IMG/VR virus record: IMGVR_UViG_3300032156_000001 | Span: 96,001-160,000 of that record | Source: a virus | DNA: 64,000 nucleotides | Direction: 5' to 3' (one strand) | Part shown: positions 1-64,000 of the stretch, one piece after another | How positions within the stretch are numbered: position 1 is the stretch's first letter | Layout: each line of letters starts with the position of its first letter | The notes under the pieces: generated by a model | Databases searched by the model: none | What the model saw: only the letters and a program-made list of their open reading frames with translations | What the model was told of the DNA's origin: nothing | Made by a program: the position numbers and the translations under genes

Positions 1-9265: not shown

Positions 9266-10621
9266 ATGGCTTCTGCCGACCCGAAGTCCGTCATGTTCCT
9301 GGGTTCAGAACTGGCCATTGAGACGGCCCGCGAATCCGCGGGGGGACTTGCGGTCACCGTCATAGACTTCGCCCACAGGGAAGACCGCGGCCTCGTTGTC
9401 GCCCCGTCCGGCACCGACGAGATCGGCATCCGCATCTGGGCCAAGGGCGCGCGGCCCGGCGGCGCGCACGACGGCATCCACCTGGAGCTGACCCAGGACG
9501 ACGACGACGACAGCTACGTGTTCGCCGTCGGCGGCGACCTGAACCTGCTGGCCGACGGGGACATCGTCTTCGCCCCGATCGGTTCGCTCGTCGTCGGCGA
9601 CGACATCCCCCTGTATTTCGGCACCGGCAAGGACTGGAGTCTCAAGTACGACGAGACGACGACCGACAGCCTGATACTCAGCGAGGGCGCGGTCGGGACG
9701 CTGGCCGTCAATGGCGCGGCGGTCGTCGGCTTCGCCGCCGCCTCGGACACGCCGGGCAACGACGTGTACGTGGCGACTCAGGCCGCCGGGACCAACGCGG
9801 GGGGCAATCCGCGCGGCGGCAACCTGCACGTCATCCCGGGGACCGGCACGGGGACCGGCAAGCCGGGGCAGATCGTCCTCGGCGTCGAGCCGACGACGCC
9901 GGCGACGACCCTGGACGGGCACGTCGTGATCGGCAACGCCGTCGCGGCGCACAAGAACCTGATACTGCAGAGCTTCGACATCGCGCCGGGGGGCGAGATC
10001 CTGCTGGAGTTCCAGATCGGCAGCGGAACGGCTAGGGCCAGCGTCCACCGGGACGGCGGAAACATAGGCTTCACGGGGGACTGGTACAAGTCGCACGACG
10101 GCAGGTTCAGCCTCAGCTACGTCGGCGCGTCGTACGTGAACCTTCAGCTCCACGACACGGCCAGGATCTCGTGGGGGCCGAACGCCACGGTAGGGGCCGA
10201 CGACACTGGGCTCGCCCGCGCGGCCGTGGACGTTCTCAGGATCACGGACGGCTCGACGGGCATCGGCTCGCTGCTGTTCGGGCGCTACGTCCTGCCGAAG
10301 ACAGGCGGCGTCGGCTCGCCCTACTCGGTCCTGGGCACCGACTCCAACGCGGTCTTCACGAACGAGGGCGCGACGGCGGAGGTCTACCTGAACCTGCCGA
10401 CCGCCGTGGCGAACCTGACCTACACGGTGATGGTGCAGGACGCCGACGGCGTGCGCGTCGTCGCCTCCGGGGGCGATACGATCCGCCTCGGGACGGGCGT
10501 GTCCGCGGCGGCCGGCTACGTCCGGTCGTCGGAGATAGGCGCCGCGCTCAAGCTGGTCGCCATCAACGCGACGGAGTGGCTGGTCGAGAGCATCGTGGGG
10601 ACCTGGACCATAGATTCATAG
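9266..10621 (+). CDS. Tail fibre-like protein, partial paralog of 4964..8770
   Basis: Shares GARPGG and FG...DWSL.YDETTTD.L.LSE...GF.AA.DT.GN modules with 4964..8770. Confidence 0.7.
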   Translation: MASADPKSVMFLGSELAIETARESAGGLAVTVIDFAHREDRGLVVAPSGTDEIGIRIWAKGARPGGAHDGIHLELTQDDDDDSYVFAVGGDLNLLADGDIVFAPIGSLVVGDDIPLYFGTGKDWSLKYDETTTDSLILSEGAVGTLAVNGAAVVGFAAASDTPGNDVYVATQAAGTNAGGNPRGGNLHVIPGTGTGTGKPGQIVLGVEPTTPATTLDGHVVIGNAVAAHKNLILQSFDIAPGGEILLEFQIGSGTARASVHRDGGNIGFTGDWYKSHDGRFSLSYVGASYVNLQLHDTARISWGPNATVGADDTGLARAAVDVLRITDGSTGIGSLLFGRYVLPKTGGVGSPYSVLGTDSNAVFTNEGATAEVYLNLPTAVANLTYTVMVQDADGVRVVASGGDTIRLGTGVSAAAGYVRSSEIGAALKLVAINATEWLVESIVGTWTIDS

Positions 10622-10685
10622 GGGCTTTGTCGCGCGGGCCGGCGGCTGTCGGTTTCGTCATTAGGACGATAAGTCTAGGAGGAGC

Positions 10686-11426
10686 GTGTTGAAACAAGTT
10701 ATTACGGGATCGGGAGCCGCAAGCAAAACGGCCGCTTCCGTCAGCGGGGACGTTACCGCGTGGGCCGACCTGGACGGCGCGCTCGTACGGATGTCCGCGA
10801 CCTCTGTTGCGCACATTCACGGCGTCCTGGAGGGATACGACGGACAGACGGTCTATTTGATCAACGTTGGAAGTTTCGACATCTATATCGAGCACGAGTC
10901 CGCGATGGAACAGGTCGAAGCTAATCGGCTCCTTGCGCCAAACGAAGAGGCCCTGCTGGTTGGAACGGGCAAATCGACGCAGATAATCTACGATTCTGCC
11001 GTTGGGCGTTGGCGCATCTTTAGAGGGCGAGGCGACCCCGGCGATTCCGGAGCCAAAGGCGATCCCGGAGATCCCGGAACGCCCGGAGCCAAAGGCGATC
11101 CCGGAGATCCCGGAGCCAAAGGCGATCCCGGCGATCCTGGAACGCCCGGAGCCAAAGGAGATCCCGGAGATCCCGGCGATCCTGGAACGCCCGGAGCCAA
11201 AGGCGATCCCGGAGAGCCCGGAGATCCCGGCGATCCCGGAGCCAAAGGCGATCCCGGCGATCCTGGAGCCAAAGGCGATCCCGGAGATCCCGGAACGCCC
11301 GGAGCCAAAGGCGAGCCCGGAGATCCCGGCGCGAAGGGCGACAAAGGCGATACCGGCGATCCAGGCACGCCGGGTGCGGACGGACTGACGCAGGCGCAGG
11401 TTTTGGCGCGAGGAATGGGGGCGTGA
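10686..11426 (+). CDS. Collagen-like fibre protein
   Basis: About 39 consecutive G-X-Y triplets (GDP/GAK/GTP) at ~11031-11384; AGGAGG RBS, GTG start. Confidence 0.85.
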
Positions 11427-11427
11427 G

Positions 11428-12780
11428 ATGATCGTCTTGACTGCGGACACAGACACCCTCAAGGCCGTCTTAGAGGCGGCGGGCGGCGCGTTGGTGCAGT
11501 GCTTTGCGTCCTGGCGCGATCTCACCGCGGTCACATACACGCCGGGACGTACGGCTGTTGCATCGAACGGAAACACTCCGGTTACGGTCGTTGCGGCGCC
11601 GACTACCGGACATCAGATCGTCATCGACTTCCTCTCCTTCCGCAACGCCGACACGGTTGCGCGCACGTTGACCGTTAGTTTTTATGCGGATACGACGCCG
11701 TGGATGCTCTGGGCGGGCGTGCTCCAAGCCGGTGAAGCGTTGGTCTACACGGACGGCGGGGGCTGGCAGCGCCTTGGACCGGGCGGCGTTCCATCCTTGA
11801 GCTATCCCGCTTCCCCGACAGACGTGCAGATATTCACTGCTCCGGGCGCGGGCGCCTGGACGAAGCCTGCGGCGTTTGTGCCGAAACAGGTTTTGGTCGT
11901 TTGCATCGGCGCAGGAGGCGGGGGCGGGGCCGGCGGATCGGCGGCGAACGCAGCGATCAAAATGGGCGGGGCCGGCGGCGGCGGCGCTTACGCGGCCAAG
12001 ATGTTCAATGCTTCCGATCTTGGCGCATCCGAACCCCTGAATGCCGGGGTAGGCGGTTCCGCAGGCGTGGCGGGGGCCTCCGGTGCAGCGGGCGGCGACG
12101 GCGGAGTCGGAGGCGTCTCATCGTTTGGCACCGGCGGCACCTGGTTGCGCGCGTTTGGCGGCGGGGGTGGACGGGGCGGCGCGGTCTCTGCCGCAGCGGG
12201 CGGCGGAGGAGGGGGCGGGGGCAGGGCCGGTGCGGGCGCGACCGGCACCACATCGGCGGGCGTGGGGGGCGATCCCAAACCGACCGCGATCACCGGCGTC
12301 AACGGCGGCTCCGGCTCGAACGGTCCGATTACGGTCATTACTACGCACTGCGCCGAATACGGCGGAGGCGGCGGCGGCGGGTATACGAACGTTCCTGCAT
12401 GTTGCGTCGGCGGCAGTTCGATGTTTGGGGGCGGCGGAGGCGGCGCAGGCGTAGGAACGACGGCTGTTCCCGCTCTGGCTGCGGCCTCGGCGGGCGGGTT
12501 GTCAAATGCCTATGTTGGCGGCGGCGGAGCGGCCGCCGGTACGAGCACCCCGCCTGTTGCCGGCGGCGCGGGCGCAGCCGGCACGTCGAAACTTGCCGGC
12601 GGCGGTGGCGGAGGCGGCGGCACTTCAGTGGGCGCGAATGCCAACGGCGCAGTTGGCGGCGAGGGCGGCGCGTGCGGCGGCGGAGGTGGCGGAGGCGGGG
12701 CCGGGTGCACGGGCGGTTCAAACTTCGGCGGCGCGGGCGGCGCGGGCGGACGGGGAGAAGTGCGAGTGTACTCGTGGTGA
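11428..12780 (+). CDS. Glycine-rich fibre/appendage protein
   Basis: 450 aa with poly-Gly GGGGGG blocks; directly follows the collagen-like gene. Confidence 0.75.
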   Translation: MIVLTADTDTLKAVLEAAGGALVQCFASWRDLTAVTYTPGRTAVASNGNTPVTVVAAPTTGHQIVIDFLSFRNADTVARTLTVSFYADTTPWMLWAGVLQAGEALVYTDGGGWQRLGPGGVPSLSYPASPTDVQIFTAPGAGAWTKPAAFVPKQVLVVCIGAGGGGGAGGSAANAAIKMGGAGGGGAYAAKMFNASDLGASEPLNAGVGGSAGVAGASGAAGGDGGVGGVSSFGTGGTWLRAFGGGGGRGGAVSAAAGGGGGGGGRAGAGATGTTSAGVGGDPKPTAITGVNGGSGSNGPITVITTHCAEYGGGGGGGYTNVPACCVGGSSMFGGGGGGAGVGTTAVPALAAASAGGLSNAYVGGGGAAAGTSTPPVAGGAGAAGTSKLAGGGGGGGGTSVGANANGAVGGEGGACGGGGGGGGAGCTGGSNFGGAGGAGGRGEVRVYSW

Positions 12781-13064
12781 TACTGAAGTCCGTCAGGCCC
12801 GGCGGCGATGTGTCGGCCGCTGTGCCGGAGATCGTCTCGCTGCGACCGGTCAAGCCGGGGCCCGCCGTCATCGTCTCCGGCCTCGAAGGCGGCAGACTAT
12901 AGCTCCCTCCTCGCTTCGGTTGCTGGCGCTGGCCGCCGACATCGTCCTGTCGGTCGTCGGCGTCATAGCCGTTTTGTGGTTCCTGCTGTGGTCCTTCGGC
13001 GGGAAGCCGAAGGGTCCGGGCCCCTGGGGCCGAGCATGAGTCCGCGTTTTCTTCAACAATTCCA

Positions 13065-13092
13065 TTGATATTCCCGCTGAGGACTATACACT
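13065..13092 (+). promoter_or_regulatory. Sigma70-like promoter
   Basis: TTGATA-N16-TACACT in an AT-richer intergenic patch; AAGGAGG RBS before ATG 13115. Confidence 0.55.
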
Positions 13093-13114
13093 GTACCGCC
13101 AAGGAGGGAACCCC

Positions 13115-13972
13115 ATGCCGCTGCCCGGCACGCCCGAGCCGCCGAATCCCGGCGAGACCGTCGAGGAAGTCGTGCGGAGGCGTATCCGCGAGGACGAAGC
13201 CTTCCGCACCGCCATTTCGCCCAACGACTATACCGACCGGCTGCCCGGCGAGTCGGGCGCGGCTTATCTCGAGCGCCGGCGGCGCGAACAGCGCGAGGCG
13301 TACGAGGCAGCCCTGACAAGGCGAATGAACGAGGACTGGCAGCGCCTGTCGCGCGAAAGCACGGGCCTCTTCGGGCTGACGGAGCGCTATCGGCAGGCTC
13401 CGTCGCCCCCCGATCTCGCGGTCCGCGAAATCAGGGCGGCCGAGGTCCGCGAACTCAGGGCGGCCCTGGAGCAAGGCAGGCCCAGTCTCCTCGGGGACGG
13501 CATTCAACGGCGCATTCTGCCGCCGGTGCCGGTCGAGAGGACTGGAGCGGGCGACACCGGCAACACGCCGTCGTACACCGCGATCACGGTACAGGAGCGG
13601 GGGCCGGCCGGGGCGAGAGCCGCCAGCTGGGAATGGTCGGCAGACGCGGCGACATTTCTGCTGCCGACGCGTGAAGTCGCTGCGACGCTTTCGGACCAGG
13701 AGAGGGAGCAGATCGCCGGAATGGCGGCCGCGTTGGGCGACTGGCCTGTACGGGTGGTCATCGGCGGTGAGCACGTCGGCGACATGCGGCCCAACGATGC
13801 GCTTGCTGCGCTCGGCTTGGCGGTACGGCGCGGGACGGTCGAGCTGGTTGCTCGTGAGGTCATCGGTGCCGCCATTACTAACGCGGCCGCAATAGGCCGC
13901 CTTAACGTCACCGCCGGTGACAGGGAACCGTCCCTGTTCGACCCGAAATGGATGGGGGAAGTCCGTTGGTGA
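13115..13972 (+). CDS. Hypothetical protein (285 aa)
   Basis: Promoter and RBS upstream; stop overlaps the next start (GTGA). Confidence 0.7.
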   Translation: MPLPGTPEPPNPGETVEEVVRRRIREDEAFRTAISPNDYTDRLPGESGAAYLERRRREQREAYEAALTRRMNEDWQRLSRESTGLFGLTERYRQAPSPPDLAVREIRAAEVRELRAALEQGRPSLLGDGIQRRILPPVPVERTGAGDTGNTPSYTAITVQERGPAGARAASWEWSADAATFLLPTREVAATLSDQEREQIAGMAAALGDWPVRVVIGGEHVGDMRPNDALAALGLAVRRGTVELVAREVIGAAITNAAAIGRLNVTAGDREPSLFDPKWMGEVRW

Positions 13973-14562
13973 GACCTAAGAAGGCCAAAAAGGCGTGGCA
14001 GGGCAAGGGGTCCGCCACGCTGTTCATGGAGCGCCTGCGCGCAAGGAGGACGGAGATGAGACTGGTCCTGAAGCCCGACATGGCGACGTTCGTGCACTTC
14101 GCGCTGAACAGCCCCGGCTCGTTCAACCAGTTCGGCACGATGCAGGTCCGCAGCTTCACCTCGGACGACTTCAACGTCGTGAAGCAGATGGCGCGGATCA
14201 AGAAGTGGTTCCGCGAGCACGTGCTCATGAAGGAGGACGCCAAGGCGCCGGATGAGGACGCCAAGTTCAGGCTGCCGAAGAAAGAGGTCGCGGTCGGCAT
14301 CCCCCAGGGGTACGCCGACATCCTCAAGACGCTCCTGGAGCACTACAAGCCGGCCGGGCACACCGCCGAATGGTGCGAGGCCTACGCCCCGCTGATGTGC
14401 CAGCTCAAGGGCGAGAAGTTCGTCGAGGAGGACATCTGGCTGGACCCCGACGAGGAGGCGCGGAAGGAGAAGGAGGCCGAGGACAAGCGGGCTGCCGAGG
14501 AGAAGGAAAAGGCCGAGAAGAGAGCCGCCGAGAAGGCCGCCAAGGAGGCCGAAAAGAAGTAG
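13969..14562 (+). CDS. Hypothetical protein with charged C-terminal tail
   Basis: GTG start coupled to the upstream stop; strong GC3 codon bias. Confidence 0.75.
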   Translation: MRPKKAKKAWQGKGSATLFMERLRARRTEMRLVLKPDMATFVHFALNSPGSFNQFGTMQVRSFTSDDFNVVKQMARIKKWFREHVLMKEDAKAPDEDAKFRLPKKEVAVGIPQGYADILKTLLEHYKPAGHTAEWCEAYAPLMCQLKGEKFVEEDIWLDPDEEARKEKEAEDKRAAEEKEKAEKRAAEKAAKEAEKK

Positions 14563-14584
14563 GTTTCCAAGGCCTTGGAAACCT
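14561..14584. repeat. Perfect 24-bp palindrome AGGTTTCCAAGGCCTTGGAAACCT (copy 2)
   Basis: Read directly; immediately follows the stop codon of 13969..14562. Confidence 0.9.
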
Positions 14585-14606
14585 TGTGGCGGCCGCGGAG
14601 GGAGCG

Positions 14607-14837
14607 ATGACTGACTACGCGCGAGCGCGCGAACGGCTCCGGCGGAAGATGCTGAAGGACGATGAGACTGCTGCAATTCATGCGGCGGTCCTGCGCGGCT
14701 TCGAGAAGGGCTGGATATCGGGATTGGGCGCTGCATTCCGCAAGCGGCAGGCCGTGAAGACGGAGGACGGCGCCAAGGTCTTCGTCTGCCCGTCAGAGAT
14801 CAGGGCCCTGTGGAGGCAGCCACGCTACGGAGGTTGA
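14607..14837 (+). CDS. Hypothetical protein (76 aa)
   Basis: GGAGGGAG RBS, ATG 14607, in the frame of track ORF 14370..14837. Confidence 0.6.
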   Translation: MTDYARARERLRRKMLKDDETAAIHAAVLRGFEKGWISGLGAAFRKRQAVKTEDGAKVFVCPSEIRALWRQPRYGG

Positions 14838-14852
14838 GGAAGGGGGTGCGGC

Positions 14853-15146
14853 GTGCACGACGGACCGTTGACGGAGATCGCGAAAGCGCGGGCGGAGCGC
14901 GACTGGAAGCCTATGCCGAACCCCACAGCCGTGGACTTGAAGGACCCGCTGTTCGAGGCGATCTGGCGGGCGACGAAGTCTTGGGACGTGAGCGTGCCGG
15001 AGTCCTACTGCGGTTACTGCGGGATGAACGGCAGCCATGTGATGGTGATCCTGAACGCGGTCCACGCCGTCATGGCGGCTAGAATCCATGAGCTGGCGGC
15101 CGAGGTCCGCGAAGGGAAGCCCGACGGGAAGGCCAAAACCACCTGA
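14853..15146 (+). CDS. Hypothetical protein (97 aa)
   Basis: Fills the gap; AGGGGG RBS; GC3-biased codons. Confidence 0.6.
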   Translation: MHDGPLTEIAKARAERDWKPMPNPTAVDLKDPLFEAIWRATKSWDVSVPESYCGYCGMNGSHVMVILNAVHAVMAARIHELAAEVREGKPDGKAKTT

Positions 15147-15155
15147 GGACTCGTC

Positions 15156-15401
15156 GTGGGCTGCATCGAATGCGGGGCCGTCAGGGGGCACGCGCCGGGC
15201 TGCGGGCAGCAGACGCGCGAGGAGCTGGCCGCGCAGTTCAAGGTCTATCTGGCCAATTGGCGGTCGATGAGCTTTCAGCACGCCAACAGGCAGAAGGAGC
15301 TCCAGGACCTGGTGACGTTCTGGCAGGGCAAGTTCAGGATCGTGGCCGCCGAGAACAACGCCCTGCGGCGGAAACTCAAGGGAACCGAGGCCAAGGCGTG
15401 A
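15156..15401 (+). CDS. Hypothetical protein with CxxC...C N-terminus and coiled coil
   Basis: CIECGAVRGHAPGC motif; stop overlaps the next start. Confidence 0.6.
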   Translation: MGCIECGAVRGHAPGCGQQTREELAAQFKVYLANWRSMSFQHANRQKELQDLVTFWQGKFRIVAAENNALRRKLKGTEAKA

Positions 15402-16090
15402 ACGCGATAATGACCGTCATCATCGGCCCGGAATACGAGGAGATCGCCGGGCTGACGCTGCCGCACATCCGCGCGTACGTGGACAGGCTGGGCGCCGCCA
15501 TGGTCGAGACGCGCAAGGCGGAACTGTCGCGCGGGATACTGCACTACGAGAAGCTGGGCATGCGGCAGTGGCTGGACAAATTCGACAGGATGGCGTTCAT
15601 AGACGTCGACTGCCTGGTGCGCAAGGACTGCCCCAGCCTGTTCGCCGAGGTCCCGCCCGAGAAATTCGGCATCATGGACGACAGCCAGTTCGGCGACCGC
15701 GAGAAGGCGATCGACCACATGGCGCGCAGCTTCGGCGCGCGCGGGCTGAAGCGCGGGAACCACAAGTACGGCAACACGGGCGTCATGGTGGCTTCAGCCT
15801 GCCACCGCGCCGTGTTCGAGCTGCCCGCGAAGCAGCCGCAATCGTGGATGGAGCAGGGCTGGATCAACCTTCGGCTCTTCCAGCTGGACGTGCCGACGCA
15901 CTACCTGCCGTACCGGTTCAACCACATGCCCACCTACGAGAAGGCGTACTACGCCTGCCAGCATCCGATCTTGACGCCGCGGCTTAACAGTTGGATCATC
16001 CACTACTCCGGCGGGCGGCGCGACCACGCGGCGAACATGGCCGCGATGCGCGCCGACATCGCCGCGTGGAAGGGGCTCGACCTGCTGTAG
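15398..16090 (+). CDS. Glycosyltransferase, GT-A fold (GT8-like)
   Basis: DxD motif (IDVD), GNTGVMVAS, EQGWINL, IIHYSGG; GTG start coupled to the upstream stop. Confidence 0.8.
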   Translation: MNAIMTVIIGPEYEEIAGLTLPHIRAYVDRLGAAMVETRKAELSRGILHYEKLGMRQWLDKFDRMAFIDVDCLVRKDCPSLFAEVPPEKFGIMDDSQFGDREKAIDHMARSFGARGLKRGNHKYGNTGVMVASACHRAVFELPAKQPQSWMEQGWINLRLFQLDVPTHYLPYRFNHMPTYEKAYYACQHPILTPRLNSWIIHYSGGRRDHAANMAAMRADIAAWKGLDLL

Positions 16091-16098
16091 GAGGCGCG

Positions 16099-16644
16099 AT
16101 GCGCGAAGCCGACCAGATGTTCACCAGCCGCGACGCCCTGACGCTGAAGCTGTGCCGGGACAAGGTCTGCGCCGAGGTGGGCGTCTGCCGCGGCGTCCAT
16201 GCCGCGGTCATGCTGTCCGCCGGGCCCGTGAGGCTGTACCTCGTCGACCCGTGGCGGCGCCAGAAGTGGCAGTCGCGCGGGGCCCCGTGCGACAGGAAGT
16301 ACAACGCCGCCTACGAGGAGCACTACAAGCACGTCGTCGAGACGCTCGGCAGGGACCCGCGCGTCATCGTGGTCCGGTCCACTTCCGTGGAGGCCGCGGC
16401 GACGTTCGGCGACGGGCTGTTCGACGTAGTTCACATTGACGCCGACCATAGCGAGAAAGCGTGCGCCGCGGACACAGAGGCGTGGTGGCTGAAGGTAAAG
16501 CCCGGCGGCTGGCTGTACGGCCACGACTACGACCCGGCCTCGCCGGGCGTGGTGGCCGCCGTGGGGAAGTTCCTGGACAAGCTGAAGCGCGAGCGGCTCG
16601 ACGCCAGGACCGAGAAGGATTCGTCGTGGGGGATCAGGAAGTAG
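16099..16644 (+). CDS. Class I SAM-dependent methyltransferase (Methyltransf_24-like)
   Basis: AEVGVCRG motif I; HIDADHS...WW.KVKPGGWLYGHDY; GGAGG RBS. Confidence 0.85.
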   Translation: MREADQMFTSRDALTLKLCRDKVCAEVGVCRGVHAAVMLSAGPVRLYLVDPWRRQKWQSRGAPCDRKYNAAYEEHYKHVVETLGRDPRVIVVRSTSVEAAATFGDGLFDVVHIDADHSEKACAADTEAWWLKVKPGGWLYGHDYDPASPGVVAAVGKFLDKLKRERLDARTEKDSSWGIRK

Positions 16645-16653
16645 GAGGCCGCG

Positions 16654-17214
16654 ATGCGTCCTGCCGTCCGGATGGTGCCCGATCGCGCTACGCTGGACAG
16701 GGAAGTGTGCGCCGGCAAGTATTGCGCCGAGGTGGGCGTGCTGCGCGGCAAGCACGCCGCCGTCATGCTGGCCGCCGGCCCCGACATGCTGTACCTCGTC
16801 GACCTGTGGAAGCACCAGGACGAGCGGATCTACGACGAGGAGCTCAACAGGGAATCCGACGACGCCAAGTTCGAGACGTTCTACCGGCACGTCGCCGACA
16901 CGCTGGGCAAGGACCCGCGTGTGGAGATCTTCCGGATGGATTCGCTGAGGGCGGCGAAGATCTTCAGGAAGCGGTCGCTGGGTGCCGTCTACGTCGACGG
17001 CAACCACGGCTACGAGGCGTGCGCCGCCGACCTGCACGCGTGGTGGCCGCGCGTGGCGCGCGGCGGCTGGCTGTACGGCCATGACTACAAGTTCGATTTC
17101 CCCGGCGTGGTGGGGGCCGTGGACGAGTTCCTCGACGAGCTGGGCAGGAAGGCGCTGGACGTGCTGACGGAGGACGACCCACCGTCGTGGGGGATCAGGA
17201 AAGCCGCGATATGA
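16654..17214 (+). CDS. Class I SAM-dependent methyltransferase (Methyltransf_24-like), paralog of 16099
   Basis: AEVGVLRG; YVDGNHGYE...WWPRVARGGWLYGHDY. Confidence 0.85.
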   Translation: MRPAVRMVPDRATLDREVCAGKYCAEVGVLRGKHAAVMLAAGPDMLYLVDLWKHQDERIYDEELNRESDDAKFETFYRHVADTLGKDPRVEIFRMDSLRAAKIFRKRSLGAVYVDGNHGYEACAADLHAWWPRVARGGWLYGHDYKFDFPGVVGAVDEFLDELGRKALDVLTEDDPPSWGIRKAAI

Positions 17215-17897
17215 ACGCCGTCGTGACGGTCTGCATCGGCGACTTCTTCAGGCGGATCGCCAGGTTGACGCACCCGCCGATGCGGAAGTACGCCGAGCGG
17301 CTCGGCGCCGACTTCGTGGTCCTCGACAGGATGCTGACCGCCGAGAAGTACCCGCACTACGAGAAGTTCCGCATCCGCGACCTGCTGGACGACTACGCCA
17401 GGGCCGCCTACATCGACACGGACGCGCTCGTGCGGAACGACTGCCCCGACCTGTTCGCCGAGGTCCCGCCGGCAAAGCTGGGCGCGTTCCCGGAAGGCAG
17501 CCACGTCGACAGGACCGCGGCCGTGAAGCTGGCCTGCGAACAGTACGGATTGGAGTATGCCAGGTTCAGGGACAAGCCATACTTCAACACCGGCGTCATG
17601 GTGGTGTCGCGCTGCCACGCCAGGGCGTTCGTGAAGCCCGCGGTGGAGGTGCGCGACTTCTGGGAGCAGTCCTACCTGAACCTGCGGTTCGTCATCGAGG
17701 ACGTCGAGATGCACGAACTGTCCCACAGGTTCAACCGGCTGCCCGCCTTCGACTACGCGTCGGCCAAATGCTGCGTCCCCATCGACGAGCCCCGCCTGGA
17801 CAGTTGGATCGTGCACCACGCGGGCGGGATCAAGGCGGGCGTCATCAGCCGCATCGCCTGCGACCTGGCGGCGTGGCGCGCCCGCGGCCTCGCGTAG
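17211..17897 (+). CDS. Glycosyltransferase, GT-A fold (GT8-like), paralog of 15398
   Basis: IDTD, YFNTGVMVVS, EQSYLNL, IVHHAGG; ATGA start-stop overlap. Confidence 0.8.
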   Translation: MNAVVTVCIGDFFRRIARLTHPPMRKYAERLGADFVVLDRMLTAEKYPHYEKFRIRDLLDDYARAAYIDTDALVRNDCPDLFAEVPPAKLGAFPEGSHVDRTAAVKLACEQYGLEYARFRDKPYFNTGVMVVSRCHARAFVKPAVEVRDFWEQSYLNLRFVIEDVEMHELSHRFNRLPAFDYASAKCCVPIDEPRLDSWIVHHAGGIKAGVISRIACDLAAWRARGLA

Positions 17898-17926
17898 TTG
17901 ACTGCCCGCCCCTTCCGACCGATAAT
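17898..17926 (+). promoter_or_regulatory. Sigma70-like promoter
   Basis: TTGACT-N17-GATAAT upstream of the metacaspase gene. Confidence 0.65.
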
Positions 17927-17968
17927 GGCCCTATGAAGGGGGAACGGCCAATGGCGGAGGAAAAACCC

Positions 17969-18784
17969 ATGCGAAAAGCCCTTCTTGTTGGCATCAACCA
18001 GTACAGCGCGCCGTACGCGCTGCAGGGCTGCGTCAACGACGTCATGGCGATGCGCAGCCTGCTGCGCGACTACCTGGGCTTCCCGGCGTCGGGCATCCTG
18101 ATCCTGAAGGACAAGCAGGCGACCACGAGGAACATCCTGAACGGCCTGAGGTGGCTGGCCAACATCAACGCCGGCGGCATCGCCCTGTTCCACTATTCCG
18201 GTCACGGCGCGCAGGTGCTCACCAGCGACCCCGGCGAGCCGGACGGATTGGCCGAGTGCATCTGCCCGGTCGACTTCAACTGGACGCCGCAGCGCATGAT
18301 CACCGACAAGCAGCTTGTCGCGGCGCTGGCGTTGCTGCCGTCCACCGCGGCTACGAACTGGTTGTCGGATTCCTGCCATGCGGGAGGACTGGACGAGACC
18401 GACCGCGGCGCCAAATCGCTCGCGACCGACAAGCGGACCCTGCGGCACATGATACTGCCGCCTGCCATGGCCGCCGAGGTGGAGCGCCTGAGGAAGAAGA
18501 AAAAGACCAAGGTGCGGACGATGGCGAAGTCGCTGAAGGCGGCGGAACTGGCCGTAGGCTTCATGGCGGCCTGCAGGGCCAACCAGACGGCGTCCGACAC
18601 GTACGAGGACGGTCGGTGGTGCGGCGCGTTCACGTGGGCGTTCCTGAAGGCCGTGAAGGCCAATACCCGCGCGGCGCTGACCGACCTCTGCGCGACCACG
18701 CGTTCGACCCTGTCGAAGGCGCGCTACTCGCAGGCCCCGCAGGTGGAAGGCACGAGGATCGACAAGCCGTTCCTGTCCTGGTGA
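17969..18784 (+). CDS. Caspase-family protease (peptidase C14, metacaspase-like)
   Basis: RKALLVGINQY, L.GCVNDV, HYSGHG (catalytic His), DSCH (catalytic Cys), AAC...Q.A.D, GAFT; GGAGG RBS at 17956. Confidence 0.9.
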   Translation: MRKALLVGINQYSAPYALQGCVNDVMAMRSLLRDYLGFPASGILILKDKQATTRNILNGLRWLANINAGGIALFHYSGHGAQVLTSDPGEPDGLAECICPVDFNWTPQRMITDKQLVAALALLPSTAATNWLSDSCHAGGLDETDRGAKSLATDKRTLRHMILPPAMAAEVERLRKKKKTKVRTMAKSLKAAELAVGFMAACRANQTASDTYEDGRWCGAFTWAFLKAVKANTRAALTDLCATTRSTLSKARYSQAPQVEGTRIDKPFLSW

Positions 18785-18798
18785 CGGAAGGAGGTCCG

Positions 18799-19050
18799 AT
18801 GGCGACCGCGCTGAACGCCGGCCGCGGCTTCACGAGCCGCAAGTTCATCGTAGTCATCGTGGCGCTGGTGTGCTTCACCGTCCTGGCGTACTCGATGATC
18901 ATGCCGATAGAGCTGTACGCGGACCTGGTGACGTGGCTGCTGATCGCGTACATGGCCGTCGAGGGCGGCGGGGACGCCATCAGCCGCACGAAATGGGCCC
19001 GGCCGACGGAGCTGATGCCGCCCAAGGACGCGCCGCCGCCCAAGCCTTGA
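18799..19050 (+). CDS. Small two-TM membrane protein, holin-like
   Basis: TSRKF followed by two hydrophobic segments and Y...EG..D; GGAGG RBS. Confidence 0.6.
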   Translation: MATALNAGRGFTSRKFIVVIVALVCFTVLAYSMIMPIELYADLVTWLLIAYMAVEGGGDAISRTKWARPTELMPPKDAPPPKP

Positions 19051-19075
19051 CTTTTCGGCACCGCGCGCGAACAAT
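19047..19075 (+). promoter_or_regulatory. Sigma70-like promoter
   Basis: TTGACT-N17-AACAAT upstream of 19105. Confidence 0.55.
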
Positions 19076-19104
19076 GCGGGGGGACGACAAAGGAGGCCGA
19101 CGCC

Positions 19105-19986
19105 ATGCCGTTCAAGTCGAAGTCGCAGTGGCATAAGTTCTTCGCGATGGCCAACCGCGGGGAGATCTCCGAGGGAAAGGCGAAAGAGTGGGCAGAAGAG
19201 ACCAAGACGCCCTTCAAGAGCCTGCCGGAAAAGAAGAAGGAGAAGGCCGAGAAGAAGTCCGCCGCCGACGTCTCCAGGGCCGCCCAGATAGCGGAAGGCA
19301 CGCCGATGGAGAAGAAGGAGCACGGTGTCGGCACCGCCGCGGCCAGGCAGATCGCTACCGATCACGTCGATGAGCATCCCGGCAAGGATGTCTACGGCGA
19401 GTTGAAGAAAGTGGACGCGAAGCTGGAGAAGAAGGAGGCGAGCCAAGTGGACAACTTCGAGAAGGTGCGCGCGCTGCTGGCCAAGGCGGCCGAAGGCCTG
19501 ATGCCCGAACAGGAAGACGGCGTCACGGGGTCCATGGGGCCCGGGGCCGCCGCGCCGGGTATCTGGTCGCAGCTGGCGCAGGCGCTCGGCGGGGCCGGCG
19601 AGTCCATCAAGGGCATGGCCAGCAAGGGCCTCGGGTTCGCGAAGAGCCTGCCCGGCAAGTTCGAGGCGATGCCCGGCTGGCAGAAAGGCCTGGCGGGGGC
19701 CGGCGTCGGCGGAGCGGGAGTGCTCGGCGGGGTCGGCCTGTACAGCCTGATCCGGCACATCCTGGCCAACCGCGCGGAGAAGGAAGGCGCGGCGCACGAC
19801 CTGCCCTGCGGCGGCTTCGCGGACGGCTTCCTGTCCTACTGCATCGATAACAAGCTGACCGACGACCAGACGCTGGAGCTGCTCGAGAAGGGCGCGGCGC
19901 TGGAAGGGCCGGCCGGCGAGGAGCTCGTCGACCTGGCCGGCCAGTTGGCCAAGGTGGGCATGCAGAAGGCGGCGGAGACGAAGTGA
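19105..19986 (+). CDS. Putative virion (head-internal) protein, composite; contains DUF5661-like segment
   Basis: MPFKSKSQ...W...T...LPEKK N-terminus; EG...EHG...ARQIATDH.DEHP..Y segment; Gly-zipper stretch; several KxA motifs. Confidence 0.7.
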   Translation: MPFKSKSQWHKFFAMANRGEISEGKAKEWAEETKTPFKSLPEKKKEKAEKKSAADVSRAAQIAEGTPMEKKEHGVGTAAARQIATDHVDEHPGKDVYGELKKVDAKLEKKEASQVDNFEKVRALLAKAAEGLMPEQEDGVTGSMGPGAAAPGIWSQLAQALGGAGESIKGMASKGLGFAKSLPGKFEAMPGWQKGLAGAGVGGAGVLGGVGLYSLIRHILANRAEKEGAAHDLPCGGFADGFLSYCIDNKLTDDQTLELLEKGAALEGPAGEELVDLAGQLAKVGMQKAAETK

Positions 19987-20357
19987 CGCCGGCCAGGATC
20001 CTCTCCTACAAGGCCGGCTTCCTGCGCAAGCTCGCGGAAGCCGGCGTCCTGCCCTCCGAGGCCATGGCCGCCGTGAAGGTAGCGGCGGGCAAGCCGGAGG
20101 GCGGCGGGGGCGGCATGCCGTCCATAAGCAAGGCGCTCGGCCAGCTGGCGTCCCTGGCGCCGTCGGCCGTGAAGGGGACCGCCGCGGTGGCCGTCGGCGC
20201 ACCCTTGGCCCTGGGCGCCGGCGCGGGCGCGCTGGACGCCGTCATGGACGCGCCGGTGCTCGACGCGGACATGCTGCACAAGATGGAGCTCATGGCCGCG
20301 TACCGGCAGGCGACGAAGGAGATCCTTAACCGGCAGGCGGCGCGCAAGGGCGGGTAG
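19983..20357 (+). CDS. Hypothetical virion-module protein
   Basis: GTGA coupling with the upstream gene; hydrophobic Ala/Gly stretch. Confidence 0.7.
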   Translation: MTPARILSYKAGFLRKLAEAGVLPSEAMAAVKVAAGKPEGGGGGMPSISKALGQLASLAPSAVKGTAAVAVGAPLALGAGAGALDAVMDAPVLDADMLHKMELMAAYRQATKEILNRQAARKGG

Positions 20358-20372
20358 CCGCGAAGGAGCGAC

Positions 20373-20822
20373 ATGCCTGACGAGCCGTCCGCGGCCAGCA
20401 GCAGCGCGGAACAGGAAGTGCGGCCCGTCGGCGTCGCCGAAAGCGCCGACTCCCTTCCCGATGAAGTCGAGCGCCCGCCGCTCCCTGCGCACCTGCTCGA
20501 TCCCGCCAACGTGCTCGGCAAGGAATCCGTCCTGCCCGGCATGGACGGCCTGCCGTTCAGGGGGCCGATCCCCGACCTGCGCGAGACGGACCCCGACCAC
20601 ATGCGCCCGCAGGTGGGTTACGGGGCGCACGTGCAGCTGTTCGTGCTGAGCAAGCCGAAGGACTTGGCGTATTACCAGCAGGTGATCCAGCTCATGGCGA
20701 ACGGGTTCGCGGTGATGGGCGCCGAGGACAGGGTCTACGATAAGGACATCAAGTCGTGGCGGATACTGCTGCGCTGGTACGAGCAGTTCGCCACCATGAA
20801 GCCGAGGGGCATGGTCCCGTAG
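20373..20822 (+). CDS. Hypothetical protein (149 aa)
   Basis: AAGGAG RBS; codon bias. Confidence 0.75.
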   Translation: MPDEPSAASSSAEQEVRPVGVAESADSLPDEVERPPLPAHLLDPANVLGKESVLPGMDGLPFRGPIPDLRETDPDHMRPQVGYGAHVQLFVLSKPKDLAYYQQVIQLMANGFAVMGAEDRVYDKDIKSWRILLRWYEQFATMKPRGMVP

Positions 20823-20830
20823 GGGGCGCC

Positions 20831-21754
20831 GTGGGAAAGATAGCCGAACGGCTGATAGCGATGGGCCTGGCCAAGAAGGCCGAACCGCCCGACTGGGAGG
20901 GCCGCCTGTCGGAGCAGGAGGACCGCCTTCGCCAGATCATGCCGCCGTCGAGGGACGAGGCGCAGGCGGAGGCCAAGACGCGCATCGACGCCATGCGCCG
21001 CAAGGCGTACATCCTCGGCTACGCGATGCGCGGCCAGCACGCGCCCAAGGCGGAGCAGCAGCTGGCCGAGCTGTCCGGCGCGATACAGCCGCAGCAGGAG
21101 ACCGTGGAAGTTCCGGCCGTGAAGGCCGGTGAGGACAAGAAGGCACTGCTGGGCCCGATCATCGAGCCCATCCAGGCGCTGCTGCAGTCCGCGCGGCACA
21201 CGGTGCCCATGAATGCGCGGCTGGCGCTCCAGGGGCCGACGGCCGTGACCGCCGACCCCACCACGCTGCCCGGCTACGGCGCGCAGGCTTCCGGCGCGGT
21301 CGCGAGCGGCTTCCAGGAGGGCGTCGGCCACGCCACCGAGGACATGAAGAAGGACATCCACGGCAAGCTCGACACTGAGCTGGCCCAGGCGAAGACCGAG
21401 TTCGAGGCCGCCATGGCCAGCGAGACCGCCGGCGCCAAGGAGGCGGGCGAGCTGGGCCGGCTGCTCGACAAGGCCGCGGCGGAGAAGTCCGCCGAGGGCG
21501 AGCTGAACAAGCTGCTCAACCTCTACCTGGCTGCGGCGGGCCTCGTCGGCGCCGCCGGCCACGCCGCCGGGCGCAGCGCCGTGGCGGGCAGGCTGCCGGA
21601 ATACGCGCGCGCCAAGGCGATCAAGGACCTGGCGCGCCAGCGCACGCAGGAGGCGCCGGTCCTCATCGCGCCGCAGAAGGAGCTCGCCCTGGACGAACCC
21701 GACGCCGGCGAAGAGGAACCCGAGCCGGCCGTCACGCAGCCGGTAACGGCATGA
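20831..21754 (+). CDS. Hypothetical virion-module protein with hydrophobic Gly/Ala segment
   Basis: GTG start after AGGGGG, in the frame of track ORF 20756..21754. Confidence 0.7.
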   Translation: MGKIAERLIAMGLAKKAEPPDWEGRLSEQEDRLRQIMPPSRDEAQAEAKTRIDAMRRKAYILGYAMRGQHAPKAEQQLAELSGAIQPQQETVEVPAVKAGEDKKALLGPIIEPIQALLQSARHTVPMNARLALQGPTAVTADPTTLPGYGAQASGAVASGFQEGVGHATEDMKKDIHGKLDTELAQAKTEFEAAMASETAGAKEAGELGRLLDKAAAEKSAEGELNKLLNLYLAAAGLVGAAGHAAGRSAVAGRLPEYARAKAIKDLARQRTQEAPVLIAPQKELALDEPDAGEEEPEPAVTQPVTA

Positions 21755-21764
21755 GGAGGGGCGG

Positions 21765-24700
21765 ATGCCCGACAGCGACCTTCCGCTCGGCCTCCCGGCC
21801 GCCCAGCCGCTCCAGTTGCGCCGCTTCGACGACCACCACGCCGCGCGCGTCAATATCCTGAACGGCGTCGTGTCGGCGCTGCAGGAGAAGTATCCCGTCG
21901 AGAACGAGCGGTACAGGTTGGAGCTTTCCGGCCTGCACTACAAGCAGCCCAACAGCTACTCGCTGGAGGAGCAGAAGAAGGCGATCATCCACGGCGACTC
22001 GCTGCACGCCAAGCTGCACGGCACGTGGGCGCTGATTGACAAGGCCAGCGGCAAGCCGGTAGACACCAAGGAGACCGTCGTGGCGCACGTGCCGTGGCTG
22101 ACCGAGCGCGGCACGCTCATCCACAACGGGTCCGAGTATTTAATAAGTTCGCAATTCCGTTTGAAGCCCGGCGTCTACTCGCGCATGAAGGACAACGGCA
22201 TCCTGGAGGCCCACGTCAACGTGAAGCCCGGGACCGGGCCGTCCTTCCGCGTCTACATGGAGCCGGAGACCGGCGTGTTCCGCATGGCGGTCGGGCAGTC
22301 CACGCTGAAGCTCTACCCGATCCTGCGATCCATGGGCGTGTCCGACAAGGAGCTGCGCGACGCCTGGGGCGAGGAGCTGCTGCACAAGAACGTCGAGGCC
22401 GAGGACCCGCGCGCGGTAGGCCGCGCGTTCGCGAAGCTGGTCGAGAAGCCCGTCGAGGAAGGGCACCCGACGATCGTGTCTGCCGCGATGCCGGAGCTGC
22501 CGAAGGCGGCCAGCGAGACGCCCGAGACGGTCAAGAAGCTGCAGAAGATCGTCGATGCGCACAAACTTAAAGGCGGATATGGCGACGTTGCCTGGGACGA
22601 GGAGACCGGCGAGACCCACCTGTCCGTCGGCGACTGGCACGAGCAGGAAGACTATGCCGGGCTTGAGAAGGCCATCAAGGCCGTCCCGGGCGTGAAGAAG
22701 TTCCAGGTCGAGGCGGAAATAGGTCCGCCCGACGGCTGGTGGGCCGTCAACCACGGTCGTGAGCCGAAGATCTGGCACAAGCCGAAGCCGCGCGATCCCG
22801 AGCAGGAAGCCGCATTCATGGCCAGCCTCGACGGGCCGCCGCTCAAGATTGTCGGGCAGACGCTCAAGGAGGCCCAGGCGCCGATCGGCCAGAAGACCAC
22901 GGACCGCAAGTGGAAGTACCTGTGGTTCCACGGCGAGCTGTACACGAACCCGCCCGACAAGGAGCACCCGGATCCGTGGGTGCTGCTGAAGGTCCACAAG
23001 GGCCTGCCGCAGGCCGCCTATGCCACGCTGAAGGGCGAGGGCGTCGACTGCGAGCCGCACTACGACGACCCGCACGTCTCCGTCCTGCGCGGCGAGGAAG
23101 TCCGCGAGCTCATAAAGAAGTATGGCGACCAGTGGCAAGGCGCGGCCAAGATCGGTCAGAAGATGCGCTTCCGCCTGAGCAAGATCGTCAGCCTCGTGCC
23201 GGGCGGCTGGCCGGAGATGGACCGCGTGTGGTTCATCGAGGTAGAGTCGCCCGAGCTGGAGGAGTACCGGAAGGACCTCGGCTTCCGCAATCTGCCGCTC
23301 CAGCCGAAGACTGGCAACGAGGTCAGGTTCCATGTCACTTTCGCCGTGAAGCCGAACGTCGCGAGCAAGGCCGCCGCGGCGCTGACCGAGCCGCCCGAGG
23401 AAGGGGCGACGGCGCCGGCGGTCAAGCCGCCCGGCGAGGAAGGCCGGAAGATCCTGCACGCGCTCCAGCAGATGGAGCTCGACCCCGACGTCACGGAGTC
23501 GACGCTAGGCGAGCGGCACGTGAACGTGACGCCGAAGATGATGGTCCGGGCGACAAAGAAGCTGCTGGGCATCCAGAAGGGGACCGAGGAGACCGACGAC
23601 CGCGACTCGCTGGCCTACCAGACGCTGCACTCGCCGGAGGACTTCTTCGCGGAGCGGATCAGGCGCGATGCCGGCGGGCTGGGCAGGCGGATGCTGTGGC
23701 ACGCGACCAGGAAGGGCAACCTCGACTACGTCCAGAGCGGCGCGCTGACGCCGCAGATGCACGCCGTCCTGCTGAGCAGCGGGCTGGCCGCCGCGGCCGA
23801 GGAAACGAACCCGCTCGAGCTGGCCGATCAGCATCATCGCGTCGTGCGCACGGGCGAGGGAGGGATGTCGTGTTATTCGGAAGATACCGAAGTGCTAACG
23901 ATAGAAGGATGGAAACACTGGGGAACCGTCGTCGCTGCTGACGAACTTGCCTGTCGGGTGAACGGTCGGTTGGAGTTCCACCGACCGACGCGTCTTTTTA
24001 GCGGCGCATATCGCGGAAAGCTCTTATCTGCCGATACCCGGGTGATCAACTACGCGGTTACTCCGGATCATAGGGTGTTCGTGTCTTGGGATACGACGAC
24101 GGCCGGCCACGAATCGGTTCGGTCTCCGTTCCGGTTTCGGCCGGCTTTCGATATCCACGGCAAAAGAGTGCGGCATTTGGTTTCCGCTGAACCGTATCTG
24201 GGTGGCAGCCGGCCGGACAAACACGTTTTGCCGCCTGCGCCCGTTGACCGGGAAAACGCAGGATCCGCGAGAAGAGAGGCACTAGAGCTTGATTTTCTGG
24301 ACTGGGTGGAGTTCCTCGGTTGCTACCTGGCTGACGGCAGTTTCAGGTACGATGGCGACCGGCACGAATACCGAACGGAAGTTGGGAAAGTCCGATCATT
24401 GAATCCTGGCGAATACGCTACGATTGACGCCGTTTTGCGCCGATTGGGATTCACTTACAGATATGAGCAGAATCGTCGGTTTATCGTTCACGGGAAACAT
24501 CTGGCACACTACTTGTCGAAGTTTGGTAAAGCATGGACGAAGTACGTGCCGGAATACGTGATGCGCGGCGATATAGAAACGCGAAAGCGTTTCTTCTTTG
24601 CCATAACGACGATGGATCACACGGCGGCGTGCCCTGGACTGTCCTTCAAATATATGTCCGCTTCACCTAAGCTGGCCGAGCAGGTGGCTTGGCTGGCTGT

Positions 24701-27700
24701 TTCTCTCGGATACGCAGTTCACTACCTGACTCGCGTCAACCACAACAGGACCAATCCGATACATGTCATTCATATTTCTGAAGCCTCGGAAAGTCTCGTC
24801 TATCGGCAACACGCCGGCTTGCAGTATCGTGAACTTGATTATGCTGGAACGGTCTATTGCGCGTCTGTTCCTGGGGAGCTGGTATTTATACGTAGACACG
24901 GAAAAACGATGTGGTGTGGCAACTCCTTAGATGCAGTCCCCGAGGAGGCCAGGGTGGTGCAGCCGTCCCACTTCGGCTTCGTCGATCCGAGCCGCGCGCC
25001 CGAATCTGCAAGAATGGGTTTGGACAGCAGGATCGCCCACGGCGCGCTGCGCGGCAGCGACGGCCAGGTCCATGCGCCGATGCTGGACCTGAAGACCGGC
25101 AAGACCGAACTAGTGTCCGCGGCGCAGGCCGTCAAGAGCGTGGTCGCGTTCCCCGGCGAGATGGCCAGGACCGGCGCCACCGCCCGCGCCATGGTGCGCG
25201 GCAAGCGCATCGAGAACGTGCCGAAGGGCGAGGTGGACTTCGAGCTGCCCCACCACGCGCACATGTTCTCCGGGGTGACGAACCTCGTCCCCATGGCCGG
25301 CGCGCTGAAGGGCGGCCGGCTCATGATGGGCGCGAAGTTCTTCAGCCAGGCGCTGCCGCTCCAGCACAGCGAGGCGCCGCTGGTCCAGAACCTGTCGCCG
25401 GACGGCCGCAGCTTCGACGAGATCATGGGCGAGAAGGTCGGCGCGGTGCGGGCGGCCAAGCGCGGCGTCGTTATCGGCATCGACAAGAACAAGGTCCTCG
25501 TCCGCGAGGAGGGCGGCGGCAAGCGCGAGTACCCGCTGTACGACAACTTCGTCTTCAACAGGCGCACCGCGATCCACAACACGCCCGCCGTCGGCATCGG
25601 CGAGACGGTCGAGCCGGGCGCGCTGCTGGCCAGGAGCAACTATACGGACGCCAAGGGCGACACGGCGGTCGGGCTGAACTTGCGGACCGCGTACATGCCG
25701 TTCAAGGGCCTGAACTACGAGGACGCCGTCGTCATCAGCGAGAGCGCCGCCCAGCGGCTCAGCTCCGAGCACATGTTCCAGCGGACGCTCGAGAAGGACG
25801 ACCGCGACATGGAGTTCGGCAAGAAGCCGTTCATGTCGGTCTTCCCGGCCAAGTACGTCAAGGACCAGCTGGGCCGGATGGACGAGCACGGCGTGGTCAG
25901 ACCCGGGACCGTCGTGAAGAAGGGCGACCCGCTGATCCTCGGCATGGAGAAGACGCGGTTCACGCACACGCACCGCGGCCACAAGCCCATCTACACCGAC
26001 GCGTCGGAGACGTGGGACCACGAGGCGGACGGCACCGTCACGGACGTGTCGCCCACCAAGGGCGGCGGCTGGAACGTCACCGTGAAGACGTACCTGCCGG
26101 CGCAGACGGGCGACAAGCTGGCCGCGCGGTTCGGCGACAAGGGCGTCATCTCCGAGGTGATGCCGGACCACCAAATGCCGCACGACTCGCAGGGCAGGCC
26201 CATCGAGCTGTGCCTGAACCCGCTGGGGGTCATCAGCCGCGGCAACCCCGCGCAGGTCTACGAGGCGCTGCTGGGCAAGATCGCCCGGAAGACCGGGCGC
26301 GCGTACGTGGTGCCGTCCTTCCGAAACGGCAGCTGGATCGACTTCGTCCAGGGCGAGCTGCGCAAGAACGGCCTGAGCGACACGGAGGACCTGACCGACC
26401 CCTCGACGGGGACGAAGATCCCCGGCGTCCTGACCGGCGAGCGCTTCATGATGAAGCTGCACCATACCGCCGAGTCGAAGGGCAAGGGCAGGGACGTCGG
26501 CAGCTACACGTCGGAGGGGCTGCCCGCCATAGGGAGCAAGCGGATAGGCCAGATGGAGACCAGCGCGCTGGTCTCGCACAACGTCATGGACGTGCTCAAG
26601 GACGCCAAGCTGGTCCGCGGCCAGAGGAACGACGACTACTGGCGCGAGTTCCGCATGGGCAACGTGCCCGCGTCGCCGCAGACGCCGCTGGTCTACAGGA
26701 AGTTCCTGGCCAGCCTCACGGGCGCCGGCATCAACGTGAAGAAGGAGGGCAACAAGCTCAACCTGTTCGCCCTGACGGACAAGGACGTCGACAAGCTCAG
26801 CGCCGGCGAGGTCAAGGCCCCGCATACCGTCGCCGGCAACGATCTCGCGGAGATAGAGGGCGGCCTGTTCGACAAGGGGCTAACGGGCGGGCATGGCGGT
26901 TCGCGGTGGAGCCACGTGAATCTCGACGAGCCGACGCCCAACCCCGTCATGGAGGAGCCCACTCGCAGGCTGCTCGGCATGACGCAGAAGCAGTTCGAGG
27001 CGGCCATCTCGGCGCGCGGCGGCCAGGGGATCAAGGACGCGCTCTCGAAGATGGACGTGGACCGCGAGATCACTCGGTACGAGGACGAGGTCAAGACGGG
27101 CGCGCGGTCGCGGCGCGATAACGCCGTGAAGTGCCTCGGCTATCTTGAGGCCATGCGGACGCAGGGTTACAAGCCGGAAGAGCTGGTGATGTCGAAGGTC
27201 CCCGTCCTGCCGCCGGGCATGCGCCCCATCGTCCCGTTCCAGGGCAGGCCGCTGGTGTCGGACCCGAACTATCTGTACCGCGACCTGATGCACGCGAACC
27301 AGGATCTGAAGGACGCGAAGGGCGAGCTCGGCGCGGAGCGCGCCGGCGCAGAGCGGCTACGGCTGTACAACGCCTTCAAGGCGGTGACCGGCCTGGGCGA
27401 CCCCGTGCAGGCGAAGACCCGCGAGGCCAACGTGCGCGGCCTGCTGGCGCACGTGTTCGGGACCGGCGGACCCAAGACTTCGATGTTCCAGCGTCGTGTC
27501 CTCAGCACGCCGGTGGACGTGGTCGGGCGCGCGGTCATCACGCCGAACCCGCAGCTGTCGATGGACCAGGTCGGCCTGCCCGAGGAGAAGGCCTGGACGA
27601 TCTACAGACCGTTCATAACCCGCAGGCTGATCCGGCGCGGCATGCCCGCCACCGAGGCCGCGCGCGCCGTGGCGGACAGGCACCCCACGGCGAAGAACGC

Positions 27701-28139
27701 GCTGCTGGAGGAGATGCAGGCCCGGCCCGTCCTCATCAACCGCGCGCCGACGCTGCACAAGTACGGCTTCATGGCGGCGTGGCCGACGCTGGTGAAGGGC
27801 GACACGCTGCAGATCTCGCCGGTGGTGACGCCGGGCTTCGGCGCGGACTTCGACGGCGACGCGATGAACTACCACGTGCCGGTGTCCGACGCCGCCGTCC
27901 GCGAGGCCAAGGAGAAGATGCTGCCGTCGGCGAACTTGCGCGACGTCCGCGGGTTCAAGCTGCACTACCTGCCTCGACACGAGTTCCTGCTTGGGCTATA
28001 CTTGGCCAGCACGGCGGACAACCGCAACGAGCCGCGGTCGTTCCGCACGAGACAGGACGCGCTGCGCGCCTACCGCCGCGGCGAGCTCGGGCTTGGCGAC
28101 CGCGTGGCCACGCTGGACGAAGGGGAGAAGAAGAAATGA
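21765..28139 (+). CDS. Multi-subunit RNA polymerase: fused beta + beta' N-terminal half, with intein and inserted domains
   Basis: Beta motifs: GTLIHNGSEYLISSQ, GLNLRTAYMPFKGLNYEDA, GDKLAARFGDKGVIS, LNPLGVISRGN, MMKLHH, KRIGQME. Beta' motifs: GEVKAPHTV, VPVLPPGMRP, VDVVGRAVIT, LINRAPTLH, catalytic GADFDGD (27840-27860). Confidence 0.95.
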   Translation: MPDSDLPLGLPAAQPLQLRRFDDHHAARVNILNGVVSALQEKYPVENERYRLELSGLHYKQPNSYSLEEQKKAIIHGDSLHAKLHGTWALIDKASGKPVDTKETVVAHVPWLTERGTLIHNGSEYLISSQFRLKPGVYSRMKDNGILEAHVNVKPGTGPSFRVYMEPETGVFRMAVGQSTLKLYPILRSMGVSDKELRDAWGEELLHKNVEAEDPRAVGRAFAKLVEKPVEEGHPTIVSAAMPELPKAASETPETVKKLQKIVDAHKLKGGYGDVAWDEETGETHLSVGDWHEQEDYAGLEKAIKAVPGVKKFQVEAEIGPPDGWWAVNHGREPKIWHKPKPRDPEQEAAFMASLDGPPLKIVGQTLKEAQAPIGQKTTDRKWKYLWFHGELYTNPPDKEHPDPWVLLKVHKGLPQAAYATLKGEGVDCEPHYDDPHVSVLRGEEVRELIKKYGDQWQGAAKIGQKMRFRLSKIVSLVPGGWPEMDRVWFIEVESPELEEYRKDLGFRNLPLQPKTGNEVRFHVTFAVKPNVASKAAAALTEPPEEGATAPAVKPPGEEGRKILHALQQMELDPDVTESTLGERHVNVTPKMMVRATKKLLGIQKGTEETDDRDSLAYQTLHSPEDFFAERIRRDAGGLGRRMLWHATRKGNLDYVQSGALTPQMHAVLLSSGLAAAAEETNPLELADQHHRVVRTGEGGMSCYSEDTEVLTIEGWKHWGTVVAADELACRVNGRLEFHRPTRLFSGAYRGKLLSADTRVINYAVTPDHRVFVSWDTTTAGHESVRSPFRFRPAFDIHGKRVRHLVSAEPYLGGSRPDKHVLPPAPVDRENAGSARREALELDFLDWVEFLGCYLADGSFRYDGDRHEYRTEVGKVRSLNPGEYATIDAVLRRLGFTYRYEQNRRFIVHGKHLAHYLSKFGKAWTKYVPEYVMRGDIETRKRFFFAITTMDHTAACPGLSFKYMSASPKLAEQVAWLAVSLGYAVHYLTRVNHNRTNPIHVIHISEASESLVYRQHAGLQYRELDYAGTVYCASVPGELVFIRRHGKTMWCGNSLDAVPEEARVVQPSHFGFVDPSRAPESARMGLDSRIAHGALRGSDGQVHAPMLDLKTGKTELVSAAQAVKSVVAFPGEMARTGATARAMVRGKRIENVPKGEVDFELPHHAHMFSGVTNLVPMAGALKGGRLMMGAKFFSQALPLQHSEAPLVQNLSPDGRSFDEIMGEKVGAVRAAKRGVVIGIDKNKVLVREEGGGKREYPLYDNFVFNRRTAIHNTPAVGIGETVEPGALLARSNYTDAKGDTAVGLNLRTAYMPFKGLNYEDAVVISESAAQRLSSEHMFQRTLEKDDRDMEFGKKPFMSVFPAKYVKDQLGRMDEHGVVRPGTVVKKGDPLILGMEKTRFTHTHRGHKPIYTDASETWDHEADGTVTDVSPTKGGGWNVTVKTYLPAQTGDKLAARFGDKGVISEVMPDHQMPHDSQGRPIELCLNPLGVISRGNPAQVYEALLGKIARKTGRAYVVPSFRNGSWIDFVQGELRKNGLSDTEDLTDPSTGTKIPGVLTGERFMMKLHHTAESKGKGRDVGSYTSEGLPAIGSKRIGQMETSALVSHNVMDVLKDAKLVRGQRNDDYWREFRMGNVPASPQTPLVYRKFLASLTGAGINVKKEGNKLNLFALTDKDVDKLSAGEVKAPHTVAGNDLAEIEGGLFDKGLTGGHGGSRWSHVNLDEPTPNPVMEEPTRRLLGMTQKQFEAAISARGGQGIKDALSKMDVDREITRYEDEVKTGARSRRDNAVKCLGYLEAMRTQGYKPEELVMSKVPVLPPGMRPIVPFQGRPLVSDPNYLYRDLMHANQDLKDAKGELGAERAGAERLRLYNAFKAVTGLGDPVQAKTREANVRGLLAHVFGTGGPKTSMFQRRVLSTPVDVVGRAVITPNPQLSMDQVGLPEEKAWTIYRPFITRRLIRRGMPATEAARAVADRHPTAKNALLEEMQARPVLINRAPTLHKYGFMAAWPTLVKGDTLQISPVVTPGFGADFDGDAMNYHVPVSDAAVREAKEKMLPSANLRDVRGFKLHYLPRHEFLLGLYLASTADNRNEPRSFRTRQDALRAYRRGELGLGDRVATLDEGEKKK
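22900..23360 (+). other. 2H-phosphoesterase-like domain inserted in the RNAP beta moiety (approximate bounds)
   Basis: Two HxS/T motifs: PHVSV (~23070) and FHVTF (~23328), about 86 aa apart. Confidence 0.7.
23871..24923 (+). mobile_element. Intein (351 aa) with LAGLIDADG-type homing endonuclease
   Basis: Starts CYSEDTEVLT, ends RRHGKTMWCGN followed by Ser; FLGCYLADGSF block; visibly lower GC; removal restores the GEGGMS-SLDAVPEEAR..PSHFG beta motif. Confidence 0.92.
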
Positions 28140-29029
28140 GCCAGGATCTTGCTACCTTGAAGCTCGTCATGGAGACCGTGGCGGAGGTCCAGCGGCGCTG
28201 GGAGAAGCGGGGCTTCGTCCCGCTCGATTCCTCCGGCATGATGGTGCAGCCGCAGCAGCAGATGGATCCCTCGATGGGCGGGATGCCCGGCGGGCAGCCG
28301 CCGGGAGCTCCTCCGGGGCCCATGCCCCCCGGCGGCGCGCCCCCGCCCGGCGCGGGCGGAATGCCCCCGGGAGCGCCACCGGAAGCCGGTGGAATGCCGC
28401 CGGAAGCCGGCGGCGCTGCTCCCGGTGGGGCTCCTCCCGGCCAGCCCGTCATGGTCAGCCTGAACGACCTGATCCAGCTGTTCCAGATGATCGTCCAGCA
28501 GCTCGGCGGCGCGGCTGCCCCTGGCGGGGCGGCCGCCCCGGCGCAGGCCCCCGCGGAAGCGCCCAAGAAGGGCAAGGTCGCCGTGGAAGAACAGCTGGCG
28601 CAACTGAACGCGAAGCTCGATCAGCTGCTCGGCGCGCTGGGCGGCGGCTCCGCTCCGGCTCCCGCTCCCACCGGGGGCCCTCCTGCTGCCGCCCCCGCCG
28701 AGCCGACGCAGGCCGGCCCCGTCGCGCCCGCGGCGCCGATGCAGGTCCAGGCCAGCGCGATCGGCAAGCCGGAAGAGGACCCCGGCGAGCCGCCTTCGCT
28801 GTCCGACCCGATCAAGACGGCCGAGATCCCGACGAGCGGCCCGGCGAACCCCGCGCTTGGCGCGGCGACCCCGGCCGCCGCAGTTCCTCCGCCGGCGCTT
28901 CCCCCGCCGGCCTCGATGCAGCCGCCCACCGCTGTCGCCATGCAGCAGCCGGCAGGTGGGCTGGCGGGTGCCAAGGCGCAGTCGATGGCCAAGAGGATAA
29001 CCGAACTGAGAGGAGCGCCCAAGAAGTGA
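28136..29029 (+). CDS. Pro/Gly/Ala-rich hypothetical protein
   Basis: ATGA overlap with the RNAP stop; frame of track ORF 27779..29029. Confidence 0.75.
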   Translation: MSQDLATLKLVMETVAEVQRRWEKRGFVPLDSSGMMVQPQQQMDPSMGGMPGGQPPGAPPGPMPPGGAPPPGAGGMPPGAPPEAGGMPPEAGGAAPGGAPPGQPVMVSLNDLIQLFQMIVQQLGGAAAPGGAAAPAQAPAEAPKKGKVAVEEQLAQLNAKLDQLLGALGGGSAPAPAPTGGPPAAAPAEPTQAGPVAPAAPMQVQASAIGKPEEDPGEPPSLSDPIKTAEIPTSGPANPALGAATPAAAVPPPALPPPASMQPPTAVAMQQPAGGLAGAKAQSMAKRITELRGAPKK

Positions 29030-29253
29030 AGGTGCGCGTGCAGTCAGGCGACATGAGCTCCGTGGAGTTGGAGGACGCCCGCAGCGCGGTGGTCATAGAC
29101 GACCACGGGCAGCCGATCGTGCTGGTGCAGTCGATGGCGCCTGGCCAAGTCCTGGTAGCGCGGGCGTCGGACCCGAACTTCAGGAAGCAGATCGAGGCGC
29201 TCGGCATAGGGTTGCGAGCCGATTTCGAGGTGCGAAAGGGCCATGCGAGCTGA
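29026..29253 (+). CDS. Hypothetical protein (75 aa)
   Basis: GTGA coupling; AGGAG upstream; globular-looking sequence VKVRVQSGD. Confidence 0.6.
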   Translation: MKVRVQSGDMSSVELEDARSAVVIDDHGQPIVLVQSMAPGQVLVARASDPNFRKQIEALGIGLRADFEVRKGHAS

Positions 29254-32200
29254 CTGGTTCACGGACGCCGTTTACGCCTCCGCGTTGCCGCCGGCTGTCA
29301 AGGAAGTGGCAGGGTGGGGCGGCGCCGGTCGGGCTTTCGGGGGGCGCACGTTCGCCGCCCCGGTCTTCGGGCGGCTCTTCGGACGGACGGCGGCGCCTGC
29401 GGCAGAACAGGCCGCTGCAGGCGCCGCTGCGCGCATCGTGCCGGTAGCAAAGGGGACCGCTGCGGCTGCCGGAACGGCCGCGCGGCCGGGCGCTTTGGCT
29501 GCACTCGGGCAACAGTTCCGGCCGGGCAACGTGGCGTCCCAGTTTTCCCGGCAGCTCGGCTTGGGCGGGTTGGGGACCGCCGCAAGAGGGGAACTGACGT
29601 CGCAATTGCGTTCCGGCGGGCGCATAGGGGAAGAACTGGTAAGGCAGTTCGGCCTTGGCAGCCCCGCGATGGCCGCGCTGGCGCCTGGCATAGCGACACG
29701 GCGCATGGCGGCGCAGCTGGCCCTTCGACCGCCGGTTCCCGCCTTGCAAGGCATCAAGTGGCAGGCGGGTGAAGCGGGTCCGCCCGGCTTGCGTTCCTTG
29801 GTGCCGTCGAGAATGCCGCACGAGCCGGGAGGGACAGTGGAACGCGCCGTCCCGGGGGAACAGTTGGGCGGCGTTCGCATCGGCGGGCGCACGCAGGCGT
29901 ACGCGGAGTCTCCCTCCGGGACCGCCACCGTGCTTCCCATCCTGTATCGGCCGCGGCCTGCGCCCGTACCGGCGCCGGCGGCGTCGATGACTACGCACGT
30001 CACGCCCGCGCAGGCGGCATCAGGCACGCCGGCAGCTGCGAAGACGCCCACGCCAGCGCAGGCCGCTTCGGGGACCATGACAACGTCGAGAAGCCGCGGC
30101 ATGAGCATGGCACCGGCGCAAGGCGAGCAGCCGGCCGCGCCCGGCCAGCCGCCGGCAGGGACCCCGTTGACGCAGGAAGCGTTCATGAAAGGCATCGAGT
30201 CGATACGGCCGGAGACGGGCTTCATGGCCGGCGTCAAGGGCATGCTTCCGTGGATGGCGCTAAGCTACGGACCGCAGATGCTCTCGGGTCTTTATCGCGG
30301 ATTCGTCAAGCCGGACGAGGAGGAAGGCCGCGCGCAGGAAGCGCAGGGCCCGCGCTATAGCCACGGCGTTTCGCCGTACGCTAGCCCAGTCGCCGAGTCG
30401 GAACGGTATCGGTACTGGCCGAAAGGCGCTGCGGACGTTTCCAAGGCCTTGGAAAAGTCGGCTAAGCGGACGTGGCGCTCGAAGTCCTTCCGCAAGTTCA
30501 CGCTGCTGCACAGGTTCCCCGGCAAGACGAGGATGTCGGCCATGCGCAGGAAGACCGTCGCGCGCAGCATGCCGTTCGCTGCCAAGTCGGCCTTCTACTG
30601 CGGCTTGGCGAAGCGTTGCGCCGAGCTCGGCCTTGACAGGGACGACGGCAGGGCCGTCGTGGAAGCCCTGCAGAAGCTGGCCTTCGACGGGGAAAATCCA
30701 CGGCCGGAAGAGGAGGAAATAGACCCGCTGTACACTTATGCCCCGGCGGTTGGCGCCGCCGGCGCGGGTCTTCTTGCTGGCGCCGGGACTGGCGGAGGTC
30801 TGCTGGCTTCCGGCGTGGGCGGCACAATGGTTGGCGGCATGGCGCTCTCTCCATTTGAAAGGTTCGCCGAGGGGGTGCGGAGGAGCCACGCGACTGAAGG
30901 TTGGGGAAAGAATTGGCCGCTGCTGTATTCGACCGGTCAGGGCTTCAAGAACATGGTGACCGGCGAATACGGATCCGATCCCTACGGGTCCGCCCCCGCT
31001 TCGGCGGGGAAGGCGGGAAAGGGCGGCGTCGGCACCGACCCGATGGCACTCGACAAGGCAATAGGCACGCTTAAAGATCCGGAAGTGTATAAGCGGATGA
31101 TTCGGGAGGAGAAAGAAAAGTTCGGGCCGATGAACGCGGAAAGATTGAAAGGTTTTCTCAATCTTGCGTATGAGCAAGCGCGAGTAGGCGGCGAGGTGTC
31201 CCCCGGCGAGGCCGCCGCGTCGGCCACCACGGGGATGATCCCCGGCATACGGGGGCTTGACCGCGCCCAAAAGAGCAAGATCCTTCGCAGGCTTCATCCC
31301 GAGTTGGACGCCGTGAAAACATTGCCGGCATTCCAGACGCCGGGGATCGGCGCGGCGCCCGGGGTAGGAACAGCGCCCGGAGTTAGCAGGCCGTCTGGCG
31401 CTGTCGGGCCGCAGGGCACAGCCGCTGCGCCCATGCCGGGTTCGCCGGCAGCTGCCCGAAGGCCCATGAGCGGCCAGAAGTCCACGCGCGACCAGGTCAG
31501 CCTGATAAGGCAGGAAGCAGCCACGCGGCAGGCGCCGGCCGCTCCGAAGGCCCCGGCGCCGACCGGCTCGCCCAGCGCCGCTGCGGCTCCGGCATCGACT
31601 GGTGCGGCACCGCGACCGTGGTCCGCCCGCGGCGGATTCGAGGGCGCTGAGGGGACCCGTTACGGCATGGCGCAGTCCGGCGGCGAATACGTGCCGCTCA
31701 GCGGCGGCGCCAACACGGAACCTGGCCAGACATACGGCGGCGCGGGGAGCTTCGACATAGACCGAAGGCGCGGCAGCATCGGACTGCCCGTGGCCGCGCG
31801 ACAAGCAATGCAATCGTTCCGTCAACCGCCCAGCGGCGCTTACGCTGCCCCGGAAGGAGCGGTCTACGGCCGCGGGTCCGCAATGGGCGGTCCCGAGCGG
31901 TTCTCGTTCGACCCGTCGGAACGGCTTGTGGGGACTGCGCTGTCAGCGCTGACGGGAGCGGGCGGCGGACAACCCGCCCCGGCGGCCCAGGGCGTGCCGG
32001 CGGTTGCCGCGCCGCCGGTGCCGTCGCGCATGGCGCGGAGGATCGAGGACGTCGGGGGCGGCGATGAACCGTCCGGTGCCTCGGCCAGGCTCCGGGCTGG
32101 CAGCGTCGCTACCTCGGTGCCGCAGGGGGCAGTGGCCCCGTCATTCGGCGACGTGGCGTCGTCCGTCGGCAAGCCGGGATTCAGTAAGCACATCACGGGT

Positions 32201-32341
32201 CAGGTGCAGCCGACGCCGTCCAGGCCGCTGCCGGGCGCGCCACAGCTGCCGCCGCCCAATCCGGGCGGCCTGGAAGCGATAAGAAGGAGCCGGGAGCTGT
32301 TGAGCGCCCCGATACCGCCCACGGGCTACGCGACTCGGTGA
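29243..32341 (+). CDS. Large low-complexity Ala/Gly/Pro-rich protein (possible head-internal/ejection protein)
   Basis: 1032-aa ORF filling the space between coupled genes; Gly-zipper segments; KxA motifs. Confidence 0.65.
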   Translation: MRADWFTDAVYASALPPAVKEVAGWGGAGRAFGGRTFAAPVFGRLFGRTAAPAAEQAAAGAAARIVPVAKGTAAAAGTAARPGALAALGQQFRPGNVASQFSRQLGLGGLGTAARGELTSQLRSGGRIGEELVRQFGLGSPAMAALAPGIATRRMAAQLALRPPVPALQGIKWQAGEAGPPGLRSLVPSRMPHEPGGTVERAVPGEQLGGVRIGGRTQAYAESPSGTATVLPILYRPRPAPVPAPAASMTTHVTPAQAASGTPAAAKTPTPAQAASGTMTTSRSRGMSMAPAQGEQPAAPGQPPAGTPLTQEAFMKGIESIRPETGFMAGVKGMLPWMALSYGPQMLSGLYRGFVKPDEEEGRAQEAQGPRYSHGVSPYASPVAESERYRYWPKGAADVSKALEKSAKRTWRSKSFRKFTLLHRFPGKTRMSAMRRKTVARSMPFAAKSAFYCGLAKRCAELGLDRDDGRAVVEALQKLAFDGENPRPEEEEIDPLYTYAPAVGAAGAGLLAGAGTGGGLLASGVGGTMVGGMALSPFERFAEGVRRSHATEGWGKNWPLLYSTGQGFKNMVTGEYGSDPYGSAPASAGKAGKGGVGTDPMALDKAIGTLKDPEVYKRMIREEKEKFGPMNAERLKGFLNLAYEQARVGGEVSPGEAAASATTGMIPGIRGLDRAQKSKILRRLHPELDAVKTLPAFQTPGIGAAPGVGTAPGVSRPSGAVGPQGTAAAPMPGSPAAARRPMSGQKSTRDQVSLIRQEAATRQAPAAPKAPAPTGSPSAAAAPASTGAAPRPWSARGGFEGAEGTRYGMAQSGGEYVPLSGGANTEPGQTYGGAGSFDIDRRRGSIGLPVAARQAMQSFRQPPSGAYAAPEGAVYGRGSAMGGPERFSFDPSERLVGTALSALTGAGGGQPAPAAQGVPAVAAPPVPSRMARRIEDVGGGDEPSGASARLRAGSVATSVPQGAVAPSFGDVASSVGKPGFSKHITGQVQPTPSRPLPGAPQLPPPNPGGLEAIRRSRELLSAPIPPTGYATR
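30438..30455. repeat. Palindrome TTTCCAAGGCCTTGGAAA (copy 3, intragenic)
   Basis: Read directly; encodes part of VSKALEK. Confidence 0.9.
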
Positions 32342-32345
32342 CTGA

Positions 32346-34190
32346 ATGCTCACGACGGTCGGACAGCTTCTGGTCAACGAGGAGCTCCCCCCGGGGCTGC
32401 GCGACCATTCGCGCGTCCTCGACCAGGCCGGCGTGGCCAAGCTGTTCGGCGAGATAGAGAAGGCCGACAAGGGCAAGTTCGCCGACATCAACAGGCGGCT
32501 GCACGACATCGGCCAGCTGGTGTCCACCAGGCAGGGCCGCGAGACGAGCCTGTCGCTGGACGCCCTGCGCCCTTCCAAGGGCGTCGCCGACGAGCGCGCC
32601 AAGCTGGACCGCGAGGTGAAACTGATCCTGGCCGGCCCGGGCGACACGGCGGAGAAGCACAGGAAGATCGTCGAGGCCATCGCCGGCAAGGCCGACAGGA
32701 TCACCGAGCTGAACTACCAGGAAGGCCTGAAGGACCGCAACCCGTTCGCGCTGCAAATCCTGTCGGGCAGCCGCGGCAACAAGGTACAGTTCAGGACGCT
32801 GCGCGCGGGCGACCTGTTGGTAACCGATCACAGGGATGAGCCCGTGCCGGTGCCAATGCTGTCGTCCTACGCTGAGGGGCTCGACCCGGTGCAGTATTGG
32901 GCGGGAGCGTATGGCGCCCGCCGAAGCGAGATTTTGAAAAAGTTCTCCACCCCGAAGGCCGGCTACCTCGGCAAGCAGCTCGCCATGGCGGCGCACAGGC
33001 TCGTCGTGACGGAGAAGGACTGCGGCACTTCCACCGGCGTGCCGGCGACGGCCGACGATCCCGACAACGAGGGTGCCGTCCTGGCAACCGACGCGGCCGG
33101 CATCCGGGCCGGGACGGTGCTGACGCCGGACATCATGCGGAAGCTGGGGGACAAGAAGATCCTCGTCAGGTCGGCGCTGACCTGCCAGGCGGAGCGCGGC
33201 CTGTGCGGCAAGTGCGCTGGCGTACGCGAGACAGGCGCGCTGCCGTCGATCGGCTCGCATATCGGCATCGCGGCGGCGCACGCGCTTTCAGAGCCGTTGT
33301 CACAGGGGTCTCTGGGCGCGAAACATTTGGGCGGGACCGTCTCCTCCGGCCAGAGATCGAAGGACGACGCGCTCGACGTGGTCAACAGGCTGGTCCAAGT
33401 GCCGGAGGCGTTCCCCGGCGCGGCGGCGGTCGCTACCAACGACGGCCGCGTGGAGCGCGTCGAGGATGCGCCGCAGGGCGGCACGACGGTCGTCATAGGC
33501 GGCAAGGAGCACTGGGCGGCGCCGGGCCAGAAGATCATGGTGAAGAAGAACGACGAAGTCGAAGCTGGCGACGTCATCAGCGACGGCATGCCTAATCCCG
33601 CCGACATCGTGAAGCACAAGGGCATCGGCGAGGGCAGGCGCTACTTCACGGACCTGTTCAGGAAGACGCTGGCGCAGCACGGATTCAAGCAGAACAGGCG
33701 GAACGTGGAGCTGGTGGCCCGCGGCCTGATCAACCACGTGCGCATCACGGGGCTGCACGGGCCGAACCACACCGTCATGGACGACCTGGTGGAGTTCGAC
33801 CCGCTCATGCGCGGCTACGAGCCCAGGGAGGGCAGCGTTTCCGTCACGCCGAAGGAAGCCAGGGGTTTCTTTCTGGAAAGGCCCGTGCTACATTACTCGG
33901 TGGGCACGCGGATCACGCCGCGGATGGCGGCGGAGCTGCACGGGAACGGCGTCAAGAGCGTCACGGCGCACCGTGAGCCGCCGCCGTTCGAGCCGGAGAT
34001 GGTGCGGGCGGTCGAAACGATGGCGCACGCGGACGACTGGATGCTGCGGCTGGGAGGCCTGTACGGCATCCAGCGCAGCTTCTTGAAGTCCGTCCACCGC
34101 GGCGGCACCTCCGATCCGACGGGGACGTCCTACATCCCGGCGCTGGCGGAGGGCACCGGCCTGCGGGGGTTGGAAGACGAGGAGGATTAG
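32346..34190 (+). CDS. RNA polymerase beta' C-terminal half
   Basis: TTVGQLL start, SGSRGN, bridge helix YGARR...AGYL, VVTEKDCGT, Zn site VRSALTC...LCGKCAG, trigger loop GIAAAHALSEPLSQ...KHLGG. Confidence 0.93.
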   Translation: MLTTVGQLLVNEELPPGLRDHSRVLDQAGVAKLFGEIEKADKGKFADINRRLHDIGQLVSTRQGRETSLSLDALRPSKGVADERAKLDREVKLILAGPGDTAEKHRKIVEAIAGKADRITELNYQEGLKDRNPFALQILSGSRGNKVQFRTLRAGDLLVTDHRDEPVPVPMLSSYAEGLDPVQYWAGAYGARRSEILKKFSTPKAGYLGKQLAMAAHRLVVTEKDCGTSTGVPATADDPDNEGAVLATDAAGIRAGTVLTPDIMRKLGDKKILVRSALTCQAERGLCGKCAGVRETGALPSIGSHIGIAAAHALSEPLSQGSLGAKHLGGTVSSGQRSKDDALDVVNRLVQVPEAFPGAAAVATNDGRVERVEDAPQGGTTVVIGGKEHWAAPGQKIMVKKNDEVEAGDVISDGMPNPADIVKHKGIGEGRRYFTDLFRKTLAQHGFKQNRRNVELVARGLINHVRITGLHGPNHTVMDDLVEFDPLMRGYEPREGSVSVTPKEARGFFLERPVLHYSVGTRITPRMAAELHGNGVKSVTAHREPPPFEPEMVRAVETMAHADDWMLRLGGLYGIQRSFLKSVHRGGTSDPTGTSYIPALAEGTGLRGLEDEED

Positions 34191-34192
34191 TA

Positions 34193-34828
34193 ATGCGTTC
34201 CGAACGGGCGTTCGCGTACCGGCTTGGCCGCAAGATCGGCGAGTTGGCGAAGGAAGCGGCGGGGCCGGGCCTGCCTTCCAGCGCCACGGCCCGGCAAAGG
34301 GCGGCTTCCGCCGGTGGCGGCGGCCTGCTCGGCGCCGTCGGCGGCGCGGGCATGGGCCTGGCCGGCCTGTTCAGCCCCCGTGCGGAGAAGCGCATCACGG
34401 AGTGGGGCGGCCAAGGCAGGACCGGTCGGATAGGACAGGCGATGGCGGCCCGCCGCCTCGGCAAGTACATGCTCGGCGTGCCGGCCGCCGCGATGGTCCT
34501 GCCGGAACTGTACACGCACGCGTTCGGCTCGCAGGGCCTCATTCATAAGCTGTTGGGTCAGGCCACCACCGATCCGCGGCTGGCGGTGCCGGATCCCTAT
34601 GGCGGCATCGACATGTCGCGGATGGGCGGATTCGGCCCCAGCTACATGCAGGCCTGGAACGCCTACGCCAAGGCGCAGGCGGAGCGCAGGAAGCAGATGT
34701 GGGAGCTCGGCCAGGCGGACCGCGTCGCGGCCGGCCTGCCGCCCATCCCGTACGAGGCCGGCTACGCCGGGCTCGGGCCCTCGGCCGGCGGCATGGGCTA
34801 CGCGCCGTCGGCGTCGTACTGGCGGTAG
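34193..34828 (+). CDS. Hypothetical virion-module protein (Gly-zipper)
   Basis: Starts 2 nt after the beta' stop; hydrophobic Gly-rich segments. Confidence 0.7.
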   Translation: MRSERAFAYRLGRKIGELAKEAAGPGLPSSATARQRAASAGGGGLLGAVGGAGMGLAGLFSPRAEKRITEWGGQGRTGRIGQAMAARRLGKYMLGVPAAAMVLPELYTHAFGSQGLIHKLLGQATTDPRLAVPDPYGGIDMSRMGGFGPSYMQAWNAYAKAQAERRKQMWELGQADRVAAGLPPIPYEAGYAGLGPSAGGMGYAPSASYWR

Positions 34829-34865
34829 GGCTGTCGGCCGTTTCACGTTTGCGAGGAGCTGAGCC

Positions 34866-37379
34866 ATGCCTGTGCCGCAGTCGACGGAGACGAACTTCGA
34901 GCGGGCGTTCTCCGACCTCGCCTTCGCGCGCCTGCGCGACAAGGCGCCCGCCCTGCTCGACCATCTCGTCGGCTTCCAGCTGATCGACAAGAACGACGAG
35001 GACACGCACGCCGTCGGCGTGTTCGGCTTCAAGCTCGGCCGGGAGTGGATCTTCGCCCCCGTGTTCTTCATCAACGGCGAGCTGAAGGGCCACGAGCTCC
35101 TGTACCTCAAGGACCGCGACGCGTTCGTGCCGATGACGGAGGCCTGGGTCAACTACCTGCTCAACAGGAAGCCGCGGATCCTCGGCGAGGCCGAGCAGAT
35201 CCCCAGGGACCAGATCGGGCTCAGGCAGCCCGACTTCAACATCTTCACCCGCTCCCCGCTCACCGGCGCCAAGTACGCCTCAGCGCGGCTCACCATCAAC
35301 GAGGTCATCAGGCGGGCGAAGCCGGAGTTCGCCGCGTTCATCGACTCGGCGTTCCGCGTCGGGCCGAAGCACGCGAAGTATGCGTCGGTTGACAAGACCA
35401 CCAGCCTGCCGATCGCGCTGCGCATCCTGGGCAAGCAGGCGCAGCGGAACCTCGAGATGACCATGCGGGCCGACCCGGCCTTCGCCGACGCGGTCTGCAA
35501 GTTCTACGACTGGCAGGAGCTCACCGGGGCCAAGGAAGCCAAGACGAAGCTGACCCGCGAGGAAGCCCGGTACATGGCGTCCGCCGCGGCCAACAAGTGC
35601 AAGGACTGCGACCACCACGACGCCCCCAAGTGCGCCATAGTGGAAGGCGAGGTGGCCGGCAGCGGCGGCTGCGCGCACTTCAAGATGAACACGGTCCGCA
35701 ACAGGATCGAGCCGGTCTCGGACAACCTGGCCCTGCCGCTCGCGGGCGCGAAGTCCGCCGTGGCGCTGGACCAGGCCGTGCAGAAGATGCGCGGCAAGAA
35801 GAAGAGCACGCTGCCGCGGCAGGTCGTGGTCATCCGCGACGACGACAACTCCAGCACGCTGTACCAGCTAACGGCGCAGGAGAAGGAGCAGCTGGCCCAG
35901 CACAAGTACGTCGTCCACAGGGTCGTGGAGGACCCGCGCAAGGGCGAGACGGGCACCAAGGTGTTCCGCTCGCAACTGCAGCTGACCCTTCAGGTCCCCA
36001 CGAAGACGGGCTTCTACGACATCATGATGGCCGACGGCAGCGCGCGGAAGCTGCTCGTCCTGTGCGACCAGTTGCTGGTCGGCTGGAACGCCAAGAAGGA
36101 CCCGCCGTCCGTCACCGTCATAGACACGGAGAAGAAGCAGTTCGGCGTCTACTCGCCGCACGAGATCCTGACCTCCAAGTGGTACGGCGACGACGAGCTG
36201 AAGGACTGGGCGAACAAGCTGCCCGACGCCGGCGAGCTGACGCCAGGCGCCTGCGCGATCCTCATCTCGCCCGCCGGCTCGGCCACCAACGTCTTCGAGG
36301 TCAACCGCAAGGACACGACCGCCGACGGCTTGGCCACCCTGTCCGTGAGCAGCTACTGGGACGCCTCCAAGGACTCGATGCTCAGCGACAAGCGCACGTT
36401 CCTGTCGAAGAGCCGCGAATACGCGTCCGACGACGTGGAGTCGATCACCCTCAGCGGCAAGGAAGGCGACAAGCCGGTGGTGCTGCACCGCAGCGCGTTC
36501 GTCCCCAAGGAGCTGAAGGCGTTCGTGCTTCACCGCAGGTCGCAAGCCCGACACGAGGCCCCGGCGACGCCCGACTCGTACGGGCCGTCCAGCATGGGTC
36601 CCGGCTCCCTGTCCAACACGCTGCTGAAGGCGGCGCTGGACAAGGAGATCCACAAGGTCCAGGTCACCACCGACGGCATCGGCTACGTGGCCATCGAGGA
36701 CGGCAAGCAGGGCCCGTACCTCGGCAAGATCGCCATGCTGAAGCACCTCATCGAGGACCACGGCGCCGGCGAGCAGGATGCGCTCGCCATGCTGAAGGCG
36801 GCGTCGGGGGCCGACAGGGCCCCGGTCTTCCTGGTCAAGCACGGCGACTACTACGACGGCGCGTACTCCGCGATGCCGATGACGCCGTACTTCCCCGACC
36901 AGATGGTCGGCCAGGAGGACGGGATCAAGGCGCCGGTGACGTACGACCAGACCGACGTGCTGCCGCTGACGAACATCGACAACTCCACGTCCAGGTCGGC
37001 GTACATGGACGACAGGTACGTCGACGACCAGGCCAAGCGGTTCGCCACCTACGCCGCCAATCAGGGGCAAAAGGAGGTCCTGGACACGGCGGTCATCGGC
37101 GGGCTGGTCAAGACGATGGACTCCGACGCGCTGACCGACAGCTACATGAGCGACCTGCTGCTGGCGCTGGACCGGCTCGGCCGCATCCTGTTCATGTACT
37201 ACTGGCACAACGACAAGTTCCGCGAGCGGTACGGCCAGCAGGACATGATCGAGCTCGAGGACAGCCTGCGGAACGTCTTCAAGCAGCTGGGCGAGCTGAC
37301 GCTGTTCCTGAAGCAGAAGACGATAGAGCCGGAGGCGCCGGGCTCCGAGATCGAGCTGCCCAACGCCGTTCCCTCGTAG
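34866..37379 (+). CDS. Large hypothetical head-module protein (837 aa)
   Basis: GAGGAG RBS; strong codon bias; internal CxxC...C...C cluster (CKDCDH..KC...C). Confidence 0.8.
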   Translation: MPVPQSTETNFERAFSDLAFARLRDKAPALLDHLVGFQLIDKNDEDTHAVGVFGFKLGREWIFAPVFFINGELKGHELLYLKDRDAFVPMTEAWVNYLLNRKPRILGEAEQIPRDQIGLRQPDFNIFTRSPLTGAKYASARLTINEVIRRAKPEFAAFIDSAFRVGPKHAKYASVDKTTSLPIALRILGKQAQRNLEMTMRADPAFADAVCKFYDWQELTGAKEAKTKLTREEARYMASAAANKCKDCDHHDAPKCAIVEGEVAGSGGCAHFKMNTVRNRIEPVSDNLALPLAGAKSAVALDQAVQKMRGKKKSTLPRQVVVIRDDDNSSTLYQLTAQEKEQLAQHKYVVHRVVEDPRKGETGTKVFRSQLQLTLQVPTKTGFYDIMMADGSARKLLVLCDQLLVGWNAKKDPPSVTVIDTEKKQFGVYSPHEILTSKWYGDDELKDWANKLPDAGELTPGACAILISPAGSATNVFEVNRKDTTADGLATLSVSSYWDASKDSMLSDKRTFLSKSREYASDDVESITLSGKEGDKPVVLHRSAFVPKELKAFVLHRRSQARHEAPATPDSYGPSSMGPGSLSNTLLKAALDKEIHKVQVTTDGIGYVAIEDGKQGPYLGKIAMLKHLIEDHGAGEQDALAMLKAASGADRAPVFLVKHGDYYDGAYSAMPMTPYFPDQMVGQEDGIKAPVTYDQTDVLPLTNIDNSTSRSAYMDDRYVDDQAKRFATYAANQGQKEVLDTAVIGGLVKTMDSDALTDSYMSDLLLALDRLGRILFMYYWHNDKFRERYGQQDMIELEDSLRNVFKQLGELTLFLKQKTIEPEAPGSEIELPNAVPS

Positions 37380-37387
37380 GGGCGACA

Positions 37388-38212
37388 ATGGCGTCCGAGC
37401 CCGACACCCTCAACGCGCCGGACTGGCGCTGGTCGATCGCCGGTGAGATGGTGCGCCGCAGCGATCCCCCCGACCGCGGTTCCGACAGGCTGCTGATCCA
37501 GGCATACCGCTTCCTGGTGCGGTTCAAGGATCCGGCGGCGACGGCGCGGTTGCGCCTGCGGAAGGACTACCCGGAGATATACGCCGCGCACGCGCTGTAC
37601 CGCGACCCCCTCAGCGAGCGCTGGCTCATCGAGGCCGGCCTGCTGTCCGACGTGCCGTTCCAGGAGCTCGCCGAGTACGTGGCGCAGACGGCCAGGACCG
37701 TGGAGACGTACGGGGCCCTCTTCTTCGACGTGAAGGAGAAGATGAAGTCGCGCGGCTGGGTCATGACGCGCATCCTGATGCCGCCGCGGATGGCCAGCCA
37801 GCCGACGGACCTGGACTTCCTGCTGAAGGCGGTAGCCTACTTCGCCGGCTGGGGCGTCCTGCGCGAGTACCTGGAGGCCAAGCGGCTGAGCCCCGGCGCG
37901 CGCACGTACCTGACGGAGGACTACCGCGACCAGGTGTTGCGCCGCAGCTGGGAGGCGGCCCACAGGGTCGAGATCAACAAGTTCAACGTCGTCGAGGTCA
38001 TGGAGATGCAGCTAAAGGCCATGGCGCTGGACCTGCAGCGCGGGGCCGTTTCGGAGCCCGAATTGGTCATCCGGTTGAACGCCGTGTTCGGCGGCTGTAG
38101 AATAGGCGTCGCGGCCCCGGTGCCGATGATAGACGAGCTTGGGCCGAAGGCGCTGGCGCTCCCGGTGCCCATCCGGGACGAGGAGAAAGCGGGAGATGGA
38201 AAAGCTCAGTGA
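37388..38212 (+). CDS. Hypothetical protein (274 aa)
   Basis: ATG after AGGGG; this is the genuine 3' part of track ORF 35597..38212. Confidence 0.75.
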   Translation: MASEPDTLNAPDWRWSIAGEMVRRSDPPDRGSDRLLIQAYRFLVRFKDPAATARLRLRKDYPEIYAAHALYRDPLSERWLIEAGLLSDVPFQELAEYVAQTARTVETYGALFFDVKEKMKSRGWVMTRILMPPRMASQPTDLDFLLKAVAYFAGWGVLREYLEAKRLSPGARTYLTEDYRDQVLRRSWEAAHRVEINKFNVVEVMEMQLKAMALDLQRGAVSEPELVIRLNAVFGGCRIGVAAPVPMIDELGPKALALPVPIRDEEKAGDGKAQ

Positions 38213-39485
38213 GGCCGACGAGCGGCGCATCCTGGCCGCCATGGAGCGGGTCATCGACGCCACCAACGGCGGCGCCGACCCCAGCGCCGCGATAGCCAAG
38301 GTGGCCGCCGACGAGAAGTTCGCCCCGCCGGTGGTGCAGCGGATGGTCGAGGCGTACAACGTGTCCAAGACCAACGCCTACATGAAGGAGGCCAGCGGCG
38401 AGGCCAGGGCCGCCTCCTTCCCGATAGCCGACGCGGCCAAGGTGCTGGGGGAGATGTACCCCGCCGTTCCTAAGGCCGCCCGCGCGCGGGAGCTGGAGGA
38501 GACGGAGGCCATCGCGGCCTTCTTCGCGCCGAAGGGCGAGTCCGTGGACTTCTTCAAGATCGCCGACGACGGCGGCATCGCGGGACAGGCGGGCGGCAGC
38601 GCCGAGGGCGGGCTGGTCACTTCCGACCCTGAGAGGGCGGCGGCGCACCCGTTCGACCCCGCCGAGGCGCAGGCGAAGAAGATCAGGAAGCACAGGAAGC
38701 TGGAGAAGGACGCCGACGACGCGCGCGTGAAGTACGCGGGCGCCTTCTCCGACTGGTTCGGGAAGATGGCCGAGGCCGTGGAATACTTCAAGCGGCCCGA
38801 CCACATCTCGTTCGCCGAGGTGGAGAACCGCATCAGCTCCAACTTCGGCGCCCTCGGCAAGGCGGCCATGGACGCGATACACGTCCTGGCCGGCGGGCTG
38901 GCGAAGCGGGCAGAGGCGGCGCCGTACCCGCTGATGGTGGACATCGCCAAGGCGCCGTACAGGTCGATCGTCGAGGCCATGAGCGCCGCGAACGAGGTGG
39001 TCAAGTACGCCAGCGACGCCGCCGCGGCGGCCGTCGCGCTGGAGCAGTACGACCGCGAGAACGGCCTCACGCTGGTAAAGCCGGCGGCAGGCATCCTGGT
39101 CAGCACCAAGGACTTCATGGAGGCGCTCGGTGTAGGCTCGGACCCTACGGCAACCCGGGCCAGGACCGCAGCGGAGGTCATGGCGCCGGGGCATGAGACG
39201 CAGATGCGGGCCGTGAAGGTCCAGGCGATGATCAACGACCTGGTCTCCAACGATCCCGTCCTGTCCGCGCACGACCCGAACGACGTGGCCGACGCGTACA
39301 ACCAGATCGCGCAGCTGGTGCCGCACGTGGCCAGCCAGCCGGTGCTGATGCGCGGCCTGCTGCGGCGCGTGGTCCAGCAGGGCGGCGTGGTCGAGCCGCA
39401 CGAGCTGAAGCAGGTGTCCGACCTGGAGAAGCAGAAGGAGCCCGCCCCGCTGCCGTTGGGCGAGCCGGCCAAGCCGAGGGCCTGA
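38196..39485 (+). CDS. Hypothetical head-module protein (429 aa)
   Basis: GAGGAG/GGGAG upstream; helical; multiple KxA(S) motifs. Confidence 0.75.
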   Translation: MEKLSEADERRILAAMERVIDATNGGADPSAAIAKVAADEKFAPPVVQRMVEAYNVSKTNAYMKEASGEARAASFPIADAAKVLGEMYPAVPKAARARELEETEAIAAFFAPKGESVDFFKIADDGGIAGQAGGSAEGGLVTSDPERAAAHPFDPAEAQAKKIRKHRKLEKDADDARVKYAGAFSDWFGKMAEAVEYFKRPDHISFAEVENRISSNFGALGKAAMDAIHVLAGGLAKRAEAAPYPLMVDIAKAPYRSIVEAMSAANEVVKYASDAAAAAVALEQYDRENGLTLVKPAAGILVSTKDFMEALGVGSDPTATRARTAAEVMAPGHETQMRAVKVQAMINDLVSNDPVLSAHDPNDVADAYNQIAQLVPHVASQPVLMRGLLRRVVQQGGVVEPHELKQVSDLEKQKEPAPLPLGEPAKPRA

Positions 39486-39490
39486 TTCCG

Positions 39491-40411
39491 GTGGATTTCT
39501 GCGAGTCATTGGCCAGGACGTGCATTGCGGCGCGGCAGAAGCGCGCCGAGGATCCGGATCCCGCGTCGTTGCGCTCCGAGTTCGAGCGCCTGTCGGCGCG
39601 CGAGCGCGTCCTGCGCGAGTCGGCGTCGGGCATGCAGGAGGAGGCCAAGCGCACGGCCGCCCGGCAGCGCGTGTCCGGCTCCGGCCCGATGGCCACGTTC
39701 CTGAAGCGCCTGTTCGTCCCGATTCCCCTCGGCGCCGGCGAGACCGCGCTGCGGGCCGGCGGGGCCGGCCTGGGCGGGTACTATGGGCACCGCGCCGCCA
39801 AGCCCGGCCTGACGCCGAAGGAGCTGGGCATGGTCATGCTGCCGCCCGAGCGCGGCGGCGGGCCGGCCGGGCCGATAGGCGCCGCTGAACACCTGGAGAA
39901 CATCCTTAGGCCGATATACCAGCAGGCGCAGCTGCCCGCTGGCGTGGAAGGGCCCGCACGTATGCCGTTGATCGACGTGACGAAGCTGCTGGCGGGCAGC
40001 CCGGAGAAGGACGTTCTGGCGGCCCTGGGCAAGCGCCCGCTCGGCTGGGTGCCCGGCATGGGCCTGTCGGAAAGCCAGCAGAAGATCCGGGAGGCCGTGA
40101 CGGGCGCGTTCGGGCAGGGCGGGCCCGGCCAGGTCATCGGAAGGCTGGGTTCTGCGGCGGAACGGCTGAAGTCGAAGCAGCCCGCCGCGATGCCGAGGAC
40201 CTCGTCGAGGCAGATGCTGGGGACGGTCCTTGGCGCGTACCTGGGTTCCGTGGCGGGCGGGCTGCCGTCCGCGCTGCGCGCCGCGTGGAAGGCCAGGAGC
40301 GGCGGCGAGGCTTCCGCCAATCTGGCCGCCAAGGCGCAGGCCGCGTTGCGGGAGGCCGACGAGGCCGCCGCGTCGCGCGACAGGCTGCTCACGATGCTGG
40401 GAGCCAAGTAA
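39491..40411 (+). CDS. Hypothetical virion-module protein with hydrophobic segments
   Basis: Fills the operon; stop overlaps the next ATG. Confidence 0.65.
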   Translation: MDFCESLARTCIAARQKRAEDPDPASLRSEFERLSARERVLRESASGMQEEAKRTAARQRVSGSGPMATFLKRLFVPIPLGAGETALRAGGAGLGGYYGHRAAKPGLTPKELGMVMLPPERGGGPAGPIGAAEHLENILRPIYQQAQLPAGVEGPARMPLIDVTKLLAGSPEKDVLAALGKRPLGWVPGMGLSESQQKIREAVTGAFGQGGPGQVIGRLGSAAERLKSKQPAAMPRTSSRQMLGTVLGAYLGSVAGGLPSALRAAWKARSGGEASANLAAKAQAALREADEAAASRDRLLTMLGAK

Positions 40412-41175
40412 TGATCAAGCCGGCGGCGGTGCTGCCATCGTTCCTGTCGCAGACGCTGGGCCACGCCGCGCTGGGCGGGCTGGCCGCCGGCGCGTTGAGC
40501 AGCCACGACCGGCTGGTCGCGGTGCTGCGCGGCGCGCTGACGGGCGCCGGCGGCGGGTTCCTGGGATCGGCGGCGGGGCTGGTCCCACTGGGCGCGGGCA
40601 GGCTCGCGACCGGCACCGTGGCGGAGCACATACCGTACATGCAGGCCGGCGGCCTGATAGGAAGCGTGGCCGGCGGCGCGTACGGCCGGTCGCGCAAGCC
40701 CGAGGAGGCCGCGGAGGAGAAGAAGGCCGGGATCGCTCCCGTGGCATTGGGTTTGGGCCTGGGCGGCATCCTTGGCGGGACGGCCGGTTACAGGGCGACC
40801 GGGCAGGATACCTGGAACCGTTTGACGCCGAAGCAGAAACTGGCGGTGATCCTGCGCAGCAGCCTTCTCGGTGCCGCCGGCGCCGGCGCCTTGGGAGTCG
40901 CCGGCGCCGGCGCCGGCGGCCGAATAGGAACTTACAGGCTGCGCGGCGCGCTCGACACGCGCGTGAAGGAGCTGGAGAAGGCGCTCGACACGGGCGGGCC
41001 GCTGCCGCCCAAGCCCGATGTAAGGGCGTTGGCCGGCCTGGTGCGCACCCCCGCGTTGATGGGAATGGCCGCCGGCGGGCTAACTGGAGGCGTCCTGGGC
41101 GGTCTGTTCGGCAGGGCGGGCGGCAAGGCGCGCGGCGGCAGGCGGCGCGCGATGGAGCAGGACGAAGATGTATAA
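40411..41175 (+). CDS. Gly-zipper membrane-like protein
   Basis: TAATG coupling; several GxxxGxxxG hydrophobic helices. Confidence 0.7.
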   Translation: MIKPAAVLPSFLSQTLGHAALGGLAAGALSSHDRLVAVLRGALTGAGGGFLGSAAGLVPLGAGRLATGTVAEHIPYMQAGGLIGSVAGGAYGRSRKPEEAAEEKKAGIAPVALGLGLGGILGGTAGYRATGQDTWNRLTPKQKLAVILRSSLLGAAGAGALGVAGAGAGGRIGTYRLRGALDTRVKELEKALDTGGPLPPKPDVRALAGLVRTPALMGMAAGGLTGGVLGGLFGRAGGKARGGRRRAMEQDEDV

Positions 41176-42646
41176 GGTCATCCCGCACGGCTCGTTCGAT
41201 TTCGGCATGCCGGCCGCCCGGCTGGTGGACCTGCACCGCGGCGGCGTGGACTCGGCGTGGCTGGAGAAGCGCGCGGCCGTCCTGACGCGGGAGATCGCCG
41301 AGCTGAGGCCGCGGCCGGGGCACAGCTACGTCCACCTGATCTCGCTGGGCTCCATGGAGCACTACGGCTGCAACAGGAACGGCGACGCGTTCCCGTACAA
41401 GAGCGCTACGTACGAGCTGCCCATGCCGAAGGGCGGTCAGAAGCTCATCAAGCTCGCCGACGGCCTGTCCAGGATGCACGCGACCTTCATGCAGGGGCAC
41501 GTCTTCAAGCATCACCAGAACGACAACCCCGAGAAGTCGATCGGCAAGATCGCCGCCGAGGCGTACAACCCCGAGATGCACCGCGGCGAGCTGATCATCG
41601 AGGTGCCGCACGGGAAGGAGTGGGACGACGACCTGCAGAAACTGGCGAGCGGCCAGGACATCGCCTTCTCGATGAGTATGCGCGAGCCGCACGACACGTG
41701 CAGCGCATGCGGCAACCAGGCGACGTCGCGGGCGAGGTACTGCGACCACCTGCGCGACCACATGACGGAGATACTCAAGAGCGGCCACCAAGTGTTCGCC
41801 ATCAACGACGTAGGCTCTTTTTTCGATATCAGCAAGGTGATGCGCCCCGCCGACAGGATCGCGTTCTCGCTGAGGAAGGTTGCCGAGCTGCTCGCGGTGG
41901 GCGGGGCCGCCCTTGCCGAGGAGCTCGGGATGATCGACGCCGCGGGCTCGCCCCGCAGCGTCCCAGCCGCAATGTCGCGGAAGGTCGCGGCGGCCGAAAA
42001 GCTGTCCGCGATGGAGAAGCGGGTCGGTGCCGCCGCGCGCGGAGAGGACAACACGGAGCTGTTGCAGCAGGCGCGCGGTTGCCCGTCGCGGGAGCTCAAC
42101 GACGACGAGATTTCCGGGCTGAAGAGCGCGCGGCTCGGCCCGGTGCTCGGCGCGTTGGCCGACGCGAAGATCTGCCTCTCGGTCCGCGATTTCGCGCGGC
42201 TGGTGCAGGGGCCGAGTCGCGGCCCCTCGGACGGCGACATCGGCTTGGTCGAGCGGATGCTGCCGGACCTGCATTCCCGCCTGTCCGACGGGGATGCGCA
42301 AAGCTGCGCCGCTGACGGGTCGTACGACTCCGACGAGGGGTCGGCCGGTCCTCTCGGCGCCTCGATTCCGCGGCACGTGCGCGACTTGATCGGCCGGCTG
42401 ATGGACGACCATTCGTTGGCCGAGGGCCCGGTCCGGCGGAGGATCACGATCGTCACGATCCGCGGCCTGAAGCCGGAGACGGCCCAGCCGGAAAAGTCGA
42501 AGGTTGCCGTGGACTCGACTTCGGCATATACTCTCGCTCGGGAGTATGCGAAGTACCGGCTCGCCTTTCTGGCCAAGCAGGGAGCCGACGCTGAGCGATG
42601 TGCCTTGTTGACAGTCCTGCGCGGCTGCGTTAGATTCGTGCCGTGA
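41168..42646 (+). CDS. Putative prohead maturation protease
   Basis: Position before the scaffold and capsid genes; NRNGDAF, VFKHHQN (candidate His), FSMSM (candidate Ser), CSACG...CDH metal site. Confidence 0.6.
   Translation: MYKVIPHGSFDFGMPAARLVDLHRGGVDSAWLEKRAAVLTREIAELRPRPGHSYVHLISLGSMEHYGCNRNGDAFPYKSATYELPMPKGGQKLIKLADGLSRMHATFMQGHVFKHHQNDNPEKSIGKIAAEAYNPEMHRGELIIEVPHGKEWDDDLQKLASGQDIAFSMSMREPHDTCSACGNQATSRARYCDHLRDHMTEILKSGHQVFAINDVGSFFDISKVMRPADRIAFSLRKVAELLAVGGAALAEELGMIDAAGSPRSVPAAMSRKVAAAEKLSAMEKRVGAAARGEDNTELLQQARGCPSRELNDDEISGLKSARLGPVLGALADAKICLSVRDFARLVQGPSRGPSDGDIGLVERMLPDLHSRLSDGDAQSCAADGSYDSDEGSAGPLGASIPRHVRDLIGRLMDDHSLAEGPVRRRITIVTIRGLKPETAQPEKSKVAVDSTSAYTLAREYAKYRLAFLAKQGADAERCALLTVLRGCVRFVP
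42608..42636 (+). promoter_or_regulatory. Sigma70-like promoter for the scaffold/capsid operon
   Basis: TTGACA-N17-TAGATT; GAGGAGG RBS before ATG 42693. Confidence 0.65.
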
Positions 42647-42692
42647 AGGGGCCTGGAGAGCTTGGCTTGACTGGGACCTGAGGAGGCTTGAC

Positions 42693-44021
42693 ATGGCAGA
42701 CAAAGTCGGAAACGCCCTCGACCTGTGCGACAAGTTCCTGAAGCAGGCGCAGGAACAGCAGGCGAAGCTGGCCAGCGAGACGAAGAAGGCCGATCCCGGC
42801 TCCGATCAGATGGGAACGAGCACGTCGCATCCCTCCGGCAGCGCGCCGGACGGCACCCGCCCTGCGGCGACGGGCTCTCGCGCCGCCGAGAACGAGGCGG
42901 ACGTGAAGAAGGCCATCGGCAGCACGGGCGTCACCGGGCAGCAGGACGCCAACTCGGTCGCCGGCAAGTCGACCGCGCCCGCGGTCAAGGACCACGTCGG
43001 CGCGTCCGACGAGGGGCTCAAGGGCACCACGCCCGCCCCGGCGGCGACCTTGCCGAAGCCGCCCGAGTCGCCCAGCCATCCCAGCAACGAGCCGTTCTCG
43101 ATCAAGTATTCCTCGCTGATTGCGGCGGGGAACGCCCTGGTCGAGAAGCTCGGCGAGCTGGCCAAGAAGTCCGACCCGGACCCCGACCCCGAACCCGATC
43201 CCGACCCCGGCAAGATGCCTCCTCAGCTCGCGGCCGCGAAGGCCAAGAAGGAAAAGAAGGAGGGGGATAAGGACACTGTCTCGGACCCTCCCAAGGCCGC
43301 GGCGGAGCGGGCTGAGCTCGCCAAGGAAGCCGACATGTACGTCGACGACCTCAAGGCCGGCCACCTGACCGCGGCAGCCCTCAAGGGCGAAGATGGCGCG
43401 CAGGAGAAGCTGGCGGAGTTCGCCGGCCAGATGGTCGAGAAGTACAGGGGCGAGGCCGAGGCCGGCGCGAAGGCGGCCGAGCAGGTGGTCGGGCTCACCA
43501 AGGAGCAGACGAAGGCTGCCGCCGACATGGCGGCGCAGATCATCAAGGCCGCCGAGGGCGACGCCGACATGTACGGGTCGTTCCTGGGCGGGATGGGCGA
43601 GGGCGGGCCCGATGCCGGCGCGGCTGCTGGCGCTAGCCCGGCAGGCCTCGGCGCCGGCCCGGAAGGCCCCGGAGGGGGCCAGGACGCCCAGATCGAGCAG
43701 CTGGCCGCGATGCTCGACGAGATGGGCATCACCCCCGAGGAAGTGATCCAGGCGATCCAGAGCGGCGCGCTGTCGGGCGCCGGCGGAGAAGGCGGCGGGG
43801 CTCCCCCTGGCCCGCCGGCTGGCCCGCCGGCCGGTCCGTCGGTCCCGGCCGCCCCCGAGAAGGAAGAGAAGGGCGAGAAGGAAGAGAAGGGCGAGAAGGA
43901 AGAGAAGGAGGGCGCCGCAAGCCCTCTGGCGAAGATGGCCGCGTCGATCGTCGACAAGGTGGTCCAGCTTCGGCAGGCGAAGCAGGCGAAGCAGGGGAAG
44001 GCCGCGGCACCCGCGAAGTAG
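42693..44021 (+). CDS. Putative scaffolding protein
   Basis: Acidic, low-complexity, helical protein located between the protease and capsid genes. Confidence 0.55.
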   Translation: MADKVGNALDLCDKFLKQAQEQQAKLASETKKADPGSDQMGTSTSHPSGSAPDGTRPAATGSRAAENEADVKKAIGSTGVTGQQDANSVAGKSTAPAVKDHVGASDEGLKGTTPAPAATLPKPPESPSHPSNEPFSIKYSSLIAAGNALVEKLGELAKKSDPDPDPEPDPDPGKMPPQLAAAKAKKEKKEGDKDTVSDPPKAAAERAELAKEADMYVDDLKAGHLTAAALKGEDGAQEKLAEFAGQMVEKYRGEAEAGAKAAEQVVGLTKEQTKAAADMAAQIIKAAEGDADMYGSFLGGMGEGGPDAGAAAGASPAGLGAGPEGPGGGQDAQIEQLAAMLDEMGITPEEVIQAIQSGALSGAGGEGGGAPPGPPAGPPAGPSVPAAPEKEEKGEKEEKGEKEEKEGAASPLAKMAASIVDKVVQLRQAKQAKQGKAAAPAK

Positions 44022-44070
44022 GCTTGCGACCGGCGTTGACGCCGTTGACGCTTGAGAAGGAGAAGGAAAG

Positions 44071-44457
44071 ATGAAACTGACCCCCGAACTGCTGAAGGGC
44101 GTGACGGACTACGTCAAGGGCGCCCAGGAGCTGGTTCAGGCGGAGGCCGCGGAGCGCCAGAAGATCGCCGAGGCCGCGCCCGCCGCGGTGGACGCCCTGA
44201 TCAAGGCCGGCGCCGTGGATCCCGCGGGCCGCGAGCTCGCGATCAAGCAGCTGACCGAGGAGCCCCACCGGGCCGTGGTCAGCCTCCAGAATATGGCGGA
44301 GCGCCAGATGAAGGCCGCCGGGGCCACCAAGCAGGCCTCGTTGGGCCAGCCGGCCGCTCCTGTAAACGCCGGCGCGCCCGATCCCGACTGGAAGGTCAAG
44401 AAGGGCGAGGCGGACCGGGTGTTCGCGGAGGCGTTCGGCTTCAGCACTGGGGCCTGA
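44071..44457 (+). CDS. Hypothetical head protein (128 aa)
   Basis: AAGGAGAAGG RBS; helical. Confidence 0.75.
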   Translation: MKLTPELLKGVTDYVKGAQELVQAEAAERQKIAEAAPAAVDALIKAGAVDPAGRELAIKQLTEEPHRAVVSLQNMAERQMKAAGATKQASLGQPAAPVNAGAPDPDWKVKKGEADRVFAEAFGFSTGA

Positions 44458-44533
44458 ACCCTGGGACTACAAGGGCCGGCGGCGTGCCCGCGCAGCGGGT
44501 AGCAGCCCGGCGGACAAGTAAGGAGAGAGGCAA

Positions 44534-45046
44534 ATGACGACTCCTGCCCAGATGTACGACCACGAACTGAACGTGGTGAAGGGCTGGCCGGGCCCGAGCG
44601 CGCTCGACAAGACGAAGGTGATCAAGGTCGGCGAGACGATCCAGCGCGGGCGGGTCATGTCCATCGACCCCATCGCGGATCAGCTCGTCCTCGGCGCGCC
44701 CGACAACGCCATGCCCATCTTCGCGTTCCCCAGCACGTCGGACTTCGACGTGTACAGCGACACGGGGAACATCTCCGGCGGGCACGGGATGGGGCTGGTC
44801 GCCACCGGCGGCTTCGAGGTGGAGACGACCGAGTTCCTCGGCGCGGACTTCCCGCCGAACACGCCGCTGACGCCGCACAACGGCGCCGACGCGGACAAGG
44901 GGAAGGTCGAGGCGACCGACTTCAGCTACGTCGACATGCTCTGCGGGATCGTCTCGGACGCGGGGCCGCTCGCCAACGAGTTCCGCAAGTCGGTGCTGCG
45001 GTTCTGGACCCTCTACATCCCGTTCATCGACAAGGGCGGCGGGTAG
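44534..45046 (+). CDS. Putative capsid decoration/cement protein A
   Basis: AAGGAG RBS; upstream of the capsid gene; tandem paralog follows. Confidence 0.55.
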   Translation: MTTPAQMYDHELNVVKGWPGPSALDKTKVIKVGETIQRGRVMSIDPIADQLVLGAPDNAMPIFAFPSTSDFDVYSDTGNISGGHGMGLVATGGFEVETTEFLGADFPPNTPLTPHNGADADKGKVEATDFSYVDMLCGIVSDAGPLANEFRKSVLRFWTLYIPFIDKGGG

Positions 45047-45099
45047 CAAGCGGGCGAAAAGCGGCTCCGGCGCGGGCCGGGCTGGTAAGGAGACAGGCG

Positions 45100-45732
45100 A
45101 TGACGACTCCTGCACAGATGTTCGACCACGAGCTGAACCCGGTCAAGGGTTGGCCCGGGCCGGCTGCGCTGGACAAGACGAAGGCGATCGGGCCGGGCGA
45201 GTCGATCCAGCGCGGGCGGGTCATGTCCATCGGCCCGAACGACACGCTCATCCTGGGCGCGTACTTCAACGCGATGCCCATCTTCGCGTTCCCGAGCACC
45301 GACGACTTCGACGTCGCGAGCGACGTCGGCAACTTCTCTGGCGGGCATGGCATGGGCCTGGTGGCCACCGGGCACTTCGAGGTGGAAACCACCGAGTTCA
45401 TGACCAGCTTCGAGGAGCTCAGGTTCACCTACCCGCCGAACACGCCAGTGGCGCCGTGGCTCTACTCGGCGAACGACGTCGGGAAGATCTTCCCGACCGG
45501 CTTCACGCTGTTCGACCGGATCTTCGACCAGATCTGCGGGATCGTCTCCGACGCGAGCCCGCTCACCAACGAGTTCCAGAAGCAGGTGGTCAGGTTCTGG
45601 ACCACCTACATCCCGTACATCGACATCGGGGAATGGAAGAGCAAGGACAAGCTGCTGCCCCCCGGCAAGCGCTCGGAAGCGGAAGTGAGGAAGTTGGCGG
45701 CCGCATGGCGGGCGCGGGGAAAGGCGAAGTAG
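45100..45732 (+). CDS. Putative capsid decoration/cement protein B (paralog of 44534)
   Basis: Near-identical N-terminus (MTTPAQM.DHELN.VKGWPGP.ALDKTK) and RBS region; extra basic C-terminal tail. Confidence 0.55.
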   Translation: MTTPAQMFDHELNPVKGWPGPAALDKTKAIGPGESIQRGRVMSIGPNDTLILGAYFNAMPIFAFPSTDDFDVASDVGNFSGGHGMGLVATGHFEVETTEFMTSFEELRFTYPPNTPVAPWLYSANDVGKIFPTGFTLFDRIFDQICGIVSDASPLTNEFQKQVVRFWTTYIPYIDIGEWKSKDKLLPPGKRSEAEVRKLAAAWRARGKAK

Positions 45733-45801
45733 GAAACTGGCGCCGGTCCAGCCACCAAGGGCGGCCCGGCTTGGGAAGGCTTGGAAGAGAGGGTCACTGA
45801 G

Positions 45802-46731
45802 ATGGAACCGACCACGGAACTGCTGAATCGGGCCGTCATAGACCGGCTCACCTCGGACGATCCCGGGATGGTGAAGGAAGCCGTCACGGCGATCAACGAG
45901 TACACGCGGGTGAAGCTGCGCGAAGACGGCTTCCTGAGGCGGGTGCTCCCGCCCCTGACGATCACGGAGTTCGACCGGCAGGTCGACACCGACAAGCCGG
46001 TCAAGGTCGTGGACAAGGAACCGGACTCCCCGGCCGCGATCAGCGTGCCGTTCGGCTCCTCGCCCATGAACCGGTACATCCGCGGGCCCCGCTACCGCGT
46101 GATGTTCGACCGGATCCTCACGCCGAAGTTCACCAAGGACGTCGTCGAGCTGATGACCTGGCACATGGACATCCGCCAGATCCTCAGCGACAACGCCATC
46201 AAGGACATGATGGCCGAGGAGGACAACAAGTTCCTCCTGGCGGTCAACACCGTCCTGGTGGCCCCCGGCAGCGTCCTGCCCGACACGGGCATCGCGCAGT
46301 GGGTCACGCTCAGCGGCGGAGTGACCAGGGACACGCTGGCTGCGGCCATGCAGGTCCTCCCGGGCAGCTTCCAGCGCTTGGTCGCGGCCACGGTGCTGGT
46401 CAACCAGATCACCATCTGGGAGTTCGTGAAGTGGGGCCGCGACGAGGTCGGCGGCGACGACGCGCAGGCCACGCTGCGCCAGGGCTTCCAGGAACGCGAG
46501 CTCATGGGGGTCCGCTTCATCGTCACGATCAAGTGGGACCTGGTCCCGACGAACACGATCTTCCTGTTCGCCGAGCCGAAGTTCCTCGGCAAGCTGTACA
46601 TGATCGAGGACGTCACGATGTACGTGAACAAGCGGGCGTTCATGCTCGAGTTCTTCGCGTACGAGTGCCTCGGCGGGGCGATCGGGAACGTGGCCGCGGT
46701 CGGCCGCGTGGACTTCACGACCGAGACGTAG
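45802..46731 (+). CDS. Putative major capsid protein
   Basis: 309 aa, very strong codon bias; position after protease, scaffold and decoration genes; followed by a strong hairpin. Confidence 0.7.
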   Translation: MEPTTELLNRAVIDRLTSDDPGMVKEAVTAINEYTRVKLREDGFLRRVLPPLTITEFDRQVDTDKPVKVVDKEPDSPAAISVPFGSSPMNRYIRGPRYRVMFDRILTPKFTKDVVELMTWHMDIRQILSDNAIKDMMAEEDNKFLLAVNTVLVAPGSVLPDTGIAQWVTLSGGVTRDTLAAAMQVLPGSFQRLVAATVLVNQITIWEFVKWGRDEVGGDDAQATLRQGFQERELMGVRFIVTIKWDLVPTNTIFLFAEPKFLGKLYMIEDVTMYVNKRAFMLEFFAYECLGGAIGNVAAVGRVDFTTET

Positions 46732-46743
46732 CCTTCCGCAGGC

Positions 46744-46777
46744 CCGGCGGGCCCGGCGCAGGGTCCGGGCCCGCCGG
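46744..46777 (+). terminator. 13-bp perfect stem-loop after the capsid gene (terminator or mRNA stabiliser)
   Basis: CCGGCGGGCCCGG-8 nt loop-CCGGGCCCGCCGG; only a weak U-tract (TTGT). Confidence 0.6.
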
Positions 46778-46822
46778 TTGTGCTGGCTGTGGCATTGGCA
46801 AACGGACGGAGAGGACTTCGCG

Positions 46823-47158
46823 ATGAACCTGGCACAGATGACGCCGGCGCAGCGGGAAGTGGCGGCCAAGCTGTACGTGCCCGCCTTCCTGTCGAAGATG
46901 GCGGAGCTCGGCCGGCCGATCCAGACCGCCGAGCAGCTGGACGACGCGCTGGAGACCGTGGCGCTGCTGAAGGCCGCGCAGCTCCAGGCACAGGCCGCGC
47001 CGGACATGCACAAGACGGCCAATGCGCGCCTGAAGGCGGCGCTGGGCATGCAGCCCGGCGTCGACGAGCCGCTCCGCAAGATGGCGGAAAGGCTCGTGGC
47101 CGAGGATCCGCAGCTGGCGGCGGCGCTGCTGACGGCGCCCGAAGCGCCGGCGAAGTAG
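46823..47158 (+). CDS. Hypothetical head protein (111 aa)
   Basis: GGAGAGG RBS; frame of track ORF 46778..47158. Confidence 0.7.
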   Translation: MNLAQMTPAQREVAAKLYVPAFLSKMAELGRPIQTAEQLDDALETVALLKAAQLQAQAAPDMHKTANARLKAALGMQPGVDEPLRKMAERLVAEDPQLAAALLTAPEAPAK

Positions 47159-47181
47159 CATAGGGGATCCAGAGGGCGACG

Positions 47182-47730
47182 ATGCCTGGCCAGCGGTCAC
47201 CTGACATAGCGGACTACGTCACGCCGCGCAAGGACTACCGTTCCTGCATAGGAGCGGCGGACGACACCGTCCTCGGTCCGTTGAGCCCGGCCATACCCGT
47301 CCTGAACACGGCGCTGCCGCCCGACCTGAACATGGGCGTGCGCACGAACGCCTGCAGCCAGTACGGCAGGAACGCACAGATCAACTTCGCCATAATCAAG
47401 AGCGGCAGCTGCGACGTGTGCATGGCGCTGTACCTTCTCGCGGAAGTGGAGGCCAAGACGGTGCTGCCCCCGCCTTCGCCGACGCCGTCGTCGTCTTCGT
47501 CTTCGCCGTCATCGTCATCGTCTCCGTCGTCTTCGCCGTCATCGTCTTCATCGTCTCCGGCGCAGTGCGGGGACGGGCTGTACGGCGAGTGGGTGCAGGT
47601 GGCGTCGTTCCACACGGAAGTCCCGGTGCTTTGGGTGGTGAAGGACATACCGCCCGGCAAGTACAAGGTGGTCGTGACGAATTTTCCCGCTGGCGAGAAG
47701 ATCACGATACGCGAGCAGCATGCTGCGTAG
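47182..47730 (+). CDS. Hypothetical virion protein with internal poly-Ser tract
   Basis: AGAGGG RBS; Ser tract at ~47476-47556. Confidence 0.7.
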   Translation: MPGQRSPDIADYVTPRKDYRSCIGAADDTVLGPLSPAIPVLNTALPPDLNMGVRTNACSQYGRNAQINFAIIKSGSCDVCMALYLLAEVEAKTVLPPPSPTPSSSSSSPSSSSSPSSSPSSSSSSPAQCGDGLYGEWVQVASFHTEVPVLWVVKDIPPGKYKVVVTNFPAGEKITIREQHAA

Positions 47731-47741
47731 GAGGAACGGAA

Positions 47742-48017
47742 ATGCGCACATTGGTCTTCAACAACCTGTACCGCTCCCAGTTCTTCGGGTACATCCCGCC
47801 GCACGGGGCGGCCATTCCCGGCCGGCGCTCGGTGCTCGTGGACGGCGACCTCCGGTCCGTGCTGGCCAGCGGGCGCGCCAGGTACTCGCGGAAGCGCGAG
47901 ATCGCGGCGCTGAACCACGACCAGGACGCCTGCATCGTCACGCTGAGCGAGGTGCCGGAGCCGAGCTGCTCGTCCAGCTCCAGCTCGATGTCCAGCTCCA
48001 GCTCGCCGGCGATGTAG
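47742..48017 (+). CDS. PPHG-domain protein with Ser-rich C-terminal tail (91 aa)
   Basis: AGGAGG RBS; FGYIPPHG...VDGDLRSVLA motif. Confidence 0.75.
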   Translation: MRTLVFNNLYRSQFFGYIPPHGAAIPGRRSVLVDGDLRSVLASGRARYSRKREIAALNHDQDACIVTLSEVPEPSCSSSSSSMSSSSSPAM

Positions 48018-48056
48018 CCGAAATACGTCGGGGGTTGCGGCCAGGAGGACCTACCG

Positions 48057-49127
48057 GTGCGAACGTTGATAGAGAACCCCGGCCACAGGCGGCTGTTCGG
48101 CTACGTGCCGCCACACGGCGTTTTCCTTGCGAGGCACGGGCACGTCGTCATAGACGGGGACCTGCGGACGGTGTTGGCCGGCGGCAAGCGCTATTCGCGC
48201 GGCCGCGAGTTGGCCGCGCTGCGCGGCGATGAGGAAGCCGGGCAGGTCCGGTTGGACAAGGAACCGGATCCCAGCACGTCGTCTTCGTCTTCGCCGTCCT
48301 TCAGCCCGCGCGACCTGCCGGGGATAGTGGCATGGTACGACGCCCTGCAGCTGACCAGGGGCCGTGGGTCGCCGCCATCGGAATCCTCGAGCTCCAGCCC
48401 CAGCTCGTCCGAGAGCTCCGGCTCCAGCGAAGAGCCGGTCTACGTACCTGTTTGGCCTGAGTTGATCCACGGGCGCGACGCCGAAGCCCCGATGGATCTT
48501 TCGCATCAGCCGATCTACGTGCCGGACGGGATCAATGGGCAGCCCGTCATCGCGTTCTCGAACGACCGCTGGTTCACGGTGCCGTACGCGGCCGCGCTGA
48601 ATCCCGCCGCGCTCAGTCTGTTCGCCGTGGTGAAGAAGACGCGGGGCGGCGACACGTGGGACGTCTGGTACAGCGAGAACAGCGGCGGCTATGACCTGTT
48701 CATCGACTATCCAAGGGCGATAAAGGCGAGGCAGCTGAAGCGTGGCCGCGTGAGGCACCGCGACAGGAAGCCGCCGACGGAGAGGCTCCCGTCTGCGCCG
48801 TCCGTTTGCGCCCAAGTGCGCGTGGGCGACGAATGGATAGAAATGTCATACGAAACGATCGAGACCGACCCGACCGTCATCGGCATGACCATCGACGCCG
48901 TCAATCCCATGGTGATCATCTGGGCGAAGTACCACGGATTGTCCTTCCTGCTCGACGCGCCGTACACGCCCAACGACAGCGACGACGTGTGGATCGGCGG
49001 ATACGGCAACTCCGGCGACCCGGGCTTGTACATCGGCGAGATCGTCCTCACGGAAGGCGTCATGGCGCCCGCCGACCGCGCCAACCTGCACGAATACTTC
49101 AAGGCGAAGTGGGGGCTGGTCTGGTAA
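48057..49127 (+). CDS. PPHG-domain + Ser linker + LamG/concanavalin-like domain protein (putative head appendage)
   Basis: FGYVPPHG...IDGDLRTVLA; AWYDA, GING.PVIAF, IGEIVL...YFKAKWG. Confidence 0.7.
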   Translation: MRTLIENPGHRRLFGYVPPHGVFLARHGHVVIDGDLRTVLAGGKRYSRGRELAALRGDEEAGQVRLDKEPDPSTSSSSSPSFSPRDLPGIVAWYDALQLTRGRGSPPSESSSSSPSSSESSGSSEEPVYVPVWPELIHGRDAEAPMDLSHQPIYVPDGINGQPVIAFSNDRWFTVPYAAALNPAALSLFAVVKKTRGGDTWDVWYSENSGGYDLFIDYPRAIKARQLKRGRVRHRDRKPPTERLPSAPSVCAQVRVGDEWIEMSYETIETDPTVIGMTIDAVNPMVIIWAKYHGLSFLLDAPYTPNDSDDVWIGGYGNSGDPGLYIGEIVLTEGVMAPADRANLHEYFKAKWGLVW

Positions 49128-49145
49128 GACGACCCGGGAGACTGC

Positions 49146-50153
49146 GTGAAAACCCAGTTCGCCAATCTTACCGGTCACAGCAGGTTCTTCGGTTACGTGG
49201 GGCCGCACGGCGGCACTGTGCCGCGCCGCAGGCGCAGGGAGCTTGACGGCGACCTGCGAACGGTGCTGGCCGGCGGCATGGGCAAGCGCTTCTCCAGGCA
49301 GCGTGAAATGGCCGCCATGACCGCCGCGGACGACGCCGGCCAGATCGGGCTGGTCGAGACGACCGATTACAGGTTCAGCCCGCGACACCTGACGGGGATA
49401 AGGGCGTGGTTCGACGCGACGCAGATGGGTCCCGTCAGTCCCGGCACGATCTACAGGTGGCCCGATCTGATAGCCAACAACGACGCCGTCGCCTTCGAGA
49501 GGGATCTGGCGCCGGCTTACGAACCGGCCGGGATCAACGGGTTGCCGGTCGTGGCGTTCGCGGGGGACGAGGGCCTCGTCATACCGTACTCAGCGTTCAC
49601 GGATCCCGGCGTCTTGAGCCTGTTCATAGTAGTGAAGATCGAGGATCTCAACGACGCCTGGGCTTTGTGGTACAGCGAGGGCTTCGACGGCGGGTACTAC
49701 TTGCAGATCAACAACCCCAGGAGCATGAAGGGCCGCGCGCCGGAACGGGGGCCGCGCAGCAGGCAAACGGAAGACAACCTGGGGCCAAGGCCGAGAGGAG
49801 CCGGCGGCTGCGTCAAGACCCAACTCTTCGTCGGTTCCACCTGGGTCGGGAACTCCAACTGGGGCGTCACGGCGCCGCCGGTGAACCTGGTCGCGCTGAC
49901 GATAGGCCCCGTCGACGGCGGCAGGACGCCGTGGTCCCTCAAGGTCAACAACGAAACCGTGTCGGGCACGCCCAGCGGCGCGTACGTGTCGGCGGGCGCC
50001 GGCGGCGACATCTGGCTGGCTGGCTGGGGCTCTCCGGCCGATCCGCTGCACAAGCTGAGGATCGGCGAGATGGTGCTCGTAGGCGGCATCCTTAGCGACG
50101 ACGATCTCGCCGCGCTCCGCGCGTATTTCAGCGCGAAATGGGGCACCGTCTGA
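49146..50153 (+). CDS. PPHG-domain + LamG-like domain protein, paralog of 48057
   Basis: FGYVGPHG...LDGDLRTVLA; AWFDA, GINGLPVVAF, IGEMVL...YFSAKWG. Confidence 0.7.
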   Translation: MKTQFANLTGHSRFFGYVGPHGGTVPRRRRRELDGDLRTVLAGGMGKRFSRQREMAAMTAADDAGQIGLVETTDYRFSPRHLTGIRAWFDATQMGPVSPGTIYRWPDLIANNDAVAFERDLAPAYEPAGINGLPVVAFAGDEGLVIPYSAFTDPGVLSLFIVVKIEDLNDAWALWYSEGFDGGYYLQINNPRSMKGRAPERGPRSRQTEDNLGPRPRGAGGCVKTQLFVGSTWVGNSNWGVTAPPVNLVALTIGPVDGGRTPWSLKVNNETVSGTPSGAYVSAGAGGDIWLAGWGSPADPLHKLRIGEMVLVGGILSDDDLAALRAYFSAKWGTV

Positions 50154-50165
50154 CGAAAGGCAAGC

Positions 50166-50501
50166 GTGAGAACGCGGCTTACTAATCTCGCCAGGCAAGC
50201 CACTGCTTCGCCTCTGGGAACCGCGCCGCTGGTAGTCGGGTTCACTTTCGGCGCTCCCTCCATGTCGGCCTGGCTGAACTATGTTCCTGCCTCGGACGCC
50301 GCAGAGTCGTACTCGCAGGGGTCGGACCACGACACCGTCATTTGCGGCGACGGATATGCGGCCTTGACGGAGCGATTCCGCATCAGCGAGATCGTATTCG
50401 TCGGCAATGTGCTTGACGCTTCCGATCGCACCAAGCTGCTGAATTATCTGTGCGACAAGTGGGCCCTTGATACTTCCAGTAGTTCTAGCCCGTCCGCCTG
50501 A
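50166..50501 (+). CDS. Short paralog (possibly a remnant) carrying the C-terminal part of the LamG-like domain and a Ser tail
   Basis: ISEIVFV...LLNYLCDKWAL; atypical codon usage. Confidence 0.5.
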   Translation: MRTRLTNLARQATASPLGTAPLVVGFTFGAPSMSAWLNYVPASDAAESYSQGSDHDTVICGDGYAALTERFRISEIVFVGNVLDASDRTKLLNYLCDKWALDTSSSSSPSA

Positions 50502-50514
50502 AAGCAGCCTTCGG

Positions 50515-50548
50515 TTGCGCCGGCGTGCGCCGTGTCGTATCGTATACT
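50515..50548 (+). promoter_or_regulatory. Possible sigma70-like promoter
   Basis: TTGCGC-N17-TATCGT overlapping TATACT; GGAGG RBS before ATG 50569. Confidence 0.4.
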
Positions 50549-50568
50549 GGGACGCGGAGGAAGCGCCG

Positions 50569-51480
50569 ATGCCGTTAGCCAACGACTGCCTTGACCACAT
50601 CAGCTCCTGTGCCAACAGGCTGTGGTCGCTGACCGTCGGCCAGCAGACCAACGACGAGTTCCCGATCATGCTCAAGGACCCGCTGACTGGCGACGCGGTG
50701 GACCTGACGAAGTACGACATCCCGCCCGAATCGTCGTCCTCCTCGTCCTCGTCTTCTTCATCCTCCGGGGCGGCAGGCAAGCACGGCGTGGAGATCACCG
50801 TCTGCGGCAACGTGAAGTTCCGCCTGCCGCCGTTCTACCACCAGAAGATGGCCGTCGTGCACGGCCGCGAGGAGGCGGAACAGGGGAAGGTCTGGCTGGA
50901 GGTGGACGGCAATTTCTCCGACTACGCCGGGATCTGGTACGCCCAGGCGACCGTCTACCAGCGCGGCGTCAGCCGCAAGCTGCTGCCGTTCTACTACGAG
51001 GTGATGACGAACATCGCGGTGCGGCCGCCGCCCAACCAGCCGAACGACCCGGTCACGTCGGTGGAGATCAGGACCAAGATGCGCGACATGTGCCCGGAGA
51101 TGAACTTCCTGATCGACAGGCAGGAGATCGCCCAGGAAGAGATCATGTGGGCGATCCTGCACAACGTCGAGATATGGAACGAGGCGCTGCCCCCGGTGGC
51201 GCAGTACATGAACGCGCTGATCTTCCCGTTCAAGGGCCAGCTGTCGGAGGGCGTCGTGGGCGAGCTGATGATGCTCGTGGCGCGGTGGATGCGGCGCAAC
51301 GACCTCGACTACGCGGCGGCGGGGCTGGAAGTGGGCGACACGAAGAAGTGGCCGGCGTACATGCAGATCGGCGGCCAGATGCACGCCGACTGGAAGAAGT
51401 TCATCACCGAGAAGAAGAAGCAGATCAACCTCGAGGGGGCCTACGGCCGCATAGGCGGCTGGCCGAGCTGGTGGTTCTAG
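50569..51480 (+). CDS. Putative head-tail adaptor/neck protein with poly-Ser tract
   Basis: GGAGG RBS; position between head and tail genes; helical C-terminal domain. Confidence 0.55.
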   Translation: MPLANDCLDHISSCANRLWSLTVGQQTNDEFPIMLKDPLTGDAVDLTKYDIPPESSSSSSSSSSSSGAAGKHGVEITVCGNVKFRLPPFYHQKMAVVHGREEAEQGKVWLEVDGNFSDYAGIWYAQATVYQRGVSRKLLPFYYEVMTNIAVRPPPNQPNDPVTSVEIRTKMRDMCPEMNFLIDRQEIAQEEIMWAILHNVEIWNEALPPVAQYMNALIFPFKGQLSEGVVGELMMLVARWMRRNDLDYAAAGLEVGDTKKWPAYMQIGGQMHADWKKFITEKKKQINLEGAYGRIGGWPSWWF

Positions 51481-51488
51481 GAGGACGG

Positions 51489-51782
51489 ATGGAACCGCTG
51501 GAATTCCTGGTGGGCCAGGCGACGAAGCGGGCCGCGATGGTGCTGCAACGGTCGCTGACGCCGGCAGGCGTGACCGGCTGGCGCCCACCGCCGAAGCCGA
51601 TCGCGCCGCCGTCGTTCCTGGGCGGGCAGCTGCGACGGACGCGGTTCGGGCCGGCCGCGATGGCGGGCCTGGGCCTGGGCGGGCTGGGCATCGCGCTGCC
51701 GACGATCCTGCAGGGGATCAGGGGCTTCAAGGACATGCTTGAGGGCCGGCGGTCGCTGGACCAGGCGTCGGCGGGCCGCTGA
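51489..51782 (+). CDS. Small membrane-like protein (97 aa)
   Basis: GGAGG RBS; AAMAGLGLGGLGIALP hydrophobic segment. Confidence 0.6.
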   Translation: MEPLEFLVGQATKRAAMVLQRSLTPAGVTGWRPPPKPIAPPSFLGGQLRRTRFGPAAMAGLGLGGLGIALPTILQGIRGFKDMLEGRRSLDQASAGR

Positions 51783-51784
51783 GT

Positions 51785-51802
51785 TTTCCAAGGCCTTGGA
51801 AA
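51785..51802. repeat. Palindrome TTTCCAAGGCCTTGGAAA (copy 4)
   Basis: Read directly; intergenic, right after the stop at 51782. Confidence 0.9.
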
Positions 51803-51814
51803 CTGGAGCTTCGG

Positions 51815-52819
51815 ATGGCAAACCCGGCGATGCTTCCCGCCACGACGCCGAGCGCCATCTTCGACCCCAGGGACGCCCGGAAGCTGGACTGCACGTGCTT
51901 CAAGCGCGTGCAGATCCTGGCGCAGCCGCTGGGAGGCCATCTGGCCGCCTGGGAGCTCCAGACCGGCTTCCGCGGCAAGGGCGCGTTCCACTTCTACGTC
52001 GACTTCGGCAGGCCGGGCACCAACGAATGGGAGTGCCTGAACACGGTCCCCATCGTGGACAGCTGCCTGTTCATGGACCCGCTTCAGCGTCACTGGGACC
52101 ACCTGGCCGATTGGTACTACAGGGTCAGGCTGGCGCTGCCGGAGGACGTCGACCCGGCGACGGGCCAATGCAGGCTGTACGCCTCGCAGCCGCAGCAGGC
52201 CAACGGCATCCTGAACAAGAAGGACTGGCTGCTGGCCAGGGAGATCTGCCGGAAGGAGTACCTGTACCAGCGCAAGCGCGTGAACATGACGGCGGTGGGC
52301 TGGCTGCTCAAGCGGAAGCGGTGGGGGACGGGCTGCCCGCAGTGCCTCGACTACGACAGCGGCGAGGTCAAGAGCGTCGACTGCCCGGTCTGCTACGGGA
52401 CCGGCTTCGTGGGCGGGTACTTCCCGGCGGTGGACTTCATCTTCACGCTCGTGAACGCGCCGTGGCCGCGGGAGTTCAAGTGGGACGAAACGGTCTCGCG
52501 CAAGAACGACATCGCGAGGCAGGGGCGGGCCGTGGCGTACCCGTACCTCGACACCAACGACGTCTACGTCCGCCAGGACACCGGCGAGCGCTTCTTCGTG
52601 AACCAGATACAGACCGCCGCCGAGGTGGGCGGCGTCCCCGTCGTGGTGCTGGCGGAGCTGCGGCTGGCGCCCGTGACGCATGTCATCTACAAGATACCGC
52701 TGGCGGCGCCGAGCTCGTCCAGCTCGTCGAAGAGCGGCCCGAGCTCCAGCCCCAGTTCCAGCAGCGTCCCGCCGTGCGACTGGCGGGTCGGCCTGAACGG
52801 CGACGAGGAGAACTGGTAG
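51815..52819 (+). CDS. Putative neck/head-closure protein with Zn finger and Ser tract
   Basis: GTGCPQC...DCPVCYGTGFVGGY motif; position in the neck region. Confidence 0.55.
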   Translation: MANPAMLPATTPSAIFDPRDARKLDCTCFKRVQILAQPLGGHLAAWELQTGFRGKGAFHFYVDFGRPGTNEWECLNTVPIVDSCLFMDPLQRHWDHLADWYYRVRLALPEDVDPATGQCRLYASQPQQANGILNKKDWLLAREICRKEYLYQRKRVNMTAVGWLLKRKRWGTGCPQCLDYDSGEVKSVDCPVCYGTGFVGGYFPAVDFIFTLVNAPWPREFKWDETVSRKNDIARQGRAVAYPYLDTNDVYVRQDTGERFFVNQIQTAAEVGGVPVVVLAELRLAPVTHVIYKIPLAAPSSSSSSKSGPSSSPSSSSVPPCDWRVGLNGDEENW

Positions 52820-52928
52820 ATGGACATGAAACCGCCAGCCGGGTATAAGGAACGGAGTCCCGTGCCGGCCAAGCTGGTAGGCAGGCTCAACATGCGGACT
52901 TGGGAGCCCGATTTCGAGGACGTGGTGC

Positions 52929-53642
52929 ATGGCATTGCCCCCCGTCGACAACAGAACGACGGCCGTCGGCCTGGAGCCGGCCAGCAGCCTTTGCAGCACC
53001 GGCCCGTTCGCTAACGTCCTCACGGGGGCGTTCCTGCGGACCCTCCAGGAGCACTTCTCCGACGCGAGCAATCTCGCCTACAACGGCGAGAACATGGATC
53101 TTGTCTCCTCGCGCGGGCAGGAGACGCCGGGCAGGCAGCTTCAGGAGTACATCTGGAAGCCCGACAACACGGAGACGAAGATCCAGATCCAGCCGGTCTG
53201 GAAGTACAACACCGAGGACGTCCAGCGCAGGCCCGCGTTCTACGTGAAGCGCAACAAATGGCAGGTCGCCCCGCAGGAGGCGATCGACTACGGCATGACC
53301 ACCAGCGCCGCGAAGACCGGGGCGATCGTGCAGGGGCAGTTCCAGACCCACGCCATGATAGGCAGCCATTCCATCTTCGCCGTCGGACAAAGCGGGGCGG
53401 AGGTTGAGCTTCTGGCCTCCGAGGCGTATGATCTGTTCATGAGCTTCCGGTCGGCCATACGGGAGGACCTGAAGCTGCACAAGTTCGCCGTCCTGGAAGT
53501 GGAGGCGGCGCAGTTGCTGGACGAGCACGTGGAGGCGTGGGTGGTGCCGGTGGTGCTCGGCTACGCCTTCTACAGGGCTTGGCGCGTGGACAGGGTCGCG
53601 CCGTGGTTGAAGGGCGCGTCCATCGACTTGAGATCGGGATGA
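52929..53642 (+). CDS. Putative tail completion/terminator protein
   Basis: Directly upstream of the sheath gene; start uncertain. Confidence 0.5.
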   Translation: MALPPVDNRTTAVGLEPASSLCSTGPFANVLTGAFLRTLQEHFSDASNLAYNGENMDLVSSRGQETPGRQLQEYIWKPDNTETKIQIQPVWKYNTEDVQRRPAFYVKRNKWQVAPQEAIDYGMTTSAAKTGAIVQGQFQTHAMIGSHSIFAVGQSGAEVELLASEAYDLFMSFRSAIREDLKLHKFAVLEVEAAQLLDEHVEAWVVPVVLGYAFYRAWRVDRVAPWLKGASIDLRSG

Positions 53643-53655
53643 AGGAGAACGGGCG

Positions 53656-56463
53656 ATGACTTACGTGCTTCCGCAGGTCCTGGTCCATCAGGAGTTCGCC
53701 GCCGCCCCCGCCGCGCTGGTCCAGCCGCTCAACGCGTGCATCATCGGGCCGCAGTACGACCTGCACCGGTACGCCGACGCGGACGAGAAGGCGCTCATCA
53801 AGGTGACGGACCAGTACGACCCGCTGAGCGACACCTGCTTCCCCTGGCCGGGCAGGCCGGCGGGCGGCGTGGTGGACCCGGACTACACGCGGGTCTTCAT
53901 GGACGACGCCTGGCTGGAGATGTACCACGAACCGGCCGGCGGCCCCGGCGGGCCCGTCCTGGCCGTCTCCGGGTACAGGAACAGGATCCGCGCGGAGAAC
54001 ATCGTCTTCGCCACGGCGAACGGATACGCCAGGTCGGCCGGTCTCCTCAGGGACATCCGGGCCGGCGACGGCGTCAAGGTGTTCGCGAACGCCTGCGGCG
54101 GCGTGTACGAGCTCAGGACCACGGTCCTCGGCCTCGTCGCCGACGTGGTCCCCGCGGTCATCGGAACGGCCGAGGCTGACGACGGCAACCACGACGCCAC
54201 CATCGTCGGCGTCACGATCGCCAACGCCGGCCAGCCAATCTCCGGCACGGTCAACAACGTGCTGCTGTCGGCCGGCGACGCGTCGAGCTACGACGGGATG
54301 GCCGACGGTAATCCCGATGAGACGTACGACATCGAGGTCCTGGTGGCCGGCGGCGAGAACGAGGCCGTCTTCCGCGTCACCTCCGCTTCCGGCAACGACG
54401 ACGACGCCTCCGTGGCGTTCAACGTGGCGTTCGGCGCCCCGATCGCCGTCGGCGCCCGCGGCTTGACCTGCACCTTCATCACGCGCGGGCCGGACGAGTT
54501 CGTCGTCGGCCAGGTGTTCAGGATCCAGGCGCGGCAGAACTTCACCCCGGCGACGTACGCGTCGGGCGGCACGTACACCGGCGAGTACGACACCACCTAT
54601 ATCGTCAGGGTGTCGCTCGGCGGCGCCTTCACTGACCCGGTCCAGCCGCAGATCACCGTGACGACCACGACGGGCGTGGACGTGTCCGGCCCGACGACCG
54701 TGACGGCCAGCGGCCTGGCGGTGCCGGTGGGCAACTACGGCGCGACCATCGCGTTCACGGGGCTGGCGCTGTGCAAGGGCGACCAGTACACGATCGTCGT
54801 GACGGCGGTCGCCGACGGCCCGGTCAAGACGCTCGTGCTGGCCAACAACCTGCCCGACGAGCTGCGGGGGATATGCGGGACCCGCGGCATCAGGGGGCCG
54901 TCCTCCTCGTCTTCATCCTCGAGCAGCTCCAGCAGCTCGGGCGCGCCGCCCGACCTGGACCTGACGCTGTACATGATCAAGGACATCGAGGTCCCGCAGG
55001 CCAAGTCGCCCGGCGCGCAGAACTGGACGCAGAGCGCGACCGAGATCTGCCTCAAGGCCGGCATCCAGGGCTACGACGCGGAGTGGGTCAGCGGCGGCGT
55101 CATGCAGGCCATGGACGTGGAGTACGGCGTGGTCTACGTGCAGCACCGCGACCAGCTGCCGACATGGTGCGCCACGGTGGGCACGGTGTCGGACGTGTCC
55201 GAGGTCCCGGCCGCCCTGGGCACCGTGGATCCCGACAACCCCCTGGCGTTCGGCGTGTACAAGGCGCTCGAGAACGCCGCCGGCGAGGACGTGAAGTACG
55301 TCGCCATCTGCGGCGACCCGGCGGACGTGAACAGCTGGCTGCCGGCGCTGGAGCTGCTGGTGGGCCGCGACGACGTGTACGGCCTGGTGCCGCTGACCCA
55401 GCAGAAGGACATCATGGATGCGGTCCTGGCGCACTGCCTGGCCGAGTCCACCCCGGAGGCGGGCCGCTGGCGGATCTGCTGGCTGAACATGCTGGCCGAG
55501 CAGCCGAAGCCCGTCTACGCGTACGAGTACGGCACGGCCGACCCGCTCCTGGCCACGATCACCGACGACCCGGACACCTCGGGCACCCAGTACACGCTGG
55601 TCGACATAGACGGCGGCAAGCTGGTGACGAAGGGCGTCCGGGCCGGCGACATCCTGCGGGCCGGGTACACCAGCGACGGGTTCGGCAACATCGTCTACGC
55701 GGAGTACGTCATCGACGCGATCCTCAGCGAGGAGTCGTGCCGGCTCGTGTCCGGCCCGGCCGTCGCCGTCACCGTCCCCAGCAAGATAGAGATCTGGCGC
55801 ACGCTGAGCTCGACGGAGCTGTCCGCCGAGTTGGCGGCCTACCCCGGCCTGTTCGGCAGCCGGCGCGCCTACCTGGTCTGGCCGGACGAGTGCGGGAACT
55901 CGGGCGACCGGTTCCCCGGCTACTTCCTCTGCGCGGCGCTGGCCGGCCTGCGGTCGGGCGTGCTGCCGCACCAGGGGCTCACGAACGTCGAGCTCATCGG
56001 CTTCGACGACATGACGGGCTCGATCGGCGACCTGACCGCGGTGCAGATGAGCGTGATGGCTGCGACGGGCTACTGGATCGTCGTCAAGGACCCGAACTCC
56101 GGCGCGATCTACACGCGCCATCAGCTCAGCTGCGGCGACCAGAGCGACGTGAACCAGAAGGAGCAGAACATCACGACCAACCTGGACGACATCTCCTACC
56201 TAGCGCTCGACAGGTTCTCGCCGTTCATCGGCCGCGGCAACGTGACGCCGACGATGATAGACATCGTCCGCGGCGAGTTCATCGCGCTGATGGAGCAGCT
56301 GACCAACACGATCGTGAGCAACCAGCTGGGGCCGCAGATCGTCAGCTACACGATCAAGGAGCTGCGGCAGGACCCGACGTACAAGGACAGGATCGTGGCG
56401 CGCGCGGAGCTGGTGCTGCCGGCCCCGTTTAACGTCCTCGATCTATTTTTGATCGTGAGCTAG
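53656..56463 (+). CDS. Tail sheath protein
   Basis: N-terminal YVLPQVLVHQE; C-terminal TRHQLS...NITTNLDDI...QDP...RIVARAELVLPAPFNVLDLFL; followed by a tube-sized gene. Confidence 0.8.
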   Translation: MTYVLPQVLVHQEFAAAPAALVQPLNACIIGPQYDLHRYADADEKALIKVTDQYDPLSDTCFPWPGRPAGGVVDPDYTRVFMDDAWLEMYHEPAGGPGGPVLAVSGYRNRIRAENIVFATANGYARSAGLLRDIRAGDGVKVFANACGGVYELRTTVLGLVADVVPAVIGTAEADDGNHDATIVGVTIANAGQPISGTVNNVLLSAGDASSYDGMADGNPDETYDIEVLVAGGENEAVFRVTSASGNDDDASVAFNVAFGAPIAVGARGLTCTFITRGPDEFVVGQVFRIQARQNFTPATYASGGTYTGEYDTTYIVRVSLGGAFTDPVQPQITVTTTTGVDVSGPTTVTASGLAVPVGNYGATIAFTGLALCKGDQYTIVVTAVADGPVKTLVLANNLPDELRGICGTRGIRGPSSSSSSSSSSSSSGAPPDLDLTLYMIKDIEVPQAKSPGAQNWTQSATEICLKAGIQGYDAEWVSGGVMQAMDVEYGVVYVQHRDQLPTWCATVGTVSDVSEVPAALGTVDPDNPLAFGVYKALENAAGEDVKYVAICGDPADVNSWLPALELLVGRDDVYGLVPLTQQKDIMDAVLAHCLAESTPEAGRWRICWLNMLAEQPKPVYAYEYGTADPLLATITDDPDTSGTQYTLVDIDGGKLVTKGVRAGDILRAGYTSDGFGNIVYAEYVIDAILSEESCRLVSGPAVAVTVPSKIEIWRTLSSTELSAELAAYPGLFGSRRAYLVWPDECGNSGDRFPGYFLCAALAGLRSGVLPHQGLTNVELIGFDDMTGSIGDLTAVQMSVMAATGYWIVVKDPNSGAIYTRHQLSCGDQSDVNQKEQNITTNLDDISYLALDRFSPFIGRGNVTPTMIDIVRGEFIALMEQLTNTIVSNQLGPQIVSYTIKELRQDPTYKDRIVARAELVLPAPFNVLDLFLIVS

Positions 56464-56524
56464 GACAAGGAGTTATGACTCCTTGACTAGTTGAGAACGG
56501 AAACAGAAACAGGGAGGACGACAC

Positions 56525-56974
56525 ATGGCCCGAGACATCTACAACCGCGAGGTGCAGCTGGGCACCCCGATCGCGGCCGACGCGGTCCGCATGCTGATCC
56601 CTGCCATCGGCAACGAGGATTTCCTCATTCAGAGAGCGCAGATCCAATATAATCAAAACATTTCCCGGTTCTGGGAGGTGGGCTCCCCGAACGTGTACTT
56701 CTTCGCGGGGCGCACGCTCGGCGCGGCGCAGTTCGACCGCGTCGTCGGCGGGAAGGGCATCTCCGGCCAGTTCGTCAAGCAGTTCGGCGACGTGTGCAAC
56801 ATCGCGGGGAACCACCTCACGCTGAACATGATGGCCGGCTGCGCCCCGCCGGAGGACAAGGGCAAGCTCCAGGTGTCCGGCGCGGTAATCAACTCGCTGG
56901 CCTACAGCATCGCCGCGGAGGAGATGGTGATCCACGAGACGGTCGGCATGATGTTCGCCCGCCTCAACATCTAG
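56525..56974 (+). CDS. Putative tail tube protein
   Basis: 149 aa directly after the sheath; beta-rich; GGAGG RBS; hairpin after the stop. Confidence 0.65.
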   Translation: MARDIYNREVQLGTPIAADAVRMLIPAIGNEDFLIQRAQIQYNQNISRFWEVGSPNVYFFAGRTLGAAQFDRVVGGKGISGQFVKQFGDVCNIAGNHLTLNMMAGCAPPEDKGKLQVSGAVINSLAYSIAAEEMVIHETVGMMFARLNI

Positions 56975-56990
56975 CCGCGGTGCCGCGACG

Positions 56991-57009
56991 GGCCGGGCAG
57001 CGCCCGGCC
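56991..57009 (+). terminator. Stem-loop after the tail tube gene
   Basis: GGCCGGGC-AGC-GCCCGGCC; no U-tract. Confidence 0.45.
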
Positions 57010-57032
57010 GGCGAGGGTAGCAGGAGCAGGCC

Positions 57033-59642
57033 ATGGCTGAAGGCTCGAGGATCTTCGGATCCGTCTCGTACAGGCAGCAACTTCCCGGGGAGTCGGACCC
57101 GTTCGCGTCCGGCTCCCTGTTCTTTTTCTTCGCGACCATAGACGACGCCTTTGCGCACGTCGGCGCCTACTCGCTGCGGCTGCCCGCCGGGCCGCTGATA
57201 CCTGCCCAGGACCTCTACCATCTCGGCTCGATCCCTTTCGGCGCGCGCCCGCTCGGCGGATACCCGGTCAAGTCGCGCGTGCTGGCGGCCTACAGTCCGC
57301 GGTTCAACACCGCCGTCATCCTGGGCGCCGCGCCGCTCGGCCACGCCGACCCGCGCTTCGTGATCCCTGACTCGCTCGTCATGCGCCCGCGTGCGGGCCT
57401 GTGGGAGGACGCGGCGCACAGCCTGCCGTTCAACGACCCGAACTGCGGCTTCGTGAACTCCAGCCTCGGCAGGCCCACGGACACGCTGCCCGGCGACTGG
57501 GGTTCCATCAATGACCTCGGCGTGGCGGTCGGCCTCGGCAGGTTCATGGCGTTCCTGAAGGCCAGCGACCTGGCCAAGGTGGAAGCGTTCTGGGGCGACG
57601 ACCTGCTGCGCATCGTGGGCTACAACTACGAGCGGTTCACCGCCGGCGTGCACGAGCACGGCTGCAACGATGAGGGCGAGTACAGCGAGGTGATGCGGTC
57701 GACGCCGTACCCGTGGGAGGGGATGGGCGTCAAGGCCAAGGATTCCGACGCCGCCAAGGACGAGGACGACAGCGGCCTGAAGGCCGGCTCGGAGAAGGCC
57801 GCCAGGGAGCCGAAGGAGGACGACCAGCTTATCGTGCCGCGGCGGTTCCGCGCGCGCGGCTTCCTCGGCGACGTCGACCGCGACTGGGTCTGCCTGCCCG
57901 AGGACGACCTGGACGTGGAGAAGTACGACCGGCGGACCAAGTATTACGGCCTCCTGGAGGTCCACAGGGGGATCAACGGCTCGTATTCCGTGCGGTCGGC
58001 GAAGGAGATCACCCTCGAGAAGGTCATCCTCATCCCGGTGCCGAAGGAGCTGAAGGCGCCGGAGGACCCGACGGGCGATTCCGAGAAGAGCGGCTACGTC
58101 AACGCCGGCTGGGACGAGGACGTGCCGGAGTTCGAGTGGGGCGACGACACGCCCGACATCCGCGCGGCGCAGCTCTACGACTATCAGGCCTGGCTGATGG
58201 GCCGGTACACGTGCGTGGGCCTCTACAAGCACGAGAAGGACTGGTACTACCCGAACCCGTCCGAGCTGGACGGCATGGCCGACAGGGAGCTCATCGACCC
58301 GTCGAAGCTCCAGATGGAGTACAGGTTCCTGACCGACCTGCCCGCCTACGTCGAGAAGACCATCGATGGCAGGCCCGGCCACACGGTCCGCTACTACAAG
58401 TCCCGCTCCTGCATCAAGCAGCTCGACGACGGCGGGGTCCTGCTGGAGGACGGCTACGGCAGCCAGCTGCTCATGACGGGTGGCTCGATCTTCCTGAAGT
58501 GCGCCGGCGACGTGTGGCAGCTGCCCGGCCGCAACGCCGTGACGTGGGCCCCGCACGACGCCGTCCTGCGCGCCGGCAACAGCGCGGACATCTCGGCGGC
58601 GAAGAAGGACGTGCGGATCAAGGCCGAGAAGAACCTCCACATGCTGGGCGGCAACAGCGGCAATGAGGGCGGCATCCTGCTGGAGAGCCGGTCGATCGGC
58701 AGCAACTCGCCCTCCGACTTCGAGGCCGCGATCGGCGAGAAGGTGGTCAGCTACGGCATCGTCCTGATGTCGCGGAAGTCCGAGATAGACCTGATAGCGA
58801 AGGACATGTACCTGGGCCTGGCAACCGAGAACCCCGGCACGCTGGTGCTCGACTCCGACAAGGGGCAGTTCTACGGCCGCGGCTCCCGGATGGCGTTCAA
58901 CGTGCAGGACCAATTCACTGTCGCCGCCGGCGATCCCAAGCCCGAGAACGTCCTGATCCTGACGCCGGAGAACCTGATGGTCACTACGCCGGCGCAGTTC
59001 GGCGGGGCCGTCCTCATAGCGCCGGTGGACAACAACACGGCGTCGCTGGTCGTCGGCGGCCCGATGAGGGTGCATGAGATCCTGGAAGTCGGCGGCTCGG
59101 TCGTCACTAACACCGGGTTCGTGCAGCACGGCACCGACAATCACGTGTCGCCGATGCAGGATCCCGTCGACCTGGGCGAATCGCCGCAGGACATGGCCGC
59201 CGAACTGGAGACGTACCGCACGCAGGAGAAGGACGACATCGATACGCTGGAGCAGGACGTCAAGACCGACACGGAGAAGCCCGGCAACGAGCGCTTCCAG
59301 AAGAAGGTCGGCTTCTCGTGCCGCGACACCGTCGAGGACATCCGGCTGGACGAGGAGACGTTCAGGCTTTTCGAGGCGCGGTGGCAGCAGCTGCTGCGCC
59401 TTGGCGGGGGCGGCACCAAGACGTGGGACGAGCCGGTCGTGGAGGCCCCCACCGGCAAGCAGACGAGACCCCACCCCGGCCAGGAGGCCTGGGAGGACTG
59501 GTCGGCGTTCAAGACGGTCGAGAACGTGAACTACGATGTCGGCGGCGGGAAGCCCGACGACCGCGACGGCATGACGAAGGCGGGCCAGGCGCCCGACGGG
59601 AAGACGTTGAAGGCGGGGTACGCGATAACCGCCCAGGAGTGA
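57033..59642 (+). CDS. Putative baseplate hub/spike protein (gp5/VgrG-like)
   Basis: 869 aa; beta-repeat region (GGSIFLKCAGDV...SADISAAKKDVRIKAEKNL); position in the tail module. Confidence 0.5.
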   Translation: MAEGSRIFGSVSYRQQLPGESDPFASGSLFFFFATIDDAFAHVGAYSLRLPAGPLIPAQDLYHLGSIPFGARPLGGYPVKSRVLAAYSPRFNTAVILGAAPLGHADPRFVIPDSLVMRPRAGLWEDAAHSLPFNDPNCGFVNSSLGRPTDTLPGDWGSINDLGVAVGLGRFMAFLKASDLAKVEAFWGDDLLRIVGYNYERFTAGVHEHGCNDEGEYSEVMRSTPYPWEGMGVKAKDSDAAKDEDDSGLKAGSEKAAREPKEDDQLIVPRRFRARGFLGDVDRDWVCLPEDDLDVEKYDRRTKYYGLLEVHRGINGSYSVRSAKEITLEKVILIPVPKELKAPEDPTGDSEKSGYVNAGWDEDVPEFEWGDDTPDIRAAQLYDYQAWLMGRYTCVGLYKHEKDWYYPNPSELDGMADRELIDPSKLQMEYRFLTDLPAYVEKTIDGRPGHTVRYYKSRSCIKQLDDGGVLLEDGYGSQLLMTGGSIFLKCAGDVWQLPGRNAVTWAPHDAVLRAGNSADISAAKKDVRIKAEKNLHMLGGNSGNEGGILLESRSIGSNSPSDFEAAIGEKVVSYGIVLMSRKSEIDLIAKDMYLGLATENPGTLVLDSDKGQFYGRGSRMAFNVQDQFTVAAGDPKPENVLILTPENLMVTTPAQFGGAVLIAPVDNNTASLVVGGPMRVHEILEVGGSVVTNTGFVQHGTDNHVSPMQDPVDLGESPQDMAAELETYRTQEKDDIDTLEQDVKTDTEKPGNERFQKKVGFSCRDTVEDIRLDEETFRLFEARWQQLLRLGGGGTKTWDEPVVEAPTGKQTRPHPGQEAWEDWSAFKTVENVNYDVGGGKPDDRDGMTKAGQAPDGKTLKAGYAITAQE

Positions 59643-59666
59643 AAACAGTAACAGGGAGGATCAACG

Positions 59667-60296
59667 ATGGCACAGGGATTCACGCAGCCGGCGGCGGCGC
59701 CGCCGAAGATCGGGCCGACTTTGGCGCCCGCGCAGGTCGATCCTGAGAAGAGGCGGGAGATCGAGGAGCTCGACGCGGTGGCGAAGGAGCTGAAGCAGCC
59801 CATCGAGGGCATCGGCGACGCGCCCTCGCTGCCGCCGCAGGGGGGAACGGCGTATTCGGAGGAGGACAAGAAGTCCTTCGTGCGCGCCATCCTGGGCAGC
59901 CAGCCGTTCGCGAAGCCGTACACCCTGTTCGGCGGCATCAGGGTGACGTTCGTGGACGCGCCGGCGGAGGCGTACGGGATGCTGCCGACCGTCATTAAAG
60001 CCGACATGACCGCCGGGCTCGCGCCGAAGCTGGGGCAGGACGACGACGCGAACGAACTGGTCGCGCGCTACCTGGCGGCGCTGACCGTGCGCGACATCCT
60101 CGGCCCCAACGCCAAGCCGATCAAGGCGTTCAAGGAGCCCGACCTGACGAAGCTGAACGAGCGCGTCAAGGAGCTGCTGGAGCTGCCGCGCCCGCTGTTC
60201 CTGGCCGTCGTGAACGCGGCGATGGACTTCGACTCGCTCATAAACGGACTGGTCGAGCGGGCGGCCGTCGCAAATTTCTGGCAGACCGGTGGGTAG
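59667..60296 (+). CDS. Putative tail assembly chaperone (G-like)
   Basis: GGGAGG RBS; ends just after a slippery heptamer. Confidence 0.55.
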   Translation: MAQGFTQPAAAPPKIGPTLAPAQVDPEKRREIEELDAVAKELKQPIEGIGDAPSLPPQGGTAYSEEDKKSFVRAILGSQPFAKPYTLFGGIRVTFVDAPAEAYGMLPTVIKADMTAGLAPKLGQDDDANELVARYLAALTVRDILGPNAKPIKAFKEPDLTKLNERVKELLELPRPLFLAVVNAAMDFDSLINGLVERAAVANFWQTGG

Positions 60297-60307
60297 GCCT
60301 GGCGGTC
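60272..60307 (+). promoter_or_regulatory. Predicted -1 programmed ribosomal frameshift signal
   Basis: A-AAT-TTC heptamer in frame (60272-60278), 5-nt spacer, then GACCG...CGGTC stem-loop. Confidence 0.7.
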
Positions 60308-60802
60308 GAGGCGGCCGCCAACGGCCGGCTTGATTTCTCCGCCGCCCGCCGGGACGATTGGGGTTGGGAGCTGAAGGAAGCGCTGGTCCTCGAGCGCGTA
60401 GACGCGGAGATATCGGCGCGCCTGGCCGAGGCGACGCACAGGTGGTACTGCGCGGCCGCGCAGCTGACGGGCTGGGATCCCGGCGAGGCGCAGTACGACC
60501 AGTACGCCGAACGCGCGGGGCAGACCTATCTCCGCCTGGGCCGCATCCTGGCCCCGTGGCGGGGCTGGCTCGGCAAGCGCGGCGGCCTGGCGGAACAGTG
60601 GCGTCTGTTCAAGGAGGCCGAGAAGGACCCGAAATATGCGGCCTGGCTGCGCGAGGAGCGCGCGCGGCTGCGGGAACTGGCCGCCGAGGCGGAAGCGAAC
60701 AGGAAGAGCGAGGCGGAGTTCGTGAAGCGGCGGGCGGAGTGGCTGCTGAAGCGGGCTGAGCGAGACCGGGATAGGAGACGGCGGCATGGCGTCGGGTCCT
60801 GA
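60278..60802 (+). CDS. Start-less -1 frame extension (GT-like frameshift product)
   Basis: 175-codon open frame (LADRWVGLAVEAAANGRLDF...RRRHGVGS) with coding-like codon bias and no nearby ATG/GTG/TTG; absent from the ORF track. Confidence 0.7.
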   Translation: MADRWVGLAVEAAANGRLDFSAARRDDWGWELKEALVLERVDAEISARLAEATHRWYCAAAQLTGWDPGEAQYDQYAERAGQTYLRLGRILAPWRGWLGKRGGLAEQWRLFKEAEKDPKYAAWLREERARLRELAAEAEANRKSEAEFVKRRAEWLLKRAERDRDRRRRHGVGS

Positions 60803-61979
60803 CGTGCTGCGGAACAGGAAGGCGGCGCTGCAGCGCCAGGCGGCGGATGAGCCGGAAAGCCGCGTGGCCACGGCGCGCGCGCGCACGGTGCATCACAACC
60901 CCTTCGAGCAGATGCGCCAGATGACCCACGAGCTGGGCAGCTCCATAGACATCATGCGGAAGCTGCTCGGCAAGGACTGGGCCGGCGGCAAGCCGTCCCC
61001 GCCCCTGCACAGTGACAAATCGACAGACCGTGTCATAACGACAAGACTGGGCCGTGGGCGCGTCGCGGCGGGCGTAACGCCCCAAGGGTTGGAGTCTCCT
61101 TACAGCGGCCTCGCCCGAGGCCGCCAGGGCCGCCAGGACGGGCTGATGAGGGACCGGCCTACCAGAGAGGCCTTCGCCACTTTGCTCGCGCCAGAGGCCT
61201 CAGAATCGAGTTCCGGCGTAGAGCGGCTGGTGACCGTGAGAGGCGCCGTACCGCACACGGAACTGCGTAAGGAGCCCGTTCCTGCACAACGAGCAGAACT
61301 GCCGACGGCCGCACGGGTGCAGCAGGTCATGAACGCCGACCTTCTGGCAAGGGGCACCTCGCCCACAGCGGCTAAGCTGGCCGGGCTGGTGAAGGAAGGC
61401 AAGCGGGAAGCGGTGGCTTCGATGCCGGCCAGCCAGACAGTTGCCAGGATCAAGGCGGAGCTGGGGCCGACGGCCGACAGGGCCTTGAAAGCGCCCAATG
61501 TGCAGCGCCTGGCCGCCGCGCGCGACTCACACCGTGACGCCATCCAGAGCCTGCTGACCGGGGCGGCGCGGAGCGGCAGGCTGAGGCTCGACGGCATGCC
61601 GTCTCCAGGGCCCGGTCGCCAGCCGGGGCCGGGCATTGAAACCGCCCTTGAACAACCCGGCGCGGAGGCCACGTCGGCGCTGCGCGGCAACGACGAGACG
61701 CACCTGGAAACGGCCAAGGCCGAACTGATGGAAAGGAGCGCGCCGTCGGGCCGGGCGTCGCTCAGGGAGCACACGGTGGCGACGGCGCGGGCGCAGCCGA
61801 AGGAAACGCCTGTGGAGGCGCCGGAGACGGAGCTGGCGCCCAACCGCGTCACGGCGTCGGCGGCCGCGCTGGCTAAACCGGAGCAGCGCAGGCGGGACGA
61901 CGGGCCGGGTAAGATGACCATAACGATTCGCAATCAGAACGGCCGGCAGCTGCTGACCGGCGACGCGGAGATGAGCTGA
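60786..61979 (+). CDS. Hypothetical tail-module protein (397 aa)
   Basis: AGGAG RBS; low-complexity, helical. Confidence 0.65.
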   Translation: MASGPDVLRNRKAALQRQAADEPESRVATARARTVHHNPFEQMRQMTHELGSSIDIMRKLLGKDWAGGKPSPPLHSDKSTDRVITTRLGRGRVAAGVTPQGLESPYSGLARGRQGRQDGLMRDRPTREAFATLLAPEASESSSGVERLVTVRGAVPHTELRKEPVPAQRAELPTAARVQQVMNADLLARGTSPTAAKLAGLVKEGKREAVASMPASQTVARIKAELGPTADRALKAPNVQRLAAARDSHRDAIQSLLTGAARSGRLRLDGMPSPGPGRQPGPGIETALEQPGAEATSALRGNDETHLETAKAELMERSAPSGRASLREHTVATARAQPKETPVEAPETELAPNRVTASAAALAKPEQRRRDDGPGKMTITIRNQNGRQLLTGDAEMS

Positions 61980-62446
61980 TGGCCGACATCTTCAATTCCG
62001 TGCCTGGCGTGATCGCCGTGCTGGAGGACGAGTTCATCATCCCCGGCCGCGTCCACGTCGAGGGTTTCGAGCCGGAGATGGCGCTCATCTCGGGCATCGA
62101 CTACTCCCAGTTGACGGACCATCAGTTCCAGACGTCGCTGGAGCGCAAAGTTTACATCTACGTGTTCGGCGACGCCATGGGGGAGGTCAGGGTCCACGGC
62201 TTGGCGTTCCCGGCGTTGTGCGACAATATCGGCGGCACGAACGGGCTGATCGAGGTTCTGGACTACTACAAGAACAACCGCGCGTCGGCGCAGCCGACGC
62301 CGGTCCAGGTGTTCATCGGCTCGGACGAGGAGGTCATAACCGGCTACCTGACCGCCGTGCAGATCAGGACGAAGGCGATAGCGGACGATCCTTCGTCCTT
62401 CTTCAGCGCGTGGACGATGATGATCAACGCACTGCCGAGGACGTGA
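61979..62446 (+). CDS. Putative baseplate/tail-tube-initiator protein
   Basis: TGATG coupling; tube-like beta pattern (YIYVFGDAMGEV.V.GL.F). Confidence 0.5.
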   Translation: MADIFNSVPGVIAVLEDEFIIPGRVHVEGFEPEMALISGIDYSQLTDHQFQTSLERKVYIYVFGDAMGEVRVHGLAFPALCDNIGGTNGLIEVLDYYKNNRASAQPTPVQVFIGSDEEVITGYLTAVQIRTKAIADDPSSFFSAWTMMINALPRT

Positions 62447-62447
62447 C

Positions 62448-63245
62448 ATGATAAACCACGGCCGGACGCTCCTTCTCAACCGTGACGGTGCCACCAGGCC
62501 GCCGCTAACGTTCTTCCTGGAGGAATACGTGCCGGCGGACTTCGGCGCGGTGGCGCTTCCGGGCGGGCTGGCGCTGGTGCACGGCCGGCTCATGCCGCCC
62601 GGCGCCGACGACGCTTTCGCCAACCTGATGATGCGCCTTTACATGCAGCTGCTCCATTCCAACGAGCTGGCGGACGACCTCCTGGCCCTGGACCCGAGGA
62701 TCACCTACGACCTGAAGCGCACCGTCGTGGCGACCCGATCGCAGACGGCGTTCTGCCCGCTGACCGCCTCGGCGCGGCCGTACGAGCTGGACTTCGTCGG
62801 CGGCGTGGAGGCGTCGCTGCAGGCGCCGCAGCTGCGGACCGAGTGGATCCTGACGGCGGTCGGCGCGGACCGGGTGAAGGCGGTCCGCGTGTCCACCGGC
62901 GAGACCGCCTATACCGACGTGACGATAACGGACGGCGAGACCAGCCCGATAGACCTGCCCGGCCAGCGCAACTACAAGGCCCGCGTCGGCGGGCTGCCGG
63001 GCGCGCTGCCGGTCGGCGCCGAGTGGTCTGCGCAGACGTTCGTCATCCCGCATATCGACGCCAGCGGCGTGCTGACGCGGCTGGACACGATGGGCAACGA
63101 GGCCCTCATCGACCTGTTCCCCAACCGTGAGCCGTACATCACTTACAAGAAGCTGTGGACCGACCACGTCTACGCCGAGTACAGGCTCGGCGGCGTCCTG
63201 CTCGCCTTCGTCTACCGCGCGGAGGAGGAGCGAACCGGTGGGTGA
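62448..63245 (+). CDS. Hypothetical baseplate-region protein (265 aa)
   Basis: Starts 1 nt after the upstream stop; codon bias. Confidence 0.7.
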   Translation: MINHGRTLLLNRDGATRPPLTFFLEEYVPADFGAVALPGGLALVHGRLMPPGADDAFANLMMRLYMQLLHSNELADDLLALDPRITYDLKRTVVATRSQTAFCPLTASARPYELDFVGGVEASLQAPQLRTEWILTAVGADRVKAVRVSTGETAYTDVTITDGETSPIDLPGQRNYKARVGGLPGALPVGAEWSAQTFVIPHIDASGVLTRLDTMGNEALIDLFPNREPYITYKKLWTDHVYAEYRLGGVLLAFVYRAEEERTGG

Positions 63246-64000
63246 CCCGGTCCAGGCCTTCTACACGCGGGTCCGCGCGCGGGCTTATGTCGGCGGCGAG
63301 AAGATCCCAATCACCGGGTTCCAGGCATCGTACGTGCTGAACTCGGTGCCGGAGGTGACCGTCACCGTGCCGATCGGTAGGACCGGCGACGACTTCTCCG
63401 TGTCGGAGGCGGAGAACCTGGTTTCCGGGCTGTCGCCGTACACCACGCTCCGTGTCGAGCTGGAGGCGACGCCGGACCCGAACACCGGTTCCGCGCCGAG
63501 CGGCAAGGATCCCGGGTTTCCCAGCGGCGTCGTTGACGTGTTCGACGGCTTCATCTCCGAGGCGTCGTACACGCGCGACAGGGTAGCAAAGTCGGTCTCC
63601 GTCACGCTGCGCGGCTTCGGCAAGCTGGGCGCGCTGGGCGGCGCCACGCGCTTCGTGGACGGCCTGATGATAGGCGGCCAGCACAACGGCGAGGAGGTCC
63701 TCAACTCGAACATAGCGAAGCAGAGCATCGGCTTCGTGATATTCAAAACGCTGATGGCCAAGATGGAGTCCATACCGGAGGCCGTCTGGGAGAACGGGCT
63801 CAAGCCGCTGTTCAGCGAAATCATCGAGAAGGCCGCCGACGTCTTCTCGTCGTCCTTCGGGTTCAGGACGGGCGGCGGCGCCAGCTTCGCCAGGCAGGCG
63901 CTGGAGATGATCGACGCGGGCAACAACCGCTTCGACACCGACATGACCCTGCGGGCCGAGTACAACAGCCTGCCGGGCATAGAGAAGAGCATGGTCAGGC
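63238..64000 (+). CDS. Putative baseplate hub protein (partial, runs off the window end)
   Basis: GGAGGAGGAG RBS, GTG at 63238; frame open to the end (VGDPVQAFYTRVRARAYVGGEKIPITGFQASYVLNSVPEVTVTVP...). Confidence 0.6.
   Translation, partial: MGDPVQAFYTRVRARAYVGGEKIPITGFQASYVLNSVPEVTVTVPIGRTGDDFSVSEAENLVSGLSPYTTLRVELEATPDPNTGSAPSGKDPGFPSGVVDVFDGFISEASYTRDRVAKSVSVTLRGFGKLGALGGATRFVDGLMIGGQHNGEEVLNSNIAKQSIGFVIFKTLMAKMESIPEAVWENGLKPLFSEIIEKAADVFSSSFGFRTGGGASFARQALEMIDAGNNRFDTDMTLRAEYNSLPGIEKSMVR

What the first reader, a model, noticed from the sequence alone, without database searches (positions are those of the whole stretch)
21765..34190. Unusual RNAP architecture: beta fused to beta' N-half, with beta' C-half encoded 4 kb downstream
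Seen: the beta C-terminal motifs (..LTGAGINVKKEG, ~26740) run without a stop into beta' N-terminal motifs (LFALTDKDVDKLSAGEVKAPHTV). Both double-psi barrels and the catalytic GADFDGD (Gly instead of the usual Asn) are therefore in one chain. The bridge helix and trigger loop are in 32346..34190, which starts just before the TTVG motif. Established: cyanobacterial RpoC1 retains that motif, so this split point differs. No alpha, omega or sigma gene is recognisable in the window. The genes lie among virion genes, suggesting a packaged polymerase of the kind found in deep-branching multi-subunit-RNAP phages.
Basis: partly seen in the sequence, partly recalled or inferred. Interest (0 to 1): 0.75.

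Follow-up and report, generated by a model that had tools for sequence, protein, structure and literature searches.

The report
Fused-and-split phage RNA polymerase
This uncultured 188-kb phage encodes its only RNA polymerase as two chains, all of beta joined to the front half of beta-prime and the back half of beta-prime alone; hundreds of related phages share the layout, no paper I could search describes it, and here the first chain also carries a self-splicing intein.

Summary
ORF 21765-28139 (2124 aa) holds a complete RNAP beta that runs, with about 5 linker residues, into beta-prime (E. coli residues ~15-548). ORF 32346-34190 (614 aa) starts at the TTVG motif and holds the bridge helix and trigger loop.

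It is not an assembly error. The same fusion and the same split point occur in 29 independent loci, including Salmonella phage Arash and Vibrio phage D181. Hundreds of ~615-aa beta-prime-C proteins exist in metagenomes.

On a beta-prime tree the lineage forms one clade, outside 30 bacteria from about 11 phyla.

- A 351-aa LAGLIDADG intein (23871-24923) interrupts beta, so the mature chain is 1773 aa.
- The genome has three sigma-like genes outside the window. One is the homologue of Arash's virion-detected gp10.
- The published "deep-branching" mReC phages have separate beta and beta-prime genes, so they are a different architecture.

Virion packaging is inferred only. It rests on Arash virion mass spectrometry and on the position of the genes in the head operon.

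This scan found the same layout before on at least eight other genomes. I found no paper describing it. My verdict is a new variant of a known kind.

The parts
21765..28139 (+). Precursor ORF of 2124 aa: RNAP beta fused to the N-terminal half of beta-prime. After intein removal it is 1773 aa.
21765..22469 (+). Beta N-terminal region (aa 1-235), equivalent to E. coli beta 22-231.
   Evidence: BLASTP
22470..23444 (+). Insertion of about 325 aa at the beta lobe (the position of E. coli SI1). It holds a 2H phosphoesterase domain (Pfam PF22547, aa 434-531, nt 23064-23357; motifs PHVSV and FHVTF). It is shared only with the nearest relatives L006, L007 and L009.
23871..24923 (+). 351-aa intein with a LAGLIDADG homing-endonuclease domain (C703...N1053, +1 Ser1054). 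It sits in the conserved beta motif GEGGMS|SLDAVPEE, at about E. coli beta 539/540. GC3 is 0.57 against 0.88 for the host gene.
26715..26831 (+). Fusion junction. The beta C-terminus (..LTGAGINVKKEG, equivalent to E. coli beta 1340) is followed by about 5 residues and then the beta-prime N-terminus (LFALTDKDVDKLSAGEVK..).
26751..28136 (+). Beta-prime N-half (equivalent to E. coli beta-prime ~15-548). It has the clamp helices and the catalytic double-psi barrel. The N-terminal Zn-binding Cys motif is replaced by a Cys-less segment, TGGHGGSRWSHVNLDEPTPNPV.
27840..27860 (+). Catalytic motif GADFDGD.
28136..29029 (+). Intervening gene A, 297 aa, Pro/Ala/Gly-rich, with its start overlapping the stop of the fused gene (ATGA). 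It has weak low-complexity counterparts at the same position in L006, L007, L009 and L010. No family hit.
29026..29253 (+). Intervening gene B, 75 aa, conserved (38-51% identity) at the same position in L005, L007, L009 and L010 only. No family hit.
29243..32341 (+). Intervening gene C, 1032 aa, Ala/Gly/Pro-rich and of low complexity. GC3 of 0.77 favours this frame. No family or homologue was found.
32346..34190 (+). Beta-prime C-half, 614 aa. It starts MLTTVGQ (equivalent to E. coli beta-prime 572) and holds the bridge helix, the trigger loop without an SI3 insert, and the four Cys of the second Zn site (DCGT; CQAERGLCGKC).
34866..37379 (+). Conserved downstream gene (837 aa). It is the homologue of Arash gp218, a protein detected in Arash virions by MS, and is present across the lineage.
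   Evidence: PMC10585845
41168..42646 (+). Homologue of Arash gp222 (detected in virions by MS).
45781..46731 (+). Major capsid protein homologue (31% identity to Arash gp226, E 3e-42; phrog_2522, E 1e-5).

Best explanation
These two genes encode the catalytic core of a phage-specific, bacterial-type multisubunit RNA polymerase. It belongs to the lineage typified by Salmonella phage Arash gp206 + gp216.

**Shown**
- Chain 1 is a head-to-tail fusion of complete beta to beta-prime residues ~15-548. It holds both double-psi barrels, the Mg-binding DFDGD and the clamp helices.
- Chain 2 is the rest of beta-prime, with the bridge helix, the trigger loop and the second Zn site.
- The gene was cut in the poorly conserved surface linker just before TTVG.
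- It is the only RNAP set in the genome. No alpha or omega is encoded.
- Chain 1 is interrupted by a 351-aa homing-endonuclease intein of foreign base composition. It sits at a conserved beta motif and is absent from all sampled relatives at that site.
- The genes are tightly packed, with overlapping or 4-37-nt-spaced starts, in one long same-strand head/virion operon.

**Inferred**
- The intein splices out to give a 1773-aa chain.
- The covalent beta-beta-prime link substitutes for the alpha-dimer assembly platform.
- Promoter recognition uses phage sigma-like factors. One is the 233-aa homologue of Arash gp10, 0.9 kb past the window end.
- The enzyme is made late and packaged into the capsid, as the Arash virion proteome suggests. 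It would then be injected to start phage transcription independently of the host polymerase.
For: **Domain map**
-.

**Conservation**
- The junction, the loss of the first Zn motif and the split point are conserved in 29 loci: 27 metagenomic viral contigs plus the isolates Arash and D181.
- The 615-aa beta-prime C form is widespread: 1131 protein clusters at E<=1e-20, and the top 120 are nearly all 603-622 aa.

**Phylogeny**
- On the beta-prime N tree (65 rows), the lineage is one clade (SH-aLRT 99) and 30 bacteria of about 11 phyla are one clade (98).
- The best bacterial identities are a flat 32-37% across many phyla.

**Gene content of the genome**
- Single RNAP set. No alpha or omega.
- Sigma-like ORFs. 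Homology to Arash gp10 is 27% over 233 aa, E 2e-17.

**Sigma binding (weak)**
- Complex prediction of that sigma-like protein with the beta-prime N-half gave weak support: score 0.44, best of 3 controls 0.00.
- Calibration: the mark was reached by 58 of 80 solved complexes and 2 of 110 mismatched pairs. At 0.60 or under it was reached by only 7 of those 80, and by both mismatches that passed.
- The runs agree in at least 53% of contacts, and partner pLDDT is at least 72.
- Sigma/beta-prime complexes are solved, so the pass may reflect likeness only.

**Intein**
- Exact 351-aa insertion between S702 and S1054. Intein-less relatives read GEGGI(P/S)S(L/I)D.
- Cys1, TPDH, LAGLIDADG-like LGCYLADGS, and a terminal GN followed by Ser. 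The same intein family sits at 5 or more other beta sites in relatives.
- AlphaFold model (pLDDT 77) matches the TliVMA, PhoVMA, PI-SceI and PI-PfuI inteins, Foldseek E 3e-15 to 1e-8.
- GC3 is 0.57 against 0.88 for the host gene.

**Virion context**
- The window is colinear with the Arash structural module.
- In Arash, gp206 is the most abundant protein by spectra. gp216, sigma gp10 and helicase gp217 were also detected in purified particles (PMC10585845).
Against: - Nothing here shows packaging directly. The Arash particle proteome also contained ribonucleotide reductases, a dNMP kinase and RNA ligases, so carry-over of abundant infected-cell proteins is possible. The authors say so themselves.
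- No transcription data, no promoter assignment and no proof of splicing exist.
- The intein's penultimate residue is Gly, not His. Its second LAGLIDADG motif is degenerate (TMDH for GDG), so homing activity may be lost.
- The use of host alpha and omega cannot be excluded.
- The tree has no archaeal outgroup and used the quick search. It shows 'not nested in a sampled bacterial phylum', not a root.
- The complex-prediction pass is weak.
Confidence: 0.72

Rival explanations
1. The architecture is the same, but the enzyme is not packaged. It is a non-virion polymerase made with the late genes and used only for middle/late or late transcription. Early genes would be read by the host polymerase, possibly redirected by the phage sigma-like factors.
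For: - No direct packaging evidence exists for this phage.
- The Arash particle proteome also lists clearly non-structural enzymes.
- The genome encodes sigma factors that could equally serve the host core.
- Three sigma70-style bipartite sites (GCTAAAA-N17-TATTAT) exist elsewhere in the genome and could be host-type early promoters.
Against: - The genes sit inside the head operon, next to homologues of MS-detected virion proteins. This synteny is kept from Arash to this phage despite about 30% identity.
- In Arash, gp206 had the highest spectral count of all proteins, above the major capsid protein.
- There is only one RNAP set, and it lies in a late-type operon. An enzyme needed before late genes are expressed would have to be carried in.
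Confidence: 0.2
2. The long ORF is an artefact or a decaying gene. That would mean a mis-assembly or frameshift joining separate rpoB and rpoC genes, or a pseudogene disabled by the 351-aa insertion.
For: - The record is a metagenome-assembled contig.
- The insertion has no Pfam, NCBIfam or PDB sequence hit.
Against: - The same in-frame junction occurs in 29 independent loci and in two isolate genomes.
- Arash gp206 had 100% peptide coverage by MS.
- GC3 of the ORF is 0.88 throughout, outside the intein.
- The insertion has intein termini and an intein fold, and it is excised exactly in the alignment with relatives.
Confidence: 0.02
3. The genes are a recent capture of host rpoBC, from a bacterium with fused rpoBC as in Helicobacter or Wolbachia, which was then split.
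For: - The best NCBIfam hit by score is the beta/beta-prime fusion model PRK09603.
- The enzyme is clearly bacterial-type, with sigma-type partners.
Against: - That hit reaches 338 bits against a cut-off of 5372.
- Identity to any bacterial beta-prime is only 32-37%, and it is spread evenly over many phyla.
- The lineage and the bacteria are separated by well-supported branches.
- No prophage-like or closer copy appeared among one genome for each of 185,579 species.
Confidence: 0.04

Closest known systems
Salmonella phage Arash gp206 (1525 aa) + gp216 (606 aa), with sigma-like gp10 (OQ632216; PMC10585845); also Vibrio phages D181, D148 and D69
   Same: - The same beta + beta-prime N fusion and the same split before TTVG/ITPG.
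- The same loss of the N-terminal Zn motif.
- The same place in the head operon, upstream of gp218-, gp222- and MCP-like genes.
- A sigma-like partner is conserved.
   Different: - Identity is only about 30-34%.
- Arash lacks the intein and the 2H insertion (1525 aa against 2124 aa).
- The genes between the two RNAP genes differ and are on the opposite strand in Arash.
- Arash has AADYDGD.
- The paper annotates gp206 simply as beta and gp216 as beta-prime, and does not describe the fusion or the split.
mReC, multimeric-RNAP-encoding Caudovirales (Weinheimer & Aylward 2020, PMC7481178)
   Same: - Uncultured tailed phages with bacterial-type beta and beta-prime, branching apart from cellular clades.
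- They come from some of the same metagenomes.
   Different: - Their tables list separate, adjacent beta (about 1000-1400 aa) and beta-prime (about 900-1400 aa) genes, sometimes two sets per contig.
- None of the metagenome IDs of 6 relatives' contigs is in their supplements. For the metagenomes of L007, L009 and L013, which they did scan, their contigs differ in length and protein sizes.
- The paper mentions neither a split nor virions.
phiKZ / AR9-type jumbo-phage virion and non-virion RNAPs
   Same: - Phage multisubunit RNAPs without alpha or omega.
- One set is packaged and injected.
- Beta-prime is split into N and C polypeptides.
   Different: - Those enzymes have 4-5 small subunits, with beta also split and no beta/beta-prime fusion.
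- They have two paralogous sets per genome.
- They have no sigma-family factor (PMC7824862).
- PHROG scores here are far lower for their families than for full-length-type families. RP13 shows that type.
Natural rpoB-rpoC fusions of Helicobacter and Wolbachia (NCBIfam PRK09603, PRK14844); engineered E. coli fusion (from my own knowledge)
   Same: Beta C-terminus joined directly to beta-prime N-terminus. This shows the join is structurally tolerated.
   Different: - Those are full-length fusions of ordinary bacterial subunits within bacterial clades, working with alpha2 and omega.
- Here the scores are far below the cut-offs, beta-prime is cut again, and the lineage lies outside the bacteria sampled.
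- Two distant relatives (L026, L028) do have the whole beta/beta-prime in one ORF.
Cyanobacterial and plastid split beta-prime (gamma/RpoC1 + RpoC2)
   Same: Beta-prime is cut in the same poorly conserved stretch between the catalytic barrel and the bridge-helix module.
   Different: - The cyanobacterial cut lies about 23 residues further on, after the TTVG segment (8syi_Z alignment).
- There is no fusion to beta.
- RpoC2 carries the large SI3 insert, which is absent here.
Homing-endonuclease inteins (PI-SceI, TliVMA, PhoVMA, PI-PfuI)
   Same: HINT + LAGLIDADG fold, Cys1, terminal Asn, +1 Ser, and insertion in a highly conserved motif of an essential enzyme.
   Different: - No Pfam, NCBIfam or PDB sequence hit.
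- The penultimate residue is Gly instead of His in all six family members.
- The family seems specific to this phage RNAP, where it occupies at least six different beta sites.

Membership tests
Multisubunit (two-barrel) DNA-dependent RNA polymerase core, bacterial type | Beta-type double-psi barrel domain (Rpb2_6) and beta-prime-type barrel (Rpb1_2) with DFDGD | tested here: met
   Pfam PF00562 E 1e-47, PF00623 E 6e-24; GADFDGD at aa 2026 with the three Asp invariant in 26 relatives
Multisubunit (two-barrel) DNA-dependent RNA polymerase core, bacterial type | Bridge helix and trigger loop module (Rpb1_5) | tested here: met
   PF04998 in P0002; rpoC_TIGR profile 549-1060; alignment to E. coli beta-prime 677-939 and 1194-1268
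Multisubunit (two-barrel) DNA-dependent RNA polymerase core, bacterial type | Alpha dimer and omega subunits | tested here: not met
   No match to PF01193, PF01000 or PF01192 in the 188-kb record, while all 14 control genomes matched. The record is about 90% complete, and use of host subunits cannot be excluded.
Multisubunit (two-barrel) DNA-dependent RNA polymerase core, bacterial type | RNA synthesis activity | not testable with these tools
   Needs biochemistry
Arash-like two-chain phage RNAP lineage | Beta C-terminus fused in frame to beta-prime N-terminus | tested here: met
   Alignment of 26 members, conserved junction
Arash-like two-chain phage RNAP lineage | Beta-prime cut just before the TTVG motif, with the C-half as a separate ORF of about 615 aa downstream | tested here: met
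Arash-like two-chain phage RNAP lineage | Monophyly with Arash/D181 apart from bacteria | tested here: met
   SH-aLRT 99 for 29 rows; quick search, no archaeal outgroup
Arash-like two-chain phage RNAP lineage | Location in the head/virion operon and a gp10-like sigma factor in the genome | tested here: met
Arash-like two-chain phage RNAP lineage | Presence of both chains in virions | not testable with these tools
   Only the Arash proteome is available (PMC10585845)
mReC phages (PMC7481178) | Separate full-length beta and beta-prime genes, adjacent | tested here: not met
   Supplement 5 protein lengths compared with this layout; contig IDs are absent
phiKZ/AR9-type phage RNAPs | Beta and beta-prime each split into small subunits; two sets; no sigma | tested here: not met
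   One set, a fused chain and sigma-like ORFs present; family description from PMC7824862
Cyanobacterial-type beta-prime split | Cut at the RpoC1/RpoC2 boundary | tested here: not met
   The rpoC2_cyan profile starts about 23 aa after TTIG in the unsplit relative L026. The rpoC1_cyan match stops at position 551-553 of 619.
Intein with LAGLIDADG homing endonuclease | Nucleophile at position 1, terminal Asn, and Ser/Thr/Cys at +1 | tested here: met
   C703, N1053, S1054; the same in five homologous inteins
Intein with LAGLIDADG homing endonuclease | HINT fold with an inserted LAGLIDADG domain | tested here: met
   Model pLDDT 77; Foldseek prob 1.00 to 7qsu, 7qst, 1vde and 1dq3; I-DmoI for the endonuclease part
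Intein with LAGLIDADG homing endonuclease | Precise absence from homologous host genes | tested here: met
   0 residues in these columns in 24 of 25 relatives and 1 residue in L028
Intein with LAGLIDADG homing endonuclease | Protein splicing and homing activity | not testable with these tools
   The penultimate Gly and the degenerate second LAGLIDADG motif leave homing activity in doubt

The most novel reading that the evidence does not exclude
The two chains plus a phage sigma-like factor form a self-sufficient holoenzyme without alpha or omega. In it, the covalent beta/beta-prime link replaces the alpha-dimer assembly platform. The holoenzyme is packaged in the capsid and injected, and it starts transcription from phage-specific bipartite promoters, so the phage does not depend on the host polymerase.

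The surface insertion site in the beta lobe serves as a dock for enzymatic cargo delivered with it. Here the cargo is an intact 2H phosphoesterase; in relatives there is also an HAD-type module. Such cargo could act on RNA ends or on cyclic-nucleotide defence signals.
Probability: 0.25. Interest if true: 0.8.

Novelty: new variant of a known kind. Interest (0 to 1): 0.6.

Why it matters
Bacterial RNA polymerase assembly is thought to need the alpha dimer. A natural, widespread enzyme that dispenses with alpha and omega would be a minimal two-chain model for assembly and for sigma-dependent initiation. It joins beta to beta-prime, cuts beta-prime elsewhere, has lost the first zinc site, and yet keeps sigma-type partners.

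If it is packaged, it would be a third kind of injected phage polymerase, beside the N4 and crAss/P23-45 single chains and the phiKZ multi-piece enzymes. It has a cultured, tractable representative (Arash on Salmonella Typhimurium) in which this can be tested.

The lineage is large, with hundreds of clusters, and is missed or mis-annotated by subunit-by-subunit pipelines. The many inteins and cargo insertions make it a natural experiment on which RNAP surfaces tolerate interruption.

Tried and rejected
- **Read mapping.** No read-level check of the junction or of intein-less variants was possible. Cross-assembly conservation was used instead.
- **Sequence searches for the intein.** Pfam and NCBIfam and a PDB sequence search gave nothing. 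Only the fold search identified it.
- **Neighbouring genes.** Pfam and PHROGs on 28136-29029, 29026-29253, 29243-32341, 34193-34828, 34866-37379, 20756-21754 and 19105-19986 gave no family.
  - BLAST found only low-complexity or near-relative matches for genes A and B, and none for gene C.
  - I therefore make no claim that they are RNAP subunits and did not spend the complex job on them.
- **Promoter and terminator scan.** The generic sigma70 promoter and terminator scan of 18500-38400 found 3 promoter-like sites against 1.1 expected, and 10 terminator-like sites against 12.4. That is no signal.
- **mReC membership.** The idea that this is an mReC member was considered and rejected.
- **RP13 and Va2.** Ralstonia phage RP13 and Vibrio phage Va2, weaker tblastn hits, turned out to be other RNAP architectures.
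- **Order of events.** The unsplit L026 and L028 group with Arash and D181 at only SH-aLRT 84. Whether the split is ancestral with a later re-fusion, or arose twice, is left open.
- **Literature searches.** Searches for a description of the layout found none in the held library.

Full report
**Source and setting.** The window is bases 96001-160000 of a 188,118-bp IMG/VR virus record that CheckV rates about 90% complete. It has about 67% G+C. Genes run almost entirely on the + strand.

**Checking the observation.**
- ORF 21765-28139 translates without a stop into 2124 aa (P0001). ORF 32346-34190 gives 614 aa (P0002).
- Pfam finds Rpb2_6 (aa 1263-1582), Rpb1_1 and Rpb1_2 (aa 1794-2051) in P0001, and Rpb1_5 in P0002.
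- NCBIfam rpoB covers aa 1061-1613. rpoC_TIGR profile 155-532 covers aa 1741-2115 of the same chain. P0002 continues at profile 549-1060.
- I fetched E. coli K-12 rpoB and rpoC for comparison. Against them, beta is matched to residue 1340 of 1342, beta-prime N from 175 to 548, and P0002 begins at TTVG, which is E. coli 572.
- The quoted motifs sit at nt 26715, 26763 and 27840.
- The description is therefore right in every sequence detail.

**Not an artefact.** I searched IMG/VR with the junction region (aa 1500-2124).
- This returned 29 loci at 36-63% identity in which one tblastn segment spans beta's end and beta-prime's start.
- An ORF-by-ORF comparison shows a fused ORF of typically 1460-1500 aa, and a separate beta-prime C ORF of 612-680 aa lying 1-6 kb downstream.
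- Two isolates have the same layout. Salmonella phage Arash has gp206 (1525 aa) and gp216 (606 aa), 4.7 kb apart and just after the portal gene. Vibrio phage D181 has it too, with beta additionally interrupted by a homing-endonuclease gene.
- The alignment shows a conserved join..AGINV.K.G.. then .L.AMTDKDV.. then GGLFD..TGGHGG.RWSHI.L.EP.PNPVMEEP. The Cys-rich zinc motif of bacterial beta-prime (E. coli C70-C88) is replaced by a Cys-less stretch in every member.
- The fused ORFs all end at ..A(Y).RGE(I)...D.V.I, and the second ORFs all start at M..TT(V/I)GQ.
- Two distant members, L026 and L028, carry everything in one ORF of 2051 and 2126 aa. There the sequence reads straight through the split point.
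- The large protein database holds 1131 clusters related to P0002 at E<=1e-20. The best 120 are nearly all 603-622 aa.
- The longer relatives are mostly beta-prime C with long C-terminal extensions or inteins, not unsplit beta-prime.

- Between S702 and S1054 lies a 351-aa segment that begins with Cys and ends Gly-Asn, followed by Ser.
- Intein-less relatives read GEGGI(P/S)-S(L/I)D across the site. Of 25 relatives, 24 have nothing in these columns and L028 has one residue.
- Homologous elements (26-34% identity) sit at other conserved beta sites in L016, L024, L031 and L033. All share C....TE..T..GW, VTP.H, a LAGLIDADG-type motif, and VYC..VP.G....R..G....GN followed by S or T.
- Family libraries and a PDB sequence search found nothing, apart from a PHROG hit to the N-terminal 84 aa.
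- An AlphaFold model built on the six-sequence alignment (pLDDT 77) matches homing-endonuclease inteins (TliVMA, PhoVMA, PI-SceI, PI-PfuI) at Foldseek E 3e-15 to 4e-8. Its middle domain matches I-DmoI.
- Its third-position G+C is 0.57 against 0.88 for the rest of the gene, so it is a recent arrival.
- The insertion lies at E. coli beta 539/540, in the GPGGL motif.
- The mature chain should be 1773 aa.
- The second LAGLIDADG motif is degenerate here, so the endonuclease may no longer be active. This is an inference.

**Other features of chain 1.**
- A ~325-aa insertion (aa 236-560) sits where E. coli has its lobe insert SI1. The rest of the lineage has almost nothing there.
- It holds an intact 2H phosphoesterase (PF22547, E 4e-7; PHVSV and FHVTF) shared with L006, L007 and L009. 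L006 and L007 also have an HAD-like DLDGT module at the same place.
- That is the subject of another note on this window (e1-5801543), and I did not pursue it further.
- Gly in GADFDGD is one of three residues (N, G, A) seen at that position in the lineage.
- P0002 keeps the four Cys of the second zinc site and has no SI3 insert in the trigger loop. This is read directly and the alignments.

**Split point compared with known splits.**
- I scanned the unsplit relative L026 with NCBIfam. The cyanobacterial gamma profile stops aligning at position 553 of 619. The RpoC2 profile position 5 aligns about 23 residues after TTIG.
- In the PDB search, P0002 residue 22 pairs with residue 12 of cyanobacterial RpoC2 (8syi_Z).
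- The cuts are therefore close, in the same variable linker, but not the same.
- The match to the archaeal A' profile stops at position 567-572 of 867-883, well short of its end. From my own knowledge, the archaeal A'/A'' cut lies much further on, after the bridge helix.

**Phylogeny.**
- A pattern scan of one genome from each of 185,579 species found only ordinary bacterial rpoC genes. They show 32-37% identity and come from many phyla, with no favoured group and no closer (prophage) copy.
- I built a maximum-likelihood tree from 386 columns of beta-prime N and 65 rows, with LG+C20 and the quick search. The 29 lineage members form one side of a branch (SH-aLRT 99), and the 30 bacteria (about 11 phyla, E. 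coli included) form another (98).
- Six other viral contigs with weak matches fall on very long separate branches.
Without archaeal sequences the root is unknown.

**Which known phage group?**
- The mReC phages of Weinheimer & Aylward have separate, adjacent beta and beta-prime genes of about 1000-1400 and 900-1400 aa, sometimes in two sets.
- The metagenome IDs of six relatives' contigs are absent from their tables. For metagenomes they did scan (those of L007, L009 and L013), their contigs differ in length and protein sizes.
- The paper does not mention a split or virions.
- phiKZ/AR9-type enzymes are built from four or five small subunits in two sets and have no sigma (PMC7824862). PHROG scores to their families are much lower than to full-length-type families.
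- The proper comparator is Arash. Its paper lists gp206 as beta and gp216 as beta-prime without noting the fusion.
- That paper reports gp206 as the protein with most spectra in purified particles. It also detected gp216, sigma gp10 and helicase gp217. The authors caution that abundant infection proteins might be carried over.

**Partners and context.**
- The genome has a single RNAP set and no alpha or omega.
- It has three sigma-like ORFs, all outside the window. One has regions 2 and 4, one has region 4 only, and the third is a 233-aa protein.
- The 233-aa protein lies 0.9 kb beyond the window's end and is homologous to Arash gp10 (27% identity, E 2e-17).
- A complex prediction of this protein with the beta-prime N-half gave weak support: score 0.44, best control 0.00.
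  - At this level the pass is more often wrong than right unless the guess was likely beforehand.
  - Runs agree in at least 53% of contacts, and partner pLDDT is at least 72.
  - Solved sigma/beta-prime complexes may explain the pass.
- The window is colinear with the Arash head module: fused gene, beta-prime C, gp218-like, gp222-like, then major capsid protein.
- From at least 19105 to 37379 the genes abut or overlap (ATGA at 28136; 4-nt and 2-nt gaps around P0002). No promoter or terminator signal rises above shuffled controls.
- The three genes between the RNAP genes are Pro/Ala/Gly-rich or small, and they match no family. Only genes A and B have counterparts, and only in the nearest relatives. 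I do not regard them as RNAP subunits.

**How it probably works.**
- Shown: a two-chain core with all catalytic elements, conserved over a large phage lineage, encoded once, inside the late/virion operon, and with a sigma-like partner conserved as far as Arash.
- Inferred:
  1. The intein splices out.
  2. The covalent beta/beta-prime link makes up for the missing alpha platform. Natural and engineered rpoBC fusions show the join is tolerated (my own knowledge).
  3. Sigma-like factors direct the enzyme.
  4. It is packaged and injected.
- I put the whole reading at about 0.7. The packaging step taken alone is nearer 0.55-0.6.

**Earlier notes of this scan.** At least eight follow-ups on other genomes reached the same reading, with the same closest relatives. 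I had reached it independently before looking. Here I re-tested the layout, the conservation, the absence of alpha and omega, the Arash comparison and the lack of a describing paper. One earlier report described a member with no cysteine or zinc site. This window keeps the second zinc site.

**Verdict.** The feature is real and well conserved. It is a member of a lineage known from a few deposited isolates, but its architecture is not described in any paper I could search. This copy is distinguished by an intein at a site not occupied in 25 sampled relatives, and by a 2H-phosphoesterase insertion.

Noticed in passing
window 22470-23444 (2H domain at 23064-23357); L006, L007 and L009 at the same alignment columns: The beta-lobe insertion site collects enzyme domains. 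An intact 2H phosphoesterase (PHVSV, FHVTF) is present here and in three relatives. L006 and L007 add an HAD-like DLDGT...DDR module, and L007 a further ~100-aa module. More distant members have nothing there.
   Followed up: partly
G000:C1 ~471-505, ~35455-35490 and ~74462-74497 (outside the window, + strand): Three near-identical bipartite promoter-like sites, GCTAAAA-N17-TATTAT(A/G)C. These are the only such copies in the 188-kb record and stand out as AT-rich islands in a 67% GC genome. They are candidate promoters for the phage holoenzyme or for host sigma70.
   Followed up: partly
G000:C1:160916-161617 (L044:970-1671), 50564-51280 (L040:1402-2118), 87808-88545 (L042:1108-1845): Three sigma-70-family-like ORFs lie in the phage genome outside the window. 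The first is homologous to Arash gp10, which was found in Arash particles. The second is ECF-like, with regions 2 and 4. The third has an HTH plus region 4 only.
   Followed up: partly
L016, L024, L031, L033 (two copies); also ~400-aa inserts in L005 and L007: One intein family (all ending Gly-Asn followed by Ser/Thr) occupies at least six different conserved sites of this phage beta. Beta-prime C homologues with intein Pfams (about 990-1900 aa) are also common. This RNAP is an intein hot spot.
   Followed up: partly
L026:7532-13684 and L028:7355-13732: Two distant lineage members encode beta, beta-prime N and beta-prime C in a single ORF (2051 and 2126 aa). On the tree they group with Arash and D181 at only SH-aLRT 84, so the order of fusion and split events is open.
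   Followed up: partly
Proteins P0126-P0245; L014, L025, L027, L029: In many relatives the beta-prime C chain carries a 500-1400-aa C-terminal extension without Pfam hits. A few have SNF2/helicase C/NUDIX or AAA domains. This window's copy is plain (614 aa).
   Followed up: no
L004 (Vibrio phage D181) 7422-12990: In D181, beta is cut into 533-aa and 1014-aa ORFs by an inserted free-standing homing-endonuclease gene. It is annotated only as hypothetical proteins.
   Followed up: no
G000:C1:8869-9036 (outside the window): AT-rich intergenic island with long (CT)n/(GA)n inverted repeats (CTCTCTCTCTTTAGAGAGAGAG ... CTCTCTCTCTTACAGAGAGAGAGAGAG). Its purpose is unknown.
   Followed up: no

What the first reader, a model, noticed from the sequence alone, without database searches (positions are those of the whole stretch)
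22500..23375. 2H-phosphoesterase-like domain inserted inside RNAP beta and bracketed by KxA motifs
Seen: a ~290-aa insertion holds a small domain plus a domain with two HxS/T motifs (PHVSV, FHVTF). It is delimited by PKAAS (K at 22503), LKEAQ (22866) and SKAAA (23367). Established: 2H phosphoesterases include LigT-type RNA-processing enzymes and the phage anti-CBASS nuclease Acb1, which degrades cyclic oligonucleotides. Inference: the phage may carry an anti-defence or RNA-end-repair enzyme into the cell inside its polymerase. If KxA is the maturation site, the domain would be excised in the head and delivered at infection, ahead of gene expression.
Basis: partly seen in the sequence, partly recalled or inferred. 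Interest (0 to 1): 0.85.

Follow-up and report, generated by a model that had tools for sequence, protein, structure and literature searches.

The report
Phosphodiesterase cargo domain inside phage RNA polymerase
An uncultured 188-kb phage carries an intact 2H phosphoesterase, a relative of enzymes that destroy bacterial immune signals or trim RNA ends, spliced into a surface loop of its own RNA polymerase, probably so that the enzyme enters the host with the polymerase; whether it is then cut free is not shown.

Summary
ORF 21765-28139 (+, 2124 aa) is a phage RNA polymerase chain: beta fused to the N-half of beta'. About 310 extra residues (aa ~240-558) sit in a beta-lobe loop.

- **2H domain:** the second half of the insert passes Pfam 2H-SAK (PF22547) and keeps both HxS/T motifs. 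Its model has pLDDT 92. In an unbiased search of 48,161 PDB chains the top 19 matches are all 2H phosphoesterases.
- **Family:** it is not an Acb1 or LigT member by sequence.
- **Distribution:** 69 of the 124 closest polymerase homologues carry the domain. They form one clade (62 of 67 leaves), with a few losses.
- **Neighbouring modules:** relatives hold SET, GNAT, InPase, DUF5661 or LNS2 modules, apparently in the same part of the chain. This is the published phage "polyvalent protein" repertoire.
- **Virion link:** the nearest cultured relative, Salmonella phage Arash, has this polymerase as its most-detected virion protein, so delivery at infection is plausible.
- **K-x-A:** the three sites are real but are not enriched in this protein (11 seen, 11.8 expected). 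In homologues the two sites flanking the 2H domain are conserved, as parts of longer motifs. Beta is split as a gene only on the N side. Excision remains unproven (about 0.3).

The scan made a similar finding on another genome (e1-5676227).

The parts
21765..28139 (+). RNAP chain of 2124 aa: beta fused to the N-half of beta', ending just after the catalytic DFDGD (aa 2028)
   Evidence: Pfam Rpb2_6, Rpb1_1 and Rpb1_2. It is the only beta and beta' N-half in the genome. It is 33% identical to Arash gp206.
22482..23438 (+). Insertion of about 310 aa (aa ~240-558) in a beta-lobe loop, after the GEPPT-like motif
   Evidence: Query aa 32-242 and 588-701 align to residues 27-238 and 276-394 of beta chain 8gzg_C. 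Insertion-free homologues bridge the gap with ~25-35 aa.
22503..22511 (+). K247-A-A, the first K-x-A, in a stretch modelled as disordered (L-P-K-A-A-S)
   Evidence: Model residues 1-10 have pLDDT below 50.
22518..22754 (+). Small alpha/beta (ferredoxin-like) domain, aa ~252-330; a mobile module of unknown function
   Evidence: pLDDT ~80-90. VIA Z 7-8 to T3SS ring-building and MamM C-terminal domains, a generic fold. Also found in P0002, P0024, P0082 and P0127. Absent or replaced in most homologues.
22866..22913 (+). Conserved linear motif K-x-A-x-(I-G-A-R)-x-S-D-R-K-W leading into the 2H domain (here KEAQAPIGQKTTDRKW); low-confidence structure
   Evidence: pLDDT 59-68. About 17 homologues start their polypeptide 1-35 residues before it.
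22926..23357 (+). 2H-SAK phosphoesterase core, aa 388-531
   Evidence: PF22547 over its cut-off. Model pLDDT 91.9, pTM 0.81. The top 19 of 48,161 PDB representatives are all 2H enzymes.
23073..23084 (+). First catalytic motif H437-V-S-V
   Evidence: His invariant in 68 sequences. Kept in 67 of 69 RNAP-borne copies.
23331..23342 (+). Second catalytic motif H523-V-T-F
   Evidence: His invariant and Thr nearly invariant.
23358..23387 (+). C-terminal helix holding K535-A-A (homologues: K-x-A-x-E-L-L/F, often followed by K-R-A-A)
   Evidence: Helix at model residues 167-175, pLDDT ~79-93. K-x-A is present in 67 of 67 homologues against 40% in shuffles.
23385..23450 (+). Pro/Glu/Gly/Ala-rich tether leading back into the beta lobe
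   Evidence: Sequence; falling pLDDT at the end of the model.
23871..24923 (+). Intein of ~351 aa with a LAGLIDADG-type core, inserted at the GEGGMS|C junction and ending ...CGN|S
   Evidence: Homologues join P0001 aa 701/702 directly to 1053/1054. GC 0.54 and GC3 0.57, against 0.66-0.70 and 0.93-0.95 in the exteins.
32346..34190 (+). beta' C-half gene (Rpb1_5)
41168..42646 (+). Candidate prohead protease (weak evidence)
   Evidence: phrog_18299 'head maturation protease', E 9.7e-4. The nearest Atlas clusters that carry a family name include Peptidase S77, S78 and S80, score 0.91-0.92, which is a lead only. No Pfam hit.
45781..46731 (+). Major head protein candidate; places the RNAP genes next to the head module
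   Evidence: phrog_2522, E 1e-5.

Best explanation
Shown: a catalytically intact 2H-SAK phosphoesterase sits in a surface loop of the beta lobe of the phage's only multisubunit RNA polymerase. It is joined to the lobe by low-complexity tethers. It was acquired once in this polymerase lineage, has been kept over deep divergence, and was lost cleanly in a few lines, so it is an accessory passenger and not part of the polymerase machinery. Relatives hold other enzyme modules (SET, GNAT, InPase, LNS2, DUF5661, LigT-like), apparently in the same part of the chain, and these belong to the 'polyvalent protein' effector repertoire. Inferred: the polymerase is packaged in the virion, as its homologue in phage Arash appears to be. 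The 2H enzyme would then reach the cytoplasm with the DNA, before any phage gene is expressed. There it would hydrolyse a phosphodiester substrate, most likely cyclic or 2'-5'-linked oligonucleotide immune signals, or else RNA 3' ends or 2',3'-cyclic phosphates. I judge that it most likely stays joined to the C-terminal beta fragment. The chain may be broken on its N side, by a gene split in relatives and possibly by proteolysis here.
For: - **Domain identity:** PF22547 passes its gathering score. Both His are invariant across 68 sequences. The model has pLDDT 91.9. The top 19 matches among 48,161 PDB representatives are all 2H enzymes: poxvirus cGAMP PDE Z 6.6, phage BCSR5 PDE 6.5, MHV ns2 6.3, Usb1 6.3, CPDase 6.2, Acb1 5.8.
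- **Insertion site:** it lies between blocks that align to residues 27-238 and 276-394 of a minimal beta.
- **Passenger status:** 69 of 124 homologues carry it. They form one clade, 62 of 67 leaves, support 0.92, and five nested members lack it. P0214 and P0211 close the gap with ~25 aa.
- **Age:** its codon usage matches the host gene, GC3 0.93.
- **Swappable modules:** precomputed Pfam lists for relatives include PF00856, PF18905, PF18823, PF24694, GNAT families and PF02834. SET lies directly upstream of the 2H in P0005-P0007. Free-standing 2H-SAK proteins pair with InPase, SET and DUF5661, as described for virion-injected polyvalent proteins (PMC5512222, section 20).
- **Virion link:** Arash gp206 and gp216 are among the most abundant virion MS proteins (PMC10585845). 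Here the RNAP genes lie beside the protease-like and capsid genes.
- **No ligase partner:** no RtcB or Rnl-type ligase was found.
- **Attachment to beta-C:** the polypeptide starts at the 2H domain in about 17 homologues, and no homologue seen ends right after it.
Against: - No activity or substrate has been tested, and the structural Z-scores (5-7) are individually modest.
- Virion packaging is inferred from a relative that is only 33% identical, and the Arash authors themselves note possible carry-over of abundant proteins.
- The portal gene here lies about 50 kb away, not next to the RNAP as in Arash.
- The domain's stable retention next to beta-C could equally mean a role in transcription itself.
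- Strict conservation of K-x-A on the C flank (67 of 67) would fit release by a protease, which this statement does not assume.
- The contexts of free-standing 2H-SAK genes that I fetched gave no direct head-module link.
Confidence: 0.6

Rival explanations
1. Excised cargo. The head-maturation protease cuts at the K-x-A motifs, so that a free ~170-aa 2H enzyme, or the whole insert, is released in the capsid and injected, while the two beta fragments stay assembled.
For: K-x-A, with the middle residue free, is present in the C flank of 67 of 67 homologues (40% in shuffles) and in the N flank of 61% (73% if K-x-[AG] is counted; 25% in shuffles). The N-side motif lies in a low-confidence, probably exposed stretch. 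A chain break there is tolerated, because about 17 homologues encode it as a gene split. K-x-A is mildly enriched in the head-module proteins of this genome: 89 seen against 66-68 expected, z 2.8-3.2, with Leu 3.5-fold enriched at position -2. That pattern recalls the T4 gp21 L/I-x-E sites. A protease-like ORF lies nearby. Unchecked notes from other genomes of this scan argue the same.
Against: There is no direct evidence of cutting. K-x-A is not enriched in this protein (11 against 11.8) and ranks only 8th among X-x-Y pairs in the head module. Both flank motifs are parts of longer conserved motifs. The C-side one is an amphipathic helix (K-x-A-x-E-L-L/F) modelled with pLDDT ~79-93, which is a poor protease substrate and is explicable by packing. 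Split genes keep K-x-A only 1-5 residues after their Met, where there is almost nothing to remove. No gene split was seen on the C side. The L-x-K-x-A pattern is also what amphipathic helices give.
Confidence: 0.3
2. Built-in transcription accessory. The 2H domain stays on the polymerase and acts in cis on the phage's own RNA, for example by trimming 3' ends or leaving or opening 2',3'-cyclic phosphates as Usb1 does. It would not be an anti-defence enzyme.
For: It is always contiguous with the beta C-fragment and has been retained across a whole polymerase clade. Usb1 is among the best structural matches. Iyer et al. favour an RNase role as one of two options.
Against: The beta lobe faces downstream DNA, not the RNA exit (established RNAP architecture, not tested here). 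Long flexible tethers and clean losses argue for a dispensable passenger. The neighbouring modules in relatives (SET, GNAT, InPase) are effector-type enzymes, not RNA-processing domains.
Confidence: 0.25
3. RNA-healing enzyme. The domain opens the 2',3'-cyclic phosphate ends made by host anticodon nucleases so that a ligase can reseal tRNA (the LigT or T4 Pnkp logic).
For: This is classical 2H chemistry. CPDase and 2'-5' RNA ligase folds are among the matches. The genome carries other RNA-quality-control genes according to unchecked notes (Ro60, tmRNA).
Against: No RtcB or Rnl-type ligase is found in the ~90%-complete genome. There is no hit to LigT Pfam families at E<=1. Iyer et al. never saw polyvalent-type 2H domains associated with ligases.
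Confidence: 0.1
4. Inactive structural spacer: a decayed 2H fold used only as a lineage-specific bulge of the beta lobe.
For: Lineage-specific insertions in the beta lobe are common in cellular RNAPs (established knowledge).
Against: Both HxS/T motifs are kept in 67 of 69 copies, and the two exceptions are a fragment and a partial match. His72 and His158 of the domain are invariant over 68 sequences that include distant free-standing enzymes.
Confidence: 0.03

Closest known systems
2H domains of phage polyvalent proteins (Iyer, Burroughs, Anand, de Souza, Aravind 2017, PMC5512222); Pfam PF22547 2H-SAK
   Same: Same domain family by Pfam score. Same partner modules in relatives (InPase, SET, DUF5661). 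Same proposed logic of an enzyme carried in with the DNA, and the same lack of an RNA-ligase partner.
   Different: There the carrier is a MuF or portal-linked multidomain protein, often with its own processing peptidase. Here the carrier is the beta subunit of a multisubunit RNAP, the domain is an internal insertion in a lobe loop, and no peptidase domain is present in the chain.
Acb1 anti-CBASS nuclease (phage T4/FBB1; PDB 7t26, 7t27; Pfam PF23474)
   Same: 2H fold with two HxT/S motifs. Structural match Z 5.8-7.3 over 108-110 residues. A phage enzyme that could act on cyclic oligonucleotides.
   Different: No sequence-level membership: no PF23474 hit at E<=1. Acb1 is a free-standing protein, by published accounts recalled from my own knowledge. 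Substrate untested here.
Virion-packaged phage RNA polymerases: Salmonella phage Arash gp206/gp216, phiKZ-type virion RNAPs, N4 vRNAP
   Same: A polymerase carried in the particle for immediate early transcription. Arash gp206 is a true homologue (33% identity, the same beta-beta'N fusion).
   Different: Arash and the Vibrio phages D69, D148 and D181 lack the insertion. phiKZ-type enzymes are split differently. N4 vRNAP is a single-subunit enzyme.
Lineage-specific sequence insertions of bacterial RNAP beta (for example the E. coli beta SI1/SI2 insertions)
   Same: A large, dispensable insertion in a surface loop of beta that leaves the core fold intact.
   Different: The bacterial insertions are non-enzymatic domains (recalled from published work, not tested here). 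This one is an enzyme with a conserved active site, flanked by flexible tethers.
Multimeric-RNAP-encoding Caudovirales, mReC (Weinheimer and Aylward 2020, PMC7481178)
   Same: Uncultured large phages that encode cellular-type beta and beta' subunits; probably the same broad lineage.
   Different: Membership was not tested here. The main text of that paper has no occurrence of insertion, phosphoesterase, intein or virion.

Membership tests
2H phosphoesterase superfamily | Two H-x-S/T motifs, each followed by a hydrophobic residue | tested here: met
   HVSV at aa 437-440 and HVTF at aa 523-526. Both His are invariant in 68 aligned sequences.
2H phosphoesterase superfamily | Two-lobed alpha+beta 2H fold | tested here: met
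   Model pLDDT 91.9. The top 19 of 48,161 PDB representatives are all 2H enzymes, Z 4.5-6.6, 100-126 residues aligned, rmsd 3.6-5.5. Foldseek E-values alone are weak, 4e-3 at best.
Pfam PF22547 2H-SAK | Score over the curated gathering cut-off (27 bits) | tested here: met
   27.3 bits in the whole protein, 31.0 to 32.8 bits on the insert alone. 32.8 bits in the six-frame genome search.
Acb1 family (PF23474) | Sequence membership in the family model | tested here: not met
   No PF23474 hit at E<=1 in hmmscan. It appears only as a more distant feature-space neighbour and as a fold match, Z 5.8-7.3.
Acb1 family (PF23474) | Hydrolysis of CBASS cyclic di- and tri-nucleotides | not testable with these tools
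   Needs an enzyme assay.
LigT / 2'-5' RNA ligase families (PF02834, PF13563) | Sequence membership | tested here: not met
   No hit at E<=1 for this domain. A relative (P0161) has PF02834 on record and P0029 a sub-threshold PF13563 hit, which shows clan-level kinship only.
RNA healing-and-sealing systems | A partner RNA ligase (RtcB or Rnl-type) in the same genome | tested here: not met
   No PF01139 or PF09414 match in the ~90%-complete genome. The missing 10% cannot be excluded.
Phage polyvalent proteins (Iyer et al. 2017) | Several unrelated effector domains in one polypeptide, varying between relatives | tested here: met
   Small alpha/beta domain plus 2H here. Relatives carry SET, GNAT, InPase, LNS2, DUF5661 and LigT-like modules.
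Phage polyvalent proteins (Iyer et al. 2017) | Packaged in the virion and delivered with the DNA | tested here: inconclusive
   Shown only for the polymerase of phage Arash by virion MS. Here the only support is position next to head genes.
Phage polyvalent proteins (Iyer et al. 2017) | Own processing peptidase domain (a metallopeptidase, 'MPTase') in the chain | tested here: not met
   No peptidase family among the Pfam hits of P0001. This feature is frequent in the family but is not stated to be universal.
Protease-matured head proteins (T4 gp21 / phiKZ gp175 type processing) | Experimentally mapped cleavage at a short consensus motif | not testable with these tools
   Indirect evidence only: conservation of K-x-A at both flanks, modest enrichment in the head module, and a weakly supported protease ORF.
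mReC phages (Weinheimer and Aylward 2020) | Placement in the mReC RNAP, capsid and terminase clades | not tested
   Only the paper was read.

The most novel reading that the evidence does not exclude
A surface loop of the beta lobe of this phage lineage's virion RNA polymerase serves as an exchangeable cargo slot. Different lineages load it with different host-directed enzymes (2H phosphodiesterase, SET, GNAT, InPase, phosphatase). A T4-like prohead protease with a new Lys-x-Ala specificity cuts them loose, so the polymerase doubles as the delivery vehicle for pre-made anti-defence enzymes.
Probability: 0.3. Interest if true: 0.8.

Novelty: new variant of a known kind. Interest (0 to 1): 0.62.

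Why it matters
Cyclic-oligonucleotide immunity (CBASS, type III CRISPR and similar systems) is triggered early in infection, so an enzyme that is already present when the DNA enters would act before any phage-encoded inhibitor could be made. This would be a case of a cellular-type multisubunit RNA polymerase used as the chassis for such an enzyme. The clade of about 70 homologues with interchangeable modules gives a natural comparative series. It also shows that the beta lobe tolerates insertions of 300 to 700 residues and chain breaks, which is useful for RNAP engineering. It gives the uncharacterised 2H-SAK family (no solved relative by sequence) a concrete, testable setting. If the K-x-A sites prove to be cut, that would define a new specificity for phage head proteases.

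Tried and rejected
- **Phage collection:** tblastn of the insert and megablast of the region against 50,697 phage records gave no match, so no cultured phage there carries the insert.
- **PDB by sequence:** the 2H domain alone gave nothing relevant. The profile from alignment A2 was swamped by the polymerase parts of its rows.
- **Foldseek on PDB:** no match at E<=1e-3 for either model, although 2H enzymes lead the lists. I relied on VIA-align instead.
- **Other family libraries:** NCBIfam gave no family for the domain. PHROGs gave only an unnamed family.
- **Papers:** searches for 'Swiss Army Knife' with 2H or RNA repair, and for the phage BCSR5 phosphodiesterase, found nothing.
- **Contexts of free-standing relatives:** P0023, P0019, P0035 and P0028 lie on short or uninformative contigs, with no head-module link visible.
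- **Names:** cluster look-ups gave no organism names.
- **Insertion site:** I first thought it equalled E. coli beta SI1. The alignment puts it after the GEPPT-like motif instead, so I dropped that.
- **Caspase-like ORF 17768-18784:** it could be a Lys-specific protease for K-x-A. That was considered but not pursued, because only its Pfam identity was checked.
- **Recent transfer of the 2H segment:** rejected, because its GC3 equals that of the host gene.
- **Not done:** no complex prediction was run.
Full report
**What is there.** The window is part of a 188,118-bp viral contig estimated to be ~90% complete. It has high G+C and almost all genes are on the + strand. ORF 21765-28139 (+) encodes 2124 aa. 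Pfam finds Rpb2 domain 6, then Rpb1 domains 1 and 2, so beta is fused to the N-half of beta' and the chain ends just after DFDGD. Pfam also finds PF22547 '2H-SAK' at aa 434-531. The beta' C-half is a separate gene at 32346-34190. This is the only polymerase set in the genome. The coding frame is clear: GC3 is 0.85-0.93 in the insert, and the long minus-strand ORF over it is a shadow frame.

**It is an insertion.** Against solved beta subunits, aa 32-242 and 588-701 align to residues 27-238 and 276-394 of a minimal beta (8gzg_C). About 310 extra residues therefore sit in a beta-lobe loop, just after the GEPPT-like motif. Homologues without the insert close this gap with ~25-35 residues.

**Structure of the insert.** A model of aa 240-545 (pLDDT 82) shows four parts:
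- a disordered start that holds K247-A-A;
- a small alpha/beta domain at aa ~252-330, with a generic ferredoxin-like fold (Z 7-8 to T3SS ring-building and MamM C-terminal domains);
- a low-confidence linker;
- a well-modelled domain from aa ~388.

**The 2H domain.** Modelled alone on 68 aligned sequences, it reaches pLDDT 91.9 and pTM 0.81. Foldseek E-values are weak, 4e-3 at best, but its lists are led by 2H enzymes. VIA-align was run against 48,161 PDB representatives without any pre-filter. Its first 19 matches are all 2H phosphoesterases: penguinpox cGAMP PDE Z 6.6, Burkholderia phage BCSR5 PDE 6.5, MHV ns2 6.3, Usb1 6.3, CPDase 6.2, 2'-5' RNA ligase 6.1, CNPase 5.8, Acb1 5.8, rotavirus VP3, AKAP18 and ASCC1. 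Each Z is modest; the exclusivity of the list is what counts. The two catalytic His are invariant in the 68-sequence alignment, which includes distant free-standing proteins, and the Thr of the second motif is nearly invariant. By sequence the domain belongs to 2H-SAK only. It gives no hit to the Acb1 or LigT models at E<=1, none in NCBIfam and no solved relative.

**Relatives of the domain.** An exhaustive profile-free search found 440 proteins at E<=1e-3. Most are multidomain phage proteins with the 2H-SAK domain near the N-terminus, combined with InPase, SET, DUF5661 or homing-endonuclease domains. This is the 'polyvalent protein' repertoire of Iyer et al. 2017. Those authors note that such 2H domains never accompany RNA ligases. 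They propose either an RNase role or degradation of 2'-5' or cyclic nucleotide signals, with delivery from the phage head (PMC5512222). In line with this, the present genome has no RtcB or Rnl-type ligase.

**Relatives of the polymerase.**
- Among the 124 closest beta-beta'N chains, 69 carry the domain. All but a fragment and a partial match keep both HxS/T motifs.
- On a tree of the conserved Rpb2-6 region, 62 of the 67 leaves of one clade (support 0.92) carry it. Five nested members lack it, and all 45 outgroup chains lack it.
- The simplest history is one gain, long retention and a few clean losses. The domain is therefore useful but not needed for polymerase function.
- What lies upstream of it varies: a SET domain (P0005-P0007), a Cys-rich module (P0010, P0011 and others), the small alpha/beta domain (this phage and P0002) or nothing (P0003).
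- Further relatives have InPase, LNS2-type phosphatase, GNAT, DUF5661 or LigT-like families on record.
- No cultured phage in the collection has the insert. Arash and Vibrio phages D69, D148 and D181 have the same fused polymerase without it.

**Is the polymerase in the virion?** In Arash, gp206 (33% identical) is the most-detected protein in purified particles (3516 spectra). The beta' subunit and a sigma factor are also detected. The authors caution that abundant proteins may be carried over (PMC10585845). Here the polymerase genes lie a few kb upstream of a protease-like ORF and a major-head-protein candidate. The portal homologue, however, is ~50 kb away. Packaging is therefore a reasonable inference, not a result.

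**The K-x-A question in this genome.** In this protein alone the motif is unremarkable: 11 seen against 11.8 expected. In the head-module proteins it is mildly enriched:
- 89 seen against 66-68 expected, z 2.8-3.2;
- 8th among X-x-Y pairs under local shuffling;
- Leu is 3.5-fold enriched two residues before the Lys.

That pattern resembles T4-type L-x-E sites, but amphipathic helices give the same pattern.

**The K-x-A question in homologues.** The stronger evidence is comparative. K-x-A with a free middle residue occurs within 30 residues after the second catalytic motif in 67 of 67 homologues (40% in shuffles). It occurs just before the domain in 61% of them, or 73% if K-x-[AG] is counted (25% in shuffles). 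Both, however, belong to longer conserved motifs:
- N side: K-x-A-x-I-G-A-R-E-S-D-R-K-W, modelled with low confidence;
- C side: K-x-A-x-E-L-L/F, often followed by K-R-A-A, which forms a helix modelled at pLDDT ~79-93.

**Gene splits.** About 17 homologues begin their polypeptide 1-35 residues before the N-side motif, several with only one to four residues between the Met and the Lys.
- For P0009 and P0189 the upstream gene holds the beta N-part plus ~700 further residues.
- For P0014 an HNH endonuclease gene lies between a 333-aa upstream gene (not examined) and the 2H gene.
- For P0185 the adjacent upstream gene showed no beta N-part.

A chain break on the N side is thus tolerated and has arisen repeatedly. 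No homologue that I saw is split on the C side. Retention of K-x-A right after the start codon, where almost nothing could be removed, suggests that the motif does something besides marking a cut, or in addition to it. I put excision at about 0.3. Unchecked notes from other genomes of this scan argue for a K-x-A protease code in this phage group. I treat them as leads, and my own statistics for this genome are weaker than those notes claim.

**Most likely mechanism.**
- Shown: an intact 2H-SAK enzyme inserted in the beta lobe, ancient in this lineage, dispensable for the polymerase, and accompanied in relatives by effector-type modules.
- Inferred: it rides into the cell on a packaged polymerase and hydrolyses a phosphodiester substrate at the very start of infection.
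- The substrate is open. I favour immune signalling nucleotides slightly over RNA ends, because there is no ligase partner and the companion modules are effector-like.
- A cis role in transcription is the main rival for function; excision is the main rival for form.

**Novelty.** 2H domains in injected polyvalent proteins, and virion-packaged phage polymerases, are both known. An enzymatic passenger inside a lobe loop of a multisubunit RNAP beta subunit, in a clade with apparently interchangeable modules, is not described in the papers I could read. The scan reached a similar reading on another genome (e1-5676227), so this is a further member of that pattern. I rate it a new variant of a known kind.

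Noticed in passing
window 23871-24923 (+): Intein of ~351 aa with LAGLIDADG-type blocks, splitting the conserved GEGGMS|S... site of beta. It starts with Cys, contains a TPDH block, and ends ...CGN followed by Ser (no penultimate His). Its GC is 0.54 and GC3 0.57, against 0.93-0.95 in the exteins, so it looks recently acquired. Pfam did not call it.
   Followed up: partly
window 17768-18784 (+): Caspase-family (Peptidase_C14) ORF, Pfam E 5e-30, about 3 kb upstream of the polymerase. Metacaspase-type enzymes usually cut after Lys or Arg, so it is an alternative candidate for any Lys-directed processing. Its start overlaps ORF 17187-17897.
   Followed up: partly
window 28139-32345 (+): About 4.2 kb lies between the beta-beta'N gene and the beta' C-half gene. 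It holds a 1032-aa ORF (29243-32341) with no Pfam or PHROG match. Relatives (L010, L013) also have several unannotated genes in this gap.
   Followed up: no
window 32346-34190 (+), aa 357-412: Sub-threshold Peptidase_M23 hit (E 5e-4, 20.6 bits against a cut-off of 28.7) inside the beta' C-half protein. It may be a lineage-specific insert.
   Followed up: no
window 19105-47158, head-module proteins: Among 89 K-x-A sites, Leu is 3.5-fold enriched at position -2 (L-x-K-x-A), and Glu or Ser is enriched just after the Ala. L-x-K is the most enriched X-x-Y pair (z 3.9).
   Followed up: partly
P0211 and P0214 (2H-less relatives nested in the 2H clade): Their short replacement loop still reads ...E-[LV]-S-K-[TE]-A-E..., so a K-x-A remains where the insert was lost. 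Outgroup polymerases have no conserved K-x-A at that place.
   Followed up: partly
L010:6179-9004 and L014:3086-5995: In split-gene relatives the beta N-fragment carries ~700 extra C-terminal residues (DUF5661 in L010). These include a Gly/Ala-rich hydrophobic stretch and a basic tail before the stop codon.
   Followed up: no
window 22518-22754 (+): The small alpha/beta domain recurs in unrelated large proteins: P0024 (1001 aa, 59% identical over 91 aa), P0082 (889 aa, with an LNS2-like region) and a 72-aa stand-alone protein, P0127. It is a second mobile module of unknown function.
   Followed up: partly
P0205, P0213, P0161, P0178, P0180 (homologous polymerases): The precomputed domain lists of these chains include GNAT acetyltransferase, InPase, LigT-like PF02834, or LNS2 with SET. 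Their exact positions in the chains were not mapped.
   Followed up: no
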